Part shown: one piece after another, positions 1-18,058 of the stretch
How the letters are laid out: every line of letters begins with the position of its first letter
How positions within the stretch are numbered: position 1 is the first letter of the stretch
Source of the DNA: a virus
Lineage: Duplodnaviria > Heunggongvirae > Uroviricota > Caudoviricetes
IMG/VR virus record: IMGVR_UViG_2521172733_000017
Length of the DNA: 18,058 nt
Reading direction: 5' to 3' (one strand)
Program-made: the position numbers and the translations under genes
The notes under the pieces: generated by a model
The model's input: the letters and a program-made list of their open reading frames with translations, nothing else
Databases searched by the model: none
Told to the model about the DNA's origin: nothing

Positions 1-309
1 GGTTCATGCTACCGGGCTAATGAAACACGCCAGTTCGCCCGGATGTTGGGACTTGAACCGAAGAACACGGCGGTGCGGAGTCCGGAGAGTAACGGAATAG
101 CAGAGAGCTTCGTGAAAACGATAAAGCGTGACTACATCAGTATCATGCCCAAACCAGACGGGTTAACGGCAGCAAAGAACCTTGCAGAGGCGTTCGAGCA
201 TTATAACGAATGGCATCCGCATAGTGCGCTGGGTTATCGCTCGCCACGGGAATATCTGCGGCAGCGGGCTTGTAATGGGTTAAGTGATAACAGATGTCTG
301 GAAATATAG
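1..309 (+). CDS. insD: IS3-family transposase OrfB (IS2 InsD-like), C-terminal fragment; the ORF runs in from upstream of the window
   Basis: Frame 1 is open from base 1 to TAG at 307-309; motifs [19 protein letters not shown] and [12 protein letters not shown] are typical of the DDE integrase-like domain C-terminus of IS3-family transposases. Confidence 0.75.
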
Positions 310-320
310 GGGCAAATCCA
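1..320 (+). mobile_element. Right end of an IS2-like (IS3 family) insertion sequence, truncated by the window edge; terminus ...GGGGCAAATCCA at 309-320
   Basis: Terminal sequence matches the IS2 right inverted repeat as I recall it (reverse complement TGGATTTGCCCCTATATTTCCAGACATCTGTTATCACTTAACCC); contains the 3' end of an IS3-family transposase ORF. Confidence 0.7.
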
Positions 321-721
321 CCAACAACCAGTTCGGTCTGGGAATTTATCTGTATACCGATGTAGCGTTACCTGACGTCGTGGCGATGACCGGGACTGGT
401 AACCCGTTCCTGATGTCGTTCTTCACCCAGACCACAGACGGCAAACTGAATCTGATGCATCACAAGAAAGCAGGAAACACAAAGTTGGGCGAGTTCGGGA
501 ATTACAGTAACGACTGGCAGACGCTGGAGCTGGTGTTCACCGCCGGCAGTGCCACGGTTACTCCGAAACTGAATGGAGTGGCTGGCCCGGCATTCCAGGT
601 CATAAAAGACAGTCTGACACTGGGGCTGAATGCGCTGACGTTAACTGATATCACTAAAAATGCCGCGTACGGCGTCGATATCGGCAGCCTGGTGCTGGAA
701 ATCAATAATCCCGCAGCATAA
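321..721 (+). pseudogene. 3' remnant (about 133 codons) of an unknown, probably phage late gene truncated by the IS2 insertion
   Basis: The 284-721 ORF starts (GTG) inside the IS2 terminus right after an in-frame TAA, so native coding sequence begins only at 321; it ends 24 bp upstream of gpR in the same orientation. T/G/N-rich, no transmembrane segment; I do not recognise the family. Confidence 0.4.
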
Positions 722-744
722 GGAAGAGCAGGAGAGCAAAACAG

Positions 745-1212
745 ATGCTTAAGACAAACAGTCTGCGAGAGTCCATGCTTCATGGGTGTCGGTGGTGCCA
801 GGCTAATCCCGAGAAATTCACCATTTTCGTGGAGAGCGGCAACATTGAAACGACCGGAGAAGCGCCCTCGTTTGTTTACCGCTATCAGATGGTGATGTTT
901 GTCATGGATTACGCCGGAGAGCTGGACGACCTCACGCTGCCGCTGCTGGCGTGGTTATCCGAAAATCAGCCACAGTTGTTGCTCAATCCGGAGCGTAATC
1001 AGGACATCAAATTTTCTGCCGTTATCAATGACGATGACAGCGCCGATCTCCTGTTTACGCTCCCCCTGCGGGAACGCGTTCGCATCACGCGCAACAGTCA
1101 GGGCACACCGCAGGCAGAACACCTGCCGGAGCCAAAACCCCGTCTGCCTTCTTCCGAAGGCGACTGGTCGCATGTATTCCAGGATGTGACGTGGGGTGAA
1201 AGCGATGGATAA
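745..1212 (+). CDS. R: P2 gpR-like tail completion protein
   Basis: 155 aa, same length as P2 gpR; N-terminus MLKTNSLRE... and LAWLSENQP motif resemble P2 gpR as recalled; sits immediately upstream of S-V-W-J. Confidence 0.7.
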   Translation: MLKTNSLRESMLHGCRWCQANPEKFTIFVESGNIETTGEAPSFVYRYQMVMFVMDYAGELDDLTLPLLAWLSENQPQLLLNPERNQDIKFSAVINDDDSADLLFTLPLRERVRITRNSQGTPQAEHLPEPKPRLPSSEGDWSHVFQDVTWGESDG

Positions 1213-1840
1213 GGCATTCACCCGCGTGGATGAAACCTTTGAGGCTATCCGCGACAGCCTGAATCAGCAGGCCATCAATAACATCGCCAGAAAGCTGGCA
1301 CAGGATTTACGTCGCGCCCAGCAGGCACGTATCCGGTCACAAAAAGCGCCGGACGGGACCGAATGGACACCACGCAGACGCCGCGTAACCCGGATACAGG
1401 AGCGCATTCGCTTTATCTGGAATAACGAAGCACGCACGCTGAAAAACTGGCATCACGACACAGGGAAATACGGGCGAACCATTACCGGGTGGGATGAGGA
1501 TAAAAACAATATCCGCACGTTTTACCGGGATGACATCGACCGTTTTCTGGAAATACGCACCCGGCGCATCAACCAGGACAGCACAAAGCGCGTCCCCATG
1601 TTCGTAAAACTGCGCACCGCCCGCTACCTGAAAGCTCGTGCAGATGCCTCCGGTGTGACGGTGGGTTACAGCGGCGTGGCCGCACGTATTGCACGCGTTC
1701 ATCAGTTCGGTGAGCGCGATCAGGTTGCGCCGGGCATTTTCACCGATTACCCGGTACGTGAGCTGTTGGGTATCAGCCAGGCAGATGAGCGCCTGATTTA
1801 TAACACGGTGCTGGGCCGGATTGCGGAGGCTGTACGGTGA
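1205..1840 (+). CDS. S: P2 gpS-like tail completion / virion morphogenesis protein
   Basis: ATG at 1205 overlaps the gpR stop (ATGGATAA) and the ORF stop overlaps the gpV start; position between R and V in P2 synteny. The track ORF begins at GTG 1196. Confidence 0.6.
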   Translation: MDKAFTRVDETFEAIRDSLNQQAINNIARKLAQDLRRAQQARIRSQKAPDGTEWTPRRRRVTRIQERIRFIWNNEARTLKNWHHDTGKYGRTITGWDEDKNNIRTFYRDDIDRFLEIRTRRINQDSTKRVPMFVKLRTARYLKARADASGVTVGYSGVAARIARVHQFGERDQVAPGIFTDYPVRELLGISQADERLIYNTVLGRIAEAVR

Positions 1841-2418
1841 GCGCAGAACTCATGCGACTGCTGAGCAACATCATCCGCACCGGGATCATCTCTGAAGTTG
1901 ATGAGAAGTCCTGGCGCGTGCGCGTTCGCAGCGGCGAACTGGAAACAGGCTGGTTGCGCTGGAACACCACGCGCGCGGGAGCCTTCAATGTGTGGCTGCC
2001 GCCATCACCAGGCGAACAGGTGGTAATTGCCTGCATTGGCGGCAACCCGGAAACCGCCATGATAATTGGCAGCCTGTGGAGTGATGCCAGTCCGGCCCCC
2101 GGCAAAAGCCTGAAAGAAATCGTGGTCAGCGCGCCGGATGGCGCGGTGTTCCGCTACGACGCAGACGCTGGCGCACTGAGCGCCAGCGGCATGAAAACAG
2201 CCACCCTGCAGGCATCCGTCAGCGTGACACTGGATACGCCCGTCGTGGAATGCACAAACCTTCTGAGAACGGCGACGCTTGACGTCACAAAAGGGGGAAA
2301 GATGAGCGGCAATATCACGCACAGCGGCGGCAATTTCACCTCAAACGGCATTACCGTGCATACGCATAAGCACGGTGGCGTTAAAGGTGGCAGCGATTCG
2401 ACAGGAGGCCCGCAGTGA
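1837..2418 (+). CDS. V: Baseplate assembly protein V (central spike)
   Basis: Motifs NIIRTGIISEVD, PSPGEQVVI, LDTPVVECTNLL and THSGGNFTSNGITVHTHKH match P2 gpV as recalled; GTG start at 1837 overlaps the S stop (ATG at 1852 is an alternative). Confidence 0.85.
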   Translation: MSAELMRLLSNIIRTGIISEVDEKSWRVRVRSGELETGWLRWNTTRAGAFNVWLPPSPGEQVVIACIGGNPETAMIIGSLWSDASPAPGKSLKEIVVSAPDGAVFRYDADAGALSASGMKTATLQASVSVTLDTPVVECTNLLRTATLDVTKGGKMSGNITHSGGNFTSNGITVHTHKHGGVKGGSDSTGGPQ

Positions 2419-2765
2419 CAACCCGCTACACAGGAATGAACCCGGACGGGACGGGAAACCTGAACGATATGGAGCACCTGAAACAGTCAGTCAGGGACAT
2501 CCTGATCACCCCGCTGGCAAGCCGGGTTATGCGACGGGAATATGGCAGCCTTGTGCCTGATTTGATTGACGAACCCATGAATAACACCACGCGTCTGCAA
2601 TGCATGAGTGCTGCCGTGATTGCGCTGACACGATGGGAACCCCGCATTGCCCTGGACGCCATCGACGTTGTCTGGAAGGCAGGAGGCCGCGCCGGGGTGA
2701 CGCTGTCGGGCACTGTCATGCAGACCATGCAGAATGTTGAATTAACCATCACGCTGAGAGAGTAA
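2415..2765 (+). CDS. W: Baseplate wedge protein W (GPW/gp25 family)
   Basis: 116 aa; N-terminus MTTRYTGMN... parallels P2 gpW MTARYLGMN...; GTG start overlaps the V stop (translational coupling). Confidence 0.85.
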   Translation: MTTRYTGMNPDGTGNLNDMEHLKQSVRDILITPLASRVMRREYGSLVPDLIDEPMNNTTRLQCMSAAVIALTRWEPRIALDAIDVVWKAGGRAGVTLSGTVMQTMQNVELTITLRE

Positions 2766-2768
2766 ATC

Positions 2769-3665
2769 ATGCCTGCTGTTGATCTTTCCCAGTTACCGGA
2801 ACCCGCCATCATCGCGGAGCCTGATTTTGAGGCAATTCTGGCTGACACAAAGGCCATGATGATTGCGTCCTATCCTGCCGAACAGCGTGAAGCCGTCTCC
2901 GCCGCGCTGGAGCTGGAATCAGAACCCCTGAACGTTATCGCTCAAACCATGTCGTTTCGTGAAATGCTGTTACGCCAGCGGGTTAACGAGGGCGCACGCG
3001 CCTGCATGTTAAGCCACGGTTCAGGGACAAACCTGGACAACCTCGCGGGCAATATGAACACAAAGCGCCTGGTTATCACTCCGGCAACGGATACCACCGA
3101 CGCGGTGATGGAGAGCGACACCTCGCTGAGACTGCGGGCGCAGCGGGCGTATGACGGCCTGAGTGTTGCTGGCCCGTCAGGTGCATACGAGTATTTTGCA
3201 CGCAGCGCCAGCGGTCTGGTGCGTGATGCGCGGGCCATCAGCCCGTCTCCGGCCTGTGTGACGGTTTCCATTCTGTCCACTGAAGGCGACGGCACAGCAA
3301 CGGAGGCGTTGCTTAATACCGTTCGCGCCGTTCTGAATGCAGAGGATACCCGCCCGGTGGCCGACCGACTGACCGTACAGAGCGCCAGCATCGTGACATG
3401 GCGGCTGAATGCAAAACTGTACTTTTACCCCGGCCCGGAATCCGAACCTATTCTGGCTGCGGCTGAATCGTCGTTCAGGAAGTGGCTGGCTGAGCAGGGG
3501 CTTATTGGTCAGGACGTGGCGTTGTCAGCCATTGCTGCCGCACTTCATGTGCACGGCGTGCAACGCGTGGAGATAATCGAACCCACACAGAATATGGCCA
3601 TCAGCGACATACAGGCGGCGCGCTGTGAGTCATTCACCATCAGCGAAGGTGGGCGTAATGAGTAA
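2769..3665 (+). CDS. J: Baseplate assembly protein J
   Basis: 298 aa (P2 gpJ is about 300 aa); position after W; RBS-spaced ATG 3 bp after the W stop. Confidence 0.8.
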   Translation: MPAVDLSQLPEPAIIAEPDFEAILADTKAMMIASYPAEQREAVSAALELESEPLNVIAQTMSFREMLLRQRVNEGARACMLSHGSGTNLDNLAGNMNTKRLVITPATDTTDAVMESDTSLRLRAQRAYDGLSVAGPSGAYEYFARSASGLVRDARAISPSPACVTVSILSTEGDGTATEALLNTVRAVLNAEDTRPVADRLTVQSASIVTWRLNAKLYFYPGPESEPILAAAESSFRKWLAEQGLIGQDVALSAIAAALHVHGVQRVEIIEPTQNMAISDIQAARCESFTISEGGRNE

Positions 3666-4188
3666 TTCACTGTTACCGCCATCAGCCAGCAATTTCATGC
3701 GTTGCGCCGAAGCTGTCGGAGCGCGCATTACAGACATCCCGGTAGACCTCAACACGCTGTGGTCACCGGACACCTGCCCGGTGCATCTGCTGCCTTATCT
3801 CGCCTGGGCATTTTCCGTTGACCGCTGGGATCGCAACTGGCCGGAAGAGACAAAGCGACAGGTGATTCGTGATGCCTGGCTGATACACCGACACAAAGGG
3901 ACCATCAGCGCACTGCGCCGGGCCATTGAGCCGCTGGGATACCTCATTCGCGTGTCTGAGTGGTGGGAATTCGGCGGAGAACCGGGAACATTTACTGTTG
4001 AAGTCGGCACGCTGGACAGTGGCGTGACGGAGGAAATGTATCTGGAAATGGAGCGGTTGATTGCTGATGCCCGCCCGGTCAGCCGCCACATGACAGGGCT
4101 GAATATCATTCAGGAAATTCCGGGGGATATTTTCGCAGCGGCGGCAACTTATGACGGTGAAGTTATTACCATTTATCCAGGCGATTAA
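3658..4188 (+). CDS. I: Tail protein I (baseplate)
   Basis: ATG at 3658 overlaps the J stop (ATGAGTAA), giving 176 aa, the P2 gpI length; directly precedes the tail fibre gene. The track ORF starts at GTG 3625. Confidence 0.8.
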   Translation: MSNSLLPPSASNFMRCAEAVGARITDIPVDLNTLWSPDTCPVHLLPYLAWAFSVDRWDRNWPEETKRQVIRDAWLIHRHKGTISALRRAIEPLGYLIRVSEWWEFGGEPGTFTVEVGTLDSGVTEEMYLEMERLIADARPVSRHMTGLNIIQEIPGDIFAAAATYDGEVITIYPGD

Positions 4189-4190
4189 GC

Positions 4191-6077
4191 ATGAGTACCA
4201 CAACACGAAAATTTAAAACCGTTATCACCGATACGGGTGCAAAAAAATTAGCTCAGGCAGCCGCGCCAGATGGTAAGCCTGTCCGCCTGACTCATATGGC
4301 CGTGGGCGACGGTGGCGGCACGTTGCCCACACCAGACAGTAAGCAGACCCGTCTGGTGCATGAGGTGTGGCGACACACTGTTAATCGCGTCATCCTGGAC
4401 GCAACACATCAGAACCGCATTATTGCGGAGCTGGTTATTCCTCCTGAAACGGGCGGATTCTGGATCCGGGAAATTGGTGTATTTGATGAGCACGGCGATT
4501 TAATCGCGGCGGGCAATACTGCCGAAAGTTACAAGCCAGCCGTTGCCGAAGGGTCCGGTCGTGCACAAACATTTCGCACCATTCTGACCGTATCCAGCAC
4601 TGCCACCGTGGCGCTTACCGTGGATAACACCATGGTGATGGCCACAGTGGATTACGTGGATGACAAACTGAAAGAGCATGAACAGTCACGACGTCACCCG
4701 GACGCCTCGCTGACCGCAAAAGGCTTTGTTCAACTCAGTAGTGCCACCAACAGCACGTCTGAAACACTGGCCGCGACATCGAAAGCGGTTAAGGCGGTAA
4801 TGGATGAAACGAACAAGAAAGCCCCATTAAACAGCCCGGCACTGACCGGAACGCCAACAACGCCAACTGCGCGACAGGGAACGAATAATACCCAAATCGC
4901 AAGCACGGCTTTCGTTATGGCTGCGATTGCCGCCCTTGTAGATTCGTCACCTGACGCACTGAATACGCTGAACGAGTTAGCGGCGGCGCTGGGAAACGAC
5001 CCGAATTTTGCGACCACCATGACTAACGCGCTTGCGGGTAAGCAACCGAAAGATGCCACCCTGACGGCGCTGGCCGGGCTTGCTACTGCGGCAGACAAGT
5101 TTCCGTATTTTACGGGGAATGATGTCGCCAGCCTGGCAACCCTGACAAAAGTCGGGCGGGATATTCTTGCGAAATCGACCGTTGCTGCCGTTATCGAATA
5201 CCTCGGTTTACAGGAAATGGTAAACAGGGCTGGTAACGCCGTGCAAAAAAATGGCGATACTTTGTCCGGTGGGCTTACTTTTGAAAATGACTCAATCCTT
5301 GCCTGGATTCGAAATACTGACTGGGCGAAGATTGGATTTAAAAATGATGCCGATGGTGACACTGATTCATACATGTGGTTTGAAACAGGCGACAACGGCA
5401 ATGAATATTTCAAATGGAGAAGCAAACAAAGCACCACAACAAAAGACCTGATGACGCTGAAATGGGATGCGCTAAATATTCTTGTTAATGCCGTCATTAA
5501 TGGCAGCCTTGGAGTTGGTACGACGAATGCGTTAGGTGGTAGCTCTATTGTTCTTGGTGATAATGATACCGGATTTAAACAGAATGGAGACGGTATTCTT
5601 GATGTTTATGCTAATAGTCAGCGTGTATTCCGCTTTCAGAATGGAGTGGCTATTGCTTTTAAAAATATTCAGGCTGGGGATGGTAAAAAATTCACGCTAT
5701 CCAGCTCCAACAACTCCACGAAGAACGTAGGGTTTAATTTATGGGGCGCTTCATCAAGACCAACTGTTGCAGAGCTTGGTGATGATTCAGGCTGGCATTT
5801 CTATAGTCAGCGAAATACAGATAACTCGGTGATATTTGCTGTAAACGGTCAGATACAACCCAGCAACTGGGGGAATTTTGATTCACGCTATGTGAGAGAT
5901 GTCAGACTTGGCACGCGTGTTGTTCAAACTATGCAAAGAGGCGTGATGTATGAAAAATCAGGCCATGCAATTACGGGGCTTGGCATTGTCGGCGAAGTTG
6001 ATGGCGATGATCCGGCTGTGTTCAGACCAATACAAAAATACATCAATGGCACATGGTATAACGTTGCACAGGTATAA
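4191..6077 (+). CDS. H: Tail fibre protein H: constant N-terminal part plus currently expressed variable C-terminal part
   Basis: 628 aa; N-terminal region with IAELVIPPETGGFW and the repeated QLSSATNSTSETLAAT motif, and C-terminus YINGTWYNVAQV, resemble P2 gpH as recalled; the gix-like crossover site lies in-frame at 5191-5216. Confidence 0.9.
   Translation: MSTTTRKFKTVITDTGAKKLAQAAAPDGKPVRLTHMAVGDGGGTLPTPDSKQTRLVHEVWRHTVNRVILDATHQNRIIAELVIPPETGGFWIREIGVFDEHGDLIAAGNTAESYKPAVAEGSGRAQTFRTILTVSSTATVALTVDNTMVMATVDYVDDKLKEHEQSRRHPDASLTAKGFVQLSSATNSTSETLAATSKAVKAVMDETNKKAPLNSPALTGTPTTPTARQGTNNTQIASTAFVMAAIAALVDSSPDALNTLNELAAALGNDPNFATTMTNALAGKQPKDATLTALAGLATAADKFPYFTGNDVASLATLTKVGRDILAKSTVAAVIEYLGLQEMVNRAGNAVQKNGDTLSGGLTFENDSILAWIRNTDWAKIGFKNDADGDTDSYMWFETGDNGNEYFKWRSKQSTTTKDLMTLKWDALNILVNAVINGSLGVGTTNALGGSSIVLGDNDTGFKQNGDGILDVYANSQRVFRFQNGVAIAFKNIQAGDGKKFTLSSSNNSTKNVGFNLWGASSRPTVAELGDDSGWHFYSQRNTDNSVIFAVNGQIQPSNWGNFDSRYVRDVRLGTRVVQTMQRGVMYEKSGHAITGLGIVGEVDGDDPAVFRPIQKYINGTWYNVAQV
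5191..5216. repeat. gix/hix-like recombination site (left inverted repeat) TTATCGAATACCTCGGTTTACAGGAA inside H
   Basis: Matches 21 of 26 positions with the reverse complement of the site at 7869-7894; strongly resembles Mu gixL (TTATCCAAAACCTCGGTTTACAGGAA) as recalled. Confidence 0.8.
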
Positions 6078-6080
6078 ATC

Positions 6081-6608
6081 ATGCAGCATTTAAAAAACAT
6101 TACTGCTGGCAATCCTAAAACAAAAGAGCAATATCAGCTAACAAAGAATTTTGATGTTATCTGGTTGTGGTCAGAAGATGGGAAAAACTGGTACGAGGAA
6201 TTAAAGAACTTTCAGGAAGACACAATAAAAATTCTTTATGACGAGAATAATATTATTGTCGCCATCACCAAAGATGCCTCCACGCTTAACCCTGAAGGCT
6301 ATAGCGTCGTTGAAGTTCCTGATATTACAGCTAATCGCCGTGCCGATGATTCAGGTAAGTGGATGTTTAAGGACGGGGCTGTAGTTAAGCGGATTTATAC
6401 GGCAGACGAACAGCAACAACAGGCCAAATCACAAAAGGCCGCATTACTTTCCGAAGCTGAATCAGTTATCCAGCCACTGGAACGCGCTGTCAGGCTGAAC
6501 ATGGCGACGGATGAGGAGCGCGCACGACTGGAGTCATGGGAACGCTACAGCGTTCTGGTCAGCCGTGTGGATACAGCAAATCCCGAATGGCCACAAAAGC
6601 CTGAATAA
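6081..6608 (+). CDS. G: Tail fibre assembly chaperone (gpG / Mu U-like)
   Basis: 175 aa immediately after H; N-terminal 22 residues nearly identical to the oppositely oriented paralogue at 6637-7170, as expected for U/U' chaperone pairs. Confidence 0.85.
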
Positions 6609-6613
6609 AAATT

Positions 6614-6633
6614 AAGGCCCGATAGCGGGCCTT
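6614..6633. terminator. Bidirectional hairpin between the convergent G and G' genes (AAGGCCCG-ATAG-CGGGCCTT)
   Basis: Perfect 8-bp GC-rich stem with a tetraloop, located between the two convergent stop codons (6606-6608 and 6637-6639). Confidence 0.55.
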
Positions 6634-6636
6634 GTC

Positions 6637-7170
6637 TCATTCAGGTTGTTCGGGAAACGTTACTGGCAGGCTGGAAGTGTCTGTAGATTCGACTTTCTGC
6701 GCAAAGAGCATCCACTCTGTTAATTTTTGTTTATTCTCGTCGGAAATGATGCCCAGCCGTAGCTGTGAGTCCCATAGCTGGGTTTTATCCCTGACGAGCT
6801 GTAGCAGGCTTTGCTTTTCATTTTCCGCCTGCTGCCTCTGCTCTTCCTCGGTATAAGTTCGCTTTACCACTACGCCATCTTTGAACATCCATTTACCCGA
6901 AATGTCAGCACGGCGATTTGCTGTAATATCAGGTAATTCAACGACGCTTGCGCCTTCCGGATTAATTGCTGAAACATCCTTTTCAATACAAATAATAACG
7001 CCGTTATGGTCATAGACCATTTTCAAAGTGTCTGGCTGGAAATTCTTTTGTTCCTCATACCAGTTTTTTCCATCATCTGAATAAAGCCATTTGATGTTAA
7101 ATTGCTTTGTTAGCTGGTATTGCTCTTTTGTTTTAGGATTGCCAGCAGTAATGTTTTTTAAGTGCTGCAT
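6637..7170 (-). CDS. Alternative tail fibre assembly chaperone (G' / U'-like), expressed after inversion
   Basis: 177 aa; N-terminus [22 protein letters not shown] shared with G, remainder diverged; lies inside the invertible segment on the opposite strand. Confidence 0.8.
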   Translation of the reverse strand: MQHLKNITAGNPKTKEQYQLTKQFNIKWLYSDDGKNWYEEQKNFQPDTLKMVYDHNGVIICIEKDVSAINPEGASVVELPDITANRRADISGKWMFKDGVVVKRTYTEEEQRQQAENEKQSLLQLVRDKTQLWDSQLRLGIISDENKQKLTEWMLFAQKVESTDTSSLPVTFPEQPE

Positions 7171-7172
7171 AA

Positions 7173-7886
7173 TTAAATACTCCCCGCGTTATACCACGTC
7201 CCATTAATGCAATACTGAATTGGCCTTGCCTGAGTTGTATCAATTAATTCATCACGGTTTCTGTTAACTGAACCCGTAACGACATAACCTGACCTGTCAG
7301 ACCAGCCGGGACCATTCCATGTCTGAACAGATGACAGACCGCCAAGGCGAATACCTGTAATAAACCTTGAGTTACATTCTGCCTGCGTGTATGCACCAAC
7401 ATCTCCCGCAGAGGGTTTGCGGGTCGTGGTGTAAAACTCTGACCAGTCGGCTTCAAAACCATAACCATCACGGGCTGAACGATAAAAAATACCGCCATTT
7501 TTATAATTAATCCGAAACTGAGCTGCAGGACAACTTCCTTCTCCCATATAAAAATGAATAATTAACGTTGATGCACCACTAATAGTTGCGTTATAGGCTC
7601 CGCTACTCCAGTTCCATCCAACTGCTTTATCATTCGCAACGGTGCTTCCTGTTTTCCCTAAGGCAAACGCACCAACATGACTTGCTTTTAATGTGATATC
7701 GGAGGAACCATCAAAAGCCACATTGCTTATTTTCCTGGCAGTTTTTAATTTTGCAGCTGTAGAAGCATTGCCGGATAGTTCACCTGAAAGGCCACCGCTG
7801 AATGTTTGTCGATTAGTCCAGGTATTCGCTGTACTGAGTAACGGTATTTTCTCCCCGCTTGTGCCGAGTTCTCGTAAACCGAGGTT
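7173..7886 (-). CDS. Alternative tail fibre variable C-terminal segment (H' / Sv'-like); no start codon of its own, fused to the H constant region after inversion
   Basis: The - strand frame is open from 7886 to the stop at 7173 and passes through the gix core encoding L-G-L, as H does at gixL; an in-frame TAA lies in the outer half of gixR (7887-7889); C-terminus CINGTWYNAGSI parallels the H C-terminus. The track ORF starts at 7721. Confidence 0.75.
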   Translation of the reverse strand, partial: NLGLRELGTSGEKIPLLSTANTWTNRQTFSGGLSGELSGNASTAAKLKTARKISNVAFDGSSDITLKASHVGAFALGKTGSTVANDKAVGWNWSSGAYNATISGASTLIIHFYMGEGSCPAAQFRINYKNGGIFYRSARDGYGFEADWSEFYTTTRKPSAGDVGAYTQAECNSRFITGIRLGGLSSVQTWNGPGWSDRSGYVVTGSVNRNRDELIDTTQARPIQYCINGTWYNAGSI

Positions 7887-7894
7887 TTAGATAA
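7869..7894. repeat. gix/hix-like recombination site (right inverted repeat) TTCTCGTAAACCGAGGTTTTAGATAA
   Basis: Inverted copy of the 5191-5216 site; resembles Mu gixR (TTCCTGTAAACCGAGGTTTTGGATAATGG) including the trailing ATGG; lies 55 bp upstream of the invertase start. Confidence 0.8.
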
Positions 7895-7948
7895 TGGCCG
7901 TTTCTGACCTGCATGGCATGATTTACGCTTTTGGACGGGAGATTCAGC

Positions 7949-8536
7949 GTGCTGATTGGCTATGTAAGGGTATCAACAAATGACCAGAATACAGACCTGC
8001 AACGAAACGCTCTTGTTTGTGCAGGATGTGAACAAATATTTGAAGATAAATTAAGCGGGACAAAGACAGACCGACCGGGATTAAAACGCGCTTTAAAGCG
8101 CCTTCAAAAAGGTGACACGCTGGTTGTCTGGAAACTGGATCGCCTCGGGCGAAGCATGAAACATCTGATTTCTCTCGTCGGGGAACTACGGGAGCGAGGG
8201 ATTAATTTTCGCAGTCTGACCGACAGCATAGATACATCTTCTCCAATGGGGCGTTTTTTCTTCCACGTGATGGGTGCCCTGGCTGAAATGGAACGTGAAT
8301 TAATTGTTGAACGTACACTGGCCGGACTGGCGGCAGCGCGTGCACGGGGGCGCACAGGCGGACGTCGACCGAAGCTGACAAAAGAACAGCATGAGCAAAT
8401 AGCAAGGCTGATCAAAAACGGGCACGACAGAAAACAACTGGCAATAATTTACGGCATTGGTATATCGACGATTTATCGTTACCACCCCGCAGGAGAATCA
8501 AGCGGAACAATAGAGAAGAGTCAGGAAACAAAATAA
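7949..8536 (+). CDS. Serine-recombinase DNA invertase (Gin/Pin/Cin/Hin family)
   Basis: From GTG 7949 the product begins MLIGYVRVSTNDQNTDLQRNAL... with the catalytic-serine motif YVRVSTNDQ and VVWKLDRLGRS, close to Mu Gin and e14 Pin as recalled; C-terminal helix-turn-helix region. The track's TTG start at 7931 adds 6 unlikely residues. Confidence 0.9.
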   Translation: MLIGYVRVSTNDQNTDLQRNALVCAGCEQIFEDKLSGTKTDRPGLKRALKRLQKGDTLVVWKLDRLGRSMKHLISLVGELRERGINFRSLTDSIDTSSPMGRFFFHVMGALAEMERELIVERTLAGLAAARARGRTGGRRPKLTKEQHEQIARLIKNGHDRKQLAIIYGIGISTIYRYHPAGESSGTIEKSQETK

Positions 8537-8565
8537 CCGCTAATCTGACCATTAGCGGTTTTTGT
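8536..8565. terminator. Bidirectional rho-independent terminator between the invertase and convergent gpU (ACCGCTAAT-CTGACC-ATTAGCGGT followed by TTTTT)
   Basis: 9-bp perfect stem followed by a T-run on the + strand and by TTATTTT on the - strand; sits in the 35-bp gap between the two convergent stop codons. Confidence 0.6.
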
Positions 8566-8571
8566 GTTAAA

Positions 8572-9066
8572 TCAGAACAGCCCTTTAACTGAACTGGCCG
8601 CGCTGTTAAGAGATGATGTCACCTTATCTTTGAAGCCGGACAGCATATCGCTGAACGATGAGGATTGCAGGCGCTCCCGCAAATCCTCATCACAGCGTTC
8701 AAGGGTCAGTGAAAATTCTATCTTTTTCGCCTTACCGTAGCGATCAAACTCGGAACGGGTCGTATTCGTTTCAGTCAGCACATACATGCCGTAAATCTGC
8801 CCGACACCATCAATCAGAGGCCAGGGGCGTCCTGTATATGCCTGCGTGGTCAGCAACGAAAGCGACACTTCGCCACCTGTAATTTCAGGATAAAGCACGC
8901 CAGAAAGCACAATGCGATCATCACCTGCACCGATATACTGCCAGCTTGCTGAGCGGTTAACGCGTTCATTTTTCACATGCCGCCAGCTTTTGTTTTGCTG
9001 TAACTGCTGATGCGGCAATGTGCGCAGCTCAAAAACAAACATGCCGTAGATCATCATCATGGCCAT
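8572..9066 (-). CDS. U: Tail protein U (P2 gpU family)
   Basis: 164 aa (P2 gpU is about 159 aa); immediately downstream of the tape measure gene on the same strand with GGAG upstream; position matches P2 T-U order. Confidence 0.75.
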   Translation of the reverse strand: MAMMMIYGMFVFELRTLPHQQLQQNKSWRHVKNERVNRSASWQYIGAGDDRIVLSGVLYPEITGGEVSLSLLTTQAYTGRPWPLIDGVGQIYGMYVLTETNTTRSEFDRYGKAKKIEFSLTLERCDEDLRERLQSSSFSDMLSGFKDKVTSSLNSAASSVKGLF

Positions 9067-9072
9067 GACTCC

Positions 9073-11916
9073 TCAATCTTTATCGTAAAAACTGCCACGT
9101 CCGGCACGGGCGCGCCGTTCCATCTCTGCCCTGACCATTTCACCGACCAGTTTCGCCAGTTCGCGGGGGTTCTGCGTAACAACGTTATGCAGATGGACAT
9201 GAATTTCACCACCAAATCCGGAGGCAACAGGCTCCCGGTTACGGGAAGTTACAGGAACTGATGCCACTGGCGATCGTATGGCCTCCGCCACCGGGCGGGA
9301 GCTGGCCGCAACAACAGGGACCAGCGCCGGAGGCAGCGGAGCCGGGACCACGGGTGTGATATTAATTGCGGGGGCAGGCTTACTGACCTGCGCAATCTTC
9401 CGCTCCTGCCACTCCCCACGAACAGCAAGTGCGCGGGGCAGGTTCTTAAAGACAATATCGCCGGGGCCAATGCGTTTTTTCGTCTCATCAACCAGCTTAC
9501 CTGTGTTATCAGCAATTTTGCTGAGTCTGCGTAGCGTCCCGGTATTGCTGTCTGTGAGCGGTTTGTTGTCTTTGGGTTTATCACCTCCGGTGCCATTGCC
9601 ATTTTCCACAGGCTTCGGCGGATTGATTTTCGCCAGGTCCCCCTGAAGCAAGGCAACCTTGTCCTGAAGAATGGCCGCACGCTGTGCGTCTTCGATTTTC
9701 TTGCGCGCCCTTTCCGCTTCATCCGGAAGGACGCCAAGTTTTTCAAGTATCCACGCCAGCGTATCCAGCAGCATTTTTGCAGGTGTCAGAACAAGTTGTA
9801 ACGCACCGCCAAGAACGTTACCGAATATCTCGCCAGCACTGGTACATTTATCCAGCGTTTCCTTGCTGGACTCCATCGGTGACAGCAGCGATTTAAACCA
9901 GTTAAACACCTGGCTGATCCCGCTTCCGATTGCGTCAAAAACAGGACCAAACCGTTCAAAGGTTTCGCGCAACGGGGTCAGCCTTTCCATAATTCCGCTG
10001 AACACCCCGACAAAAAATGCCCTGATGGGATCCCAATGTTTCCAGATAAGAATGGCAGCTCCGGCAAGCGCAGCCACGATAAGACCAACCGGACTGAACA
10101 GCGCCCCGATAGCACCTCCCAGCAAAGAAACGGAACCCGTCACCATTCCCCATAGTGCTGGCAGGAGCCTGACAGCATTCATTGATCCGATCAGGAGGGA
10201 AAAACCAAGACGCAGTTTTGCCAGCGGGCCAGCAAGCACACCAAGAGCAAGCGACAATGAGCCTACGGTTGCAGTCACTGCCAGCAGCGCACCGCCTGCA
10301 ATCAGTAGCTGGCGCGTCAGTACAGGATGGGCCTGCGCCAGTACCGTCACCTTTGAGACCACCCGTGTTAGCCACTGCGTGACAGAACGCAGCGGACCGT
10401 CAACCAGATCACTGATGCGAATACGAAGACCTTCCCATGCGCTGTCGAGATTTTTCAGGTCGCCATCAAGGTTGTCGGCCATAACCTTTGCCGTGCGTTC
10501 AGCCTCACCGCGTGCGCCCTCAAGTTCTTTTCTCAGTTTGGGTAAGGAACCGTCACCCGCCGCATCAACGAGTGCCATAAACGATGTGAAAGCCTCTTCC
10601 CCGGCGATGTCCTTAAAGAAGGATACCCGGTCAACTTCCCCGTATTTGCGGGTAGCTTTATAAAGGTCAGCCAGCAGATCTTCCATCGGGCGCATTTTGC
10701 CCCCGGCATCCGAGACGGACACGCCCAGCTCTTTCAGAGCTTCTGCCGCCGCCTTTGGCGGTGATGCCAGACGAGCCAGGCTGGCACGCATTGCCGTCCC
10801 GGCATCACTCCCTCTGATGCCCATATTCGCCAGCACGCCCGCCATCGCTGCGGCCTGCTCCAGCGATATTCCCAGCTTACCCGCCACCGGACCTGCATAT
10901 TTCATGGTTTCGCCCAGTGCGCGAAGGTCAGTGTTGGTACGGGTAAACGCTGCGGTGAGTGTGTCACCGACCCGGTCCATCTGGTCAGCAGAAAGGCCGA
11001 ACTGCGTCAGGATATTTGAGCCAATATCTGCCGTCTCGCCGAGATCCATACCGCCAGCCGTTGCCATGCTCAGCACGCCGGGAAGCGCAGCCTGAATGGC
11101 CTGCGGAGTGAAGCCAGCCATTGCAAGAAATGCCTGTCCACTGGCGGCATCGCCTGCGGTGAACTGCGTTTCAGAGCCCAGTTTTAACGCCTGCTCACGC
11201 AGCGCCTTAAACTGCGGGCTGTTCTGGTCGATTCGCGTCAGTGCCTGAACGCGGGACATCTCTTTGCCGAACCCGATCGCAGGCTGCAAAAAACGCCCGG
11301 CAGCATAGCCGCCCGCCGCTGCCGCACCAATTGCCAGTGCACCACCTGTTTTCAGTTTTCCCGCTGTTTCCTGCGCGCGCGAATACCGCTCACGCGCCCG
11401 CGTTACACGCGCAAGCGCCTGCCGTTCGCGTTCAAGCTGGTTGTTGTACTGTTCGGTGCGTCTGATGGCCTGCTGGATGGTGTTATCGCTGCCTGTCAGG
11501 GAAATGCCGTGGCGTTTCAGCTCTCCGCCAAGCTCCCGCATTTTCTGAATTTCCCGTGTGCGCGATTCATTCAGGCGTTCAAGCCGGGTGCTTAACTGCT
11601 GCATCAGCTTTTGTTGTTTTTCGCTGAGCACTGTACCCGTGCGTTGTAACTGATTAAGGGCGTTAAGCTGGCGTCGTGCTTTCACGATACCCGCATCCGC
11701 TTTACTGACAGCGTCGCGGGCGCGCTCAAATGAACGCGCCTGACGCTCGAGATTTTTGATCGCCCCCTGCGTTCGCTGGATGGAGTCACCAAACTGCCCC
11801 ATCAGGCGGCGGGCGTTTTCGGCAGGCCGGGTCAGCCTGTCAACGGCGCTGAAAGCGACCCGGATGTCAAGAGTCTTCATTATCTGCATTCCCGCTGCGA
11901 AGTGCCGCCCGCTCAC
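9073..11916 (-). CDS. T: Tail tape measure protein (gpT)
   Basis: 947 aa; coiled-coil-rich N-terminal region, central hydrophobic and Gly/Ala-rich segment, located after E/E' and before U. Confidence 0.85.
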   Translation of the reverse strand: MSGRHFAAGMQIMKTLDIRVAFSAVDRLTRPAENARRLMGQFGDSIQRTQGAIKNLERQARSFERARDAVSKADAGIVKARRQLNALNQLQRTGTVLSEKQQKLMQQLSTRLERLNESRTREIQKMRELGGELKRHGISLTGSDNTIQQAIRRTEQYNNQLERERQALARVTRARERYSRAQETAGKLKTGGALAIGAAAAGGYAAGRFLQPAIGFGKEMSRVQALTRIDQNSPQFKALREQALKLGSETQFTAGDAASGQAFLAMAGFTPQAIQAALPGVLSMATAGGMDLGETADIGSNILTQFGLSADQMDRVGDTLTAAFTRTNTDLRALGETMKYAGPVAGKLGISLEQAAAMAGVLANMGIRGSDAGTAMRASLARLASPPKAAAEALKELGVSVSDAGGKMRPMEDLLADLYKATRKYGEVDRVSFFKDIAGEEAFTSFMALVDAAGDGSLPKLRKELEGARGEAERTAKVMADNLDGDLKNLDSAWEGLRIRISDLVDGPLRSVTQWLTRVVSKVTVLAQAHPVLTRQLLIAGGALLAVTATVGSLSLALGVLAGPLAKLRLGFSLLIGSMNAVRLLPALWGMVTGSVSLLGGAIGALFSPVGLIVAALAGAAILIWKHWDPIRAFFVGVFSGIMERLTPLRETFERFGPVFDAIGSGISQVFNWFKSLLSPMESSKETLDKCTSAGEIFGNVLGGALQLVLTPAKMLLDTLAWILEKLGVLPDEAERARKKIEDAQRAAILQDKVALLQGDLAKINPPKPVENGNGTGGDKPKDNKPLTDSNTGTLRRLSKIADNTGKLVDETKKRIGPGDIVFKNLPRALAVRGEWQERKIAQVSKPAPAINITPVVPAPLPPALVPVVAASSRPVAEAIRSPVASVPVTSRNREPVASGFGGEIHVHLHNVVTQNPRELAKLVGEMVRAEMERRARAGRGSFYDKD

Positions 11917-12396
11917 GCCAGCTAACCACTTCGCCGGGCGTCATCATGAAGATTTCGGCGGGCGACCAGTTAAAAATGGCGGCAATATCCGCCACCAGAT
12001 CTTCGATGTGCTCAAAGCACACAACCGTGATCAGGCTTCCGTCGCCTGTTCGTTCTTCCCGCCAGAGTCCGCACCGCTCAAAAAATTTACGGCAACCACA
12101 CATAACTGAATAAAGTCACGGGATGCCATTTTTTTGATCGTCACTTCATCCAGTCGCGGTGATGTCACGCGTGACAGCAGCGTAAACATGGATTCCGCTT
12201 TCAGATTCAGCACATCAGACAGCGACAAATCTCGCAGAGATCCAGCCTGCTCAATAGCTCCGGTGATCTCCACATACGTGATTTTTTCGCCGCCTCGCTC
12301 AATTGGTTGGGTAAGTTTTACGCCACGCTCACTGGTTTCTTTCACAGTGTCAGCAACGACCGTGTTTTCGTTATCGATGTTTTTCGTCTCTTTCAT
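11867..12396 (-). CDS. Tail assembly chaperone E+E' made by programmed -1 ribosomal frameshift at T TTT TTG (+ strand 12079-12085)
   Basis: The -1 frame ORF (11867-12103) overlaps the 3' end of E and the start of T; the slippery heptamer is the one P2 uses for E/E', as I recall; arrangement is conserved in tailed phages. Confidence 0.7.
12031..12396 (-). CDS. E: Tail assembly chaperone E (zero-frame product)
   Basis: 121 aa between the tube gene FII and T; AAGGAG RBS 7 nt upstream of the ATG; contains the T TTT TTG slippery heptamer near its 3' end. Confidence 0.8.
   Translation of the reverse strand: MKETKNIDNENTVVADTVKETSERGVKLTQPIERGGEKITYVEITGAIEQAGSLRDLSLSDVLNLKAESMFTLLSRVTSPRLDEVTIKKMASRDFIQLCVVAVNFLSGADSGGKNEQATEA
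12079..12085 (-). promoter_or_regulatory. Programmed -1 frameshift slippery heptamer T TTT TTG (read on the - strand)
   Basis: Heptamer is in the correct phase (aaT TTT TTG = N F L in the E frame); the -1 frame continues ...VNFFERCGLW... into E'. Confidence 0.65.
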
Positions 12397-12450
12397 CAGG
12401 AAACTCCTTTCAGTCAGAGGCGACGCACTGCGCCGCCTGCATATTACTTA

Positions 12451-12963
12451 TCAGCCAAGCCCGAGCGCGGAACGGATGCGATCGGGCACAATGTCCTTGC
12501 CGTCCTTCCGGTAAATGAAGTTCAGCAGGTCAATCTCCCACAACGGGCGATCGTTAACACTCAGCTTGTAGTAGGTGTTTTTAATGGCGTAAGTGTGTGA
12601 TGTGGCTTCGCCCTGTTTGGCTTCCCCCATATCAATTTCCGTCACACGTCCGCGCATTTCGACTTCATACAGATCGCTTTCTGCATCGGTGTAGTATTCA
12701 CCCGCAAAACGCAGCAGCGTGCCGTCAATCGTGCCGCCATACTTAAGGAACAGCTCACGAACTGCCCCCCCCATGACAAAGCTCGCATCAAGCGCGGAGT
12801 CGTCCAGACCGAGATCAATACTTACCGCCCCCATCATGCCGCCCCCCCGGTAGCTGTCGGTTTTGCGCGTCAGCTTAGGCAGAGTGACGGACGTCACCTT
12901 ACCCACTTCGTTTTCACCATCCACAAACAGCGTAAAAAAGCGAAGATGTTTTGGCACAGCCAT
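12451..12963 (-). CDS. FII: Tail tube protein FII
   Basis: 170 aa; motifs SVTLPKLTRK and DLGLDDSAL match P2 gpFII as recalled; start overlaps the FI stop (ATGA). Confidence 0.9.
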   Translation of the reverse strand: MAVPKHLRFFTLFVDGENEVGKVTSVTLPKLTRKTDSYRGGGMMGAVSIDLGLDDSALDASFVMGGAVRELFLKYGGTIDGTLLRFAGEYYTDAESDLYEVEMRGRVTEIDMGEAKQGEATSHTYAIKNTYYKLSVNDRPLWEIDLLNFIYRKDGKDIVPDRIRSALGLG

Positions 12964-14147
12964 CAGGCACCTCCCAGCACCGCAAATGCGGGTTCAAAGT
13001 ATTCATCAGTAAACGTCTGGTAAAGCTCCATGTCTTCCAGTGGCGGAACGGGCGTATATTTGTAGCGAATACGCACACGCCCCTGACGTAAATCCGTGGT
13101 GCTGTTATCCACCACGTCATACCAGCACTCCGCGCCAATCAGTTTCCCGGCAGTAACCAGTGAATCCAGTTTTGCCCTGATGGCACTGATAACATCCTTC
13201 ACGTTCGCAGGTGTCAGTGGACTGTCGATGGTTTCAAACTGCGCTTCCGCAATTGAATCAGCCAGCACCTGTGCGGTTCGGGTATACACCTCAAAGATGT
13301 AGGCGTTCGTTTCCGGTGTGCGGTTGCCCCAGAAGCGGAACCCGTTGCGACGAATAATGGTCGTGATTTCTTTGTTGTTGAGGCTGTTGGCATCACTGTC
13401 TTCGGCCTGTAACGACCAGAACACATGCCTCGACATCCCCAGCACATTTTTAACCGGAACGTTGGACAGTGATTTGTGCCATCCCTGCTCATGGTCAATG
13501 TACGCACGAAGACCGCACGCATAGGCAGGCGCGGGGAACGTTTCGTTTTTGCCACTTTTCGGGTTGTAGGCGATGAAGTCCGGCCATAAGAGCATCACCT
13601 CACGTTCGTTGAATTTCTGGCGGTAGGTAATCGCCTCAGCCATCGTGTTACAGCCGTGACATGTGGCATACACAAACGCGCGCAGTTTACCCGCAATCAC
13701 GCACAGGGATTTTGTTACCGCCTCCGTGTCCAGCTCCGGCGCGGCCAGAATACGCGGACGGTATCCGATGCTTTCATCCTGCTCTGCAACAAGCAGCGCA
13801 TACATCCCCGTATAGCTGCCGTCAGATTCAGAACCACCGATAACCAGTTGATCCTGCGTTTTTCCGTCTTCTTCTTTGTGTTCAGCCACGCGAACGACGA
13901 TCACCTTTGTGCTCACCTGGTCTGCGATGGCCTTAAGCGCACGATAAAGCGTCCCCGTTGTTCCGCATTTTCCCAGCACGTCATTGACGCGGGTCAGCAG
14001 TGTGGGCTTGTTCAGCGGGAACAGCTCCGCGTCCGCATCATCCGCCGTTGCCACGATACCGATAACACTGGAATCAACATCATTAATCGCTGTTACCAGG
14101 TCGGTACTTTCCGTAACACGGGCACCATGAAAACGAGTTTCACTCAT
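12963..14147 (-). CDS. FI: Contractile tail sheath protein FI
   Basis: 394 aa; extensive motif-level match to P2 gpFI as recalled (DADAELFPLNKP, PRILAAPELDT, GKLRAF, WPDF, HEQGWHKSLSNV, IRRNGFRFWGNRT, YTRTAQVLAD, YKYTPVPPLE). Confidence 0.9.
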   Translation of the reverse strand: MSETRFHGARVTESTDLVTAINDVDSSVIGIVATADDADAELFPLNKPTLLTRVNDVLGKCGTTGTLYRALKAIADQVSTKVIVVRVAEHKEEDGKTQDQLVIGGSESDGSYTGMYALLVAEQDESIGYRPRILAAPELDTEAVTKSLCVIAGKLRAFVYATCHGCNTMAEAITYRQKFNEREVMLLWPDFIAYNPKSGKNETFPAPAYACGLRAYIDHEQGWHKSLSNVPVKNVLGMSRHVFWSLQAEDSDANSLNNKEITTIIRRNGFRFWGNRTPETNAYIFEVYTRTAQVLADSIAEAQFETIDSPLTPANVKDVISAIRAKLDSLVTAGKLIGAECWYDVVDNSTTDLRQGRVRIRYKYTPVPPLEDMELYQTFTDEYFEPAFAVLGGA

Positions 14148-14304
14148 AGCTCCAGCCCCTTGTATCCGTTAAATGATTCAGCAACAATCATCACCCACCA
14201 CGCGCGTAATCTCACCCCTGCGCCGTTCTCCCGCCACGGCGACAACAAAAAGCAGTAACCCCTTCCGCACGCACATGCGACCATGCCGCACAGGGAGGGA
14301 ACAG

Positions 14305-15413
14305 ATGACCGACACCACCATGCAATTGCTCAGCCAGGGCACTTACCCCGTGAAAATGCCGGATTTTGATATTCTCGCCGAGGGTAAAACGCTGTCCGGC
14401 GTGGCAGACCGCCTGATGAACCTGTCACTGACCGACAACCGGGGATTTGAGGCGGACCAGCTCACCATCACGCTGGATGATGCGGATGGTCAGTTGCAGC
14501 TACCGCCACGGGGCGCGCGCCTGACGGTTCTCATTGGCTGGAAAGGAGAACCGCTGACAGAAAAAGGCACTTACATTGTTGATGAAATCGCTCACGAAGG
14601 ACCGCCGGACAGGCTGACTGTTTCAGCCAGAAGCGCAGATTTTCGGGATGAATTTAACGTTAAACGTGAGGTGTCCTGGCATGATGTGACCGTTGAGCGC
14701 GTGGTATCTGCCATCGCTCATCGGTACGGTCTGAAACCGCAAATCAGCGAAATGCTGATGGATATCGAAATCGACCACGCCGACCAGACCGAAGAAAGCG
14801 ATATGTCCTTCCTTACGCGCATGGCGGAAATGCTGGGCGCAATCACCACGGTAAAAAGCGGCAATCTGTTATTCATCATGCCAGGTGGTGGCGTGAACGC
14901 ACAGGGCCAGCCGTTGCCCTCGTTCGCCATTACACGCAGCAGCGGCGATCGCCATCAGTTCCGTATTGCTGACCGCGAGGCGTATACGGGGGTACGCGCC
15001 TACTGGCTTGATCTTAATTACGGGAAAAAGAAAAAGTCAGCGTGAAACGCCGTAAACCACCAAAACCCAAAAAGGAGAAAAGCAGCAGCCGTGAAGGTGA
15101 TTATATGGAAGGCGCGGAAGGCAATGTGTTTGTGTTACGCAAGACTTATCAGAACGAGCAGGCAGCAAGACGCGCAGCGGCGGCAAAGTGGCAGCAGCTA
15201 CAACGCGGAGCCGCATCATTCTCCATCACGCTGGCATGTGGTCGTGCAGAACTCTACCCCGAAATGCATGGCACGGTAACAGGATTTAAAAGCGAGATTG
15301 ATAATCAGGACTGGATTATTGCAAAAGCCGAGCACACCATCGATAACAGCGGCTTTACCACGCAGCTTGAGCTTGAGGCAAAAATCTCGGAATGGATAGC
15401 AGAAACAGAGTGA
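14305..15413 (+). pseudogene. D: Tail protein D (P2 gpD, late control D family) split by a frameshift in an A-rich tract (segments 14305-15045 and 15042-15413)
   Basis: N-terminal segment carries LSLTDNRGFEADQL and SWHD motifs of gpD; the C-terminal part continues in the -1 frame (...GAASFSITLACGRAELYPE..., SGFTT) after the Lys-rich linker; frame break at gggaaaaagaaaaag (15022-15036); RBS GGGAGGG before ATG 14305. Confidence 0.75.
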
Positions 15414-15455
15414 GCAACTTAGAATAGCAGCAGCACCACGTTAAGGGAGGTCGCT

Positions 15456-15716
15456 ATGTTCCGTTGTCCGCTTTGTGGCGCATCTGCCCGTATCCGCACC
15501 AGTCGTCCTGAAAATGATTCAAACACCGTGCGGCAAAAGTATTACCAGTGTAACAACCTGGAATGCGGCGTATGCTTCTCAACACTGGAAGCTTTCCATA
15601 AATTCACATCAAAACACGCCTCCGGCGTTCACTCTTCAGAAGGTATCCCGTGGCATGAGCTGCCAGCTTCACACAGGGGAAACAATCAGATGAGTTTGCC
15701 TTTACCTCAGAATTAA
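15456..15716 (+). CDS. ogr: Ogr/Delta-family zinc-finger late-gene transcription activator
   Basis: 86 aa; MFRCPLCGASARIRTSR...YYQCNNLECGVCF carries the Cys-x2-Cys...Cys-x4-Cys finger and resembles P2 Ogr; AAGGGAGG RBS; positioned after D at the prophage right end as in P2. Confidence 0.85.
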   Translation: MFRCPLCGASARIRTSRPENDSNTVRQKYYQCNNLECGVCFSTLEAFHKFTSKHASGVHSSEGIPWHELPASHRGNNQMSLPLPQN

Positions 15717-15725
15717 CAGGCAGAA

Positions 15726-15754
15726 TTGCCGGAGTAACAAAAAAGCGATAGATT
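15726..15754 (+). promoter_or_regulatory. Candidate sigma70 promoter (TTGCCG, 17-bp spacer, TAGATT) for the hok-like transcript
   Basis: Good -35/-10 hexamers with 17-bp spacing about 150 nt upstream of the hok-like ORF; predicted transcript to the terminator at about 16168 would be roughly 400 nt, typical of hok mRNAs. Confidence 0.4.
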
Positions 15755-15907
15755 ACGCGCGGGTGCCTTTCGGCTGATGGTCGGAGGGAATACCCGAAGG
15801 CCAGATGTGGAAAGGCCCCGGAAAACATTTCTGTTTAACCGAGGCCCTAACATATCTACCTTAAGCAAGTGATAGGTTAGCGCCTCTCCAACAAAGGAGC
15901 AAGCGCT

Positions 15908-16048
15908 ATGTCGCAAAAATCGCTTACGGCCATCACGTTCTGCGTGACGGTAATCCTCATCATCTGGATGCTACACGGTTCGCTGTGTGAAATACGGATG
16001 AGCTTCTGGGGAGCGGAGTTTGCGGCGTTCTTACAGTGTAAGCAGTAA
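15908..16048 (+). CDS. Hok/Gef-family type I toxin-antitoxin toxin (small membrane peptide), HokA-like
   Basis: 46-aa ORF below the track's size cutoff: MSQKSLTAITFCVTVILIIWMLHGSLCEIRMSFWGAEFAAFLQCKQ; hydrophobic transmembrane helix followed by the SLCEIR...E-AAFL-C motif of Hok-family toxins (compare HokA ...DSLCELHIKQESYELAAFLACKLKE as recalled); AGGAG RBS 8 nt upstream. Confidence 0.65.
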   Translation: MSQKSLTAITFCVTVILIIWMLHGSLCEIRMSFWGAEFAAFLQCKQ

Positions 16049-16136
16049 GGAAACCGCGACGGGGGAGCAATCCCCCGTCAATCGGTTGCTAAGGTTGGCT
16101 GAAGTGGCACCCTATCTCACAGACATGAACAACAAA

Positions 16137-16168
16137 CCCGCAGCGTAAGAACTGCGGGTTTTCTTTTT
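16137..16168 (+). terminator. Rho-independent terminator (CCCGCAG-loop-CTGCGGG then TTTTCTTTTT) ending the hok-like transcript
   Basis: 7-bp GC-rich stem, 8-nt loop and T-rich tail on the + strand; an additional perfect 9-bp hairpin (GACGGGGGA-GCAA-TCCCCCGTC) lies at 16058-16079. Confidence 0.6.
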
Positions 16169-16251
16169 GGAACTATCACTAGCTAGTGTACCGTTAACGG
16201 CACATAATGCTCGCACAACAAACCTGTTAAAAGAGATTACTCAGCATTCTC

Positions 16252-16518
16252 CTACTTCCATTGCCGGATCATTTCATCGGTAACATCACCCTCATAACAT
16301 ACCACGTCATACCCTCCATTACGGCTATATGCACTGCGTCCACCACATCTACTACCATTCCTTGCATGATTATAAGGACACGCACAATTGCCTGGATAAG
16401 ATTCAATGGATTCTTTAATTATTTCTTTTTTGATCTGAGCATCAGACTTTCCTGTTGCTGCATATCCGCTAAAAGATACTAAACAAAGGCAGATTGCCAT
16501 TAATAAACCACATCGCAT
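16252..16518 (-). CDS. Small secreted Cys-containing protein of unknown function (orphan gene in an AT-rich islet)
   Basis: Starting at the internal ATG (16516-16518) gives 88 aa with a signal-peptide-like N-terminus MRCGLLMAICLCLVSFSGYAATG and a mature part with 4 Cys (CACPY...RCGGRSAYSRNGGYDVVCYEG); the track's 38-residue upstream extension is unlikely to be translated. Confidence 0.5.
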   Translation of the reverse strand: MRCGLLMAICLCLVSFSGYAATGKSDAQIKKEIIKESIESYPGNCACPYNHARNGSRCGGRSAYSRNGGYDVVCYEGDVTDEMIRQWK

Positions 16519-16736
16519 ACCGATACACTCTATTACTAACCAATCATAGTCCACATCATAAAATCGAGATGAGGAGTACAATACCTTTAACAAGAAGGTG
16601 TCATAACGATAATATGTCGTGCAATTCATCAAAAAAAAGATCTATATCAAAGAGATAGAACTCTTATCAGTGCTTCAGACATCGGCATTCGAGGCAGCAG
16701 AAAAACAGTAAATCTGACGAATTTGCCTTTTCCCAA

Positions 16737-16904
16737 GATGTTGTCAGATTAAAAAGATAGATTAGCGCAGGTACCTGTTGGTGGATTGCAGGAGGAAAAA
16801 TGAAGTCGAGTGGAAAAATCCCAGAAAAATTTTTGTTTAACAGAGGTCCTGGTTCACTATGCGAAATACGGAGGAGCTGCAGAAGAATTCTGCTTCATCC
16901 TTAG
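16737..16904 (+). pseudogene. Decayed paralogous copy of the hok-like locus (promoter-like region, leader and fused 34-codon ORF retaining ...GSLCEIR...)
   Basis: Segments homologous to 15726-15760, 15805-15850 and 15977-16005 of the intact locus are present in the same order but with an internal deletion of about 120-130 bp that removes the Hok transmembrane region; a GGAGG RBS precedes ATG 16800. Confidence 0.5.
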
Positions 16905-16985
16905 AGTTTAAACAGCACGTGCACTACCATTGTTTCTGCATATCGCCACACCATCGCCACTCAACCGCCATTGCACAAAATACAA

Positions 16986-17013
16986 ATACAAAAAAACCAC
17001 CCGAAGGTGGTTT
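16986..17013 (-). terminator. Rho-independent terminator downstream of tRNA-Leu (stem CCACC/GGTGG, then a T-run on the - strand)
   Basis: On the - strand: GAAACCACCTTCGGGTGGTTTTTTTGTATTT, a hairpin followed by 7-8 T residues, about 45 nt 3' of the tRNA-Leu end. Confidence 0.7.
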
Positions 17014-17056
17014 CACGACACTGCTTATTGCTTTGATTTTATTCTTATCTTTCCCA

Positions 17057-17143
17057 TGGTACCCGGAGCGGGACTTGAACCCGCACAGCGCGAACGCCGA
17101 GGGATTTTAAATCCCTTGTGTCTACCGATTCCACCATCCGGGC
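17057..17143 (-). tRNA. leuZ: tRNA-Leu (anticodon UAA), 87 nt with long variable arm
   Basis: Reverse complement matches E. coli leuZ as recalled (GCCCGGATGGTGGAATCGGTAGACACAAGGGATTTAAAATCCC...GGGTTCAAGTCCCGCTCCGGGTACCA); encoded CCA end. Confidence 0.9.
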
Positions 17144-17155
17144 TCGGGAAGAAAG

Positions 17156-17229
17156 TGGAGGCGCGTTCCGGAGTCGAACCGGACTAGACGGATTTGCAAT
17201 CCGCTACATAACCGCTTTGTTAACGCGCC
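17156..17229 (-). tRNA. cysT: tRNA-Cys (anticodon GCA), 74 nt
   Basis: Reverse complement reads GGCGCGTTAACAAAGCGGTTATGTAGCGGATTGCAAATCCGTCTAGTCCGGTTCGACTCCGGAACGCGCCTCCA; anticodon loop TTGCAAA; encoded CCA. Confidence 0.9.
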
Positions 17230-17282
17230 AAATTCTTCAGGCCTTTCAGCCAGACATCCGCTGACGCCGATGTCTTTTAAAC

Positions 17283-17358
<76 letters not shown>

Positions 17359-17509
17359 ATTCATCAAGCAATCAGTTAATCACTTGATTTTATTATCGTC
17401 TGGCAATCAGTGCCGCCGTTCGATGCGTTGCATTCTACTTACCTGGCGCGATGAGTCAACGATATTTTTCACCACTTTTGATTGTTTGCTGAAAATTACG
17501 CCGAAACGA

Positions 17510-18058
17510 TCACTGTTCAAGCAAATCTGCACGCGCAGCGCTCAAATATTGCAACATTGACCACAGAGTCAGTACCGCAGCCACAAAGAAAAGTGCAATA
17601 CCGGCGTACTCAACCCAAATGTTCGGACGCCACAGCAGCCAGGCCAACGCCACCATCTGGGCAGTGGTTTTCACTTTCCCAATCCAGGAGACAGCCACGC
17701 TACTGCGTTTACCCAACTCCGCCATCCATTCGCGTAGCGCAGAAATAATAATTTCACGGGCGATCATCGTTGCCGCCGGTAAGGTCACCCACCAGCTGTG
17801 ATAATGCTCGGTTACCAGCACCATGGCGATAGCCACGAGAACTTTATCTGCGACAGGGTCAAGGAAAGCACCAAACCGGGTACTCTGGTTCCAGCGGCGT
17901 GCCAGAAAACCATCGAACCAGTCAGTCACCGCCGCGACGCAGAAAATGAGCGCGGCGGCAAACGGCGACCAGGTGACAGGCAGATAAAAGACCAATACAA
18001 AGAATGGGATAAGGATGACACGGAACAGTGTAAGCAACGTAGGGATATTAAATTGCAT
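17510..18058 (-). CDS. pgsA: CDP-diacylglycerol--glycerol-3-phosphate 3-phosphatidyltransferase (phosphatidylglycerophosphate synthase)
   Basis: 182-aa ORF essentially identical to E. coli PgsA as recalled ([27 protein letters not shown]...), including the CDP-alcohol phosphotransferase motif DGFLARR...G...DPVADK; start codon is the last three bases of the window. Confidence 0.95.

Follow-up and report, generated by a model that had tools for sequence, protein, structure and literature searches.

A putative IS2 insertion in a nanS-p-type esterase gene of a P2/P88-like prophage in Escherichia coli DEC15D

Overview

The stretch of DNA analysed here, referred to below as the window, is 18,058 nucleotides long and carries the tail region of a P2/P88-like prophage of Escherichia coli DEC15D. 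We consider it highly probable that an IS2 element has inserted into a cargo gene of the NanS-p type in this prophage. The window opens with the right end of IS2, the breakpoint lies at 320/321, the bases that follow are the end of a nanS-p-type gene, and sibling strains hold intact copies of this gene at the same position. Both IS2 and NanS-p are well known, and insertions of IS3-family elements in nanS-p have already been described; what is particular here is the carrier, the element and the site. The insertion is an ordinary strain-specific event.

The left end of the window

The window starts at base 1 of the draft contig AIHR01000021.1 (748,680 bp; assembly GCA_000250555.2; E. coli DEC15D). 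Since this contig starts inside IS2, the missing left side is to be read as an assembly break in a repeat: the draft assembler was unable to cross a multicopy insertion sequence, and contig and window therefore begin 320 bp inside the element. The left edge of the window is a break of the draft contig within the multicopy IS2 repeat and not a truncation of the prophage, and the record has no DNA further to the left into which the window could be extended.

Positions 1–320 (plus strand) are the 3'-terminal 320 bp of IS2, an element of the IS3 family. They are identical to the final 320 bp of the annotated IS2A of strain K-12 (1331 bp), with 320 of 320 positions matching and zero mismatches, and the element stops at 320 with the terminal letters ...GGGGCAAATCCA. 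A preliminary description of this DNA, made from the sequence alone, had placed the terminus of an insertion sequence at 320, and the exact K-12 end agrees with this. Its label 'IS2-like' was right as to an insertion sequence and needs correction as to the name, since an identity of this degree is that of IS2 proper.

Translation of positions 1–309 (plus strand) gives the C-terminal 102 codons of the OrfB/InsD transposase, with a match to the Pfam family rve_3 (E = 2.3e-19) and a stop codon at 307–309. The integrase core of this DDE transposase is represented in the window by its C-terminal 102 residues only. The right terminal inverted repeat (IRR) follows at 280–320 (plus strand) and is identical to the right end of K-12 IS2A; it forms an imperfect inverted repeat with the left one (IRL), with an offset of one base. 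The window thus has in common with IS2, an element of 1331 bp that produces a 5-bp target duplication, the InsD C-terminus and the right inverted repeat, both identical to those of K-12 IS2A. It differs in that it holds the right end alone and in that none of the other genomes searched has this insertion site. Copies of IS2 are frequent in the species: bases 1–900 of the window, the first 320 of which are IS2, have matches in 4,729 of the 5,426 complete E. coli genomes, with a median of about 4 matching places per genome.

Identity of the interrupted gene

The intact gene has a length of 1,878 bp, codes for 625 aa and lies between lysC and gpR of the P2/P88-like prophage in EC958, 15A, DEC15C and many others. 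In the intact protein of 15A, Pfam recognizes DUF1737 at residues 4–53 (E = 1.1e-6), a SASA carbohydrate-esterase domain at residues 75–271 (E = 7.7e-11) and DUF6645 at residues 476–586. Structure matches lead to the same family: residues 69–388 of the 625-aa protein match E. coli NanS/YjhS (PDB 3PT5, E = 1.5e-125), and residues 430–622 match the C-terminal domain of a phage NanS-p (PDB 6YP6, E = 1.7e-29). The part of the gene present in the window is the same as the 15A allele except for one synonymous base, and the catalytic domain was read from 15A, outside the window. Taken alone, the 133-aa fragment still matches DUF6645 (E = 3.7e-16) and residues 86–218 (of 218) of 6YP6 (E = 7.9e-18); the profile search proposed for it in the preliminary description therefore ends in the jelly-roll of NanS-p.

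Of the features by which a NanS-p is known, the jelly-roll and the prophage location are present and, in the intact allele, the SGNH/SASA catalytic domain and DUF1737. Homologues carry the names sialate O-acetylesterase, 9-O-acetyl-N-acetylneuraminic acid deacetylase or YjhS. In phages, 352 records contain a member of the family, most of them from Stx-converting lambdoid phages, and PHROGs places it in phrog_143, listed there with unknown function. On these domain and structure matches, the interrupted gene is assigned to the NanS-p-type sialate 9-O-acetylesterases (DUF1737 + SGNH/SASA + jelly-roll) and is non-essential cargo, not a morphogenesis or lysis gene; the earlier remark that the fragment upstream of gpR does not resemble the P2 lysis proteins is in agreement with this. 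A reading as an anti-phage defence gene was also considered and was rejected, as searches of the protein with PADLOC and NCBIfam gave no match.

As an esterase encoded by prophages, NanS-p enables lysogens to use the O-acetylated sialic acids of mucin; its C-terminal domain, a lectin-like jelly-roll, is a proposed carbohydrate binder (PMC8065619, PMC10462455). Esterase activity has been published for other NanS-p alleles (PMC8065619), and IS3-family elements that lie inside nanS-p and alter its C-terminal end have been reported in Stx2a phages (PMC10462455).

The intact allele shares its three-domain architecture with the NanS-p proteins of Stx/lambdoid phages (933W L0105/z1466; phi24B vb_24B_21/gp84; 6YP6). 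It also shares with them the location in a prophage, in a late transcription unit beside the lysis genes. The protein identity between the present allele and the common alleles of 640–650 aa is, however, only about 52–53%. In addition, nanS-p of the Stx phages lies downstream of stx in a lambdoid phage and, where an insertion has been described, is interrupted by IS1203/IS629, whereas the gene studied here occupies the slot between lysC and R of a P2/P88-like myovirus prophage and is interrupted by IS2. The chromosomal NanS (YjhS of K-12, 3PT5) has the catalytic domain in common with residues 69–388 of the intact allele but is without DUF1737 and jelly-roll; the window, in contrast, keeps jelly-roll sequence alone, with no catalytic domain.

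The junction and the chimeric open reading frame

Similarity to uninterrupted copies of the gene on the right sets in at 320/321, and base 320 (A) belongs to both IS2 and the gene. The native frame runs from the codon ACC at 320–322 to the stop codon at 719–721, and its 133 codons correspond to residues 493–625 of 625. The remnant of the nanS-p-type gene in the window (320–721, plus strand; last 133 codons and stop, DUF6645) is thus the distal two-thirds of the C-terminal lectin-like jelly-roll domain.

The open reading frame annotated here is longer than this remnant. It extends over 284–721 (plus strand; 145 aa), begins with a GTG in the IRR and combines 12 codons derived from the insertion sequence with the 133 native ones. 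It is on record once, as the 'hypothetical protein ECDEC15D_2161' of E. coli DEC15D (EHY13701.1). No obvious ribosome-binding site is visible in the sequence upstream of 284, and the chimeric frame is probably not a genuine gene product. The preliminary description had read it as native from 321 only, that is, as a C-terminal fragment of about 133 codons; alignment to the intact alleles gives the same result. The interrupted gene was also correctly described as co-oriented with gpR and just upstream of it: the spacer is 23 nt and gpR starts at 745. This tail completion gene (745–1212, plus strand; Pfam P2_Phage_GpR, E = 1.4e-38) is the first one downstream of the insertion, and is followed by gpS, for tail completion or virion morphogenesis (1196–1840, plus strand; Pfam Phage_tail_S, E = 3.3e-27).

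The one synonymous base mentioned above is a T>C change at 328 (plus strand; AAT>AAC, Asn495), at a distance of 8 nt from the IS2 junction. Window positions 321–2126 show no other difference from DEC15C, and the change distinguishes the window from 15A too. Uninterrupted genes from other lineages (L013, L026, L027) carry the C allele as well. In the window, the change may have arisen by private mutation or by gene conversion, or may be an error of the consensus close to the end of the contig.

The junction between IS2 and the esterase gene was absent from the 5,426 complete E. coli genomes, from the species-representative genomes and from the metagenome contigs; as no collection searched holds it, it rests on one draft assembly. 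A search for the left junction of IS2 likewise gave no match in the collections searched, none of which include DEC15D. Among the 5,426 complete E. coli genomes, none has IS2 beside any copy of nanS-p at this position.

Completeness of the prophage

Genes for a P2-type tail and baseplate are present in the window in P2 order, together with ogr. R, S, V, W, J, I, H, G and D were recognized with Pfam, and U, T, E, FII, FI, D and ogr were taken from the annotation of the near-identical record of 15A. Apart from gpD, all tail genes in the window are single uninterrupted open reading frames. The order R S V W J I H G ... U T E FII FI D ogr and the invertible tail-fibre segment are those of the P2/P88-like phages (Peduovirus). 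Over the parts that they cover, three phage records reach an identity of at least 99%; among the two that are listed, a P88-type ST131 prophage covers 78% of the gene and vB_EcoM-705R2 67%. The slot between lysB/lysC and R, which holds the esterase gene here, is not known to contain a gene in P2 itself.

The invertible tail-fibre cassette occupies 6081–8536. It consists of an assembly gene (6081–6608), an inverted alternative assembly gene with a fibre C-terminus (6637–7721, minus strand) and a Cin/Gin-type invertase of the resolvase family (7949–8536). At the right end of the prophage, an open reading frame for a toxin of the Hok/Gef family (46 aa, 15908–16048) is followed by tRNA-Leu(taa), tRNA-Cys and tRNA-Gly (17057–17358) and then by pgsA (17510–18058). 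In DEC15C, the integrase end adjoins the gene of a UPF0149/SEC-C protein, which we take to be yecA from the K-12 gene order. The site of integration thus has yecA on one side and the leuZ-cysT-glyW-pgsA cluster on the other.

The preliminary description had regarded the prophage as probably a defective remnant, possibly a tail-only, tailocin-like one; the remnant reading is not supported, since the left edge is a contig end and the sibling strains DEC15C and 15A, in which the same prophage is found at 99.9–100% identity, have lysis, capsid, terminase and portal genes. Strain 15A (O111:H21, NZ_CP077477.1) differs from window positions 320–18058 at three of 17,739 bases. Upstream of its intact esterase gene, it has lysC, lysB, the endolysin and holin genes, X, L, M, the capsid, scaffold, terminase and portal genes, as well as some of the early region. 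The replication endonuclease gene gpA is truncated in 15A where it meets a second copy of pgsA-tRNA, and no integrase is present in the stretch fetched. The 15A genome also has extra copies of the right arm of the prophage (U to D, ogr, hok) with pgsA and the three tRNAs (L002 37158–47198; NZ_CP077477.1 6226–10185). One of these abuts the cut gpA and another spans the origin of the record, and they may be a real duplication or a misassembly.

A single contig of 830 kb in DEC15C (AIHQ01000019.1) carries the entire prophage, with integrase and replication genes, then portal, terminase, capsid, lysis and tail genes. The DNA to the right of the junction-equivalent position measures 749,552 bp in DEC15C and the native part of the DEC15D contig 748,360 bp, which makes the right sides of the two strains collinear. 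A tail remnant or tailocin would be known by the lack of capsid, portal, terminase and replication genes beside the tail cluster; DEC15C and 15A both have capsid, scaffold, portal, terminase and lysis genes, and DEC15C has an intact gpA and an integrase as well.

Evidence on the left arm in DEC15D itself is indirect. Among the contigs listed for LysC, the portal protein and P0329, none was one of DEC15D; the evidence comes from P0329, a 46-aa open reading frame of the early region, which is called only by the pipeline that annotated these drafts. It is recorded in six contigs, which are those of DEC15B, DEC15C, DEC15E and one unrelated strain, and two more, one of 50–200 kb. Its accessions include EHY14709.1, which is within the DEC15D range, and a length of 50–200 kb fits the left contig of about 81 kb that is expected. 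The neighbours of P0329 within 10 kb are 'mostly the same' as in DEC15C, with portal, terminase, scaffold, gpA and integrase genes. This suggests that DEC15D, too, has the left arm of the prophage, on a separate contig, and a tail-only remnant of this prophage is unlikely.

The frameshift in gpD

A second lesion had been proposed in gpD (baseplate hub/late control D; 14305–15413, plus strand), which is split into 246 + 123 aa by a run of five A. The window reads GGGAAAAAGAAAAAGTC, with A5 at 15031–15035, and both 15A and EC958 have A6 and an intact gpD of 369 aa. The A5 allele with the same 246 + 123 split recurs in DEC15B and in five assemblies of Logan read sets, although two of the five Logan run numbers are early enough to be those of DEC15 read sets themselves. 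As the allele is found in at least six other assemblies, the frameshift is probably real, as initially proposed; on this sequence comparison, it is probably also shared by the lineage. On the same evidence, a private 454 homopolymer error was rejected. Loss of gpD may make the prophage defective in both DEC15B and DEC15D, and since DEC15B has the A5 allele too, the gpD defect is probably independent of IS2. Restoring the frame would take a −1 shift on G AAA AAG (within 15019–15045), which resembles a slippery site of the dnaX type, and one could speculate that some full-length gpD is still made in this way.

The RefSeq/PGAP annotation (L001 34643–35443; L002 9469–10269) gives gpD as a 266-aa protein of the 'VgrG/Pvc8 family', with an internal start codon. 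Strain 15A holds an uninterrupted open reading frame of 369 aa, and the GenBank annotation in L019 gives 369 aa.

Another homopolymer site was seen in gpH (4191–6077). The window has G5 at 5866–5870 and an intact tail fibre of 628 aa. In 15A (L002, about 18937–20691), the run is G4 and the gene is annotated as frameshifted, and it is broken in 15A only. This G4 is likely to be a homopolymer error of the 15A assembly.

Proposed course of the insertion

We propose that IS2 transposed into codons 493–494 of the nanS-p-type gene in E. coli DEC15D, a strain of the O111:H21 group, with its transposase genes in the same direction as the target gene. By likeness to IS2A of K-12, which is flanked by ATTAC on both sides (ATTAC-IS2A-ATTAC), this would have been a simple insertion with a 5-bp target-site duplication. 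The duplicated sequence, predicted from the 5-bp duplication usual for IS2, would be CCAAC (321–325, plus strand). The left junction would then read ...GCGCACTGACCAAC joined to the left end of IS2, TAGACTGGCCCC, and a simple insertion with duplication of CCAAC predicts TAGACTGGCCCCCTGAATCTCC preceded by ...GGCGCACTGACCAAC.

The break falls about 64 residues into the jelly-roll, with DUF1737 and the whole catalytic domain upstream of it. The product of the upstream piece is predicted to have 494 aa and to end in ...LTN, its stop codon being the TAG of the first three bases of IS2. It would retain the esterase domain and lose most of the carbohydrate-binding module, and with it, presumably, substrate targeting. 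Downstream, a dead tail of 133 codons is left, in frame by chance with a GTG in the IS2 end. The rest of the DEC15D prophage would most likely lie on a separate contig.

The late promoter upstream serves the lysis genes together with R and S in P2. By analogy, R and S would be the genes most exposed to polarity here, and a 1.3-kb IS2 upstream could possibly lower their expression. The interrupted gene is cargo. Unless IS2 exerts polarity on R and S, it would not by itself render the phage defective. Simple scans for promoters, terminators and Ogr-type dyads around the junction gave results at chance level.

Alternative explanations

Instead of inserting simply, IS2 might mark the edge of a deletion or inversion in which the 5' 1.48 kb of the esterase gene was lost along with the lysis, head and replication genes, with a tail-only, tailocin-like remnant left over. 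We consider this very unlikely. The left side is indeed outside the window and its contig, no DEC15D accession was found in the protein collection for the predicted 494-aa N-terminal product, and the frameshift in gpD makes some decay plausible. Against it, 15A and DEC15C retain lysis, capsid, terminase and portal genes, the latter with the entire prophage on one contig; by accession and size class, the P0329 contigs agree with the five DEC15 drafts, that of DEC15D among them, and their neighbours are mostly those of DEC15C; and the tail genes of the window are uninterrupted except for gpD. The 494-aa product (P0121) is exactly matched in the protein collection by two contigs of other assemblies. 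It was rejected as proof of a CCAAC duplication, because the readable one of the two contigs (L006) just stops in native sequence, at the equivalent of window position 327, which is 7 nt past the breakpoint. This is one case of a wider pattern: in other assemblies (L006–L011), contigs restart at 339–341 and 'partial' N-terminal proteins end at residues 492–500, one of them stemming from a different nanS-p paralogue. Short-read assemblies evidently break here, the likely cause being the stretch ...RLSCKFRLSGALTNNQFGLG..., which is common to nanS-p paralogues (one other paralogue was seen to have it). The IS2 breakpoint happens to fall within the same zone of about 25 nt (codons 492–500; window positions 319–341 and their equivalents).

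This position of the breakpoint is the main reason for keeping a further rival in view, according to which the junction is an assembly artefact, derived from another nanS-p paralogue or from a chimeric contig end and linked to the P2-like prophage by way of the short conserved stretch of the paralogues, and the P2-type copy is intact in DEC15D. Base 328, so close to the junction, differs from both siblings, 15A is without the insertion and the junction is unique to one draft. However, the C at 328 is a natural allele elsewhere, and from 329 on the window agrees base for base with DEC15C and 15A over kilobases, where a paralogue would show more differences, the other copies in complete genomes being mostly 80–95% identical. 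Nor does any complete genome offer an IS2 beside a nanS-p copy at this position as a source. The IS2 end and CCAACAAC have no common sequence that could give a false overlap, so reads must carry the junction. We therefore regard an artefact as having only a very slight chance of being the explanation, the least of those weighed here. There remains the age of the event. An insertion that is real but recent, perhaps arisen in the sequenced laboratory stock of DEC15D and of no consequence in nature, is a serious possibility, if not the one that we would assume. It is absent from DEC15C and 15A, from which the window differs by one and three bases, and from every other collection searched, and IS2 is present in most E. 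coli genomes, with its median of about four matching places. A recent origin is a sub-case of IS2 insertion into the cargo gene, the explanation that we prefer, and not a true rival to it.

Significance

Beyond the correct annotation of ECDEC15D_2161 as a chimera of IS2 and nanS-p, the significance of the insertion is slight. A more general lesson is that a window that opens at a contig end within an insertion sequence should not be taken as a truncated prophage.

According to a 2026 preprint, the DUF1737 domain of phi24B gp84 decorates the capsid (bioRxiv 10.64898/2026.04.10.717836). The NanS-p-type protein of P2/P88-like phages might, like gp84, be a component of the virion, beyond its role as a fitness factor of the lysogen, and DEC15D would then be a natural mutant without the carbohydrate-binding end. 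We think this unlikely, but if it were true, DEC15C and 15A would serve as near-isogenic intact controls for the DEC15D mutant.

As judged from the position of the break, DEC15D has probably lost the carbohydrate-binding domain of one prophage sialate esterase. Compared with DEC15C or 15A, it would form a convenient natural knock-out pair for studies of NanS-p in P2-like phages.

Follow-up and report, generated by a model that had tools for sequence, protein, structure and literature searches.

A probable two-state invertible tail-fibre switch of the Mu G-segment type in a P88-like Escherichia coli prophage

Invertible tail-fibre segments are textbook elements, as in the G segment of Mu, the C segment of P1 and the P segment of e14. 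In the Mu G segment (Gin/gix; also in D108), the constant part of the fibre gene is followed by a crossover site, the cassettes Sv-U and U'-Sv', a second site and the invertase gene. The P1/D6 C segment (Cin/cix) and the e14 P segment (Pin) have the same Din-family design. In E. coli, sequencing and PCR have revealed inversion in P2-like prophages, and in those of EPEC E2348/69 the two orientations of a fibre segment coexist, with hin-like invertases driving the inversion (Goldberg et al. 2014; PMC4272514). We analysed a stretch of 18,058 nucleotides, called here the window, and consider it very probable that it carries a two-state host-range switch of the Mu G-segment type, working by the same mechanism as in Mu, in a P88-like E. 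coli prophage. The type of switch is already known and the module of this prophage holds nothing new.

Identity of the prophage and layout of the fibre module

By nucleotide identity and synteny, the window belongs to a P88-like E. coli prophage of the genus Xuanwuvirus, family Peduoviridae. Positions 787-16168 were colinear with Escherichia phage P88 at 96-97% nucleotide identity, a comparison over the window's 15.4 kb of prophage sequence, the replication/lysogeny half lying outside. The two share the order I, H, G, G', H', invertase, followed by U-T-E'-E-FII-FI on the opposite strand and then D, the reversed FI-U block being included in the match. Other Xuanwuvirus relatives are P884B11 and Citrobacter phage Shae_phiSM. 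The prophage has a shorter H than P88 (628 aa compared with 764 aa), and the middle of Hv (~5492-5871) and the proximal portion of H' (~7671-7874) could not be aligned with P88. It also has an additional DUF6645 cargo gene, which IS2 interrupts, and its gpD is split. In the P88 record, a 'DNA invertase' is annotated together with two genes for fibres and two for assembly. Annotations routinely label the silent H' arm as a 'partial/pseudogene' fibre or a 'hypothetical protein'.

The head, tail and baseplate genes of the prophage are of the P2 type, and P2 H-G aligned with positions 4419-6608 at 86.7% nucleotide identity. In P2, however, G is followed by a terminator and then by fun(Z), and neither an invertase nor a second arm or second chaperone is annotated after G, as the earlier note had said of the invertase. 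The order of Peduovirus (P2 proper), that is H-G-(Z/fun)-FI-FII-E-T-U-D on one strand and no invertase, was not the one found in the window, where G is followed by an invertase and a second cassette and the FI-U genes are reversed. For P88 and P2 themselves, a coverage of just 5% was published (PMC5285337). The earlier note had described the switch as grafted into a P2-like tail module; the switch itself stands, but it is not specific to one prophage, being part of the standard P88-like (Xuanwuvirus) architecture.

Table 1 Features of the fibre module and their positions in the window.
Feature	Position	Strand	Remarks
H, tail fibre	4191-6077	+	intact, 628 aa
Constant N-terminal part of H	4191-5190	+	residues 1-333; Pfam Phage_tail_fib N-terminal domain, Phage_fiber_2 repeat
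Left crossover site, gixL-like	5191-5216	-	inside H; consensus scan, 1 mismatch
Hv, variable C-terminal fibre arm	5217-6077	+	~287 codons; currently expressed
G, chaperone paired with Hv	6081-6608	+	currently expressed; Pfam Caudo_TAP
GC-rich hairpin between convergent G and G'	6614-6633		terminator scan
G', silent alternative chaperone	6637-7170	-	Pfam Caudo_TAP
H' (Hv'), silent alternative fibre C-terminal arm	7173-7868	-	~232 codons; Pfam gp37_C
Right crossover site, gixR-like	7869-7894	+	consensus scan, 0 mismatches
Din-family serine DNA invertase	7949-8536	+	195 aa, GTG start; Pfam Resolvase and HTH_7
Bidirectional hairpin terminator, invertase / convergent gpU	8535-8560		scan, both strands; inverted repeat I7

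The two crossover sites bracket a segment of 2.65 kb with Hv-G on the + strand and G'-H' on the - strand. Its GC content of 0.41-0.49, compared with 0.53-0.61 in the flanks, agrees with the earlier description of an AT-richer segment. The constant part of H lies outside the segment, is common to both fibre forms and shows 72% amino acid identity to P2 gpH residues 4-383. The tip of Hv is also of the P2 gpH type, with 91% amino acid identity to P2 H residues 380-669, so that the likeness to P2 gpH noted earlier holds for both parts. The first 110 aa of Hv are 85% identical to Mu S 171-280, and Hv matched the Mu S structure 5yvq (E=8e-75). G shares 94% identity with Mu U and 92% with P2 G (PDB 5yvq_B, E=2e-108). 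On the other strand, H' shows over its last 165 aa an identity of 91% with the Mu S' tip and of 90% with D6 S', and it matched the S/S' fusion in PDB 8ju3 (E=6e-101); for G' the identity is 96% with Mu U' and 98% with U' of the P1-like D6. Each cassette is therefore, by these matches, a homologue of a characterised fibre tip with its matched chaperone. These alignments, which the earlier note had called for with Mu and P1, bore out its second fibre C-terminus and second chaperone on the opposite strand and the conservation of the - strand frame as fibre sequence. The hairpin between the two chaperone genes was called as a terminator on the - strand only; the repeat listing places an A-run (6604-6612) on its other side.

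H' is an open frame from the right site to 7173 and has neither a start codon nor a promoter of its own. Through this site the - strand frame is AII*NLGLRELG..., the stop lying in the site's outer half, so that H' is silent in the present orientation; H is intact, in keeping with the earlier statement that H-G is the pair now expressed. Joined to the constant part of H, H' reads ...EYLGLRELG..., and after an in-silico flip the fibre frame was kept without interruption. Since the incoming arm (232-235 aa) is shorter than the outgoing one (287-290 aa), the fibre shrinks on inversion from 628 aa to 573 aa. The earlier note had proposed an in-frame swap of about 290 C-terminal residues together with the chaperone, through a site encoding L-G-L. 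The frame, the exchange of chaperones and the L-G-L on both arms proved correct, whereas the length does not hold for the incoming arm. As in the Din family, paired C-termini and chaperones thus stand on opposite strands, with both fusions in frame and the promoter, like the constant N-terminus, outside the segment.

In comparison with Mu, positions 5191-8328 aligned at ~91% nucleotide identity in 3 pieces covering 54% of the query. The carrier phage is P2-related, whereas Mu is transposable, and the P2 gpH-like constant part of the fibre is unlike that of Mu. The + strand tip is of the P2 H type (91%) and only 48% identical to Mu S over the last 90 aa. The segment measures 3.0 kb in Mu. The P1/D6 backbone is also unlike that of the prophage, and the D6 invertase, unlike the one found here, lies on the opposite strand relative to the segment.

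Crossover sites and invertase

The whole 18-kb window was scanned with the Din crossover consensus TTCYNNNAAACCNNGGTTTNNGATAA, tolerating at most 3 mismatches. Only the two loci of Table 1 were found, where chance would give 0.01 matches, and none of 200 shuffles reached 3 matches. A third crossover site of the shufflon type was not found in the 18-kb window at up to 3 mismatches to the consensus, in contrast with one EPEC E2348/69 prophage, which is a three-site shufflon (PMC4272514). The sites fall in an inverted repeat of 30 nt (5187-5216 / 7869-7898) that is 83% complementary. Read on the + strand, the left site is TTATCGAATACC-TC-GGTTTACAGGAA and encodes ...IEYLGLQE; the right site, TTCTCGTAAACC-GA-GGTTTTAGATAA, lies 55 bp upstream of the invertase start. 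The central dinucleotides, TC at 5203-5204 and GA at 7881-7882, are the same core in inverted position, which is the orientation that inversion requires. The left and right sites are identical to Mu gix at 24/26 and 23/26 positions, with the same GA core, and to each other at 22/26, whereas the crossover repeats of Mu are identical. The D6 sites (cix by homology with P1) match the same consensus, the core context of cix being of the AA/TT type (…AAACCAAGG…) and that of the prophage GA. The left site of P88 is identical to the one found here and its right site differs at 2 positions. The gix-like character of the two 26-bp sites, proposed in the earlier note, and their conservation with known gix and cix sites were thus confirmed; they form an inverted pair with imperfect dyads and an identical 2-bp core, as in the Din family.

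The invertase (PF00239 and PF02796) has the make-up of Din-family enzymes, a small serine recombinase with an N-terminal catalytic serine and a C-terminal HTH. It is 86% identical to Mu Gin overall, with 118/120 residues (98%) identical in the catalytic domain and 37/61 (61%) in the DNA-binding domain, and its best PDB matches are Gin 4m6f/3uj3 (E about 1e-101). S9, within MLIGYVRVSTNDQ, and M114 are present. Its start is the GTG at 7949, as in Mu gin, and not the TTG at 7931. The divergence of the DNA-binding domain could mean that the rate or bias of inversion differs from that of Mu, and the chimeric enzyme (Gin catalytic domain, non-Gin DNA-binding domain) together with non-identical sites could make the switch biased or give it a different regulation. 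Over the first 195 coding nt there are 3 differences from Mu gin, so that elements which Mu has there are kept. Kahmann and colleagues reportedly placed the Mu sis enhancer within the 5' part of gin in 1985. From this near-identity a Fis-dependent recombinational enhancer is expected in the 5' coding part of the invertase gene, and inversion would depend on Fis and on this element. A crude sigma-70 promoter scan upstream of 7949 called none, which is no argument against expression.

The same invertase was also considered as the cause of the reversed FI-FII-E-E'-T-U block (8572-14147), for which the sequence gave no support. At up to 3 mismatches, the 18-kb window holds no match to the crossover consensus outside the two segment sites and no convincing repeat links 8537-8571 to 14148-14312; the best inverted pair near the block (8261-8286 / 14330-14355) is inside coding sequence.

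Both orientations in related prophages

We found the same segment reversed in two E. coli genomes, FDAARGOS_1252 and O145:H28 12E115, at 99.4-99.5% identity. Against both, the native window aligned in three blocks with the middle one reversed, whereas the in-silico flipped window aligned as a single ungapped block of 4,783 nt. The constant part of H was unmoved and the block edges fell at the 26-bp sites (5187-5211 and 7874-7898). The inner half-sites, CAGGAA and CGAGAA, had exchanged partners, which is the pattern predicted by a crossover at the central GA/TC. Both orientations and the exchange at the core, as expected of a Din-family system, were thus seen between near-identical prophages, and the opposite orientation at this identity implies that the flips are very recent on the scale of sequence divergence. 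Among complete E. coli genomes (coverage at least 80%), both junction types were common: probes for the right junction (cassette and invertase) found the native form in 374 genomes and the flipped form in 129, and those for the left junction 355 and 325, counts that mix lineages and cassette types and are therefore not rates.

The prophage of E. coli O111:H21 strain 15A in RefSeq is 99.98% identical to the window (1 mismatch and 2 single-base indels) and has a P2-type capsid, terminase and integrase. The strain 15A assembly holds both orientations of the segment at 100% identity, in a palindromic, multi-copy arrangement of constant H, segment and reversed constant H with duplicated host flanks. 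Mixed orientations can tangle long-read assemblies, and NZ_CP077477.1 is probably one case. That the palindrome is real and arose by invertase-mediated recombination between gix sites of separate prophage copies is very unlikely; if true, the fibre invertase would drive large chromosomal rearrangement or amplification.

The state of the prophage bears on whether the switch still works. A 1-nt indel at 15030, which may be a homopolymer sequencing error, splits gpD, and IS2 occupies the left end of the window (1-319) and is missing from 3/3 copies of the strain 15A prophage. The prophage may thus be defective, which makes phage production, and hence a host-range phenotype, uncertain. These signs of decay and the imperfect match between the sites would suit a fossil switch, with inactive sites or invertase and strain differences that are old events or recombination between prophages. 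We regard this as very unlikely, given the intact invertase frame with its Gin-like catalytic domain and S9, the clean reciprocal exchange of half-sites in reversed relatives of 99.4-99.5% identity and the two orientations in the strain 15A assembly. Din invertases can work in trans, so that one from elsewhere in the cell could also act on the sites.

The segment contains an imperfect inverted repeat (I1, 361 nt, 75%, 6077-6437 / 6814-7174), through which homologous recombination between the inverted chaperone and fibre-tip genes might have produced the two orientations in place of the 26-bp sites. The breakpoints lie at those sites on the segment ends and not at the internal repeat, 75% identity makes a poor RecA substrate and such an inversion would leave the fibre arms unexchanged with respect to constant H; this origin is extremely improbable. 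It is scarcely credible, too, that the sites are a chance inverted repeat with no recombination function and H'/G' what remains of a duplication of the fibre module. The region has many short inverted repeats (22 pairs listed), but these two sites match a specific 26-bp consensus with 0-1 mismatch, sit exactly at a frame-preserving position beside a homologue of Gin and lie where the inversion breakpoints were observed.

Proposed mechanism and significance

For the invertible switch that we favour, the following steps can be proposed from the likeness to Mu. Invertase dimers would bind both inverted 26-bp sites, with host Fis on the enhancer in the 5' part of the invertase gene, cut the central 2 bp and rotate the strands, so that the 2.65-kb segment flips (~5203-7882). 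The late baseplate/fibre operon would read from the fixed constant part of H into the segment, giving in the present orientation the 628-aa fibre with its P2 gpH-type tip and G, and in the inverted one the 573-aa fibre with a Mu S'-type tip and G'. Inversion is presumably ongoing in the source strain, and the lysogen population would then release virions with two receptor specificities, as we infer for the two fibre forms.

Annotations of phage P88 and of hundreds of E. coli prophages already include the same module, so that the present case adds little to the field and its practical value lies in annotation and assembly. The host-range paper on P88 never mentions inversion (PMC5285337); the second built-in tip and the switch, which that paper does not discuss, bear on the engineering of P88 host range. 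For the phage, such a switch lets it alternate two receptor-binding fibre tips, and hence host ranges.

Fibre and chaperone genes of the segment

The fibre/invertase region holds H, the expressed tail-fibre gene, with its matched chaperone G, and their opposite-strand counterparts H' and G'. G shared 94% identity with Mu U and 92% with P2 G, and G' 96% with Mu U' and 98% with U' of the P1-like phage D6. Hv, the expressed variable arm of H, was 91% identical to residues 380-669 of P2 gpH, and the last 165 residues of the H' arm were 91% identical to the tip of Mu S'; relatives of both fibre arms and of the chaperone have solved structures (5yvq and 8ju3). The minus-strand frame through the right crossover site reads AII*NLGLRELG..., so that H' lacks its own N-terminus and is silent; across the left site, translation of the plus strand gives ...AVIEYLGLQEM.... 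Automated annotation is not consistent about the silent arm, which is variously called a "hypothetical protein", an "incomplete" fibre pseudogene and a full "tail fiber protein". The constant part of H was 264 nt (88 aa) shorter in the window (4718-4795) than in the E. coli genomes FDAARGOS_1252 and O145:H28 12E115, and in Escherichia phage P88, too, the sequence is longer here, by about 265 nt according to the alignment offsets. This indel sits in a repeat region, and the length of the fibre shaft is therefore variable within the lineage.

Features of the fibre/invertase region, and silent-arm annotations compared in related loci
Feature	Coordinates	Strand	Details
Fibre/invertase region	4191-8536		H and G on +, G' and H' on -, then recombinase on +
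H, intact tail-fibre gene	4191-6077	+	628 aa
G, fibre-assembly chaperone	6081-6608	+	
G', second chaperone	6637-7170	-	
H', open fibre frame	ending at 7173	-	
Serine recombinase (invertase)	GTG start 7949	+	195 aa; domains Resolvase and HTH_7
GC-rich hairpin, terminator-like	between convergent chaperone genes	-	terminator scan
Bidirectional terminator hairpin	between invertase and gpU		terminator scan
Silent arm, L005 (flipped relative)	8206-9042		
Silent arm, L006 (flipped relative)	8206-9042		
Silent arm, L001 (strain 15A)	18982-19692		

Crossover sites and the inversion footprint

The whole window was scanned with the Gin/Hin/Cin/Pin crossover consensus, allowing up to 3 mismatches. Only 5191-5216 (1 mismatch) and 7869-7894 (0 mismatches) matched, with 0.01 matches expected by chance. 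The two sites belong to a 30-nt inverted repeat pairing 5187-5216 with 7869-7898, and their cores, TC (5203-5204) and GA (7881-7882), are one dinucleotide in inverted orientation. GC content was 0.41-0.49 between the sites and 0.53-0.61 outside. The scan, the GC profile and the gene frames thus bear out the earlier note, which had placed two inverted 26-bp sites around a lower-GC fibre and chaperone segment. When the inverted sequence was constructed in silico with exchange at the core, a single uninterrupted fibre of 573 aa (...AVIEYLGLRELGTSGEK...) was obtained, in agreement with the claim that inversion keeps the fibre in frame; the incoming arm, put at about 290 residues, was found to be about 232-235 aa.

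Inversion was assessed by natural variation among complete E. coli genomes, counted at a probe coverage of at least 80%. With a flipped left-junction probe of 400 nt of constant H and 400 nt of H', the left junction was flipped in 325 genomes and native in 355; at the right junction, where the probes include the invertase, the counts were 129 flipped and 374 native. Two flipped genomes, FDAARGOS_1252 and O145:H28 12E115, were inspected in detail. Both aligned with the in-silico flipped window in one ungapped block of 4,783 nt at 99.4-99.5% identity, and with the native window in three blocks, the middle one reversed, whose edges overlap at 5187-5211 and 7874-7898. The predicted opposite orientation thus exists in near-identical prophages, with its breakpoints at the sites. 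The inner half-sites differ between the two sites (…TTTACAGGAA versus …TTTACGAGAA), and in the flipped genomes they have swapped partners while the outer half-sites have not moved, which is the footprint of reciprocal exchange inside the conserved core. Because the inner halves were exchanged and the outer halves fixed, an origin by recombination between the 361-nt chaperone repeats inside the segment is excluded.

In RefSeq NZ_CP077477.1 (strain 15A), a prophage with 99.98% identity to the window showed both orientations in one assembly. This record, labelled "complete" (loci L004, 1-50000, L009 and L001), holds about three partial prophage copies with duplicated host flanks, and pgsA and the tRNAs are present three times. 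It has palindromic joins: one at 26807-31510 runs through constant H, the segment and constant H reversed, and one at the record origin fuses a truncated, reversed invertase to the right gix site. The multi-copy palindromic structure is probably a long-read misassembly; had both orientations been present among the reads, the assembly graph would be expected to run across the segment in this way.

Invertase and known relatives

The invertase, whose start had been placed at 7931 and is here corrected to the GTG at 7949, was 86% identical to Mu Gin overall. Its catalytic domain, which has S9 and M114, matches Gin at 118/120 residues, but its C-terminal DNA-binding domain does so at only 37/61 and may be more Hin-like. 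Gin structures 4m6f and 3uj3 were its best solved relatives. The gene is itself mosaic, near-identity to Mu gin ending at about codon 127 (8328-8536 diverged). From the right site through its first 195 coding nucleotides the sequence almost matches that of Mu, the coding part differing at 3 positions; in Mu, the Fis-dependent enhancer lies in this stretch.

The window is a P88-like prophage adjoining the tRNA-Leu/Cys/Gly-pgsA-uvrC locus. P88 (Xuanwuvirus, Peduoviridae) is colinear with 787-16168 at 96-97% identity, with the same order of H, G, G', H' and invertase and the FI-to-U tail block likewise reversed. Nucleotide similarity to Mu (about 91%, 3 aligned pieces) is confined to 5191-8328, beginning exactly at the left site and stopping where the catalytic domain of the invertase meets the DNA-binding domain, and similarity to P2 (86.7%) covers 4419-6608. 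These patches agree with the description of the prophage as a "mosaic", but that description fits a whole, already sequenced phage genus. In P2, G is followed by a terminator and fun(Z), and no invertase is annotated there.

Invertase and paired fibre/assembly genes are already annotated in P88, Xuanwuvirus P884B11, Citrobacter phage Shae_phiSM and RefSeq E. coli genomes. Fibre-segment inversion in P2-like E. coli prophages was demonstrated by sequencing and PCR (PMC4272514), and systematic screens for inversions list fibre genes with the enriched families (PMC9881135). The switch goes unmentioned in the P88 host-range paper (PMC5285337); this is a gap in discussion and not in knowledge. The invertible segment is real, ordinary and already known.

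The sheath-tube-E-E'-tape measure-U block (8572-14147) sits between the invertase and gpD and is encoded on the other strand from the baseplate and fibre genes. This differs from P2, and P88 has the arrangement too. Gix-like sites or inverted repeats were looked for at the block ends and none were found; with its ends unmarked, nothing in the present sequence ties the reversal to the invertase.

Prophage integrity and the probable alternation of fibre tips

At the left edge, 1-319 is the 3' end of an IS2 (TnpB C-terminus and terminal repeat). The IS2 is inserted in a DUF6645 cargo gene located between lysC and tail gene R, and the window includes just the final 133 or so codons of this gene (320-721). 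P88 lacks the gene, and the three prophage copies in strain 15A all have it without interruption. Near the right end (15900-16700 region) lies a hok/gef toxin gene; matches to many relatives end at about 16120-16170, followed, before the tRNA-Leu/Cys/Gly cluster, by sequence of low GC (0.39) that contains a small hypothetical ORF.

The main rival reading, that the switch was recently frozen, is very improbable. Possible prophage decay would speak for it, as seen in the IS2 and in gpD (14305-15413), which is split into two frames by an A missing at 15030 in the run GGGAAAAAGAAAAAG (relative to 15A RefSeq and P88). However, this indel lies in a homopolymer, and conversely H, intact in the window, has a frameshift in 15A at a G-run (5869); since both lie in homopolymers, sequencing error may account for them and the pseudogenes may not be real.

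We consider it highly probable, instead, that Gin-type, Fis/enhancer-assisted inversion alternates two fibre tips with their chaperones. The sites, reading frames, homologies, both orientations and the footprint of the crossover were demonstrated, and we infer Fis dependence, the receptor specificities and activity in the window's own copy. The (+) form would be expected to infect P2-type hosts, and a form with the Mu G(-)-type tip would be expected to infect Citrobacter freundii, Shigella sonnei, E. coli C or similar hosts. The fixed promoter and constant fibre shaft would stay outside the flipping segment while the tips and chaperones behind them alternate, and the outcome would be virions of either the P2-H type or the Mu-S' type.

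Follow-up and report, generated by a model that had tools for sequence, protein, structure and literature searches.

The window analysed here, an 18,058-nt stretch of DNA, is best explained as part of a P2-like prophage of the P88 type (genus Xuanwuvirus) integrated next to tRNA-Leu/pgsA, of which it would form the end that carries the late genes. The gene map, drawn from an open reading frame listing, Pfam searches and tblastn with P2 proteins, comprises:

+ strand: R, S, V, W, J, I, H and G (H at 4191-6077, G at 6081-6608)
6637-7170, - strand: G'
7173-7721, - strand: alternative C terminus of H
7949-8536, + strand: Gin/Hin-type serine DNA invertase (Pfam Resolvase, 1.5e-50, and HTH_7; ~92-96% nucleotide identity to the Mu/D108 gin region)
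8572-9066, - strand: gpU tail protein, last gene of the leftward operon (Pfam Phage_P2_GpU, 5.5e-39; 46% to P2 U)
9073-11916, - strand: gpT tape measure (Pfam PhageMin_Tail, 7e-58; 32-40% to P2 T)
12031-12396, - strand: gpE, with the E' extension frame at 11867-12103 (together 11867-12396; 32% to P2 E)
12451-12963, - strand: gpFII tail tube (Pfam Phage_tube, 7.5e-47; 42% to P2 FII)
12963-14147, - strand: gpFI tail sheath, first gene of the leftward operon (three Pfam sheath domains; 46% to P2 FI)
14305-15413, + strand: gpD baseplate hub, 'late control D' (Pfam Phage_GPD in both halves; 55% to P2 D)
15456-15716, + strand: Ogr/Delta-type zinc-finger late activator (Pfam Ogr_Delta, 5e-14; 42% to P2 Ogr)

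Homologues of FI, FII, E, T, U, D and Ogr were all present, as in a P2-like (Peduoviridae) contractile-tail late module (Pfam; tblastn identities of 32-55%), and nucleotide identity to P88, compared across the 18-kb window, was 96.9% over 7874-16168 and 787-4795, as for a member of Xuanwuvirus. Open reading frames, Pfam and tblastn all bear out the layout given in a preliminary description of this DNA: FI-FII-E/E'-T-U (8572-14147) lies on the - strand, convergent with the invertase gene and divergent from D-ogr, with a gap of 157 bp between FI and D (14148-14304). The collinear one-strand order G-(pF)-FI-FII-E-T-U-D-ogr is therefore not found here, with FI to U on the - strand and D and ogr on the + strand. 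P2 and many of its relatives share collinearity as a feature of their synteny; membership of the Peduoviridae does not require it.

Several gene boundaries were refined. In the invertase open reading frame, TTG 7931 is only the earliest codon at which translation could begin; GTG 7949 (MLIGYVRVS...), which RefSeq uses as the start in strain 15A, is the most likely one. The RefSeq start of gpT corresponds to position 11880. For E, Pfam Phage_P2_GpE was matched in the E' frame only, and this frame overlaps a slippery heptamer, TTTTTTG, inside E (12079-12085, - strand), which is a putative site of P2-type E/E+E' programmed -1 frameshifting; the P2 annotation marks a frameshift site in P2 E/E'. 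D and ogr do lie on the + strand, but D is not one open reading frame in the window: it is split into 14305-15045 and 15042-15413 at a run of five A (15031-15035), one nucleotide shorter than the six in strain 15A, and strain 15A, P88 and phiSM have a single unbroken frame of 366-369 amino acids. The Ogr homologue has the Cys spacing CX2CX24CX4C; its gene begins 43 nt 3' of D and lies 1.2 kb from the dyad in the FI/D gap described below.

Distribution of the inverted gene order

To place the arrangement among its relatives, we compared it with P2 and with related phages and prophages. Thirteen phage records covering at least 80% of window positions 7500-15500, P88 and phiSM among them, were collinear with the window at 94-97% identity, inverted order included. 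The Xuanwuvirus members compared (P88, P884B11, 520873, 500465-2, 503458, PhiR44_2, Chuche and Citrobacter phiSM) matched at 94-97% nucleotide identity and were collinear over most of 7500-15500, P88 also over 787-5492, and they share the invertase/terminator/U junction, the 157-bp FI/D gap and the dyad within it. They differ in that D is frameshifted in the window, as well as in the variable parts of H and the tail fibres and in the cargo upstream of R.

Among 5426 complete E. coli genomes, 1358 (about a quarter) had the FI/D junction intact, and 1360 of the 1379 matching records were collinear. In a survey of genome loci, 80 loci with a D alignment were found and classed by the identity of their D to P88 D. 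Where D was at least 61% identical, the order was inverted without exception (48 loci, more than 20 enterobacterial genera). The 32 loci with D at most 54% identical had the P2-type order, and in all 30 in which U was found, it immediately preceded D on the same strand. The outgroups Pseudomonas phage Dobby, Ralstonia phage RsoM1USA and Vibrio phage VP58.5 were likewise collinear in the P2 manner. Klebsiella prophage-derived phages (Kp48xx), compared by D protein alone, have a D 70-71% identical to that of P88 and so fall into the class in which every surveyed locus was inverted. In Salmonella phage SEN5, a Senquatrovirus whose D shares 62.5% identity with P88 D, the F unit is likewise inverted and divergent from D; unlike in the window, there is no invertase, G faces U directly, and the intergenic sequence has diverged except for the dyad and its flanking hexamers.

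Two carriers of exactly this arrangement are functional phages: P88 is inducible by mitomycin C and forms plaques with a burst size of ~65 (PMC5285337), and phiSM is released spontaneously, forms plaques and lysogenises (PMC6456863). The preliminary description had stated that closely related, intact and inducible phages with the same arrangement and conserved promoters would make it typical of a lineage rather than a rearrangement, and these two are such phages. Of its alternative wording, 'native but unusual operon architecture', native is upheld and unusual is not, given how many E. coli genomes carry the junction. Judged by gene-order comparison, the block is inverted relative to P2, and this is an ordinary, lineage-typical gene order, the reference order of Xuanwuvirus, Senquatrovirus and related prophages, carried also by ST131 and O157:H7 strains. 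Departure from P2 synteny is here no sign of rearrangement, degradation or off-target invertase activity, and neither annotators nor prophage-intactness tools that take the P2 order as their template should count it as a fault.

The tail-fibre switch and the breakpoints of the block

The DNA to the left of the block contains two crossover sites and, beyond the invertase gene, a hairpin:

5191-5216, no strand assigned: gixL, left crossover site, inside H (inverted repeat; 28.1 bits with a gix position weight matrix)
7869-7894, no strand assigned: gixR, right crossover site, just 5' of the invertase gene (inverted repeat; 30.5 bits)
8535-8560, no strand assigned: predicted two-way intrinsic terminator between the invertase gene and U (10-bp stem, T-runs on both strands)

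The two gix sites enclose a 2.7-kb tail-fibre segment only, and 5191-7894 has the make-up of Gin/Hin/Cin/Pin segments. About 5 bp to the right of gixR, a 92%-identical match to Mu begins, under which Mu is annotated with a 'G-segment boundary'. With H and G, the alternative G' and H' ends, two 26-bp gix sites and the invertase gene downstream, the segment is a standard example of switches such as Mu G segment/gin, P1 C segment/cin and Salmonella hin. The 5.6-kb FI-U block, in contrast, has no gix boundaries and lies outside the switch. A bidirectional terminator between the invertase gene and U had already been suggested, and a hairpin containing G+C, with T-runs on both strands, is indeed found there and is predicted to serve as one. 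In most relatives, a hairpin directly follows the U stop codon, with a sequence that differs by lineage (RNAfold -16 kcal/mol in relatives).

As one breakpoint directly adjoins the invertase gene, the order is reversed relative to P2 and Gin-family enzymes occasionally use degenerate sites, the block might have been inverted recently, in this strain or its near ancestors, by the adjacent Gin-type enzyme acting on pseudo-gix sites within 8536-8572 and 14148-14304. The preliminary description had raised such an inversion of about 5.6 kb at secondary sites, although its search by eye found no gix-like sequence at either breakpoint. Our matrix scan agrees with that search: the best scores at the two breakpoints were 2.2 and 4.4 bits, whereas the true gix sites reach 28-30 bits, and scores as low as those at the breakpoints turn up in ~30% of same-size windows, that is, at background level. 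Nor is 8572-14147 bounded by two inverted 26-bp gix-type sites. Of the 48 inverted loci, which span more than 20 genera, just five carry an invertase gene, and SEN5 has the order as well. In PhiR44_2 and Chuche, the match to the window begins only at ~8522, in the final bases of the invertase gene, and extends to the right, and the tail-fibre DNA on the gene's left side does not match; conversely, two collinear P2-type loci (L054 and L072) carry an invertase gene adjoining FI. Together, the lack of gix sites at the breakpoints, the 43 inverted loci that have no invertase gene, the match pattern of PhiR44_2 and Chuche and the two collinear loci leave an invertase-made inversion unsupported. Moreover, 1358 complete E. 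coli genomes have an identical junction, and the conserved, mirror-symmetric arrangement of predicted promoter elements there would not be expected from a recent accident. We therefore give a recent invertase-mediated inversion next to no credence.

An assembly artefact, with the block wrongly oriented between repeats, is just as improbable. The source assembly does differ in homopolymer lengths from a near-identical genome, and there are tandem duplications around the prophage in the closest genome. However, an inverted-repeat search found none flanking the 8572-14147 block, long ones included, and the same junctions occur in independent complete genomes and in genomes from phage particles.

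The gap between FI and D

Three predicted elements occupy the FI/D gap:

14187-14192, - strand: predicted FI -10 hexamer GATGAT, with a predicted start near 14180
14225-14246, centre 14235.5, no strand assigned: predicted Ogr/Delta-type activator dyad, GTTCT-N12-ACAAC (TGT-N12-AGA on the - strand)
14279-14284, + strand: predicted D-ogr -10 hexamer GACCAT, mirror image of the FI -10, with a predicted start near 14291

A strict search for TGT-N12-ACA gave no match in the gap because the dyad is one base off this consensus. Three of four P2 late promoters likewise deviate from it, and the wider pattern, which was derived partly from this phage, in the same register then recovered all annotated P2 activator sites (pF, pP/pO and pV). 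Prophages of this type also have the motif in their P/O gap. Across 21 diverged relatives with the inverted order, the half-sites T.T and ACA were invariant (the C at 90% or more) and the spacer was variable; in Xenorhabdus and Photorhabdus members the dyads were weaker or doubled. The FI/D gap contains one conserved, predicted Ogr-type dyad, an element for which the preliminary description had proposed a search. Its distance to the FI start codon was 78-88 nt in inverted and collinear arrangements alike, indicating that the dyad moved with the block. In most collinear loci, U and D are spaced by 0-9 nt.

On the FI side, positions A2, A5 and T6 of the -10 hexamer were invariant columns in the alignment of the 21 relatives. 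NANNAT lay 43.5-48.5 nt from the dyad centre in 20 of these 21 and in 16 of 17 P2-type loci, all of them kindred sequences, so that neither these counts nor those that follow represent independent events. On the D side, at the mirrored distance, NANNAT was found in 14 and NANNNT in 18 of the 21 inverted relatives, whereas far-side NANNAT at this distance was found in only 2 of the 17 collinear loci; outside 43.5-48.5 nt the motif was essentially absent. A rule placing starts at 55.5 nt on either side of a dyad centre gives the annotated P2 late starts within ~1-2 nt, and those of pP and pO exactly, from one site. Applied here, it predicts a D start (14291) that lies 14 nt 5' of the D ATG, just before a GGGAGGG ribosome-binding site.

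A dyad flanked at equal distances by -10-like hexamers, in the geometry of P2 pP/pO, suggests that one predicted Ogr site probably drives both FI...U and D-ogr, which is a new proposal. In P2, as with the single TGT-N12-ACA site described for PP' and PO' of Stenotrophomonas phage Smp131 (PMC3931495), a single dyad is placed halfway between a divergent pair of late genes; starts at ±55.5 nt are mapped in P2 and predicted here, and the hexamers lie 43.5-48.5 nt away on both sides. The P2 node joins packaging and head genes, whereas here it would join the sheath to the baseplate hub and the activator. Of the separate late promoters for FI and D anticipated earlier, one for FI on the - strand is thus predicted, and a fully separate system for D is probably not needed, as the FI dyad appears to be shared.

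The dyad might instead serve FI only, in a natively inverted order, with D and ogr expressed from an independent promoter, by read-through or by antisense transcription. GACCAT, the D-side hexamer of the P88 group, is weak, NANNAT is missing at the mirrored position in 7 of the 21 relatives, the distance from dyad to D start codon varies by lineage (gaps of 122-198 bp), and P2 ogr has its own sigma-70 promoter according to the P2 annotation. On the other hand, a scan of 14148-14304 for the sigma-70 consensus found nothing, the mirror hexamer is enriched in the inverted clade only (14/21 versus 2/17), the D-side block CGCGCGCG-TGAAATCAT is held at a fixed distance from the dyad and not from the D ATG, and pP/pO is a precedent for one site serving two promoters. 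We thus regard an FI-only dyad as unlikely, although clearly less so than a recent inversion or an artefact.

A proposed origin of the arrangement

The P2 F operon (pF-FI-FII-E-E'-T-U-D-ogr) has the same genes (32-55% protein identity) and, like the block, an E/E' slippery site, a dyad ~82 nt 5' of the FI ATG, an equal -10 spacing and ogr downstream of D. In P2, however, a single strand carries all of these genes, and U is followed directly by D, the last structural gene of the operon. As pF...U is inverted as a unit here, D-ogr forms a separate rightward unit. We propose that, from a collinear ancestor, the whole F transcription unit, that is, an Ogr-dependent promoter with FI, FII, E/E', T and U, would have been inverted once and fixed in the ancestor of a large enterobacterial subclade of the Peduoviridae, a single ancient event that is read from classes of D identity and not from a rooted tree. 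One breakpoint would have lain upstream of the pF activator site and the other at the U/D boundary. The inverted operon would read leftward as far as a terminator of its own, opposite the end of the tail-fibre module, and the symmetric Ogr-binding dyad would have come to adjoin D, where a second -10 at the mirror distance may let it drive D-ogr rightward, much as a single P2 site serves pP and pO. The invertase gene would belong to a Mu-like invertible tail-fibre cassette acquired separately at the same module boundary and would have had no part in the inversion. Taken jointly, with its fixed ancient inversion, terminator, shared dyad and uninvolved invertase, we consider this account of origin and promoters likely.

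With less assurance, we favour the narrower reading that the palindromic Ogr site of pF was co-opted after the inversion as a two-way activator through a new mirror -10, so that both units would be switched together. The point of wider interest is this predicted bidirectional Ogr-dependent promoter, which would be a compact example of activator-site reuse after an operon inversion and, if true, would illustrate how symmetric activator sites make such inversions survivable. It would also place ogr in a direct positive-feedback loop ~1 kb long, replacing the 6-kb read-through of P2. The ogr frame is unannotated in the P88 record, though P88 DNA matches the window there.

Inverted tail block and its relatives

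The window contains the late-gene end of a P2-like prophage. Strain 15A (E. coli O111:H21) carries positions 320-18058 on its chromosome, with 1 mismatch and two 1-nt gaps. Open reading frames, Pfam hits and tblastn searches with the proteins of P2 gave the gene layout, each gene being clearly matched both in Pfam and in P2.

Gene layout of the window.
R, S, V, W, J, I: + strand
4191-6077, + strand: H
6081-6608, + strand: G
6637-7721, - strand: G' and alternative H C-terminus
7949-8536 (ORF open from 7931), + strand: Gin-type invertase
8535-8560: hairpin with T-runs on both strands
8572-9066, - strand: U
9073-11916, - strand: T
11867-12396, - strand: E/E', slippery TTTTTTG at 12079-12085
12451-12963, - strand: FII
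12963-14147, - strand: FI
14148-14304: FI/D gap, 157 bp
from 14305, + strand: D
15456-15716, + strand: ogr

This layout, with FI to U on the minus strand and D and ogr on the plus strand, bears out the preliminary description, and with the hairpin and the 157-bp gap it shows that the block had correctly been seen as inverted. The Ogr homologue (86 aa, cysteine spacing CX2CX24CX4C) differs from P2 Ogr (72 aa), for which CX2CX22CX4C is quoted.

The inverted order had been ascribed either to a rearrangement or to a native but unusual architecture. Thirteen phage records, from Xuanwuvirus or near it (P88, P884B11, 520873, 500465-2, 503458, PhiR44_2, Chuche and Citrobacter phiSM), matched at least 80% of window 7500-15500 in the same order with 94-97% identity, and their annotated strands agree with those of the window. 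Mitomycin C induces P88, whose burst size is ∼65 and which forms plaques on DE048 as host strain (PMC5285337); phiSM is released spontaneously, forms plaques and lysogenizes K-12 strains (PMC6456863). Functional phages with the same order are what had been named beforehand as refuting a rearrangement, and the order is not a rearrangement of this prophage. Of 5426 complete E. coli genomes, 1358 carry the FI/D junction unbroken and in the same order, as seen with a 751-nt probe spanning it, and at least 80% of the entire 18-kb window was present in 210 genomes.

To survey depth, 80 loci were fetched via D-protein alignment, one genome per species, and classed by tblastn. Wherever D shared 61% identity or more with P88 D (48 loci), the order was without exception U-, T-, FII-, FI-, then D+, ogr+; the hosts include Salmonella, Serratia, Edwardsiella, Erwinia, Pantoea, Enterobacter, Kosakonia, Klebsiella, Citrobacter, Pectobacterium, Brenneria, Symbiopectobacterium, Providencia, Morganella, Xenorhabdus, Photorhabdus, Hafnia and Yersinia, among others. 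The other 32 loci (P2-type, D at most 54%) were collinear, with U directly 5' of D on the same strand in all 30 in which U was detected. Salmonella phage SEN5 (Senquatrovirus) has the inverted order too. The collinear order also occurs in Pseudomonas phage Dobby, Ralstonia phage RsoM1USA and Vibrio phage VP58.5; it is therefore most likely ancestral, and the inversion most likely a single old event within an enterobacterial subclade. One contig, locus L005 (NZ_JBQPOM010000071), is labelled as the Gram-positive Vagococcus sp., yet its tail block encodes a D sharing 99% identity with P88 D; most likely the assembly is contaminated or wrongly labelled.

Invertase and block ends

The neighbouring invertase had been suggested to have inverted the block by acting on secondary sites. 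However, an invertase adjoins U in only 5 of the 48 inverted loci, and SEN5 has no invertase at all. Matches to PhiR44_2 and Chuche begin at about window 8522 and extend only rightwards, the tail-fibre DNA being different there, and in some collinear loci (L054, L072) an invertase adjoins FI. A weight matrix built on the window's four gix half-sites gave 28-30 bits at the true sites (5191, 7869) and detected no gix-like site at the block ends, where the best scores were 2.2 and 4.4 bits, values reached in ∼30% of same-size windows. An inverted-repeat search of 4000-14500 likewise found no pair bracketing the block. Pair I4 (8261-8286/14330-14355; 26 nt, 81%) falls within the genes for the invertase and D; as it does not resemble gix and is off the gene boundaries, it was taken to be coincidental. 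The invertase therefore had no part in the block inversion; its region, which shares ∼92-96% identity with that of gin in Mu and D108, is part of an invertible tail-fibre cassette (5191-7894) that was gained by horizontal transfer and lies at the same module boundary. Overall, the inverted arrangement is almost certainly lineage-typical, ancient and not invertase-made.

A proposed shared dyad between FI and D

A strict search for TGT-N12-ACA gave 4 hits window-wide, no more than expected by chance, and none inside the FI/D gap, so the gap was compared with the P/O gap found in prophages of this type and with the sites annotated in P2. A putative Ogr-type dyad is present at 14148-14304 in relaxed form but not in the strict one: GTTCT-N12-ACAAC lies at 14225-14246 (centre 14235.5), and the same motif occurs in the P/O gap. 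Same-register scoring recovered the annotated pF activator site of P2 at 9 of 10 positions and, in most of the collinear relatives, a dyad located 79-86 nt 5' of FI. As the distance from the dyad to the FI ATG is similar in the inverted clade (78-88 nt), the predicted promoter appears to have travelled with its operon. The second breakpoint was placed at the U/D boundary because U and D are spaced by 0-9 nt in most collinear loci.

Twenty-one diverged relatives, which are not independent samples, were aligned. Their half-sites (T.T and ACA) and three positions (xAxxAT) of a hexamer on the minus strand were invariant or nearly so, and the 12-nt spacer was free; dyads were weaker or doubled in some Xenorhabdus and Photorhabdus members. 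NANNAT occurred exactly 43.5-48.5 nt from the dyad centre in 20/21 relatives on the FI side and 14/21 on the D side (NANNNT at the mirror distance, 18/21), and never in more than 3/21 at any other offset 25-70 nt from the centre. Among collinear P2-type loci (n=17), it was found on the FI side in 16 and on the far side in only 2, indicating that the second hexamer is specific to the inverted clade. The D-side hexamer of the P88 group is weak.

Predicted -10-type hexamers in the FI/D gap.
14192-14187, FI side: GATGAT
14279-14284, D side: GACCAT

Placing starts at the dyad centre ±55.5 reproduced annotated P2 starts within ∼1-2 nt: pP (3016) and pO (3127) were both exact from one shared site, pF was predicted at 17625 (annotated 17626-17628) and pV at 10307 (annotated 10308). 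Applied to the window, this rule predicts starts at ∼14180 (-) for FI-U and ∼14291 (+) for D-ogr. Scanning for the sigma-70 consensus gave no site between 14148 and 14304 and a window-wide count below that of shuffles, which fits activator-dependent promoters with poor -35 elements but is not informative alone. Judged from these sequence patterns, it is somewhat probable that one dyad serves both FI-U and D-ogr; on this reading, the best explanation of the data, the symmetric pF activator site would have turned two-way after the inversion. For Smp131, one TGT-N12-ACA site has been described for both PP' and PO' (PMC3931495).

The inversion is unmentioned in the P88 paper (PMC5285337), the phiSM paper (PMC6456863) and a 2026 paper on P2-like diversity, and our literature search found no explicit published description of it. 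As the arrangement is visible in deposited, ICTV-classified phage genomes and their annotations, and the predicted promoter layout would be a version of the pP/pO node of P2, the inverted block as originally observed is an ordinary finding.

Several further motifs were seen. On the D side of the gap, an alternating CGCGCGCG block, strongly conserved in relatives (columns ∼140-150 of A2, the alignment of this gap from relatives), lies 33-40 nt from the dyad centre and directly 5' of the D -10 predicted here; in the window it reads CGCACGCAC (14268-14276). In P2 pF the equivalent position is occupied by CCGGCGC, and the block could be late-promoter spacer DNA or a second protein site. GATTACGCGCG is shared by the FI promoter region (minus strand, 14200-14210) and the leader of hok (15750-15760). 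A pattern-perfect dyad, GTTGTAACGCACCGCCAAGAAC, at 9795-9816 inside the tape-measure gene T is probably a chance match, as the pattern allows ∼1.6 one-mismatch hits per window.

Reading frames, prophage end and cargo

A stretch of 5 A at 15031-15035, where strain 15A has 6, divides D (14305-15413) into two ORFs, 14305-15045 and 15042-15413. A programmed frameshift was rejected because 15A, P88 and phiSM encode D in a single frame, as one unbroken protein of 366-369 aa. The break is either a real pseudogene, the prophage then being defective, or a homopolymer sequencing error. H is intact in the window (628 aa, 5 G at 5869-5873), whereas 15A, otherwise identical, has 4 G there and its H is marked frameshifted by RefSeq, so the window did not come from the 15A assembly. 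Both differences fall in homopolymers and may be either artefacts of sequencing or genuine mutations that inactivate the genes.

On its right the prophage ends at 16996-17009, where ACCACCCGAAGGTG differs by one mismatch from the published 14-bp P88 attP core. This sequence contributes to a terminator-like hairpin (16993-17014) that immediately precedes tRNA-Leu (17057-17143), and it adjoins tRNA-Leu, tRNA-Cys, tRNA-Gly and pgsA; Rfam at gathering thresholds returned only the three host tRNAs. Downstream of ogr lies a Hok/Gef-family toxin gene (15908-16048; leader region 15740-15900), with a second, degenerate hok leader copy ∼1 kb further (about 16745-16800). In strain 15A, the closest genome, the FI/D junction occurs three times; its locus L003 (NZ_CP077477) has D'-ogr-hok-tRNA-Leu/Cys/Gly-pgsA on both prophage sides (1-3250, 30294-33739), and a truncated replication gene adjoins one copy, which suggests tandem, partly deleted prophage copies. 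Window 1-787, which separates R from the lysis genes, is variable cargo and probably a hotspot for morons or defence genes: positions 1-319 have no match to 15A, 284-721 cover what in that strain is the end of a gene with a DUF6645 domain, and matches to P88 and phiSM begin only at 787.

Follow-up and report, generated by a model that had tools for sequence, protein, structure and literature searches.

An apparent frame break in gene D, the tail hub gene of a P88-like prophage, best read as a draft-assembly error

Introduction

The tail baseplate hub protein gpD of P2-family phages is encoded by one ORF, whereas the corresponding gene of the prophage described here is read as two, because one A is missing. 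The window, that is, the whole stretch of 18,058 nucleotides that was analysed (IMG/VR record IMGVR_UViG_2521172733_000017), raises the question of whether gene D is split by design and expressed through ribosomal frameshifting or reinitiation, broken by a real deletion, or intact in the bacterium and misread in a draft assembly.

Genomic context of gene D

The window represents the late region of a prophage of the P88-like type (Xuanwuvirus, Peduoviridae, P2-family), which is integrated at tRNA-Leu and adjoins tRNA-Cys, tRNA-Gly and pgsA. D is flanked by the tail sheath operon and ogr in P88-like phages and also in the window, and the order of sheath, D and ogr is equal to that of P88 and P88_4B11. 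The tail sheath gene FI (12963..14147, minus strand) is divergent from D, the normal arrangement in P88-like phages (Xuanwuvirus). The gene of the ogr/Delta late-gene activator (15456..15716, plus strand), recognised by its annotation and an NCBIfam match, follows D as in P2-type phages. An inversion was considered as the origin of the minus-strand FI-to-U tail operon beside a plus-strand D, and was rejected, this being the usual layout of P88-like phages. The P2 late-promoter dyad TGT-N12-ACA was not found in the FI/D intergenic region, and its count over the whole window was at chance level.

Several other features of the prophage were observed. Positions 1-319 of the window are the 3' end of an IS2 element, with the C-terminus of TnpB (NF006918, E = 1e-58) and the terminal repeat ...GGGGCAAATCCA. 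This IS2 interrupts a DUF6645 gene that is uninterrupted in the finished genome of strain 15A. The region 6081-8536 looks like an invertible tail-fibre cassette. It contains a tail-fibre assembly gene on the plus strand (6081-6608), a second tail-fibre assembly gene and a fibre C-terminus inverted on the minus strand (6637-7170 and 7173-7721), and a gene for a serine recombinase/invertase (7931-8536); identity between the inverted segments is about 76%. In a Logan contig (SRR124125_136), beyond the equivalent of window position 17111 inside tRNA-Leu (17057-17143), D and ogr run through the tRNA-Leu core into a phage integrase and early genes. The junction would be of attP type or that of a tandem prophage, and suggests that the DEC15A culture contained phage DNA that was excised or duplicated.

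Gene D and its product

The true start of gpD is the ATG at 14305, which is preceded at a distance of 5 nt by the Shine-Dalgarno sequence GGGAGGG (14293..14299, plus strand) and at whose equivalent the annotations of homologues begin; the mechanical ORF starts at 14173. Counted from 14305, the N-terminal fragment has 246 aa, compared to 290 aa in the mechanical ORF. By translation, this fragment (14305..15045, plus strand) ends in KKKKSA* and covers positions 48-207 of the 305 positions of PF05954, and the E. coli DEC15A and DEC15B drafts include exactly this product. The C-terminal part lies in the -1 frame (15042..15413, plus strand) according to the ORF list. It would have 123 aa if begun at the GTG that overlaps the TGA, covers positions 218-304 of 305, and appears as 'ybl52 protein' in the DEC15 drafts.

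Intact gpD has 369 aa, and the intact allele reaches 63.6 bits against PF05954 (Phage_GPD), for which the gathering cut-off is 30.1. The two fragments in the window score 29.7 and 28.9 bits, each just below the cut-off, and together they cover one domain model (48-207 + 218-304). The reconstructed 369-aa protein matches the P2-family gpD hub and its nearest structure, the R2 pyocin hub (PDB 6U5H, chain C; 6U5H_C), with E = 1.6e-41 over residues 18-356. The truncated protein of 246 aa has one third of the PF05954 hub fold missing. The break falls in a poorly conserved Lys-rich stretch (residues ~241-268), which the R2 pyocin hub does not have. The stretch amounts to 16 residues inserted relative to that hub, and 9 nt within it are deleted in P88.

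In many RefSeq E. coli genomes, automatic annotation starts D internally and gives a 'VgrG/Pvc8 family' protein of 266 aa (742-1542 of loci L001 and L002, equal to window 14614-15413). The same annotations add a 93-nt antisense pseudogene, and the 369-aa D ORF with its strong Shine-Dalgarno sequence is open there.

Position of the break

The zero-frame codons of gpD at the break read GGG (15022) AAA AAG AAA AAG TCA GCG TGA (15043-15045), giving ...LNYGKKKKSA*. The premature TGA (15043..15045, plus strand), which comes into frame through the missing A, was seen both in the sequence and in its translation. A GTG at 15042 overlaps this stop codon (GTGA). The -1 frame across the break reads ...VSVKRRKPPKPKKEK... 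and is open to 15413, as seen in the ORF list and by translation. The stop and the -1-frame continuation described by the initial annotation were thus confirmed. Since the break is fixed in the sequence, a chance test is inapplicable to it.

The tract on the plus strand consists of a first A5 run (15025..15029) and a second run (15031..15035), and it contains two in-frame A_AAG tetramers (15027-15030 and 15033-15036), each inside G_AAA_AAG. The initial annotation placed the lost A in the first run and proposed an alignment of homologues to locate the indel. This alignment was made, and it mapped the indel to the second run instead. The first run is of equal length in all homologues, both in the alignment and in the locus census, while the second is A5 here and A6 in intact homologues, as seen in the alignments and in a regex census of loci. 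All 5 intact homologues aligned, and every intact locus fetched later, read GGG-A5-G-A6-GTC. The missing base is placed by these alignments in the second A run, because the relatives read A5-G-A6 and the window A5-G-A5. The change from A6 to A5 is a 1-nt contraction in the longest homopolymer of gpD. The expectation that restoring one A would give an uninterrupted protein of about 370 aa was right as to length, the intact protein having 369 aa, but not as to sequence, since restoration in the first run gives GKKEKVSV and the natural protein has GKKKKVSV.

Distribution of the break among relatives

A break conserved in homologues would favour programmed frameshifting, a comparison that was already suggested in the initial annotation. 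The comparison was carried out, and the homologues do not share the break, which argues against programming. A 44-mer containing A5, which can seed on the A5 allele alone, was searched against 5,426 complete E. coli genomes, about 1,392 of which carry gene D. It was found in 2 genomes (EC04 and KSC9), so that A5 makes up 0.14% among the finished E. coli genomes having gene D. Both D genes are annotated as 'frameshifted', and that of KSC9 has three further A-run deletions inside D. A 91-mer containing A6 was present exactly in 105 genomes. In IMG/VR, the A5 pattern was found in 6 contigs, compared to at least 120 with the A6 pattern. A single D ORF of 366-369 aa exists in all 5 isolated P88-like phages checked (P88, P88_4B11, Shae_phiSM, PhiR44_2 and Chuche). 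It can be seen that the gpD break is not conserved and that the split is rare and scattered.

A5 also occurs in otherwise clean assemblies with other prophage backgrounds, namely EC04, the recent runs SRR30896288, SRR15950147 and SRR34412144, and IMGVR 2529292922. The A tract of D may really contract in some lineages now and then, and this would be ordinary prophage decay. Additionally, a contig from another prophage lineage (Logan SRR24761102) shows a contraction of G5 to G4 at the equivalent of window 14988-14992, 43 nt upstream of the A tract. It gives the same split into 246 + 123 aa and was found in several samples.

Other assemblies of the DEC15 clone

The window prophage belongs to DEC15, a clone of E. 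coli O111:H21. Records of proteins identical to the 246-aa and 123-aa products come from the DEC15A, DEC15B and DEC15E drafts (AIHO, AIHP and AIHS, an accession block of the 2012 DECA collection) and from two early sequencing runs. A5 is read in 4 of the 5 DEC15 drafts and also in an independent reassembly of a raw run; the DEC15C draft reads A6. In the finished genome of the O111:H21 strain 15A (CP077477), all three copies of D have A6. Comparison of the window to CP077477 over 17.7 kb gave three differences, one SNP, G5/G4 in gene H and A5/A6 in D, the latter two being differences in homopolymer length. Over 5-7 kb, A6 is the only difference from the window in the DEC15C draft, in a SPAdes assembly (ERZ21878767) and in GCA_007173175. 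More than 20 assemblies with an identical prophage read A6, and the intact D allele with the same residues is present on 152 contigs.

The finished genome has peculiarities of its own. Tail fibre gene H (4191-6077) has G5 at 5865-5869 in the window, where its 628-aa ORF is intact. In CP077477 it has G4 and is annotated as frameshifted, and therefore the finished 15A genome contains homopolymer errors as well. In NZ_CP077477.1 (1-22000 and 5166823-5207197; loci L006, L013 and L014), the block recombinase-U-T-E-tube-sheath-D-ogr-hok-tRNAs-pgsA exists in three copies of alternating orientation, and in two of them pgsA is fused to a truncated replication endonuclease gene. This triplication results from either mis-assembly or palindromic amplification.

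A comparison of the DEC15 drafts, excluding a poor contig end of DEC15B, indicates that every indel among them is a 1-nt contraction of a homopolymer of at least 5. In DEC15E, T6 of uvrY is read as T5. In DEC15C, uvrC has T6 to T5 and an intergenic run A7 to A6. The tail tube gene of DEC15A has C7 to C6, and DEC15B has one-base contractions in the E/E' slippery run (T6), in a T5 run and in a C5 run. All these contractions, other than the A5 of D, are private to one draft, and they disrupt the conserved genes uvrY and uvrC and that of the tail tube. Real lesions of uvrY and uvrC, each confined to one member of the clone, are implausible, and the pattern is characteristic of flow-based sequencing. 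In a sister E. coli project of the same centre and year, 454 Titanium and the Celera assembler were used (PMC3491183), which is indirect evidence as to the platform of the DEC15 runs. Among the IMG/VR matches listed, early IMG identifiers were found for 6 of 6 A5 contigs and 14 of 80 A6 contigs (Fisher p = 8e-5, with a cut chosen post hoc).

Frameshifting and split-gene readings

Programmed -1 frameshifting of the dnaX type would turn the two-frame layout into a functional design, in which slippage on A_AAG makes full-length D at a set ratio. In its favour, A_AAG occurs twice in frame, a -1 slip at 15034-15036 (A_AAG 15033-15036) recreates the exact wild-type 369-aa protein, and of the E. coli tRNAs, tRNA-Lys is the most prone to shifting (PMC4066793). 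E. coli dnaX shares the A_AAG tetramer, the decoding by tRNA-Lys and the -1 direction with the gpD site. The dnaX heptamer is A_AAA_AAG, with a Shine-Dalgarno-like element upstream and a hairpin downstream, whereas the gpD site has G in first place and no stimulatory hairpin. No canonical X_XXY_YYZ heptamer (A_AAA_AAG) exists in the zero frame of D, and G_AAA_AAG is found twice instead. Since the heptamer starts with G, only the A-site tRNA-Lys could re-pair cognately, and not the P-site tRNA. The downstream segment 15037-15110 (74 nt) folds at -9 kcal/mol, no better than shuffled sequences, which average -9.7 (z = +0.30). Upstream of the second A_AAG, inspection by eye revealed only GGG/GGGA at 15022-15025, 8-11 nt away, and no GGAGG-like element. 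With G_AAA_AAG in place of A_AAA_AAG and a downstream structure at the level of shuffles, the dnaX-type slippery motif of the initial annotation is not borne out.

Nor does A_AAG at 15033-15036 qualify as the efficient slip site that it had been taken for, because the bare tetramer is close to background in E. coli. Tetramers without a stimulator shift at 0.147% compared to a background of 0.112%, and A_AAG reaches 5.6% only with the IS3 pseudoknot (PMC4066793). The suggestion that some full-length D could arise by frameshifting holds as far as the exact product of the slip is concerned, but the event would be expected for about 1 ribosome in 1,000. Moreover, dnaX makes a second product by its shift, whereas slippage in gpD would rescue a broken gene whose layout is not conserved. 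A single ORF is found in more than 99% of homologues and in all isolated phages checked, and the 246-aa product, with its incomplete hub fold, also speaks against programming. As an explanation of the layout, programmed frameshifting is extremely improbable.

A genuine programmed -1 site of the P2 type, that of E/E+E', exists in the same window. This site, T_TTT_TTG, lies in the zero frame at 12085-12079 of the minus strand and leads to a 176-aa E+E' fusion of the P2-type tail chaperones E (12031-12396, minus strand) and E' (about 11866-12021, minus strand). The canonical heptamer of P2 is present and intact here, whereas gpD lacks a canonical heptamer, and relatives do not show its two-frame arrangement.

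A functional split gene would be another kind of design. Ribosomes would stop at the TGA and start again at the GTG overlapping it, and the two fragments, made separately, would come together across the Lys-rich loop to form a working hub. The overlap of GTG 15042 with TGA 15043-15045 is consistent with this, as is the location of the break in the poorly conserved Lys-rich insertion, where P88 has its 9-nt deletion. Against it, evolutionary support is lacking for a split so rare and scattered, a Shine-Dalgarno sequence is absent upstream of the GTG, and the two fragments, each just below the Pfam cut-off, form one domain model. The split-gene reading is hardly credible. Transcriptional slippage on A5 was set aside as well, the run being too short for E. 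coli RNA polymerase, whose slippage requires runs of about 8-9 or more.

Sequencing artefact or real deletion

The position of the indel, the rarity of A5, the intact copies in near-identical genomes and the homopolymer-contraction profile of the drafts were observed directly. They fit the explanation preferred by the initial annotation, a 1-nt homopolymer deletion or sequencing error. Of these two, an artefact is the probable one: we infer that the reads rather than the DNA of the 2012 draft are at fault. The real D gene would then be intact, reading GGG AAA AAG AAA AAA GTC and encoding the 369-aa tail baseplate hub. The 2012 draft assembly would have lost one A of the A6 run through a homopolymer under-call, and the under-call would have produced the apparent stop at 15043-15045 and the apparent -1 continuation. 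The case resembles 454-type under-calls in the loss of 1 nt from a run of 5 or more, in the sibling contractions in conserved genes of the same drafts, and in the longer run obtained when the same strain or clone is resequenced. It differs from them in that one site is hit in 4 of 5 drafts, and the platform is taken by analogy. Random error does not predict an A5 common to 4 of 5 drafts, and therefore the artefact reading needs a site-specific bias. The occurrence of A5 in clean assemblies of other prophage backgrounds also counts against an artefact, as do the homopolymer errors and the odd triplicated structure of the 15A reference.

The same observations can be read as evidence of a real deletion, in which replication slippage contracted A6 to A5 in the resident prophage. 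D would be a pseudogene, the prophage could not form tails, and full-length hub would arise only through background -1 slippage at A_AAG or through reversion. The A5 of the four drafts and of the reassembled raw run, its recurrence in clean assemblies of unrelated prophage backgrounds, the neighbouring G5-to-G4 frameshift in another lineage and the IS2 insertion that the window prophage already has all favour this reading. It is opposed by the A6 of the finished 15A genome (three copies), of the DEC15C draft and of the more than 20 assemblies with an identical prophage, by the contractions of uvrY and uvrC in the same drafts, and by the 0.14% share of A5 in finished genomes with gene D. A real deletion is thus possible but unlikely. 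A more far-reaching version would regard the A5-G-A6 tract as a real and recurrent contraction hot spot by which resident P88-like prophages switch off tail-hub synthesis in a reversible manner. It is left standing because A5 arises independently in several clean assemblies of different prophage lineages, and its probability is very low. If it were true, A5 lysogens would be silenced for virions, with a trace of wild-type hub made via tRNA-Lys -1 slippage at A_AAG, and reversion would occur by re-expansion.

Biological meaning

The break in gpD is best read as a draft-assembly error, and otherwise it is at most an ordinary prophage pseudogene. Its biological weight is small, gpD being a well-known tail hub protein. 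The locus calls for caution, as an A tract of Lys codons with an apparent frame change can mimic a recoding site. The real programmed frameshift of E/E' in the same window serves as a comparison, and a census of relatives together with resequenced versions of the same strain resolves such cases fast.

Follow-up and report, generated by a model that had tools for sequence, protein, structure and literature searches.

Behind ogr, the last recognisable P2-type gene of a viral sequence record, lies an open reading frame of 46 codons that reads as a Hok toxin. Does this gene belong to a type I toxin-antitoxin locus, and was it brought in by the phage or does it belong to the chromosome that received the phage? 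The stretch of DNA analysed here, 18,058 nucleotides from IMG/VR record IMGVR_UViG_2521172733_000017, is referred to as the window, and positions are counted from its first letter. An initial annotation had proposed a Hok/Gef-family locus at this place and asked whether it is phage cargo or the chromosomal integration target. We consider the locus very probably a hok/sok-type type I toxin-antitoxin cassette, carried as accessory cargo by a P2-like prophage.

The hok gene and its peptide

The hok coding sequence occupies positions 15908–16048 of the plus strand, with the ATG at 15908 and the stop codon at 16046–16048, and encodes the 46-residue peptide MSQKSLTAITFCVTVILIIWMLHGSLCEIRMSFWGAEFAAFLQCKQ. 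The Pfam family PF01848 (HOK_GEF) matches residues 7–44 over profile positions 5–42 of 42 (30.1 bits, E 3.7e-7; gathering cut-off 22), which bears out the assignment to the Hok family made in the initial annotation. PHROG 251 matches the peptide as well (E 2.5e-23). As predicted for a membrane peptide with the Hok C-terminal motif, an N-terminal hydrophobic helix at about residues 6–23 is followed by the conserved LCE...E...C tail. The Hok logo, built from 1264 peptides, has seven residues conserved at more than 80% (M1, C16, T18, L30, C31, E32 and E41). All seven are found in the window peptide, as M1, C12, T14, L26, C27, E28 and E37, with identical spacings (+2, +12, +1, +1 and +9), and C44 corresponds to logo position 48. 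Two narrower NCBIfam models score below their cut-offs, namely the HokA equivalog NF007290 (35.8 bits versus 89) and the Hok family subfamily NF007279 (23.6 bits versus 73). The peptide is thus neither HokA nor a member of NF007279, and the general Pfam family alone applies.

The 46-codon gene genuinely belongs to the Hok/Gef type I toxins, a well-known family that kills by way of the membrane. Of the best 80 IMG/VR loci, 63 have the ORF intact and identical, the dN/dS of the coding sequence against diverged relatives is 0.12–0.35, and the peptide is under purifying selection. The gene had been taken for unannotated, which turned out to be wrong. RefSeq names the exact coding sequence "Hok/Gef family protein" (WP_000078920.1; E. 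coli 15A and 55989), the record of phage P88 annotates the gene as hok/gef family, and the Hok catalogue lists the identical peptide in cluster 72, as entry 1628 (Escalera-Maurer et al., bioRxiv 10.1101/2025.08.07.668861).

Two cluster-72 peptides of that catalogue, 72_1621 (V15A, one residue off the window peptide) and 72_1589, which is of the Stx2-phage type, were cloned and reported toxic on induction; this result comes from a preprint and from overexpression of the coding sequence only, and the closer variant differs from the window peptide by one residue (bioRxiv 10.1101/2025.08.07.668861). Neither is among the 3 of 45 constructs that were non-toxic. The same work reports that hok is enriched in prophages. 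It treats coding sequences only and states that Mok, Sok and the mRNA ends were left unanalysed, and it gives no description of the position behind ogr or of the att structure. The initial annotation identified the element correctly, though it is an ordinary one that was known before. With the gene already in RefSeq and the prophage enrichment already reported, the finding matters little as such; it illustrates that a sequence-only reading can spot a 46-codon type I toxin together with its RNA architecture.

Position of the cassette in the prophage

The phage gene immediately 5' of the cassette is the late-gene activator ogr (15456–15716, plus strand; Pfam Ogr_Delta, E 5e-14). Among the best 80 viral loci in IMG/VR, an ogr homologue lies within 600 nt upstream of hok in 79, and in 77 it ends 193–195 nt before hok. 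On the other side of the cassette, a small Cys-rich ORF with a hydrophobic N-terminus (16252–16518, minus strand) is a hypothetical protein in RefSeq and matches phrog_27544 (E 2.9e-54); we regard it as prophage cargo, and P88 has an unrelated ORF at this place. Pairwise alignment to 15715–16172 further revealed a decayed second hok locus at 16740–16920 on the plus strand, with an ORF fragment ...FLFNRGPGSLCEIR... This copy keeps the promoter −10 and the leader, and a 128-bp internal deletion took the sok promoter, the ribosome-binding site, the start codon and the membrane helix.

The right end of the prophage is marked by a 124-bp attR core at 16988–17111, which takes in the 3'-terminal 55 nt of tRNA-Leu together with the leuZ terminator. 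In E. coli 55989, this sequence forms a perfect direct repeat (attL/attR) at both ends of the same prophage, whereas the empty yecA-leuZ site of strain IAI1 holds a single 124-bp copy adjoining yecA. Integration took place in the 3' half of tRNA-Leu (leuZ). Since the empty site joins yecA directly to the att sequence, everything from ogr to 16987 is insert, and the att repeat places the hok cassette about 820 bp inside the prophage, not directly beyond its end as originally thought. The proposed comparison with a prophage-free site thus settles the question of cargo or target in favour of cargo, as the IAI1 site lacks the locus. By these sequence comparisons, the hok cassette is internal cargo (a moron) of a P2-like prophage, located between ogr and the att site. 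Two other candidate empty sites were rejected: the O157:H7 site is a degraded P2-like prophage with IS30, and strain YJ3 is likewise left with a remnant, in which IS elements and defence genes occur.

Could the locus nevertheless be chromosomal, either as the phage integration target or as a host gene just outside the prophage? Its place behind the last P2-type gene would fit, and so would the att-proximal arm (16165–17000), which has no match among sequenced phages in a collection of 50,697 records, so that the cargo status of this arm rests on the att repeat and the PHROG match. O157:H7 strains also retain 16186–17060 without the hok cassette, but there the retained segment belongs to the IS30-interrupted degraded prophage and not to an empty site. 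Against a chromosomal origin, the K-12-like empty sites, as that of IAI1, join yecA to the att sequence, and in the majority of the 5,425 matching E. coli genomes the shared part is confined to 16988–17060. Moreover, the P88 genome record contains the cassette, and the ORF at 16252–16518 matches a phage protein family (E 3e-54). As far as sequence comparison can refute it, the chromosomal origin is refuted, and we give it hardly any credence.

Predicted transcription signals and fold of the hok mRNA

The hok promoter is located at 15726–15754 on the plus strand, with the −35 hexamer TTGCCG (15726–15731), a 17-nt spacer and the −10 hexamer TAGATT (15749–15754). The hexamers stand where a sigma70 promoter had been proposed and agree with the consensus at 8 of 12 positions, but this is below the 9/12 threshold of our consensus promoter scan, which reported neither the hok nor the sok promoter; a relaxed scan recovered the hok promoter only. 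Across the subfamily the −10 reads TAGATT or TAGAAT, and its distance to the mRNA 5' end is the same as in the R1-type locus (TATGAT + 6 nt + GGCGCUUGAGG). We place the predicted +1 at G15761 because of the −10 position and because the match to the Rfam hok-leader model starts at the same nucleotide. From there to the intrinsic terminator at 16134–16168 (plus strand; stem 16134–16161, T run to 16168), the predicted full-length hok mRNA (15761–16168, plus strand) is 408 nt long, in agreement with the earlier estimate of about 400 nt. The ribosome-binding site AAGGAG lies at 15894–15899, 8 nt 5' of the ATG. A terminator scan found no terminator between ogr and the hok promoter.

The Rfam model RF01794 matches 15761–15918 in the hok sense over its full length (1–157), from the predicted +1 to the hok ATG. 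The score is 47.9 bits (gathering score 59; E 4e-9), and the controls reach 118 bits for hokC and 87 bits for the R1-type locus. The register at the window locus is the same as in K-12 hokC and R1-type hok.

In both the MFE fold and the RNAalifold consensus, a tac-like 5' element, GGGUGCCUUUCGGCU (15761–15775), pairs with an fbi-like fold-back element, GGCUGAAGUGGCACCC (16097–16112), which is kept in 10/10 loci; these and the following elements lie on the plus strand. The helix comprises nine consensus pairs (RNAalifold columns 10–18 with 366–374; 97.8% of cells paired in 10 diverse loci). It reads GGGUGCC/GGCACCC in the window locus and GGCGCUU/AAGCGCC at the same R1-type positions. Within the subfamily, most of the nine pairs do not vary, and the covariation hence derives from the R1-type comparison. 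A second long-range helix joins an upstream box, CCUUAAGC (15859–15866), to a downstream box, GCUAAGG (16088–16094), in the full-length RNA (RNAalifold columns 112–118 with 348–354; two compensatory pairs; 93% of cells paired). The upstream box lies inside the target of the predicted Sok 5' tail.

The hok ribosome-binding site is sequestered in a hairpin at 15879–15907 (−14.2 kcal/mol folded alone; conserved helices 6 and 7), which is seen in the full-length and truncated folds. A conserved stem-loop follows the gene at 16058–16079, with a perfect 9-bp stem (16058–16066 with 16071–16079); the initial annotation had already recognised both this hairpin and the terminator. The stem-loop carries three compensatory pairs, one of which is GC in five and CG in five of the ten sequences. 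By analogy with R1 (PMC9841398), it is likely to be the protective 3' end of the processed mRNA.

Taken over the 10 diverse loci, the consensus structure has 96% of its cells paired and 11 pairs with compensatory change; with slid partners, the figures fall to 38–48% and 1–3. The long-range and hairpin helices are kept with compensatory changes among relatives in E. coli, E. albertii, Salmonella and Klebsiella. The transcript unit has the architecture of a hok mRNA, with tac/fbi fold-back, closed ribosome-binding-site hairpin, 3' stem-loop and terminator, which upholds the likeness claimed at the outset. In the modelled 3'-truncated mRNA, the hairpin stays closed and the ribosome-binding site is about 33% unpaired in both forms, so the model does not reproduce the activation step; the target of the Sok tail opens only from 21% to 41% unpaired.

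A predicted Sok-like antisense RNA

Alignment with sokC predicts a Sok-like antisense RNA of about 56–63 nt at 15805–15867 on the minus strand. The curated ends of K-12 sokC map to window positions 15860 (5') and 15805 (3'). The predicted RNA folds into a free, single-stranded 5' tail followed by a GC-rich hairpin, and its sequence is laid out as in SokC: the two share the GGCCUCGG...CGGGGC hairpin, and then a U-rich tail. A putative sok promoter is located at 15874–15902 on the minus strand, with −35 TTGCTC (sense 15897–15902), a 17-nt spacer and −10 TAACCT (sense 15874–15879); its −35 overlaps the hok ribosome-binding site. The position and spacing equal those of the R1-type promoter (TTGCGC-17-TATCCT) and of the stretch preceding the annotated 5' end of sokC (TTGACC-17-CACTCT). 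The promoter is kept in 13 subfamily loci, where the −10 is TAACCT or TATCCT; this conservation is confounded by the overlap with the ribosome-binding-site hairpin. The search for a Sok-like antisense RNA, suggested in the initial annotation, thus yielded hexamers and RNA ends in homologous positions, but the promoter agrees with the consensus at only 6 of 12 positions and was missed by both scans. From positional homology only, we infer that a Sok-like antisense RNA is encoded at the window locus.

Absence of a mok frame

A short leader ORF upstream of hok had been noted as part of the hok-like architecture. The ORF exists (15805–15864, 19 codons, preceded by GAAGG at 15796–15800), but a mok-like role does not stand: the Stx2-phage relative carries a frameshift in this ORF, and the relatives from Salmonella and Klebsiella lack it. 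Neither this ORF nor the one at 15777–15872 is conserved, which rules out both as mok analogues. None of 13 subfamily loci, which we examined in three genera, has a mok frame overlapping into hok: all 13 carry an in-frame stop at −30 (or −9) that is not followed by a start codon, and in the window locus this is a TAG 30 nt 5' of the hok ATG. The R1-type and hokC controls, in contrast, have an in-frame ATG at −57. Since mok is absent from all 13 loci in three genera, its absence is a trait of the subfamily and not decay. In R1, the mok frame is required for hok translation (PMC9841398), and without it the R1 mechanism is not transferable unchanged.

The regulatory consequence is a matter of conjecture. 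Cluster 72, with the window locus and its relatives in phages of E. coli, Salmonella and Klebsiella, might be a naturally mok-less branch of hok/sok, in which direct initiation at the hairpin-sequestered ribosome-binding site replaces translational coupling and the Sok-like RNA acts at a distance; we hold this possible but somewhat doubtful. We also conjecture that such a branch is undescribed, as a search of our literature library brought up nothing specific about hok carried by P2-like phages or about a hok locus lacking mok. At a mok-less locus, the Sok-like RNA could occupy an unstructured ribosome standby region (about 15846–15878) 5' of the hairpin, or could work through RNase III-driven decay alone. 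The standby site itself is hypothetical, and a comparable arrangement is known from tisB/istR-1. In this type I system, the toxin mRNA has a structured ribosome-binding site, and the antisense RNA binds well upstream, at the ribosome standby region, and induces RNase III cleavage. To our knowledge, tisB/istR-1 has no sequence or family relationship to the window locus, and we compare the way of working only. The mok-less subfamily offers a natural test case for the control of hok mRNA without translational coupling.

Comparison with known hok/sok systems

The locus resembles hok/sok (parB) of plasmid R1 in its small membrane toxin with the conserved Cys/Thr...LCE...E motif, in its roughly 400-nt mRNA, whose tac and fbi elements pair at corresponding positions, and in the order of 3' stem-loop, fbi and terminator. 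In both, the antisense promoter, which is putative at the window locus, has its −35 next to the hok ribosome-binding site and a spacer of 17 nt. On the other hand, the toxins share 39% identity over 31 residues, and R1 Hok has 52 residues against 46 here. The R1 locus is plasmid-borne and has mok, whereas the window locus is prophage-borne and lacks a mok frame; the Rfam leader score is also lower at the window locus (47.9 versus 87). The leader of hokC/sokC (gef) of E. coli K-12 aligns over its whole length, and sokC maps onto the predicted antisense RNA. However, mokC is an in-frame 19-codon extension, the hokC locus is chromosomal, and its peptide belongs to cluster 38.

Another prophage-carried type I system of the hok type is hokW-sokW of the Stx2 prophage Sp5 (Takada et al. 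2021, PMC8621323). [quoted passage not shown] In the literature that we found, no other prophage hok has had its role tested. HokW differs from the window peptide in sequence (MKQQKAM...DYESEK) and length (51 residues); it falls in cluster 35 with HokD (entry 35_712), and its phage is lambdoid, not P2-like. The HokW primers and the cluster 35 assignment rule out that the window locus is hokW-sokW; the name "MokW-like" is a PHROG label only. The DNA matches of 83.6% in Stx2 phages represent a separate cluster-72 locus and not hokW.

Proposed working, role and alternatives

By analogy with R1 (PMC9841398), the full-length hok mRNA would be stable and inert. Slow 3' trimming to the stem-loop at 16058–16079 would remove the fold-back elements and expose the leader, with which the short, unstable antisense RNA (about 15867 to 15805, minus strand) would pair, leading to RNase III cleavage. 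Once the supply of antisense RNA stops, the toxin would be made and the inner membrane depolarised. As there is no overlapping mok, Hok must be translated from its own well-spaced ribosome-binding site; in place of translational coupling, the antisense RNA would exert its effect upstream of this site, at a distance of about 27 nt or more. The cassette may serve to stabilise the prophage by killing cells that lose it, to aid lysis after induction, or to exclude other phages; we weakly favour the first role.

Two other explanations accept the gene as hok and question its working. According to one, the locus is an inactive relic that is recognisable but unable to kill, as has been proposed for the chromosomal hok of laboratory E. 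coli; the introduction of the preprint cites earlier work suggesting that chromosomal hok/sok is inactive (bioRxiv 10.1101/2025.08.07.668861). The decayed hok copy 700 bp away in the same prophage arm, the missing mok frame that R1 needs for translation and the modelled hairpin that stays closed all fit a relic. Yet a relic would hardly keep the ORF intact and identical in so many loci, at the low dN/dS given above, nor its promoter, fold-back elements, ribosome-binding site and terminator with compensatory changes. The lack of mok is common to 13 loci in three genera, and two cluster-72 peptides are reported toxic, so we judge the relic very unlikely. According to the other, the toxin is real and there is no Sok-type RNA: mRNA folding, and possibly late readthrough from ogr, would control a lysis accessory that is not a toxin-antitoxin pair. 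This would suit the weak consensus of the antisense promoter (6/12), the gap between ogr and the hok promoter with no terminator found, and the aid to lysis given by the prophage gene hokW (PMC8621323). Without mok, moreover, it is hard to see how translation would be blocked by an antisense RNA that ends 27 nt 5' of the ribosome-binding site. However, the hexamers, their spacing of 17 nt and the shape of the predicted RNA, a hairpin plus a tail, match the R1-type locus and sokC position for position, and the −10 varies between TAACCT and TATCCT only, which keeps the key T-A...T positions. A conserved long-range helix also masks the target of the Sok tail, and such masking is sensible only if something binds there. 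We therefore regard a toxin without Sok as rather unlikely and retain the hok/sok-type cassette as our reading.

Spread of the cassette among phages

Comparison with other phages delimits the cassette. The isolated phage P88, for which a complete genome record exists, is 99.1% identical over 15700–16168 and then diverges, and five other P2-like phages also carry the cassette. The homology with P88 and with 21 IMG/VR loci among the best 80 ends at 16160–16170; counted over the same 80, it breaks at 16110–16170 in 37 loci and at 15710–15740 in three. The cassette is a discrete, self-contained module from promoter to terminator (about 15726–16168). Its core (15740–16112) is also found in lambdoid Stx2 phages, with 83.6% identity. 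Its presence after ogr in many P2-like phages and its recurrence in lambdoid Stx2 phages indicate that it is traded between unrelated phage types. Phage P88 and the prophage of E. coli 55989 are systems in which the cassette could be put to the test.

Identity of the hok gene

We show that the cassette downstream of ogr holds a Hok-family gene under selection, has a hok-type mRNA architecture and is carried as prophage cargo. On the + strand, the region read and the ORF listing reveal a 46-codon hok ORF (15908–16048) encoding MSQKSLTAITFCVTVILIIWMLHGSLCEIRMSFWGAEFAAFLQCKQ, and the ribosome-binding site AAGGAG (15894–15899) has the ATG 8 nt downstream. Sequence reading also locates a promoter-like pair, TTGCCG (15726–15731) and TAGATT (15749–15754) with a 17-nt spacing, and a perfect 9-bp hairpin (16058–16079), and the ORF listing gives a 19-codon leader ORF (15805–15864). 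The terminator has its stem at 16134–16161 and a T run to 16168. The promoter pair matches 8 of 12 consensus positions in a scan and is absent from the output of a consensus promoter tool. All these elements had been listed in the initial annotation, whose description is accurate.

The proposed Hok/Gef membership is confirmed by profile searches, with 30.1 bits against Pfam Hok/Gef (gathering score 22) and E 2.5e-23 against PHROG 251. Against the narrower NCBIfam models for HokA and the Hok subfamily, the peptide stays short of the cut-offs; it shares 39% identity with R1 Hok across the conserved core. The seven residues conserved in >80% of known Hok peptides (published logo) are all present with identical spacing. 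In a database search, relatives fell into 68 clusters (90% identity) drawn from E. coli, Shigella, Salmonella and Klebsiella; all those named by a source are called "Hok/Gef family protein". The dN/dS against diverged relatives is 0.12–0.35, and therefore the peptide is under selection.

The gene had been regarded as unannotated, which does not hold: it is an already annotated and catalogued element. The same CDS is WP_000078920.1 in RefSeq, annotated in E. coli 15A and 55989, the phage P88 record labels the same gene hok/gef family, and the 2025–26 catalogue (Escalera-Maurer et al., bioRxiv 10.1101/2025.08.07.668861) lists the identical peptide as entry 1628 of cluster 72. Two cluster-72 representatives were cloned in that study, one of them a single residue away from the peptide here, and both are absent from the three of 45 constructs that were non-toxic; Mok and Sok, as the catalogue itself states, lay outside its analysis (bioRxiv 10.1101/2025.08.07.668861).

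We rejected hokW-sokW of prophage Sp5 as the identity of the locus, to which 83.6% DNA matches in Stx2 phages and a "MokW-like" label had pointed. By published primers, HokW reads MKQQKAM...DYESEK (PMC8621323). It falls in cluster 35 with HokD, whereas the locus here belongs to cluster 72. These are different hok genes, and the Sp5 results bear on this locus by analogy only.

Position within the prophage

Among the 5,425 matching E. coli genomes, most have only 16988–17060 in common with the window. In E. coli 55989, the same element lies between yecA and leuZ with the integrase at its far end, and a perfect 124-bp repeat is common to both junctions. IAI1 contains a single copy of the 124-bp sequence at an uninterrupted yecA-leuZ site. 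In the window, this att core spans 16988–17111 and consists of the 3′-terminal 55 nt of tRNA-Leu plus the leuZ terminator. The hok cassette, an ORF at 16252–16518 and a decayed hok copy therefore lie inside the prophage, not beyond its end as initially placed. Between cargo and chromosomal integration target, the repeat at both junctions and the empty site of IAI1 identify the hok cassette as prophage cargo.

O157:H7 and YJ3 were discarded as empty sites, as both configurations are degraded prophages. At the same leuZ-yecA site of E. coli YJ3 (locus L006:2662–16535), ogr, hok and the att arm are the only prophage survivors. In place of the remainder stand IS elements, a group II intron and several defence-type genes in one block (TIR-domain protein, type I restriction enzyme subunit, DUF262 protein and PD-(D/E)XK nuclease).

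Predicted structure of the hok mRNA

Rfam RF01794 matches 15761–15918 on the + strand with 47.9 bits (E 4e-9; gathering score 59). Controls establish it as a model of the hok-sense leader: it hits the K-12 hokC strand, opposite annotated sokC (118 bits), and the R1-type locus (87 bits). In the MFE fold of 15761–16168, the 5′ end (15761–15775) pairs with 16097–16112. This predicted pairing corresponds to the tac/fbi fold-back, a defining trait of hok mRNAs (PMC9841398), and the R1-type locus carries a co-varying pair, GGCGCUU/AAGCGCC, at the equivalent positions.

We further aligned ten diverse subfamily loci (E. coli, Stx2 phage, E. albertii, Salmonella, Klebsiella) and folded them with RNAalifold. 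The tac/fbi stem and the terminator were recovered, together with a hairpin covering the hok ribosome-binding site, a second long-range helix of 15859–15866 with 16088–16094 (two compensatory pairs) and the 16058–16079 stem-loop (three compensatory pairs, one being GC in five loci and CG in five). With the caveat that the structure was derived from the same ten-locus alignment, 96% of cells are paired versus 38–48% with slid partners, and 11 pairs show double changes versus 1–3 in slid controls. Both folds thus bear out the hok-mRNA architecture suggested earlier. In modelled 3′-truncated RNAs, the ribosome-binding-site hairpin (-14.2 kcal/mol) remains closed.

We also notice a 12-bp helix between 15910–15923, the codons right after the hok start (GUCGCAAAAAUCGC), and 16013–16026, the AEFAAF codons. 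It is 100% paired in 10/10 loci, which with these data is indistinguishable from protein-level conservation.

Leader, mok and predicted antisense RNA

In R1, hok translation requires translation of the overlapping mok frame (PMC9841398). In the R1-type and hokC controls, the hok frame stays open from an in-frame ATG 57 nt upstream. No mok frame exists in any of the 13 subfamily loci examined, where a stop at -30 (or -9) closes the hok frame and is followed by no start codon, and nothing is conserved in the other two frames upstream of hok in these loci. The GAGG at which R1 mok is initiated has been kept in this subfamily, but inside a hairpin common to the leader and the predicted antisense RNA. 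The leader ORF of the initial annotation is present, but it is not conserved: its start ATG is kept in E. coli-type sequences only, the ORF carries a frameshift in the Stx2-phage relative, and those from Salmonella and Klebsiella lack it. The consistent lack of mok in the cluster-72 subfamily appears to be the sole mildly new point.

On the - strand, a putative sok promoter is placed by positional match, with TTGCTC (sense 15897–15902) and TAACCT (sense 15874–15879) separated by 17 nt. The R1-type locus has TTGCGC-17-TATCCT at these positions, and the stretch that precedes the annotated 5′ end of K-12 sokC matches the hexamers as well. Subfamily members keep the hexamers, the -10 being either TAACCT or TATCCT. 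In an alignment, the curated sokC ends map to 15860 and 15805. Like SokC, the predicted RNA combines a GC-rich hairpin with an unpaired 5′ tail. The Sok-like antisense RNA raised by the initial annotation is thus favoured by position, but the hexamers match only 6/12 consensus positions. Because of this low match and their overlap with the ribosome-binding-site hairpin, we infer a Sok-like antitoxin rather than assert one.

Following R1, the full-length hok mRNA would be inert and would undergo 3′ processing; the antisense RNA would lead to hok mRNA decay, and its exhaustion would result in membrane killing by Hok. Prophage stabilisation, a lysis aid (as for hokW) and exclusion of other phages are candidate roles of the cassette. 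The catalogue authors view prophage hok function as unstudied (bioRxiv 10.1101/2025.08.07.668861).

Distribution and neighbouring features

The cassette is found in P88 and five other P2-like phages at 93–99% identity. P88 diverges right after the terminator, and its downstream ORF is unrelated. Among the best 80 loci of 311 IMG/VR viral contigs encoding a relative, ogr lies upstream on the same strand in 79, ending 193–195 nt before hok in 77. Homology ends at 16160–16170 in 21 of these 80 and at 16110–16120 in 16, and is continuous to the att core in 19. The core (15740–16112) also occurs in lambdoid Stx2 phages. Salmonella subfamily loci follow ogr in a different P2-like prophage, stand at the end of a lambdoid prophage or form triple tandem arrays.

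In two such Salmonella enterica loci (L101:2501–3987 and L102:2501–3643), three complete cluster-72 hok loci stand in tandem at distances of 500–700 bp, and every one of them has a promoter, leader and terminator of its own. Contigs of assemblies labelled Planococcaceae MAG, Vagococcus sp. and Xanthomonas pisi (L010, L011 and L014) encode this hok at 100%, 100% and 74% identity, most likely through enterobacterial contamination of those assemblies.

The decayed hok locus (16740–16920, + strand) occupies the same prophage arm and adjoins the attR core. It retains the GATAGATTA -10 and a partly conserved leader. A 128-bp internal deletion, equivalent to 15849–15976, fuses ...FLFNRGP to GSLCEIR; lost with it are the sok promoter, the ribosome-binding site, the start codon and the membrane helix. 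The - strand ORF at 16252–16518 separates the two hok copies and encodes a small Cys-rich product with a hydrophobic N-terminus. It matches phrog_27544 (E 2.9e-54; function unknown) and, more weakly, a 'membrane associated protein' moron family; RefSeq calls it "hypothetical", and it is unrelated to the same-position ORF of P88.

Upstream, the P2-type tail gene D (14173–15413) has five A at 15031–15035, versus six in 15A and 55989 (GAAAAAG versus GAAAAAAG). This difference splits it into ORFs 14173–15045 and 15042–15413, and is either a real frameshift that leaves the prophage defective or an error in sequencing the homopolymer. Past the window end, pgsA of strain 15A (E. coli O111:H21; L001:4916–6361) is followed, instead of by uvrC, by a truncated gene for a P2-type replication endonuclease and by parM, an arrangement that points to chromosomal rearrangement between a pair of P2-like prophages.

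Follow-up and report, generated by a model that had tools for sequence, protein, structure and literature searches.

What does a small AT-rich gene among hok loci near the end of a prophage encode, and is it a gene at all? The question is raised by a minus-strand open reading frame (ORF) of 88 codons in the window, i.e. the entire stretch of 18,058 nucleotides analysed here. The window is E. coli chromosome, in which P2-like tail genes, gpD, ogr (to 15716), hok, the 88-aa ORF and a hok remnant are followed, rightward of this remnant, by leuZ-cysT-glyW (17057-17358, minus strand) and then pgsA. A first-pass annotation had seen in the ORF an orphan gene for a small secreted cysteine-containing protein. 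As prophage cargo the gene is unremarkable; what is new is the domain it encodes, which is widespread, undescribed, without a relative in the PDB and linked to nucleases.

The gene and its alleles

The features of the locus are, in order of position:

15908..16048, plus strand: intact hok (Hok/Gef family, 46 aa), from the ORF list and RefSeq WP_000078920.1
16134..16161, no strand assigned: G+C-rich hairpin separating hok from the 88-aa ORF, with which it converges, from a terminator scan
16237..16251, minus strand: former C-terminal codons (ENAE plus TAA), recognized from the 93-aa alleles found in 55989, O157 SS17 and H3
16252..16518, minus strand: CDS of the 88-aa protein (ATG 16516-16518, TAG 16252-16254), from the ORF list, RefSeq in 15A, the start of the homologues and dN/dS
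16519..16716, minus strand: AT-rich region upstream of the 88-aa ORF, the expected seat of promoter and ribosome-binding site
16717..16860, plus strand: remnant of a second hok locus, leader/mok only, ~70% identical to 15717-15865 in pairwise alignment
16988..17111, no strand assigned: attR core of 124 bp, consisting of 3'ETS-leuZ and the 3' 55 nt of tRNA-Leu, the right boundary of the prophage

The minus-strand ORF and the 88-aa sequence first reported for it were reproduced exactly, and RefSeq/PGAP calls the same CDS, under the product label 'hypothetical protein', in the 100%-identical strain O111:H21 15A (WP_071779570.1). A 93-aa allele is present in 55989 and O157 (WP_001303543.1) and also in H3. 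In the window allele, a change from CAG to TAG at codon 89 has cost the protein the last five residues (QENAE) found in other strains, so that the codons at 16237..16251 are no longer translated; in the family alignment, this tail is non-conserved and lies outside of the conserved domain. A 126-aa version with a TTG start (to 16632) was rejected as an over-extension: it is unconserved beyond E. coli and gathers non-synonymous changes, and the start used by PGAP and in the homologues is the ATG. A plus-strand antisense ORF at 16261-16482 was set aside as a mirror artefact.

The AT-richness originally noticed by eye was borne out numerically, with a GC content of 40.4% in the ORF and 40.0% in segment 16170-16987 as compared with 52.2% in the window; in the ORF, GC3 drops to 27%, where gpD and pgsA have about 60-63%. 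By inspection, there is only a weak Shine–Dalgarno sequence, AGAG, ~10 nt upstream of the ORF, and a promoter scan of the upstream region found no consensus sigma-70 site on the minus strand. The ORF is oriented opposite to ogr and hok. The hairpin between hok and the ORF, whose T-run is good on the plus strand but poor on the minus strand, could possibly serve as a terminator shared by the two genes.

Could the ORF nevertheless be spurious or decaying, i.e. AT-rich non-coding junk, flanked by one intact and one degraded hok locus and functionless in E. coli? The premature stop at codon 89 could be read in this way, as could the existence of alleles with a frameshift or truncation (P0032 and P0017; partial matches H60-H63), the promoter scan without a consensus site and the apparently defective state of the prophage itself, in which gpD is frameshifted. 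However, the domain-coding portion is intact, the missing tail lies outside the conserved domain, and the 92%-identical allele of H3 differs by five synonymous but only three non-synonymous changes. Between the E. coli alleles dN/dS is ~0.15; in comparison with the Salmonella homologue, dN is 0.35 and dS is saturated. Moreover, conservation of the family crosses phyla: the absence of the ORF from related genomes would have spoken against a gene, whereas homologues are found in Salmonella, at 61-68% identity, as well as in a total of 2,308 sequence clusters. With these clusters, the invariant columns of the family alignments and dN/dS of ~0.15, comparison of alleles and homologues establishes the ORF as a genuine gene under purifying selection rather than a chance ORF, and decay is hardly credible as an explanation.

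Position in the prophage

The 124-bp repeat at 16988-17111 is identical in blastn to attL at the yecA-integrase junction of strain 55989, and the empty site of K-12 (yecA, 3'ETS-leuZ, leuZ) aligns to the window solely from 16988 rightwards. Therefore, 16988-17111 is the attR core and everything leftward of it is prophage. The ORF had been placed next to a prophage end, and it does lie near this end, not outside of it but 470 bp inside attR. Likewise, its placement between two hok copies holds for the left side, where an intact hok is accompanied by a sok-like Rfam match at 15761-15918 (47.9 bits, under the gathering score of 59), but not for the right side, where the hok CDS has been lost from 16717-16860, only the leader remnant persists and no Rfam sok match was found.

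As judged from these boundaries, the 88-aa gene is an accessory gene that occupies the ogr-to-attP slot of a prophage of the P2-like type (Peduoviridae), which is integrated in the 3' end of leuZ. Of 5,426 complete E. coli genomes, 618 contain segment 16170-16980; in each of the four that were inspected (55989, 15A, O157 SS17 and H3), it is located beside leuZ and accompanied by P2-like tail genes, and a 35-kb metagenome contig has the same layout. In Salmonella, where the homologue sits at the equivalent prophage end, two intact hok genes come after it. P88, an isolated phage of the Peduoviridae, has hok and the terminator in common with the window up to ~16168 and then continues into an unrelated 81-aa ORF. 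Because the ogr-to-attP slot of P88 thus contains a different ORF, the gene can be regarded as moron-type cargo, a suggestion made at the outset that is also in line with its location inside attR, its opposite orientation and its atypical GC content. Among the INPHARED phages, tblastn with the mature domain found no homologue, and the hok terminator was the sole part to be matched by megablast. In related prophages, the adjacent gpD-ogr slot is occupied by Thoeris.

A predicted exported protein with a four-cysteine loop

The product divides into two parts:

16459..16518, minus strand: predicted Sec signal peptide, residues 1-20, MRCGLLMAICLCLVSFSGYA, from a hydrophobic 9-mer and the -3/-1 residues (heuristic)
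16255..16458, minus strand: mature domain of 68 aa, from alignments A1 and A3, the AF2 model and loop charge

The N-terminal segment has one basic residue, a hydrophobic 9-mer at residues 6-14 (Kyte-Doolittle 3.2) and an n/h/c layout; with small G and A at -3/-1, cleavage is predicted after GYA, i.e. between MRCGLLMAICLCLVSFSGYA and the following A. The signal-peptide-like appearance of the N-terminus is thereby confirmed as a set of Sec-type features, recognized by a heuristic (Kyte-Doolittle and inspection) and not by SignalP. On inspection, a lipobox ([LVI][ASTVI][GAS]C) is absent, as neither Cys10 (M-A-I-C) nor Cys12 (I-C-L-C) fits. The heuristic detects a comparable hydrophobic segment at the N-terminus of 176 of 195 single-domain members of the family, which, together with the extracytoplasmic nature of the partners in fusion proteins, supports export, and we infer that the mature protein is delivered to the periplasm. 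The periplasm is oxidizing, and four cysteines are expected to pair there as disulfides (DsbA pathway). The four cysteines counted in the first-pass annotation are all present and invariant in the family alignments, and most likely form two disulfides.

Within the mature domain, a helix, a cationic Cys-loop and a C-terminal helix follow each other, with the loop having the motif C-x-C-P-Y-N...G..C-G-x-R-S-A-Y-S-R-x-G-G...C-Y..D-V. Invariant columns are S37, Y41, G43, C45, C47, P48, G55, C58, G59, R61, S62, A63, G69 and C74. A confident AF2 model of the mature domain made with the family alignment (pLDDT 91, pTM 0.75) starts with a helix (5-19). An irregular loop follows, in which residues 30/36 form a beta-bridge and R-S-A lies in a 3-10 turn, and a short turn then leads to a second helix (60-66); fold comparison found no structural neighbour in the PDB. 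Of 257 domains, 96% have a Cys-loop with a net charge of +2 or more; the mean is +3.7, and the flanking helices in the same domains are neutral to acidic. Two positions of the loop have basic residues that are 98-99% conserved, and the Arg of C-G-x-R-S-A is conserved to 98%. The mature E. coli protein is overall only weakly basic, with a pI of 7.9 for the 88-aa allele; the pI of the 93-aa allele is 5.8. Alignments and model thus define the product as a predicted Sec signal peptide plus a domain of ~65 aa that comprises an amphipathic helix, a four-Cys Gly/Arg-rich loop and a short C-terminal helix.

A widespread family

The notion of an orphan gene did not survive database searches, since homologues turned out to be widespread. 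A word-indexed search retrieved 235 homologues with lengths of ~90-110 aa. They come from Salmonella, Oxalobacter, Pseudomonas and numerous metagenomes, and each has a hydrophobic N-terminus and the common core SDAQIKxxIIxESIxSYPGNC[PA]CPYNxARNGSRCGGRSAYSRxGGYxPxCYxxDVTxxM. The 2,308 clusters, defined at 50% identity, come from an HMM search of 1.84 billion representatives at E<=1e-3; at E<=1e-10 there are 1,473. When the species representatives of GTDB were scanned for a pattern taken from the narrower alignment A5, 321 genomes were found, and the 80 loci kept from these belong to Alpha-, Beta- and Gammaproteobacteria, Geobacteraceae, Acidobacteriota and MAGs of Cyanobacteria/Gastranaerophilales. 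The domain family as found here is thus almost entirely one of diderm (outer-membrane-bearing) lineages.

The window protein has every invariant column of A1 and A3, i.e. those of the CxCP[YF]...G..CGxRSA[YW]...GG...C[YF]..D[VI] family, with the amphipathic helix (S-I-x-x-Y-x-G) preceding the core motif. In PHROGs v4 it matches phrog_27544 ('unknown function') over residues 13-88 with E=2.9e-54, and the core motif has weaker matches to phrog_14503 ('membrane associated protein', moron category; E=5e-7) and phrog_3117 (E=2e-6). These three phage clusters are unannotated, and the bacterial family is far larger than this phage subset.

The earlier impression that no characterized family accommodates the protein holds: matches to Pfam were sub-threshold only, the NCBIfam scan of the 88-aa protein returned zero matches, and the defence HMMs of PADLOC-DB v2 gave 0 families at E<=1. 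A Pfam hit to Sclerostin (PF05463; 18.2 bits vs a cut-off of 27, E=0.002) was dismissed as a chance match of a Cys/Gly/Arg-rich segment. No literature was found on the protein's RefSeq accessions, the leuZ P2-like prophage, CP-933T or a link between Excalibur, YHYH and thermonuclease.

Fusion partners and gene neighbours

Domain architectures were compared in 46 proteins of at least 160 aa among the 150 best representatives. The most frequent partner is SH3_3 (15 of 46), typically in the order transmembrane segment or signal peptide, SH3b, linker and domain; SH3_4 occurs in seven of these long members, and PG_binding_1 and PG_binding_2 in four and two, respectively, here in the order signal peptide, domain and PG_binding. 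The four-Cys domain is also fused to SNase, on either side of it, in three proteins (P0127, P0175 and P0247), and once each to a GmrSD_C/HNH nuclease (P0249), TonB_C and CBS. Six proteins have two copies of the domain, with tandem duplications in, among others, P0121, P0122, P0124 and P0141. Some long members contain YHYH-like or Excalibur-like motifs, e.g. a DINNNGVACE stretch in P0188.

Nucleases reappear as separate genes next to the domain gene. At six of the 80 loci, representing six lineages, a gene of the Endonuclease_NS (Serratia/Anabaena NucA-type) family is found within a distance of 5 kb. Four of the six are immediate neighbours on the same strand, and one is a fusion of S1-P1 and Endonuclease_NS. 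With SNase-like neighbours at two further loci, nuclease adjacency amounts to 8/80, i.e. ~10%, where a rough, uncomputed estimate of chance adjacency lies far below one locus. In a Pseudomonas locus, an SNase+Excalibur gene is 1.8 kb away. Clustering of the neighbours of all 80 loci revealed no universal partner, and GGDEF/EAL and SRAP neighbours were judged to be incidental rather than operon partners. The contexts are often those of mobile elements (MobA/MobL, P4 cII, holins, DUF4224). The E. coli gene itself is without a nuclease neighbour.

What the domain may bind

Its size of ~65 aa, its tandem duplication and its promiscuous fusion all indicate a binding module rather than an enzyme. 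Because at least three unrelated nuclease folds are associated with it, a ligand shared by these nucleases, i.e. their substrate, seems a better candidate than a fold-specific partner or inhibitor. A conserved cationic loop fits a polyanion, and in combination with the nuclease association this favours a nucleic-acid-binding module. We therefore tentatively propose, with a probability of roughly 35-40%, that the domain is an extracytoplasmic nucleic-acid-binding module, which would act in the periplasm in a non-enzymatic manner and whose loop would bind a polyanion, most probably nucleic acid. Several observations stand against this proposal. Nucleases account for only four of the 46 fusions, as compared with 15 for SH3_3 and six for PG_binding_1/2, and adjacency to nucleases is seen at only ~10% of the loci, the one in E. 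coli not being among them. Searches of Pfam and of PDB folds recognized no DNA-binding fold or motif, and the mature E. coli protein is only weakly basic. The weak Shine–Dalgarno sequence, the upstream region devoid of a sigma-70 consensus, the empty PADLOC search and the absence of a tblastn homologue among INPHARED phages count against it as well.

Since wall-binding partners outnumber nucleases five to one, an envelope ligand is the main rival. The domain would then bind peptidoglycan, LPS or an envelope protein and thereby localize both the nucleases and the SH3b/PG_binding proteins, and the phage copy might occupy or mask a site in the envelope, for instance such that passage of a superinfecting phage is blocked or the wall is modified. 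The commonest partners fit this picture (SH3_3, SH3_4, PG_binding_1, PG_binding_2 and TonB_C, with 15, 7, 4, 2 and 1 of 46), every fusion partner is extracytoplasmic, and a cationic loop is equally suited to the anionic polymers of the envelope. Yet a TM-SH3b-domain protein would then combine two wall-binders without any catalysis, where an anchor plus a cargo-binder is easier to rationalize, and the adjacency of separate Endonuclease_NS and SNase genes at 8/80 loci would go unexplained. As a structure search also found no likeness to known PG-binding folds, we consider an envelope anchor somewhat unlikely, if a serious contender. Coordination of Zn2+ or another cation by the CxC...C...C set, in a structural or cofactor-supplying role like that of Excalibur, an extracellular Ca2+-binding module of secreted nucleases, has in its favour the invariance of the four cysteines, the parallel in architecture (fusions to SNase and GmrSD_C, DINNNGVACE in P0188) and the metal dependence of all of the associated nucleases, i.e. 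of the SNase, HNH, Endonuclease_NS and S1/P1 families. It is improbable, however, as cysteines in the periplasm are generally expected to form disulfides, the CxC spacing is unlike that of a classical Zn knuckle, conservation among polar residues falls on Arg, Ser, Tyr and Asn rather than on a cluster of His, Asp or Glu, and the SH3b/PG_binding fusions would find no explanation.

A small, predicted exported and disulfide-rich protein with an exposed, rigid and conserved loop also brings to mind a canonical-loop protease inhibitor, or an antimicrobial or toxin-like disulfide-rich peptide, with C-G-x-R-S-A, which presumably recalls the loops of Bowman-Birk or Kunitz inhibitors, as a P1-Arg loop that protects the lysogen from trypsin-like proteases. 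While this Arg is occasionally replaced by K, H or L in divergent members, its 98% conservation contrasts with the hypervariable P1 of inhibitor families; with no match in sequence or structure to any such family, and with nuclease and wall-binding-domain fusions that would be unexpected for an inhibitor, this role is highly improbable.

If nucleic acid is indeed the ligand, the different forms of the domain could be understood as variations of one theme. SH3b and PG_binding fusions would be wall-anchored DNA receptors and nuclease fusions would carry the domain as a substrate-binding accessory, whereas the stand-alone periplasmic form would be a soluble DNA receptor, similar to ComEA in role but not in fold. 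In a lysogen, such a protein could bind DNA that reaches the periplasm, e.g. incoming phage or other foreign DNA or extracellular DNA (eDNA), and candidate benefits to the prophage include exclusion of incoming DNA, effects on eDNA and biofilms, or envelope modification. The specific scenario of an undescribed fold that binds nucleic acid outside the cytoplasm for secreted nucleases and wall-anchored proteins of diderm bacteria, and that P2-like prophages of pathogenic E. coli and of Salmonella employ as a free protein of the periplasm to intercept DNA, be it for superinfection or foreign-DNA exclusion or for eDNA capture, is doubtful at present.

The cargo segment is found in ~11% of complete E. 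coli genomes, including O157:H7, O111 and the enteroaggregative strain 55989, with a homologue in Salmonella, and the domain in more than 2,300 clusters at 50% identity for which neither Pfam nor NCBIfam has a model. Identification of the ligand would allow thousands of proteins to be annotated and would account for an accessory module that extracellular nucleases use, and it might define a new class of periplasm-acting prophage cargo. Should the domain be a generic envelope-binding module instead, the finding would come down to a routine moron annotation.

Relation to known systems

Among described modules, Excalibur (PF05901) comes close in being a small, Cys-containing and extracytoplasmic module that occurs alone or fused to nucleases of the SNase or HNH type (GmrSD_C/DUF1524). 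It differs in having two cysteines and an acidic loop, whereas the domain described here has four cysteines, a cationic loop and another length, and in the window protein the DxDxDGxxCE motif of Excalibur is absent, with no Pfam match at E<=1. ComEA, the periplasmic or membrane-anchored DNA receptor of competence, which in streptococci partners with EndA of the Endonuclease_NS family, suggests a functional analogy, since the window protein would likewise be a small exported nucleic-acid binder; stand-alone, membrane- or wall-anchored and nuclease-associated versions of the domain exist. The analogy does not extend to the helix-hairpin-helix (HHH) of ComEA, for which the window protein gave neither an HHH match in Pfam nor a fold match in the PDB.

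As a non-essential, variable and compositionally atypical gene of a P2-like prophage, the gene resembles the lysogenic-conversion or moron genes of P2, i.e. old, tin and fun(Z). Its ogr-to-attP slot differs from the P2 defence hotspot (Rousset et al. 2022, PMC9122126), a paper whose text is without mention of ogr, hok or attP, just as that of a 2026 NAR hotspot paper is without ogr, hok or 'attachment site'. In contrast to the systems of the P2 hotspot, it encodes a single small, predicted exported protein and not a cytoplasmic nuclease or NTPase. With respect to location and size, the proteins that come to mind are those for superinfection exclusion, such as Sp and Imm of T4, Llp of T5 and Cor of phi80. 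The latter two are lipoproteins and thus differ from the window protein, which lacks a lipobox. Being small, phage-encoded and exported to the envelope, as is predicted for the window protein, superinfection-exclusion proteins represent, by analogy, a plausible class of roles for the product of this gene.

Gene integrity and attachment site at the prophage end

The following features of the window are considered here:
14305-15413, tail gene D (gpD), split by a frameshift near 15026-15031
16261-16482, + strand, antisense ORF of 73 aa overlapping the gene for the predicted exported four-Cys protein (domain gene)
16717-16860, degraded second hok locus, with the leader/mok-like region alone left
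16988-17111, att core, a 124-bp exact repeat

The domain gene of the window has undergone a nonsense change, CAG to TAG, at codon 89 (16252-16254), which among the loci compared is common only to the 100% identical O111:H21 strain 15A, with the remaining alleles having the C-terminal end ...QWKQENAE. ORFs comparable to the antisense ORF cluster in 24 of the 80 homologous loci, i.e. the neighbourhoods of domain-gene homologues in species-representative genomes; this ORF and those like it were judged to be artefacts that mirror the conserved coding strand.

gpD consists of two overlapping ORFs, one extending to 15045 and the other covering 15042-15413, because a single nucleotide has been lost from an A-run (AAAAAGAAAAAAG to AAAAAG-AAAAAG), with the intact 369-aa gpD of a metagenome contig (L007) serving as the reference. 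The same truncated 267-aa gpD is annotated by RefSeq in the enteroaggregative strain 55989 as well as in 15A, and the prophage of the window may therefore be defective.

The att core spans all of the sRNA sponge 3'ETS-leuZ as well as 55 nt at the 3' end of the tRNA-Leu, and its two copies do not differ in sequence. After integration, the copy joined to the functional leuZ is wholly or partly derived from the phage attP, with the share of attP being set by the position of the crossover within the core.

A putative two-gene cassette

In 11 of the 80 loci, found in Xanthomonas, sphingomonads and Geobacteraceae, a second small secreted protein of approximately 90-110 aa is encoded beside the domain gene:
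L028, L030, L040, L042, L054, L058, L064, L076, L077, L089, L100

The two genes directly adjoin each other in all of these but L100 (10/11), where they lie about 450 bp apart, and may form a two-gene cassette. The second protein, with the motif GYxRxDGTYVxPHxRSxxN...NPYTG, had no match in Pfam.

Variable cargo slots around ogr

Related prophages and phage P88 carry the following genes in these slots:
L006 1957-3872 and L007 2095-4010, Thoeris-like pair (SIR2 and TIR/ThsB) between gpD and ogr
L004 (phage P88) 2806-3048, - strand, 81-aa ORF in the post-hok slot

Since the Thoeris-like pair is present in L006 and L007 but not in the window or 55989, ogr is flanked by two neighbouring variable cargo slots. 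In phage P88, the slot occupied by the domain gene in the window holds the 81-aa ORF (MYTYKMIQVPPNISVKAKD...), which is unrelated to it. In O157:H7 SS17, IS30-like and IS3-family insertions have broken the prophage end (L005 2172-4685) and eliminated ogr and hok, yet the domain gene is still intact and adjoins leuZ.

The intact hok locus of the window matches the Rfam sok family (RF01794) at 15761-15918 with 47.9 bits, below the gathering score of 59, and the degraded second locus is approximately 70% identical to 15717-15865. At the equivalent Salmonella prophage end (L013), where the domain-gene homologue adjoins a tRNA, two intact hok genes stand in tandem (6713-6853 and 7211-7351).

Follow-up and report, generated by a model that had tools for sequence, protein, structure and literature searches.

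Does the DNA downstream of an intact hok toxin locus hold the remains of a second such locus and, if so, does that second copy belong to the phage and retain any function? The question arises in an 18,058-nucleotide stretch of viral DNA (hereafter the window), for which a preliminary description had proposed a second, decayed hok copy in tandem with the intact one. The alignments and lesions reported here bear that proposal out, and the segment 16711/16751-16915 is very probably the functionless remnant of a second type I hok/sok locus, lying in the cargo region of a P88-like prophage at leuZ. Throughout, we refer to the intact locus as copy A (hokA) and to the relic as copy B (hokB).

Common descent of the two copies is carried by two blocks of similarity, each of which was scored against 300 dinucleotide-preserving shuffles. 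The 5′ block pairs 15740-15848 of copy A with 16751-16850 of copy B at a local score of 64 (shuffles 20.2±2.0, maximum 29), and the 3′ block pairs 15977-16004 (Hok codons 24-33) with 16851-16878 at 24/28 identical positions and a score of 36 (shuffles 16.4±2.2, maximum 24). With both scores well over the shuffle maxima, chance similarity of the two copies is rejected and copy B is a hok/sok locus by descent. Pairwise alignment—the check that the preliminary description had suggested—thus places the resemblance above chance, and the three blocks named there as homologous to the intact locus all hold, in the same order and orientation. On the plus strand, the 5′ block (16751-16850) retains a −10 hexamer (TAGATT, 16758-16763), a degenerate tac element (AGGTACC vs GGGTGCC in hokA) and a leader with a GGAGG-ATG start; the 3′ block, taken to its full extent (16851-16915, also plus strand), covers Hok codons 24-46, beginning GSLCEIR and continuing, past a 4-nt deletion, as AEEFCFILRV in another frame.

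Between these blocks exactly 128 nt of copy A (15849-15976) are absent from copy B, where the junction falls at 16850/16851 (plus strand) in the local and six-way alignments alike. The loss had been estimated at about 120-130 bp over the toxin start and transmembrane helix, and this was accurate: the deleted segment held the sok promoter homologue, the hok Shine-Dalgarno sequence and ATG, and Hok codons 1-23 with the transmembrane helix. As had also been described, the leader frame is now joined to the toxin C-terminus at GSLCEIR. The junction is identical in 17/17 relic haplotypes, and a deletion common to all of them implies a single inactivation that predates their divergence. The six-way alignment (hokA, copy B, the intact Salmonella loci S1 and S2, a truncated Salmonella locus and a Stx-phage hok) finds the 128-nt segment missing in copy B alone, fbi and the terminator likewise missing in copy B alone, and copy B the most divergent of all hok units compared.

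The edges of the relic are less sharply drawn. Downstream, 16891-16915 matches the last Hok codons (16021-16045) at 18/25 positions (p ~0.05 taken alone); the match requires the 4-nt deletion, which is why AEEFCFILRV is out of frame with GSLCEIR. The hokA 3′ untranslated region (fbi and terminator) has no similarity anywhere in copy B. Upstream, 16711-16738 (plus strand) is a probable fragment of the ogr 3′ end, 79% identical to 15684-15711 and collinear with the blocks; with a score of 26, no higher than the top one among 300 shuffles, it is borderline by itself. Comparison with the Salmonella ogr added no support (130/500 shuffles scored as high), and a tblastn search with the ogr-like C-terminal peptide found nothing.

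Copy A, against which these losses are read, encodes a 46-aa toxin (15908-16048, plus strand) recognised by Pfam HOK_GEF (30.1 bits, cutoff 22) and by phrog_251 (E 2.5e-23; labelled “MokW-like host killing”) and annotated as Hok/Gef (WP_000078920.1). Its mRNA (15761-16165, plus strand) opens with tac (GGGUGCC, 15761-15767), which pairs with fbi (GGCACCC, 16106-16112) in the closure expected for hok mRNAs, and ends at a terminator (16134-16161), where a scan also found a terminator-like site. This RNA folds with its 5′ and 3′ ends paired at a minimum free energy of −178.1 kcal/mol (z = −8.1 vs shuffles), and the Rfam sok model (RF01794) matches 15761-15918 at 47.9 bits (E 5.9e-9), under its gathering score of 59. 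A putative hokA promoter can be read from the sequence at 15726-15755 (plus strand; TTGCCG at 15726-15731, 17 nt, TAGATT at 15750-15755), just upstream of tac and of the start of the sok-model match at 15761; the promoter scan, which required 9/12 matches, did not list it. For the antisense gene, mutation inactivated the −10 of sokW, which primers YO-421 and YO-597 place at GGCTAACC (PMC8621323), and by analogy with the sokW −10 region of that promoter-less mutant we infer a sokA promoter at 15874-15902 (minus strand). It would comprise a −10 TAACCT (complement 15874-15879) and, 17 nt upstream, a −35 TTGCTC (complement 15897-15902); the six-way alignment has AGGTTAGCG kept in all four intact loci.

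Whether the second copy belongs to the phage depends on where the inserted element ends. Over 15400-17060 the window is 100% identical to Escherichia coli O111:H21 strain 15A and 99.8% identical to strain 55989, and it represents the right end of a P88-like prophage (P2-family, Xuanwuvirus type) with tail genes, gene D and ogr, followed 3′ of the prophage end by the tRNA genes leuZ-cysT-glyW and then pgsA. The late-gene activator ogr (15456-15716, plus strand; Pfam Ogr_Delta 52.4 bits; present in the RefSeq annotation of 55989; 98% identical to phage P88) is the last conserved late gene. Strain 55989 carries the prophage between yecA and leuZ, and its attL duplicates the 124 nt that correspond to window 16988-17111 (the att identity block; also locus L006, 4028-4152), which take in the terminator of the leuZ operon and the 3′ half of the tRNA gene. 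The integration target is leuZ itself, a tRNA-Leu(UAA) gene on the minus strand at 17057-17143 (ARAGORN; Rfam tRNA), and as the long repeat carries its 3′ half, the tRNA is restored by the phage upon integration. At the empty site yecA is joined directly to the att block and the sequence left of the block is absent, and only from ~16986-16988 onwards does the window carry sequence shared by 5,425 of 5,426 complete E. coli genomes. Together, these boundaries assign everything to the left, both hok copies included, to the inserted element: hokA, the relic and the small gene between them all lie within the att-bounded element, between ogr and attP. The IMG/VR prophage contigs, for their part, end 125-126 nt into the att block. 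The phage-side arm of attP (P arm, 16918-16987) is missing from the empty site and partly similar to the arm of a Salmonella leuZ prophage (score 28 vs shuffles 16.2±2.6). An Rfam sroD-like match at 16990-17073 (E 0.88) was discarded as noise over the leuZ trailer.

Two features of this prophage end deserve mention apart from the hok loci. Gene D (late control/tail protein, 14305-15413) has suffered a 1-nt deletion in an A run (window 15025-15045; GAAAAAG here vs GAAAAAAG in O145:H28 strain 16003) that splits it into ORFs 14173-15045 and 15042-15413; the RefSeq annotation of strain 55989 has a shortened D gene, and the prophage carried here is probably tail-defective. Insertion sequences also recur at this end in other strains (locus L004, 2308-3577; L009, 603-1300; L011, 748-1445; L012, 1714-2927). 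O157:H7 carries an IS30, with ogr and hokA lost and the small gene and relic remaining; elsewhere IS1 sits beside the relic region or within it, the relic is split by an IS3-family element, and IS600 occurs as well.

The gene between the two copies (16252-16533, minus strand; GC 0.35-0.44) was originally taken for an orphan; it belongs instead to a widespread family (phrog_27544, E 3e-54) with 235 homologues, among them representatives in Salmonella, Oxalobacter and Pseudomonas. Its product (WP_001303543.1) is a small secreted, cysteine-rich protein of 93 aa with a signal-peptide-like N-terminus. One relative (74%) lies beside an A-type hok on another contig, one (82%) beside a copper-ATPase gene, and one (68%) at the same pgsA-tRNA site in Salmonella enterica, and the family recurs as att-proximal cargo in P88-like prophages.

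In other P88-like phages, ogr-hokA gives way to unrelated cargo, beyond which lie the attP and int of each phage. After hokA, P88 carries a hypothetical gene, Chuche carries com and a methyltransferase, and both Shae_phiSM and 500465-2 carry TagO-like genes. More broadly, the interval from the hokA terminator to attP/int behaves as a variable cargo slot (locus L133, 3375-4317; L134, 3411-4641; L135, 3564-5721; L136, 3390-4620; L002, 2504-2746) occupied by com with a DNA methyltransferase, by zinc-ribbon/TagO-like pairs or by hypothetical genes, and on the left its breakpoints gather where the hok mRNA ends (window ~16120-16170). No second hok was present in the other P88-like phages compared (P88, Chuche, Shae_phiSM, 500465-2), which identifies the relic as part of the leuZ integration module.

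These comparisons also weigh on the possibility that the relic is left over from an older leuZ element outside the current prophage, with one copy chromosomal and the other phage-borne. That reading, which we regard as unlikely, draws on the fact that homology to sequenced P88-like phages stops just past the hokA terminator (the 98% match to P88 spans ogr and hok and ends at 16168) and that no isolated phage record contains 16170-16990. However, no att copy separates the relic from hokA in the window, the entire segment is flanked by the 124-nt att duplication, copy A, the small gene, copy B and att occur together on prophage contigs of many samples with their haplotypes co-diverging, and other P88-like phages have variable phage cargo following hokA. 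The relic thus lies in the cargo region of one element, between its ogr-hokA end and its att repeat.

If the relic is phage-borne, is it maintained? Of 5,426 complete E. coli genomes, 643 have it, in every case at the leuZ site and at 85-100% identity; this share of ~11% takes in O157:H7, O145, O111 and strain 55989. The region is 286-289 nt long in all 643 except where cut by an insertion sequence, and ~30 IMG/VR contigs share the order hokA, small gene, relic, att. Pairwise divergence reaches 17.8%, yet the architecture is one and the same throughout. RefSeq contains no annotation of the relic.

We aligned 23 distinct ogr-to-leuZ haplotypes. Nucleotide diversity (π) was 0.006 in the hokA coding sequence, 0.026 in that of the small gene, 0.088-0.101 across the relic and 0.129 in the spacer after hokA. 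Taken whole, the relic (π 0.091) is on a par with ogr at third codon positions (0.079) and more diverse than the small gene at such positions (0.057). Of 107 alignment columns at which all four intact loci agree, copy B has changed at 25, with 16 GC→AT changes vs 8 in the AT→GC direction, and its GC content is ~0.40 vs ~0.50 in hokA. Disabling lesions, a neutral rate, no codon periodicity and further haplotype-specific lesions are what a pseudogene or neutral relic displays. As the relic drifts like junk DNA, it reads, on these sequence comparisons, as an ordinary hok/sok pseudogene, previously unannotated and evidently drifting neutrally. The intact paralogue is more variable in its own leader (π 0.054) and 3′ untranslated region (0.107) than in its nearly invariant coding sequence (third codon positions 0.013), a contrast that points to strong constraint acting on coding RNA and peptide alike, or else to this piece having recently swept or recombined.

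Useless DNA is usually lost from phage genomes, which are compact. The relic, despite its divergence, has never been seen deleted in this lineage (~640 E. coli genomes and ~30 IMG/VR contigs), and its retention could therefore hint at a role that is independent of sequence or confined to short motifs, e.g., spacing of the attP arm. The corresponding explanation holds that the segment is kept as part of the functional left arm of attP, supplying integrase arm sites, IHF sites or spacing, and that its hok ancestry is incidental. Its placement, ending ~70 nt from the att identity block, and the lack of any deletion fit this idea, but the related P arm in Salmonella is directly preceded by a homologue of the small gene with no hok relic, homology between the E. 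coli and Salmonella arms begins only at ~16918-16938, and the relic evolves at a neutral rate, with indels. We judge such an arm function quite improbable.

Could the relic instead act as RNA? Its −10 hexamer survives, but TTGTCA, the closest hexamer of −35 type, sits just 11 nt from TAGATT, so that the hok −35 is lost at its proper spacing, and a consensus scan found no promoter-like site on either strand. Rfam, the sok model included, gave no match in the relic at E<=1, and the relic RNA folds no better than shuffles on the plus (z +0.07) or minus strand (z +0.35), against −8.1 for hokA mRNA. The relic holds neither a Hok/Gef toxin ORF (PF01848, ~46-52 aa with an N-terminal transmembrane helix) nor a structured mRNA with tac/fbi pairing and a terminator; nor does it hold an antisense Sok gene with its own promoter, the −10/−35 homologue having lain inside the deleted 128 nt. 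As for a mok-type leader frame coupled to hok, the GGAGG-ATG and 10 codons are conserved, but beyond them the frame varies by haplotype, and there is no hok start left for coupling. The relic thus appears to be without toxin, antitoxin or activity, the loss of its promoter being judged from the consensus scan and homology.

These observations leave very little probability that the relic still regulates as an RNA element devoid of toxin, whether as a leader decoy that titrates Sok or as an orphan Sok-like antitoxin. Such an element would make sense of the retained Sok-target part of the leader (16797-16850, equivalent to 15795-15848), of an SD-ATG conserved in all haplotypes and of persistence in every member of the lineage. 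Against it, the leader is only ~75% identical to hokA, so that pairing with SokA would be poor, substitutions accumulate at a neutral rate and are evenly spread, and excess RNA structure is lacking on either strand. The orphan sok in particular is rejected: the homologue of the sok promoter is gone, the promoter scan was negative, and the RNA has no excess structure. A narrower version, in which the relic leader RNA with its SD-ATG and Sok-target-like sequence is kept as a target mimic that sponges Sok-type antisense RNAs, is slimmer still in its chances; were it true, the mimic would tune HokA release at prophage induction or disarm the hok/sok antitoxin of competing phages or plasmids. Little scope is left for the relic to serve in spacing or in the attP arm, or to act as an RNA decoy, neither of which the present data support.

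Finally, the deletion left an open reading frame (16800-16904, plus strand) that reads MKSSGKIPEKFLFNRGPGSLCEIRRSCRRILLHP, with GGAGG five nt before its ATG. The preliminary description was right that this 34-codon frame and its ribosome-binding site are present; the frame is unconserved across the 17 relic haplotypes, whose three products are mutually incompatible (34 aa, 13 aa or, in another frame, 36 aa). Specifically, the GGAGG-ATG and the first 10 codons are the same in all haplotypes, after which those at 86% identity stop after 13 codons and those at 93% run for 36 codons in the other frame. That the frame is a real small-protein gene, a neofunctionalised Mok-Hok fusion, has next to no probability, for its good GGAGG-N5-ATG and the 34 codons open in the window haplotype and its close relatives are set against those haplotype-specific products, equal diversity at the three codon positions (0.095/0.099/0.110), the loss of the Hok transmembrane helix, and the lack of any Pfam or PHROG match (vs 30.1 bits for HokA, cutoff 22). 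A functional fusion peptide is effectively refuted by the haplotype comparison; the fused frame is an accidental by-product of the deletion and should not be called as a gene in annotation.

How might a decayed hok/sok locus have come to lie beyond the cargo gene? A tandem duplication of the segment running from the ogr 3′ end through hok, followed by insertion of the cargo, is one candidate route. Alternatively, illegitimate recombination may have joined an end of the type ogrA-hokA-cargo to the end of another P2-like phage, of the type ogrB (3′ end)-hokB-attP. The ogr-like fragment before copy B, and the position of copy B as the most divergent unit compared, weakly favour recombination over tandem duplication as the origin. 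By either route, copy B would then have been inactivated once, before the haplotypes diverged, and would have drifted since with an A/T bias.

An intact relative of copy B was sought widely. A blastn search of phage records (“distant” setting) returned no match, the 5,426 complete E. coli genomes contain only the same relic and no intact copy B, and among plasmid records only two E. coli entries, filed as very large plasmids, matched, both with the same relic. All real matches of the IMG/VR pattern scans were of copy A, the small gene and the copy B relic (a 14-base pattern gave mostly random matches), and the GTDB species representatives, reached via Ogr, offered five loci with A-type hok only. 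Literature searches on leuZ with a P2-like prophage, or on hok with P2-like phages, found nothing specific.

On its own the relic matters little, being one more decayed hok locus, hitherto unannotated. It is of use in two ways: beside an extremely conserved paralogue it provides a handy yardstick of the neutral rate (π 0.091 vs 0.006 in the hokA coding sequence), and it marks the ogr-attP junction of leuZ-integrating P2-like phages as a site of hok duplication, truncation and cargo interleaving.

That E. coli carries decayed hok loci is decades-old knowledge. Work by Pedersen and Gerdes in 1999 is said to have described hokA, hokB, hokC/gef, hokD/relF and hokE of E. coli K-12 as inactivated loci, reportedly disabled by deletions, rearrangements, point mutations or insertion sequences and inactive in post-segregational killing; from hokD/relF, too, the upstream mok/sok part is absent. 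Like the relic, the K-12 loci keep partial leader and toxin sequence. The relic differs from them in its lesion, an internal 128-nt deletion that removed the sok promoter and toxin N-terminus together, plus loss of the 3′ untranslated region, and in its location in a P2-like prophage beside an intact paralogue rather than at a chromosomal hok site.

In organisation, copy A resembles both hok/sok of plasmid R1 and hokW-sokW of the Stx2 prophage Sp5 (Takada et al., 2021; PMC8621323). All three combine an antisense-targeted leader, an antisense −10 of the form TAACC(A/T), a Hok/Gef toxin and tac/fbi end pairing, with toxin lengths of 46 aa for HokA vs 51 aa for HokW (PMC8621323) and 52 aa for Hok. 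The relic descends from a locus of this hok/sok type but is without its toxin frame, its antisense promoter and its structured mRNA.

The closest parallel is a Salmonella enterica leuZ prophage (locus L160, GCA_042149745.1) in which ogr is followed by two hok genes, a hok leader with 7 codons, a homologue of the small gene, the P arm and leuZ. Specifically, within 3340-4505 of that locus two hok genes are intact (3713-3853 and 4211-4351), and a third unit (~3340-3518) breaks off after 7 codons, where the 3′ end of the small-gene homologue cuts into it; this truncated unit is 94% identical to the first, which on sequence grounds suggests a recent tandem duplication. The Salmonella prophage is thus like ours in its site (pgsA-glyW-cysT-leuZ), in the order of its region (gpD-ogr-hok, then the small-gene homologue and att) and in having more than one hok unit, one of them truncated. 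It differs in that its truncated unit, a leader with 7 codons, lies on the ogr side of the small-gene homologue, whereas the E. coli relic, a leader with the toxin C-terminus, lies on the leuZ side. With two intact units and one truncated unit in Salmonella, hok duplication and truncation recur at this junction.
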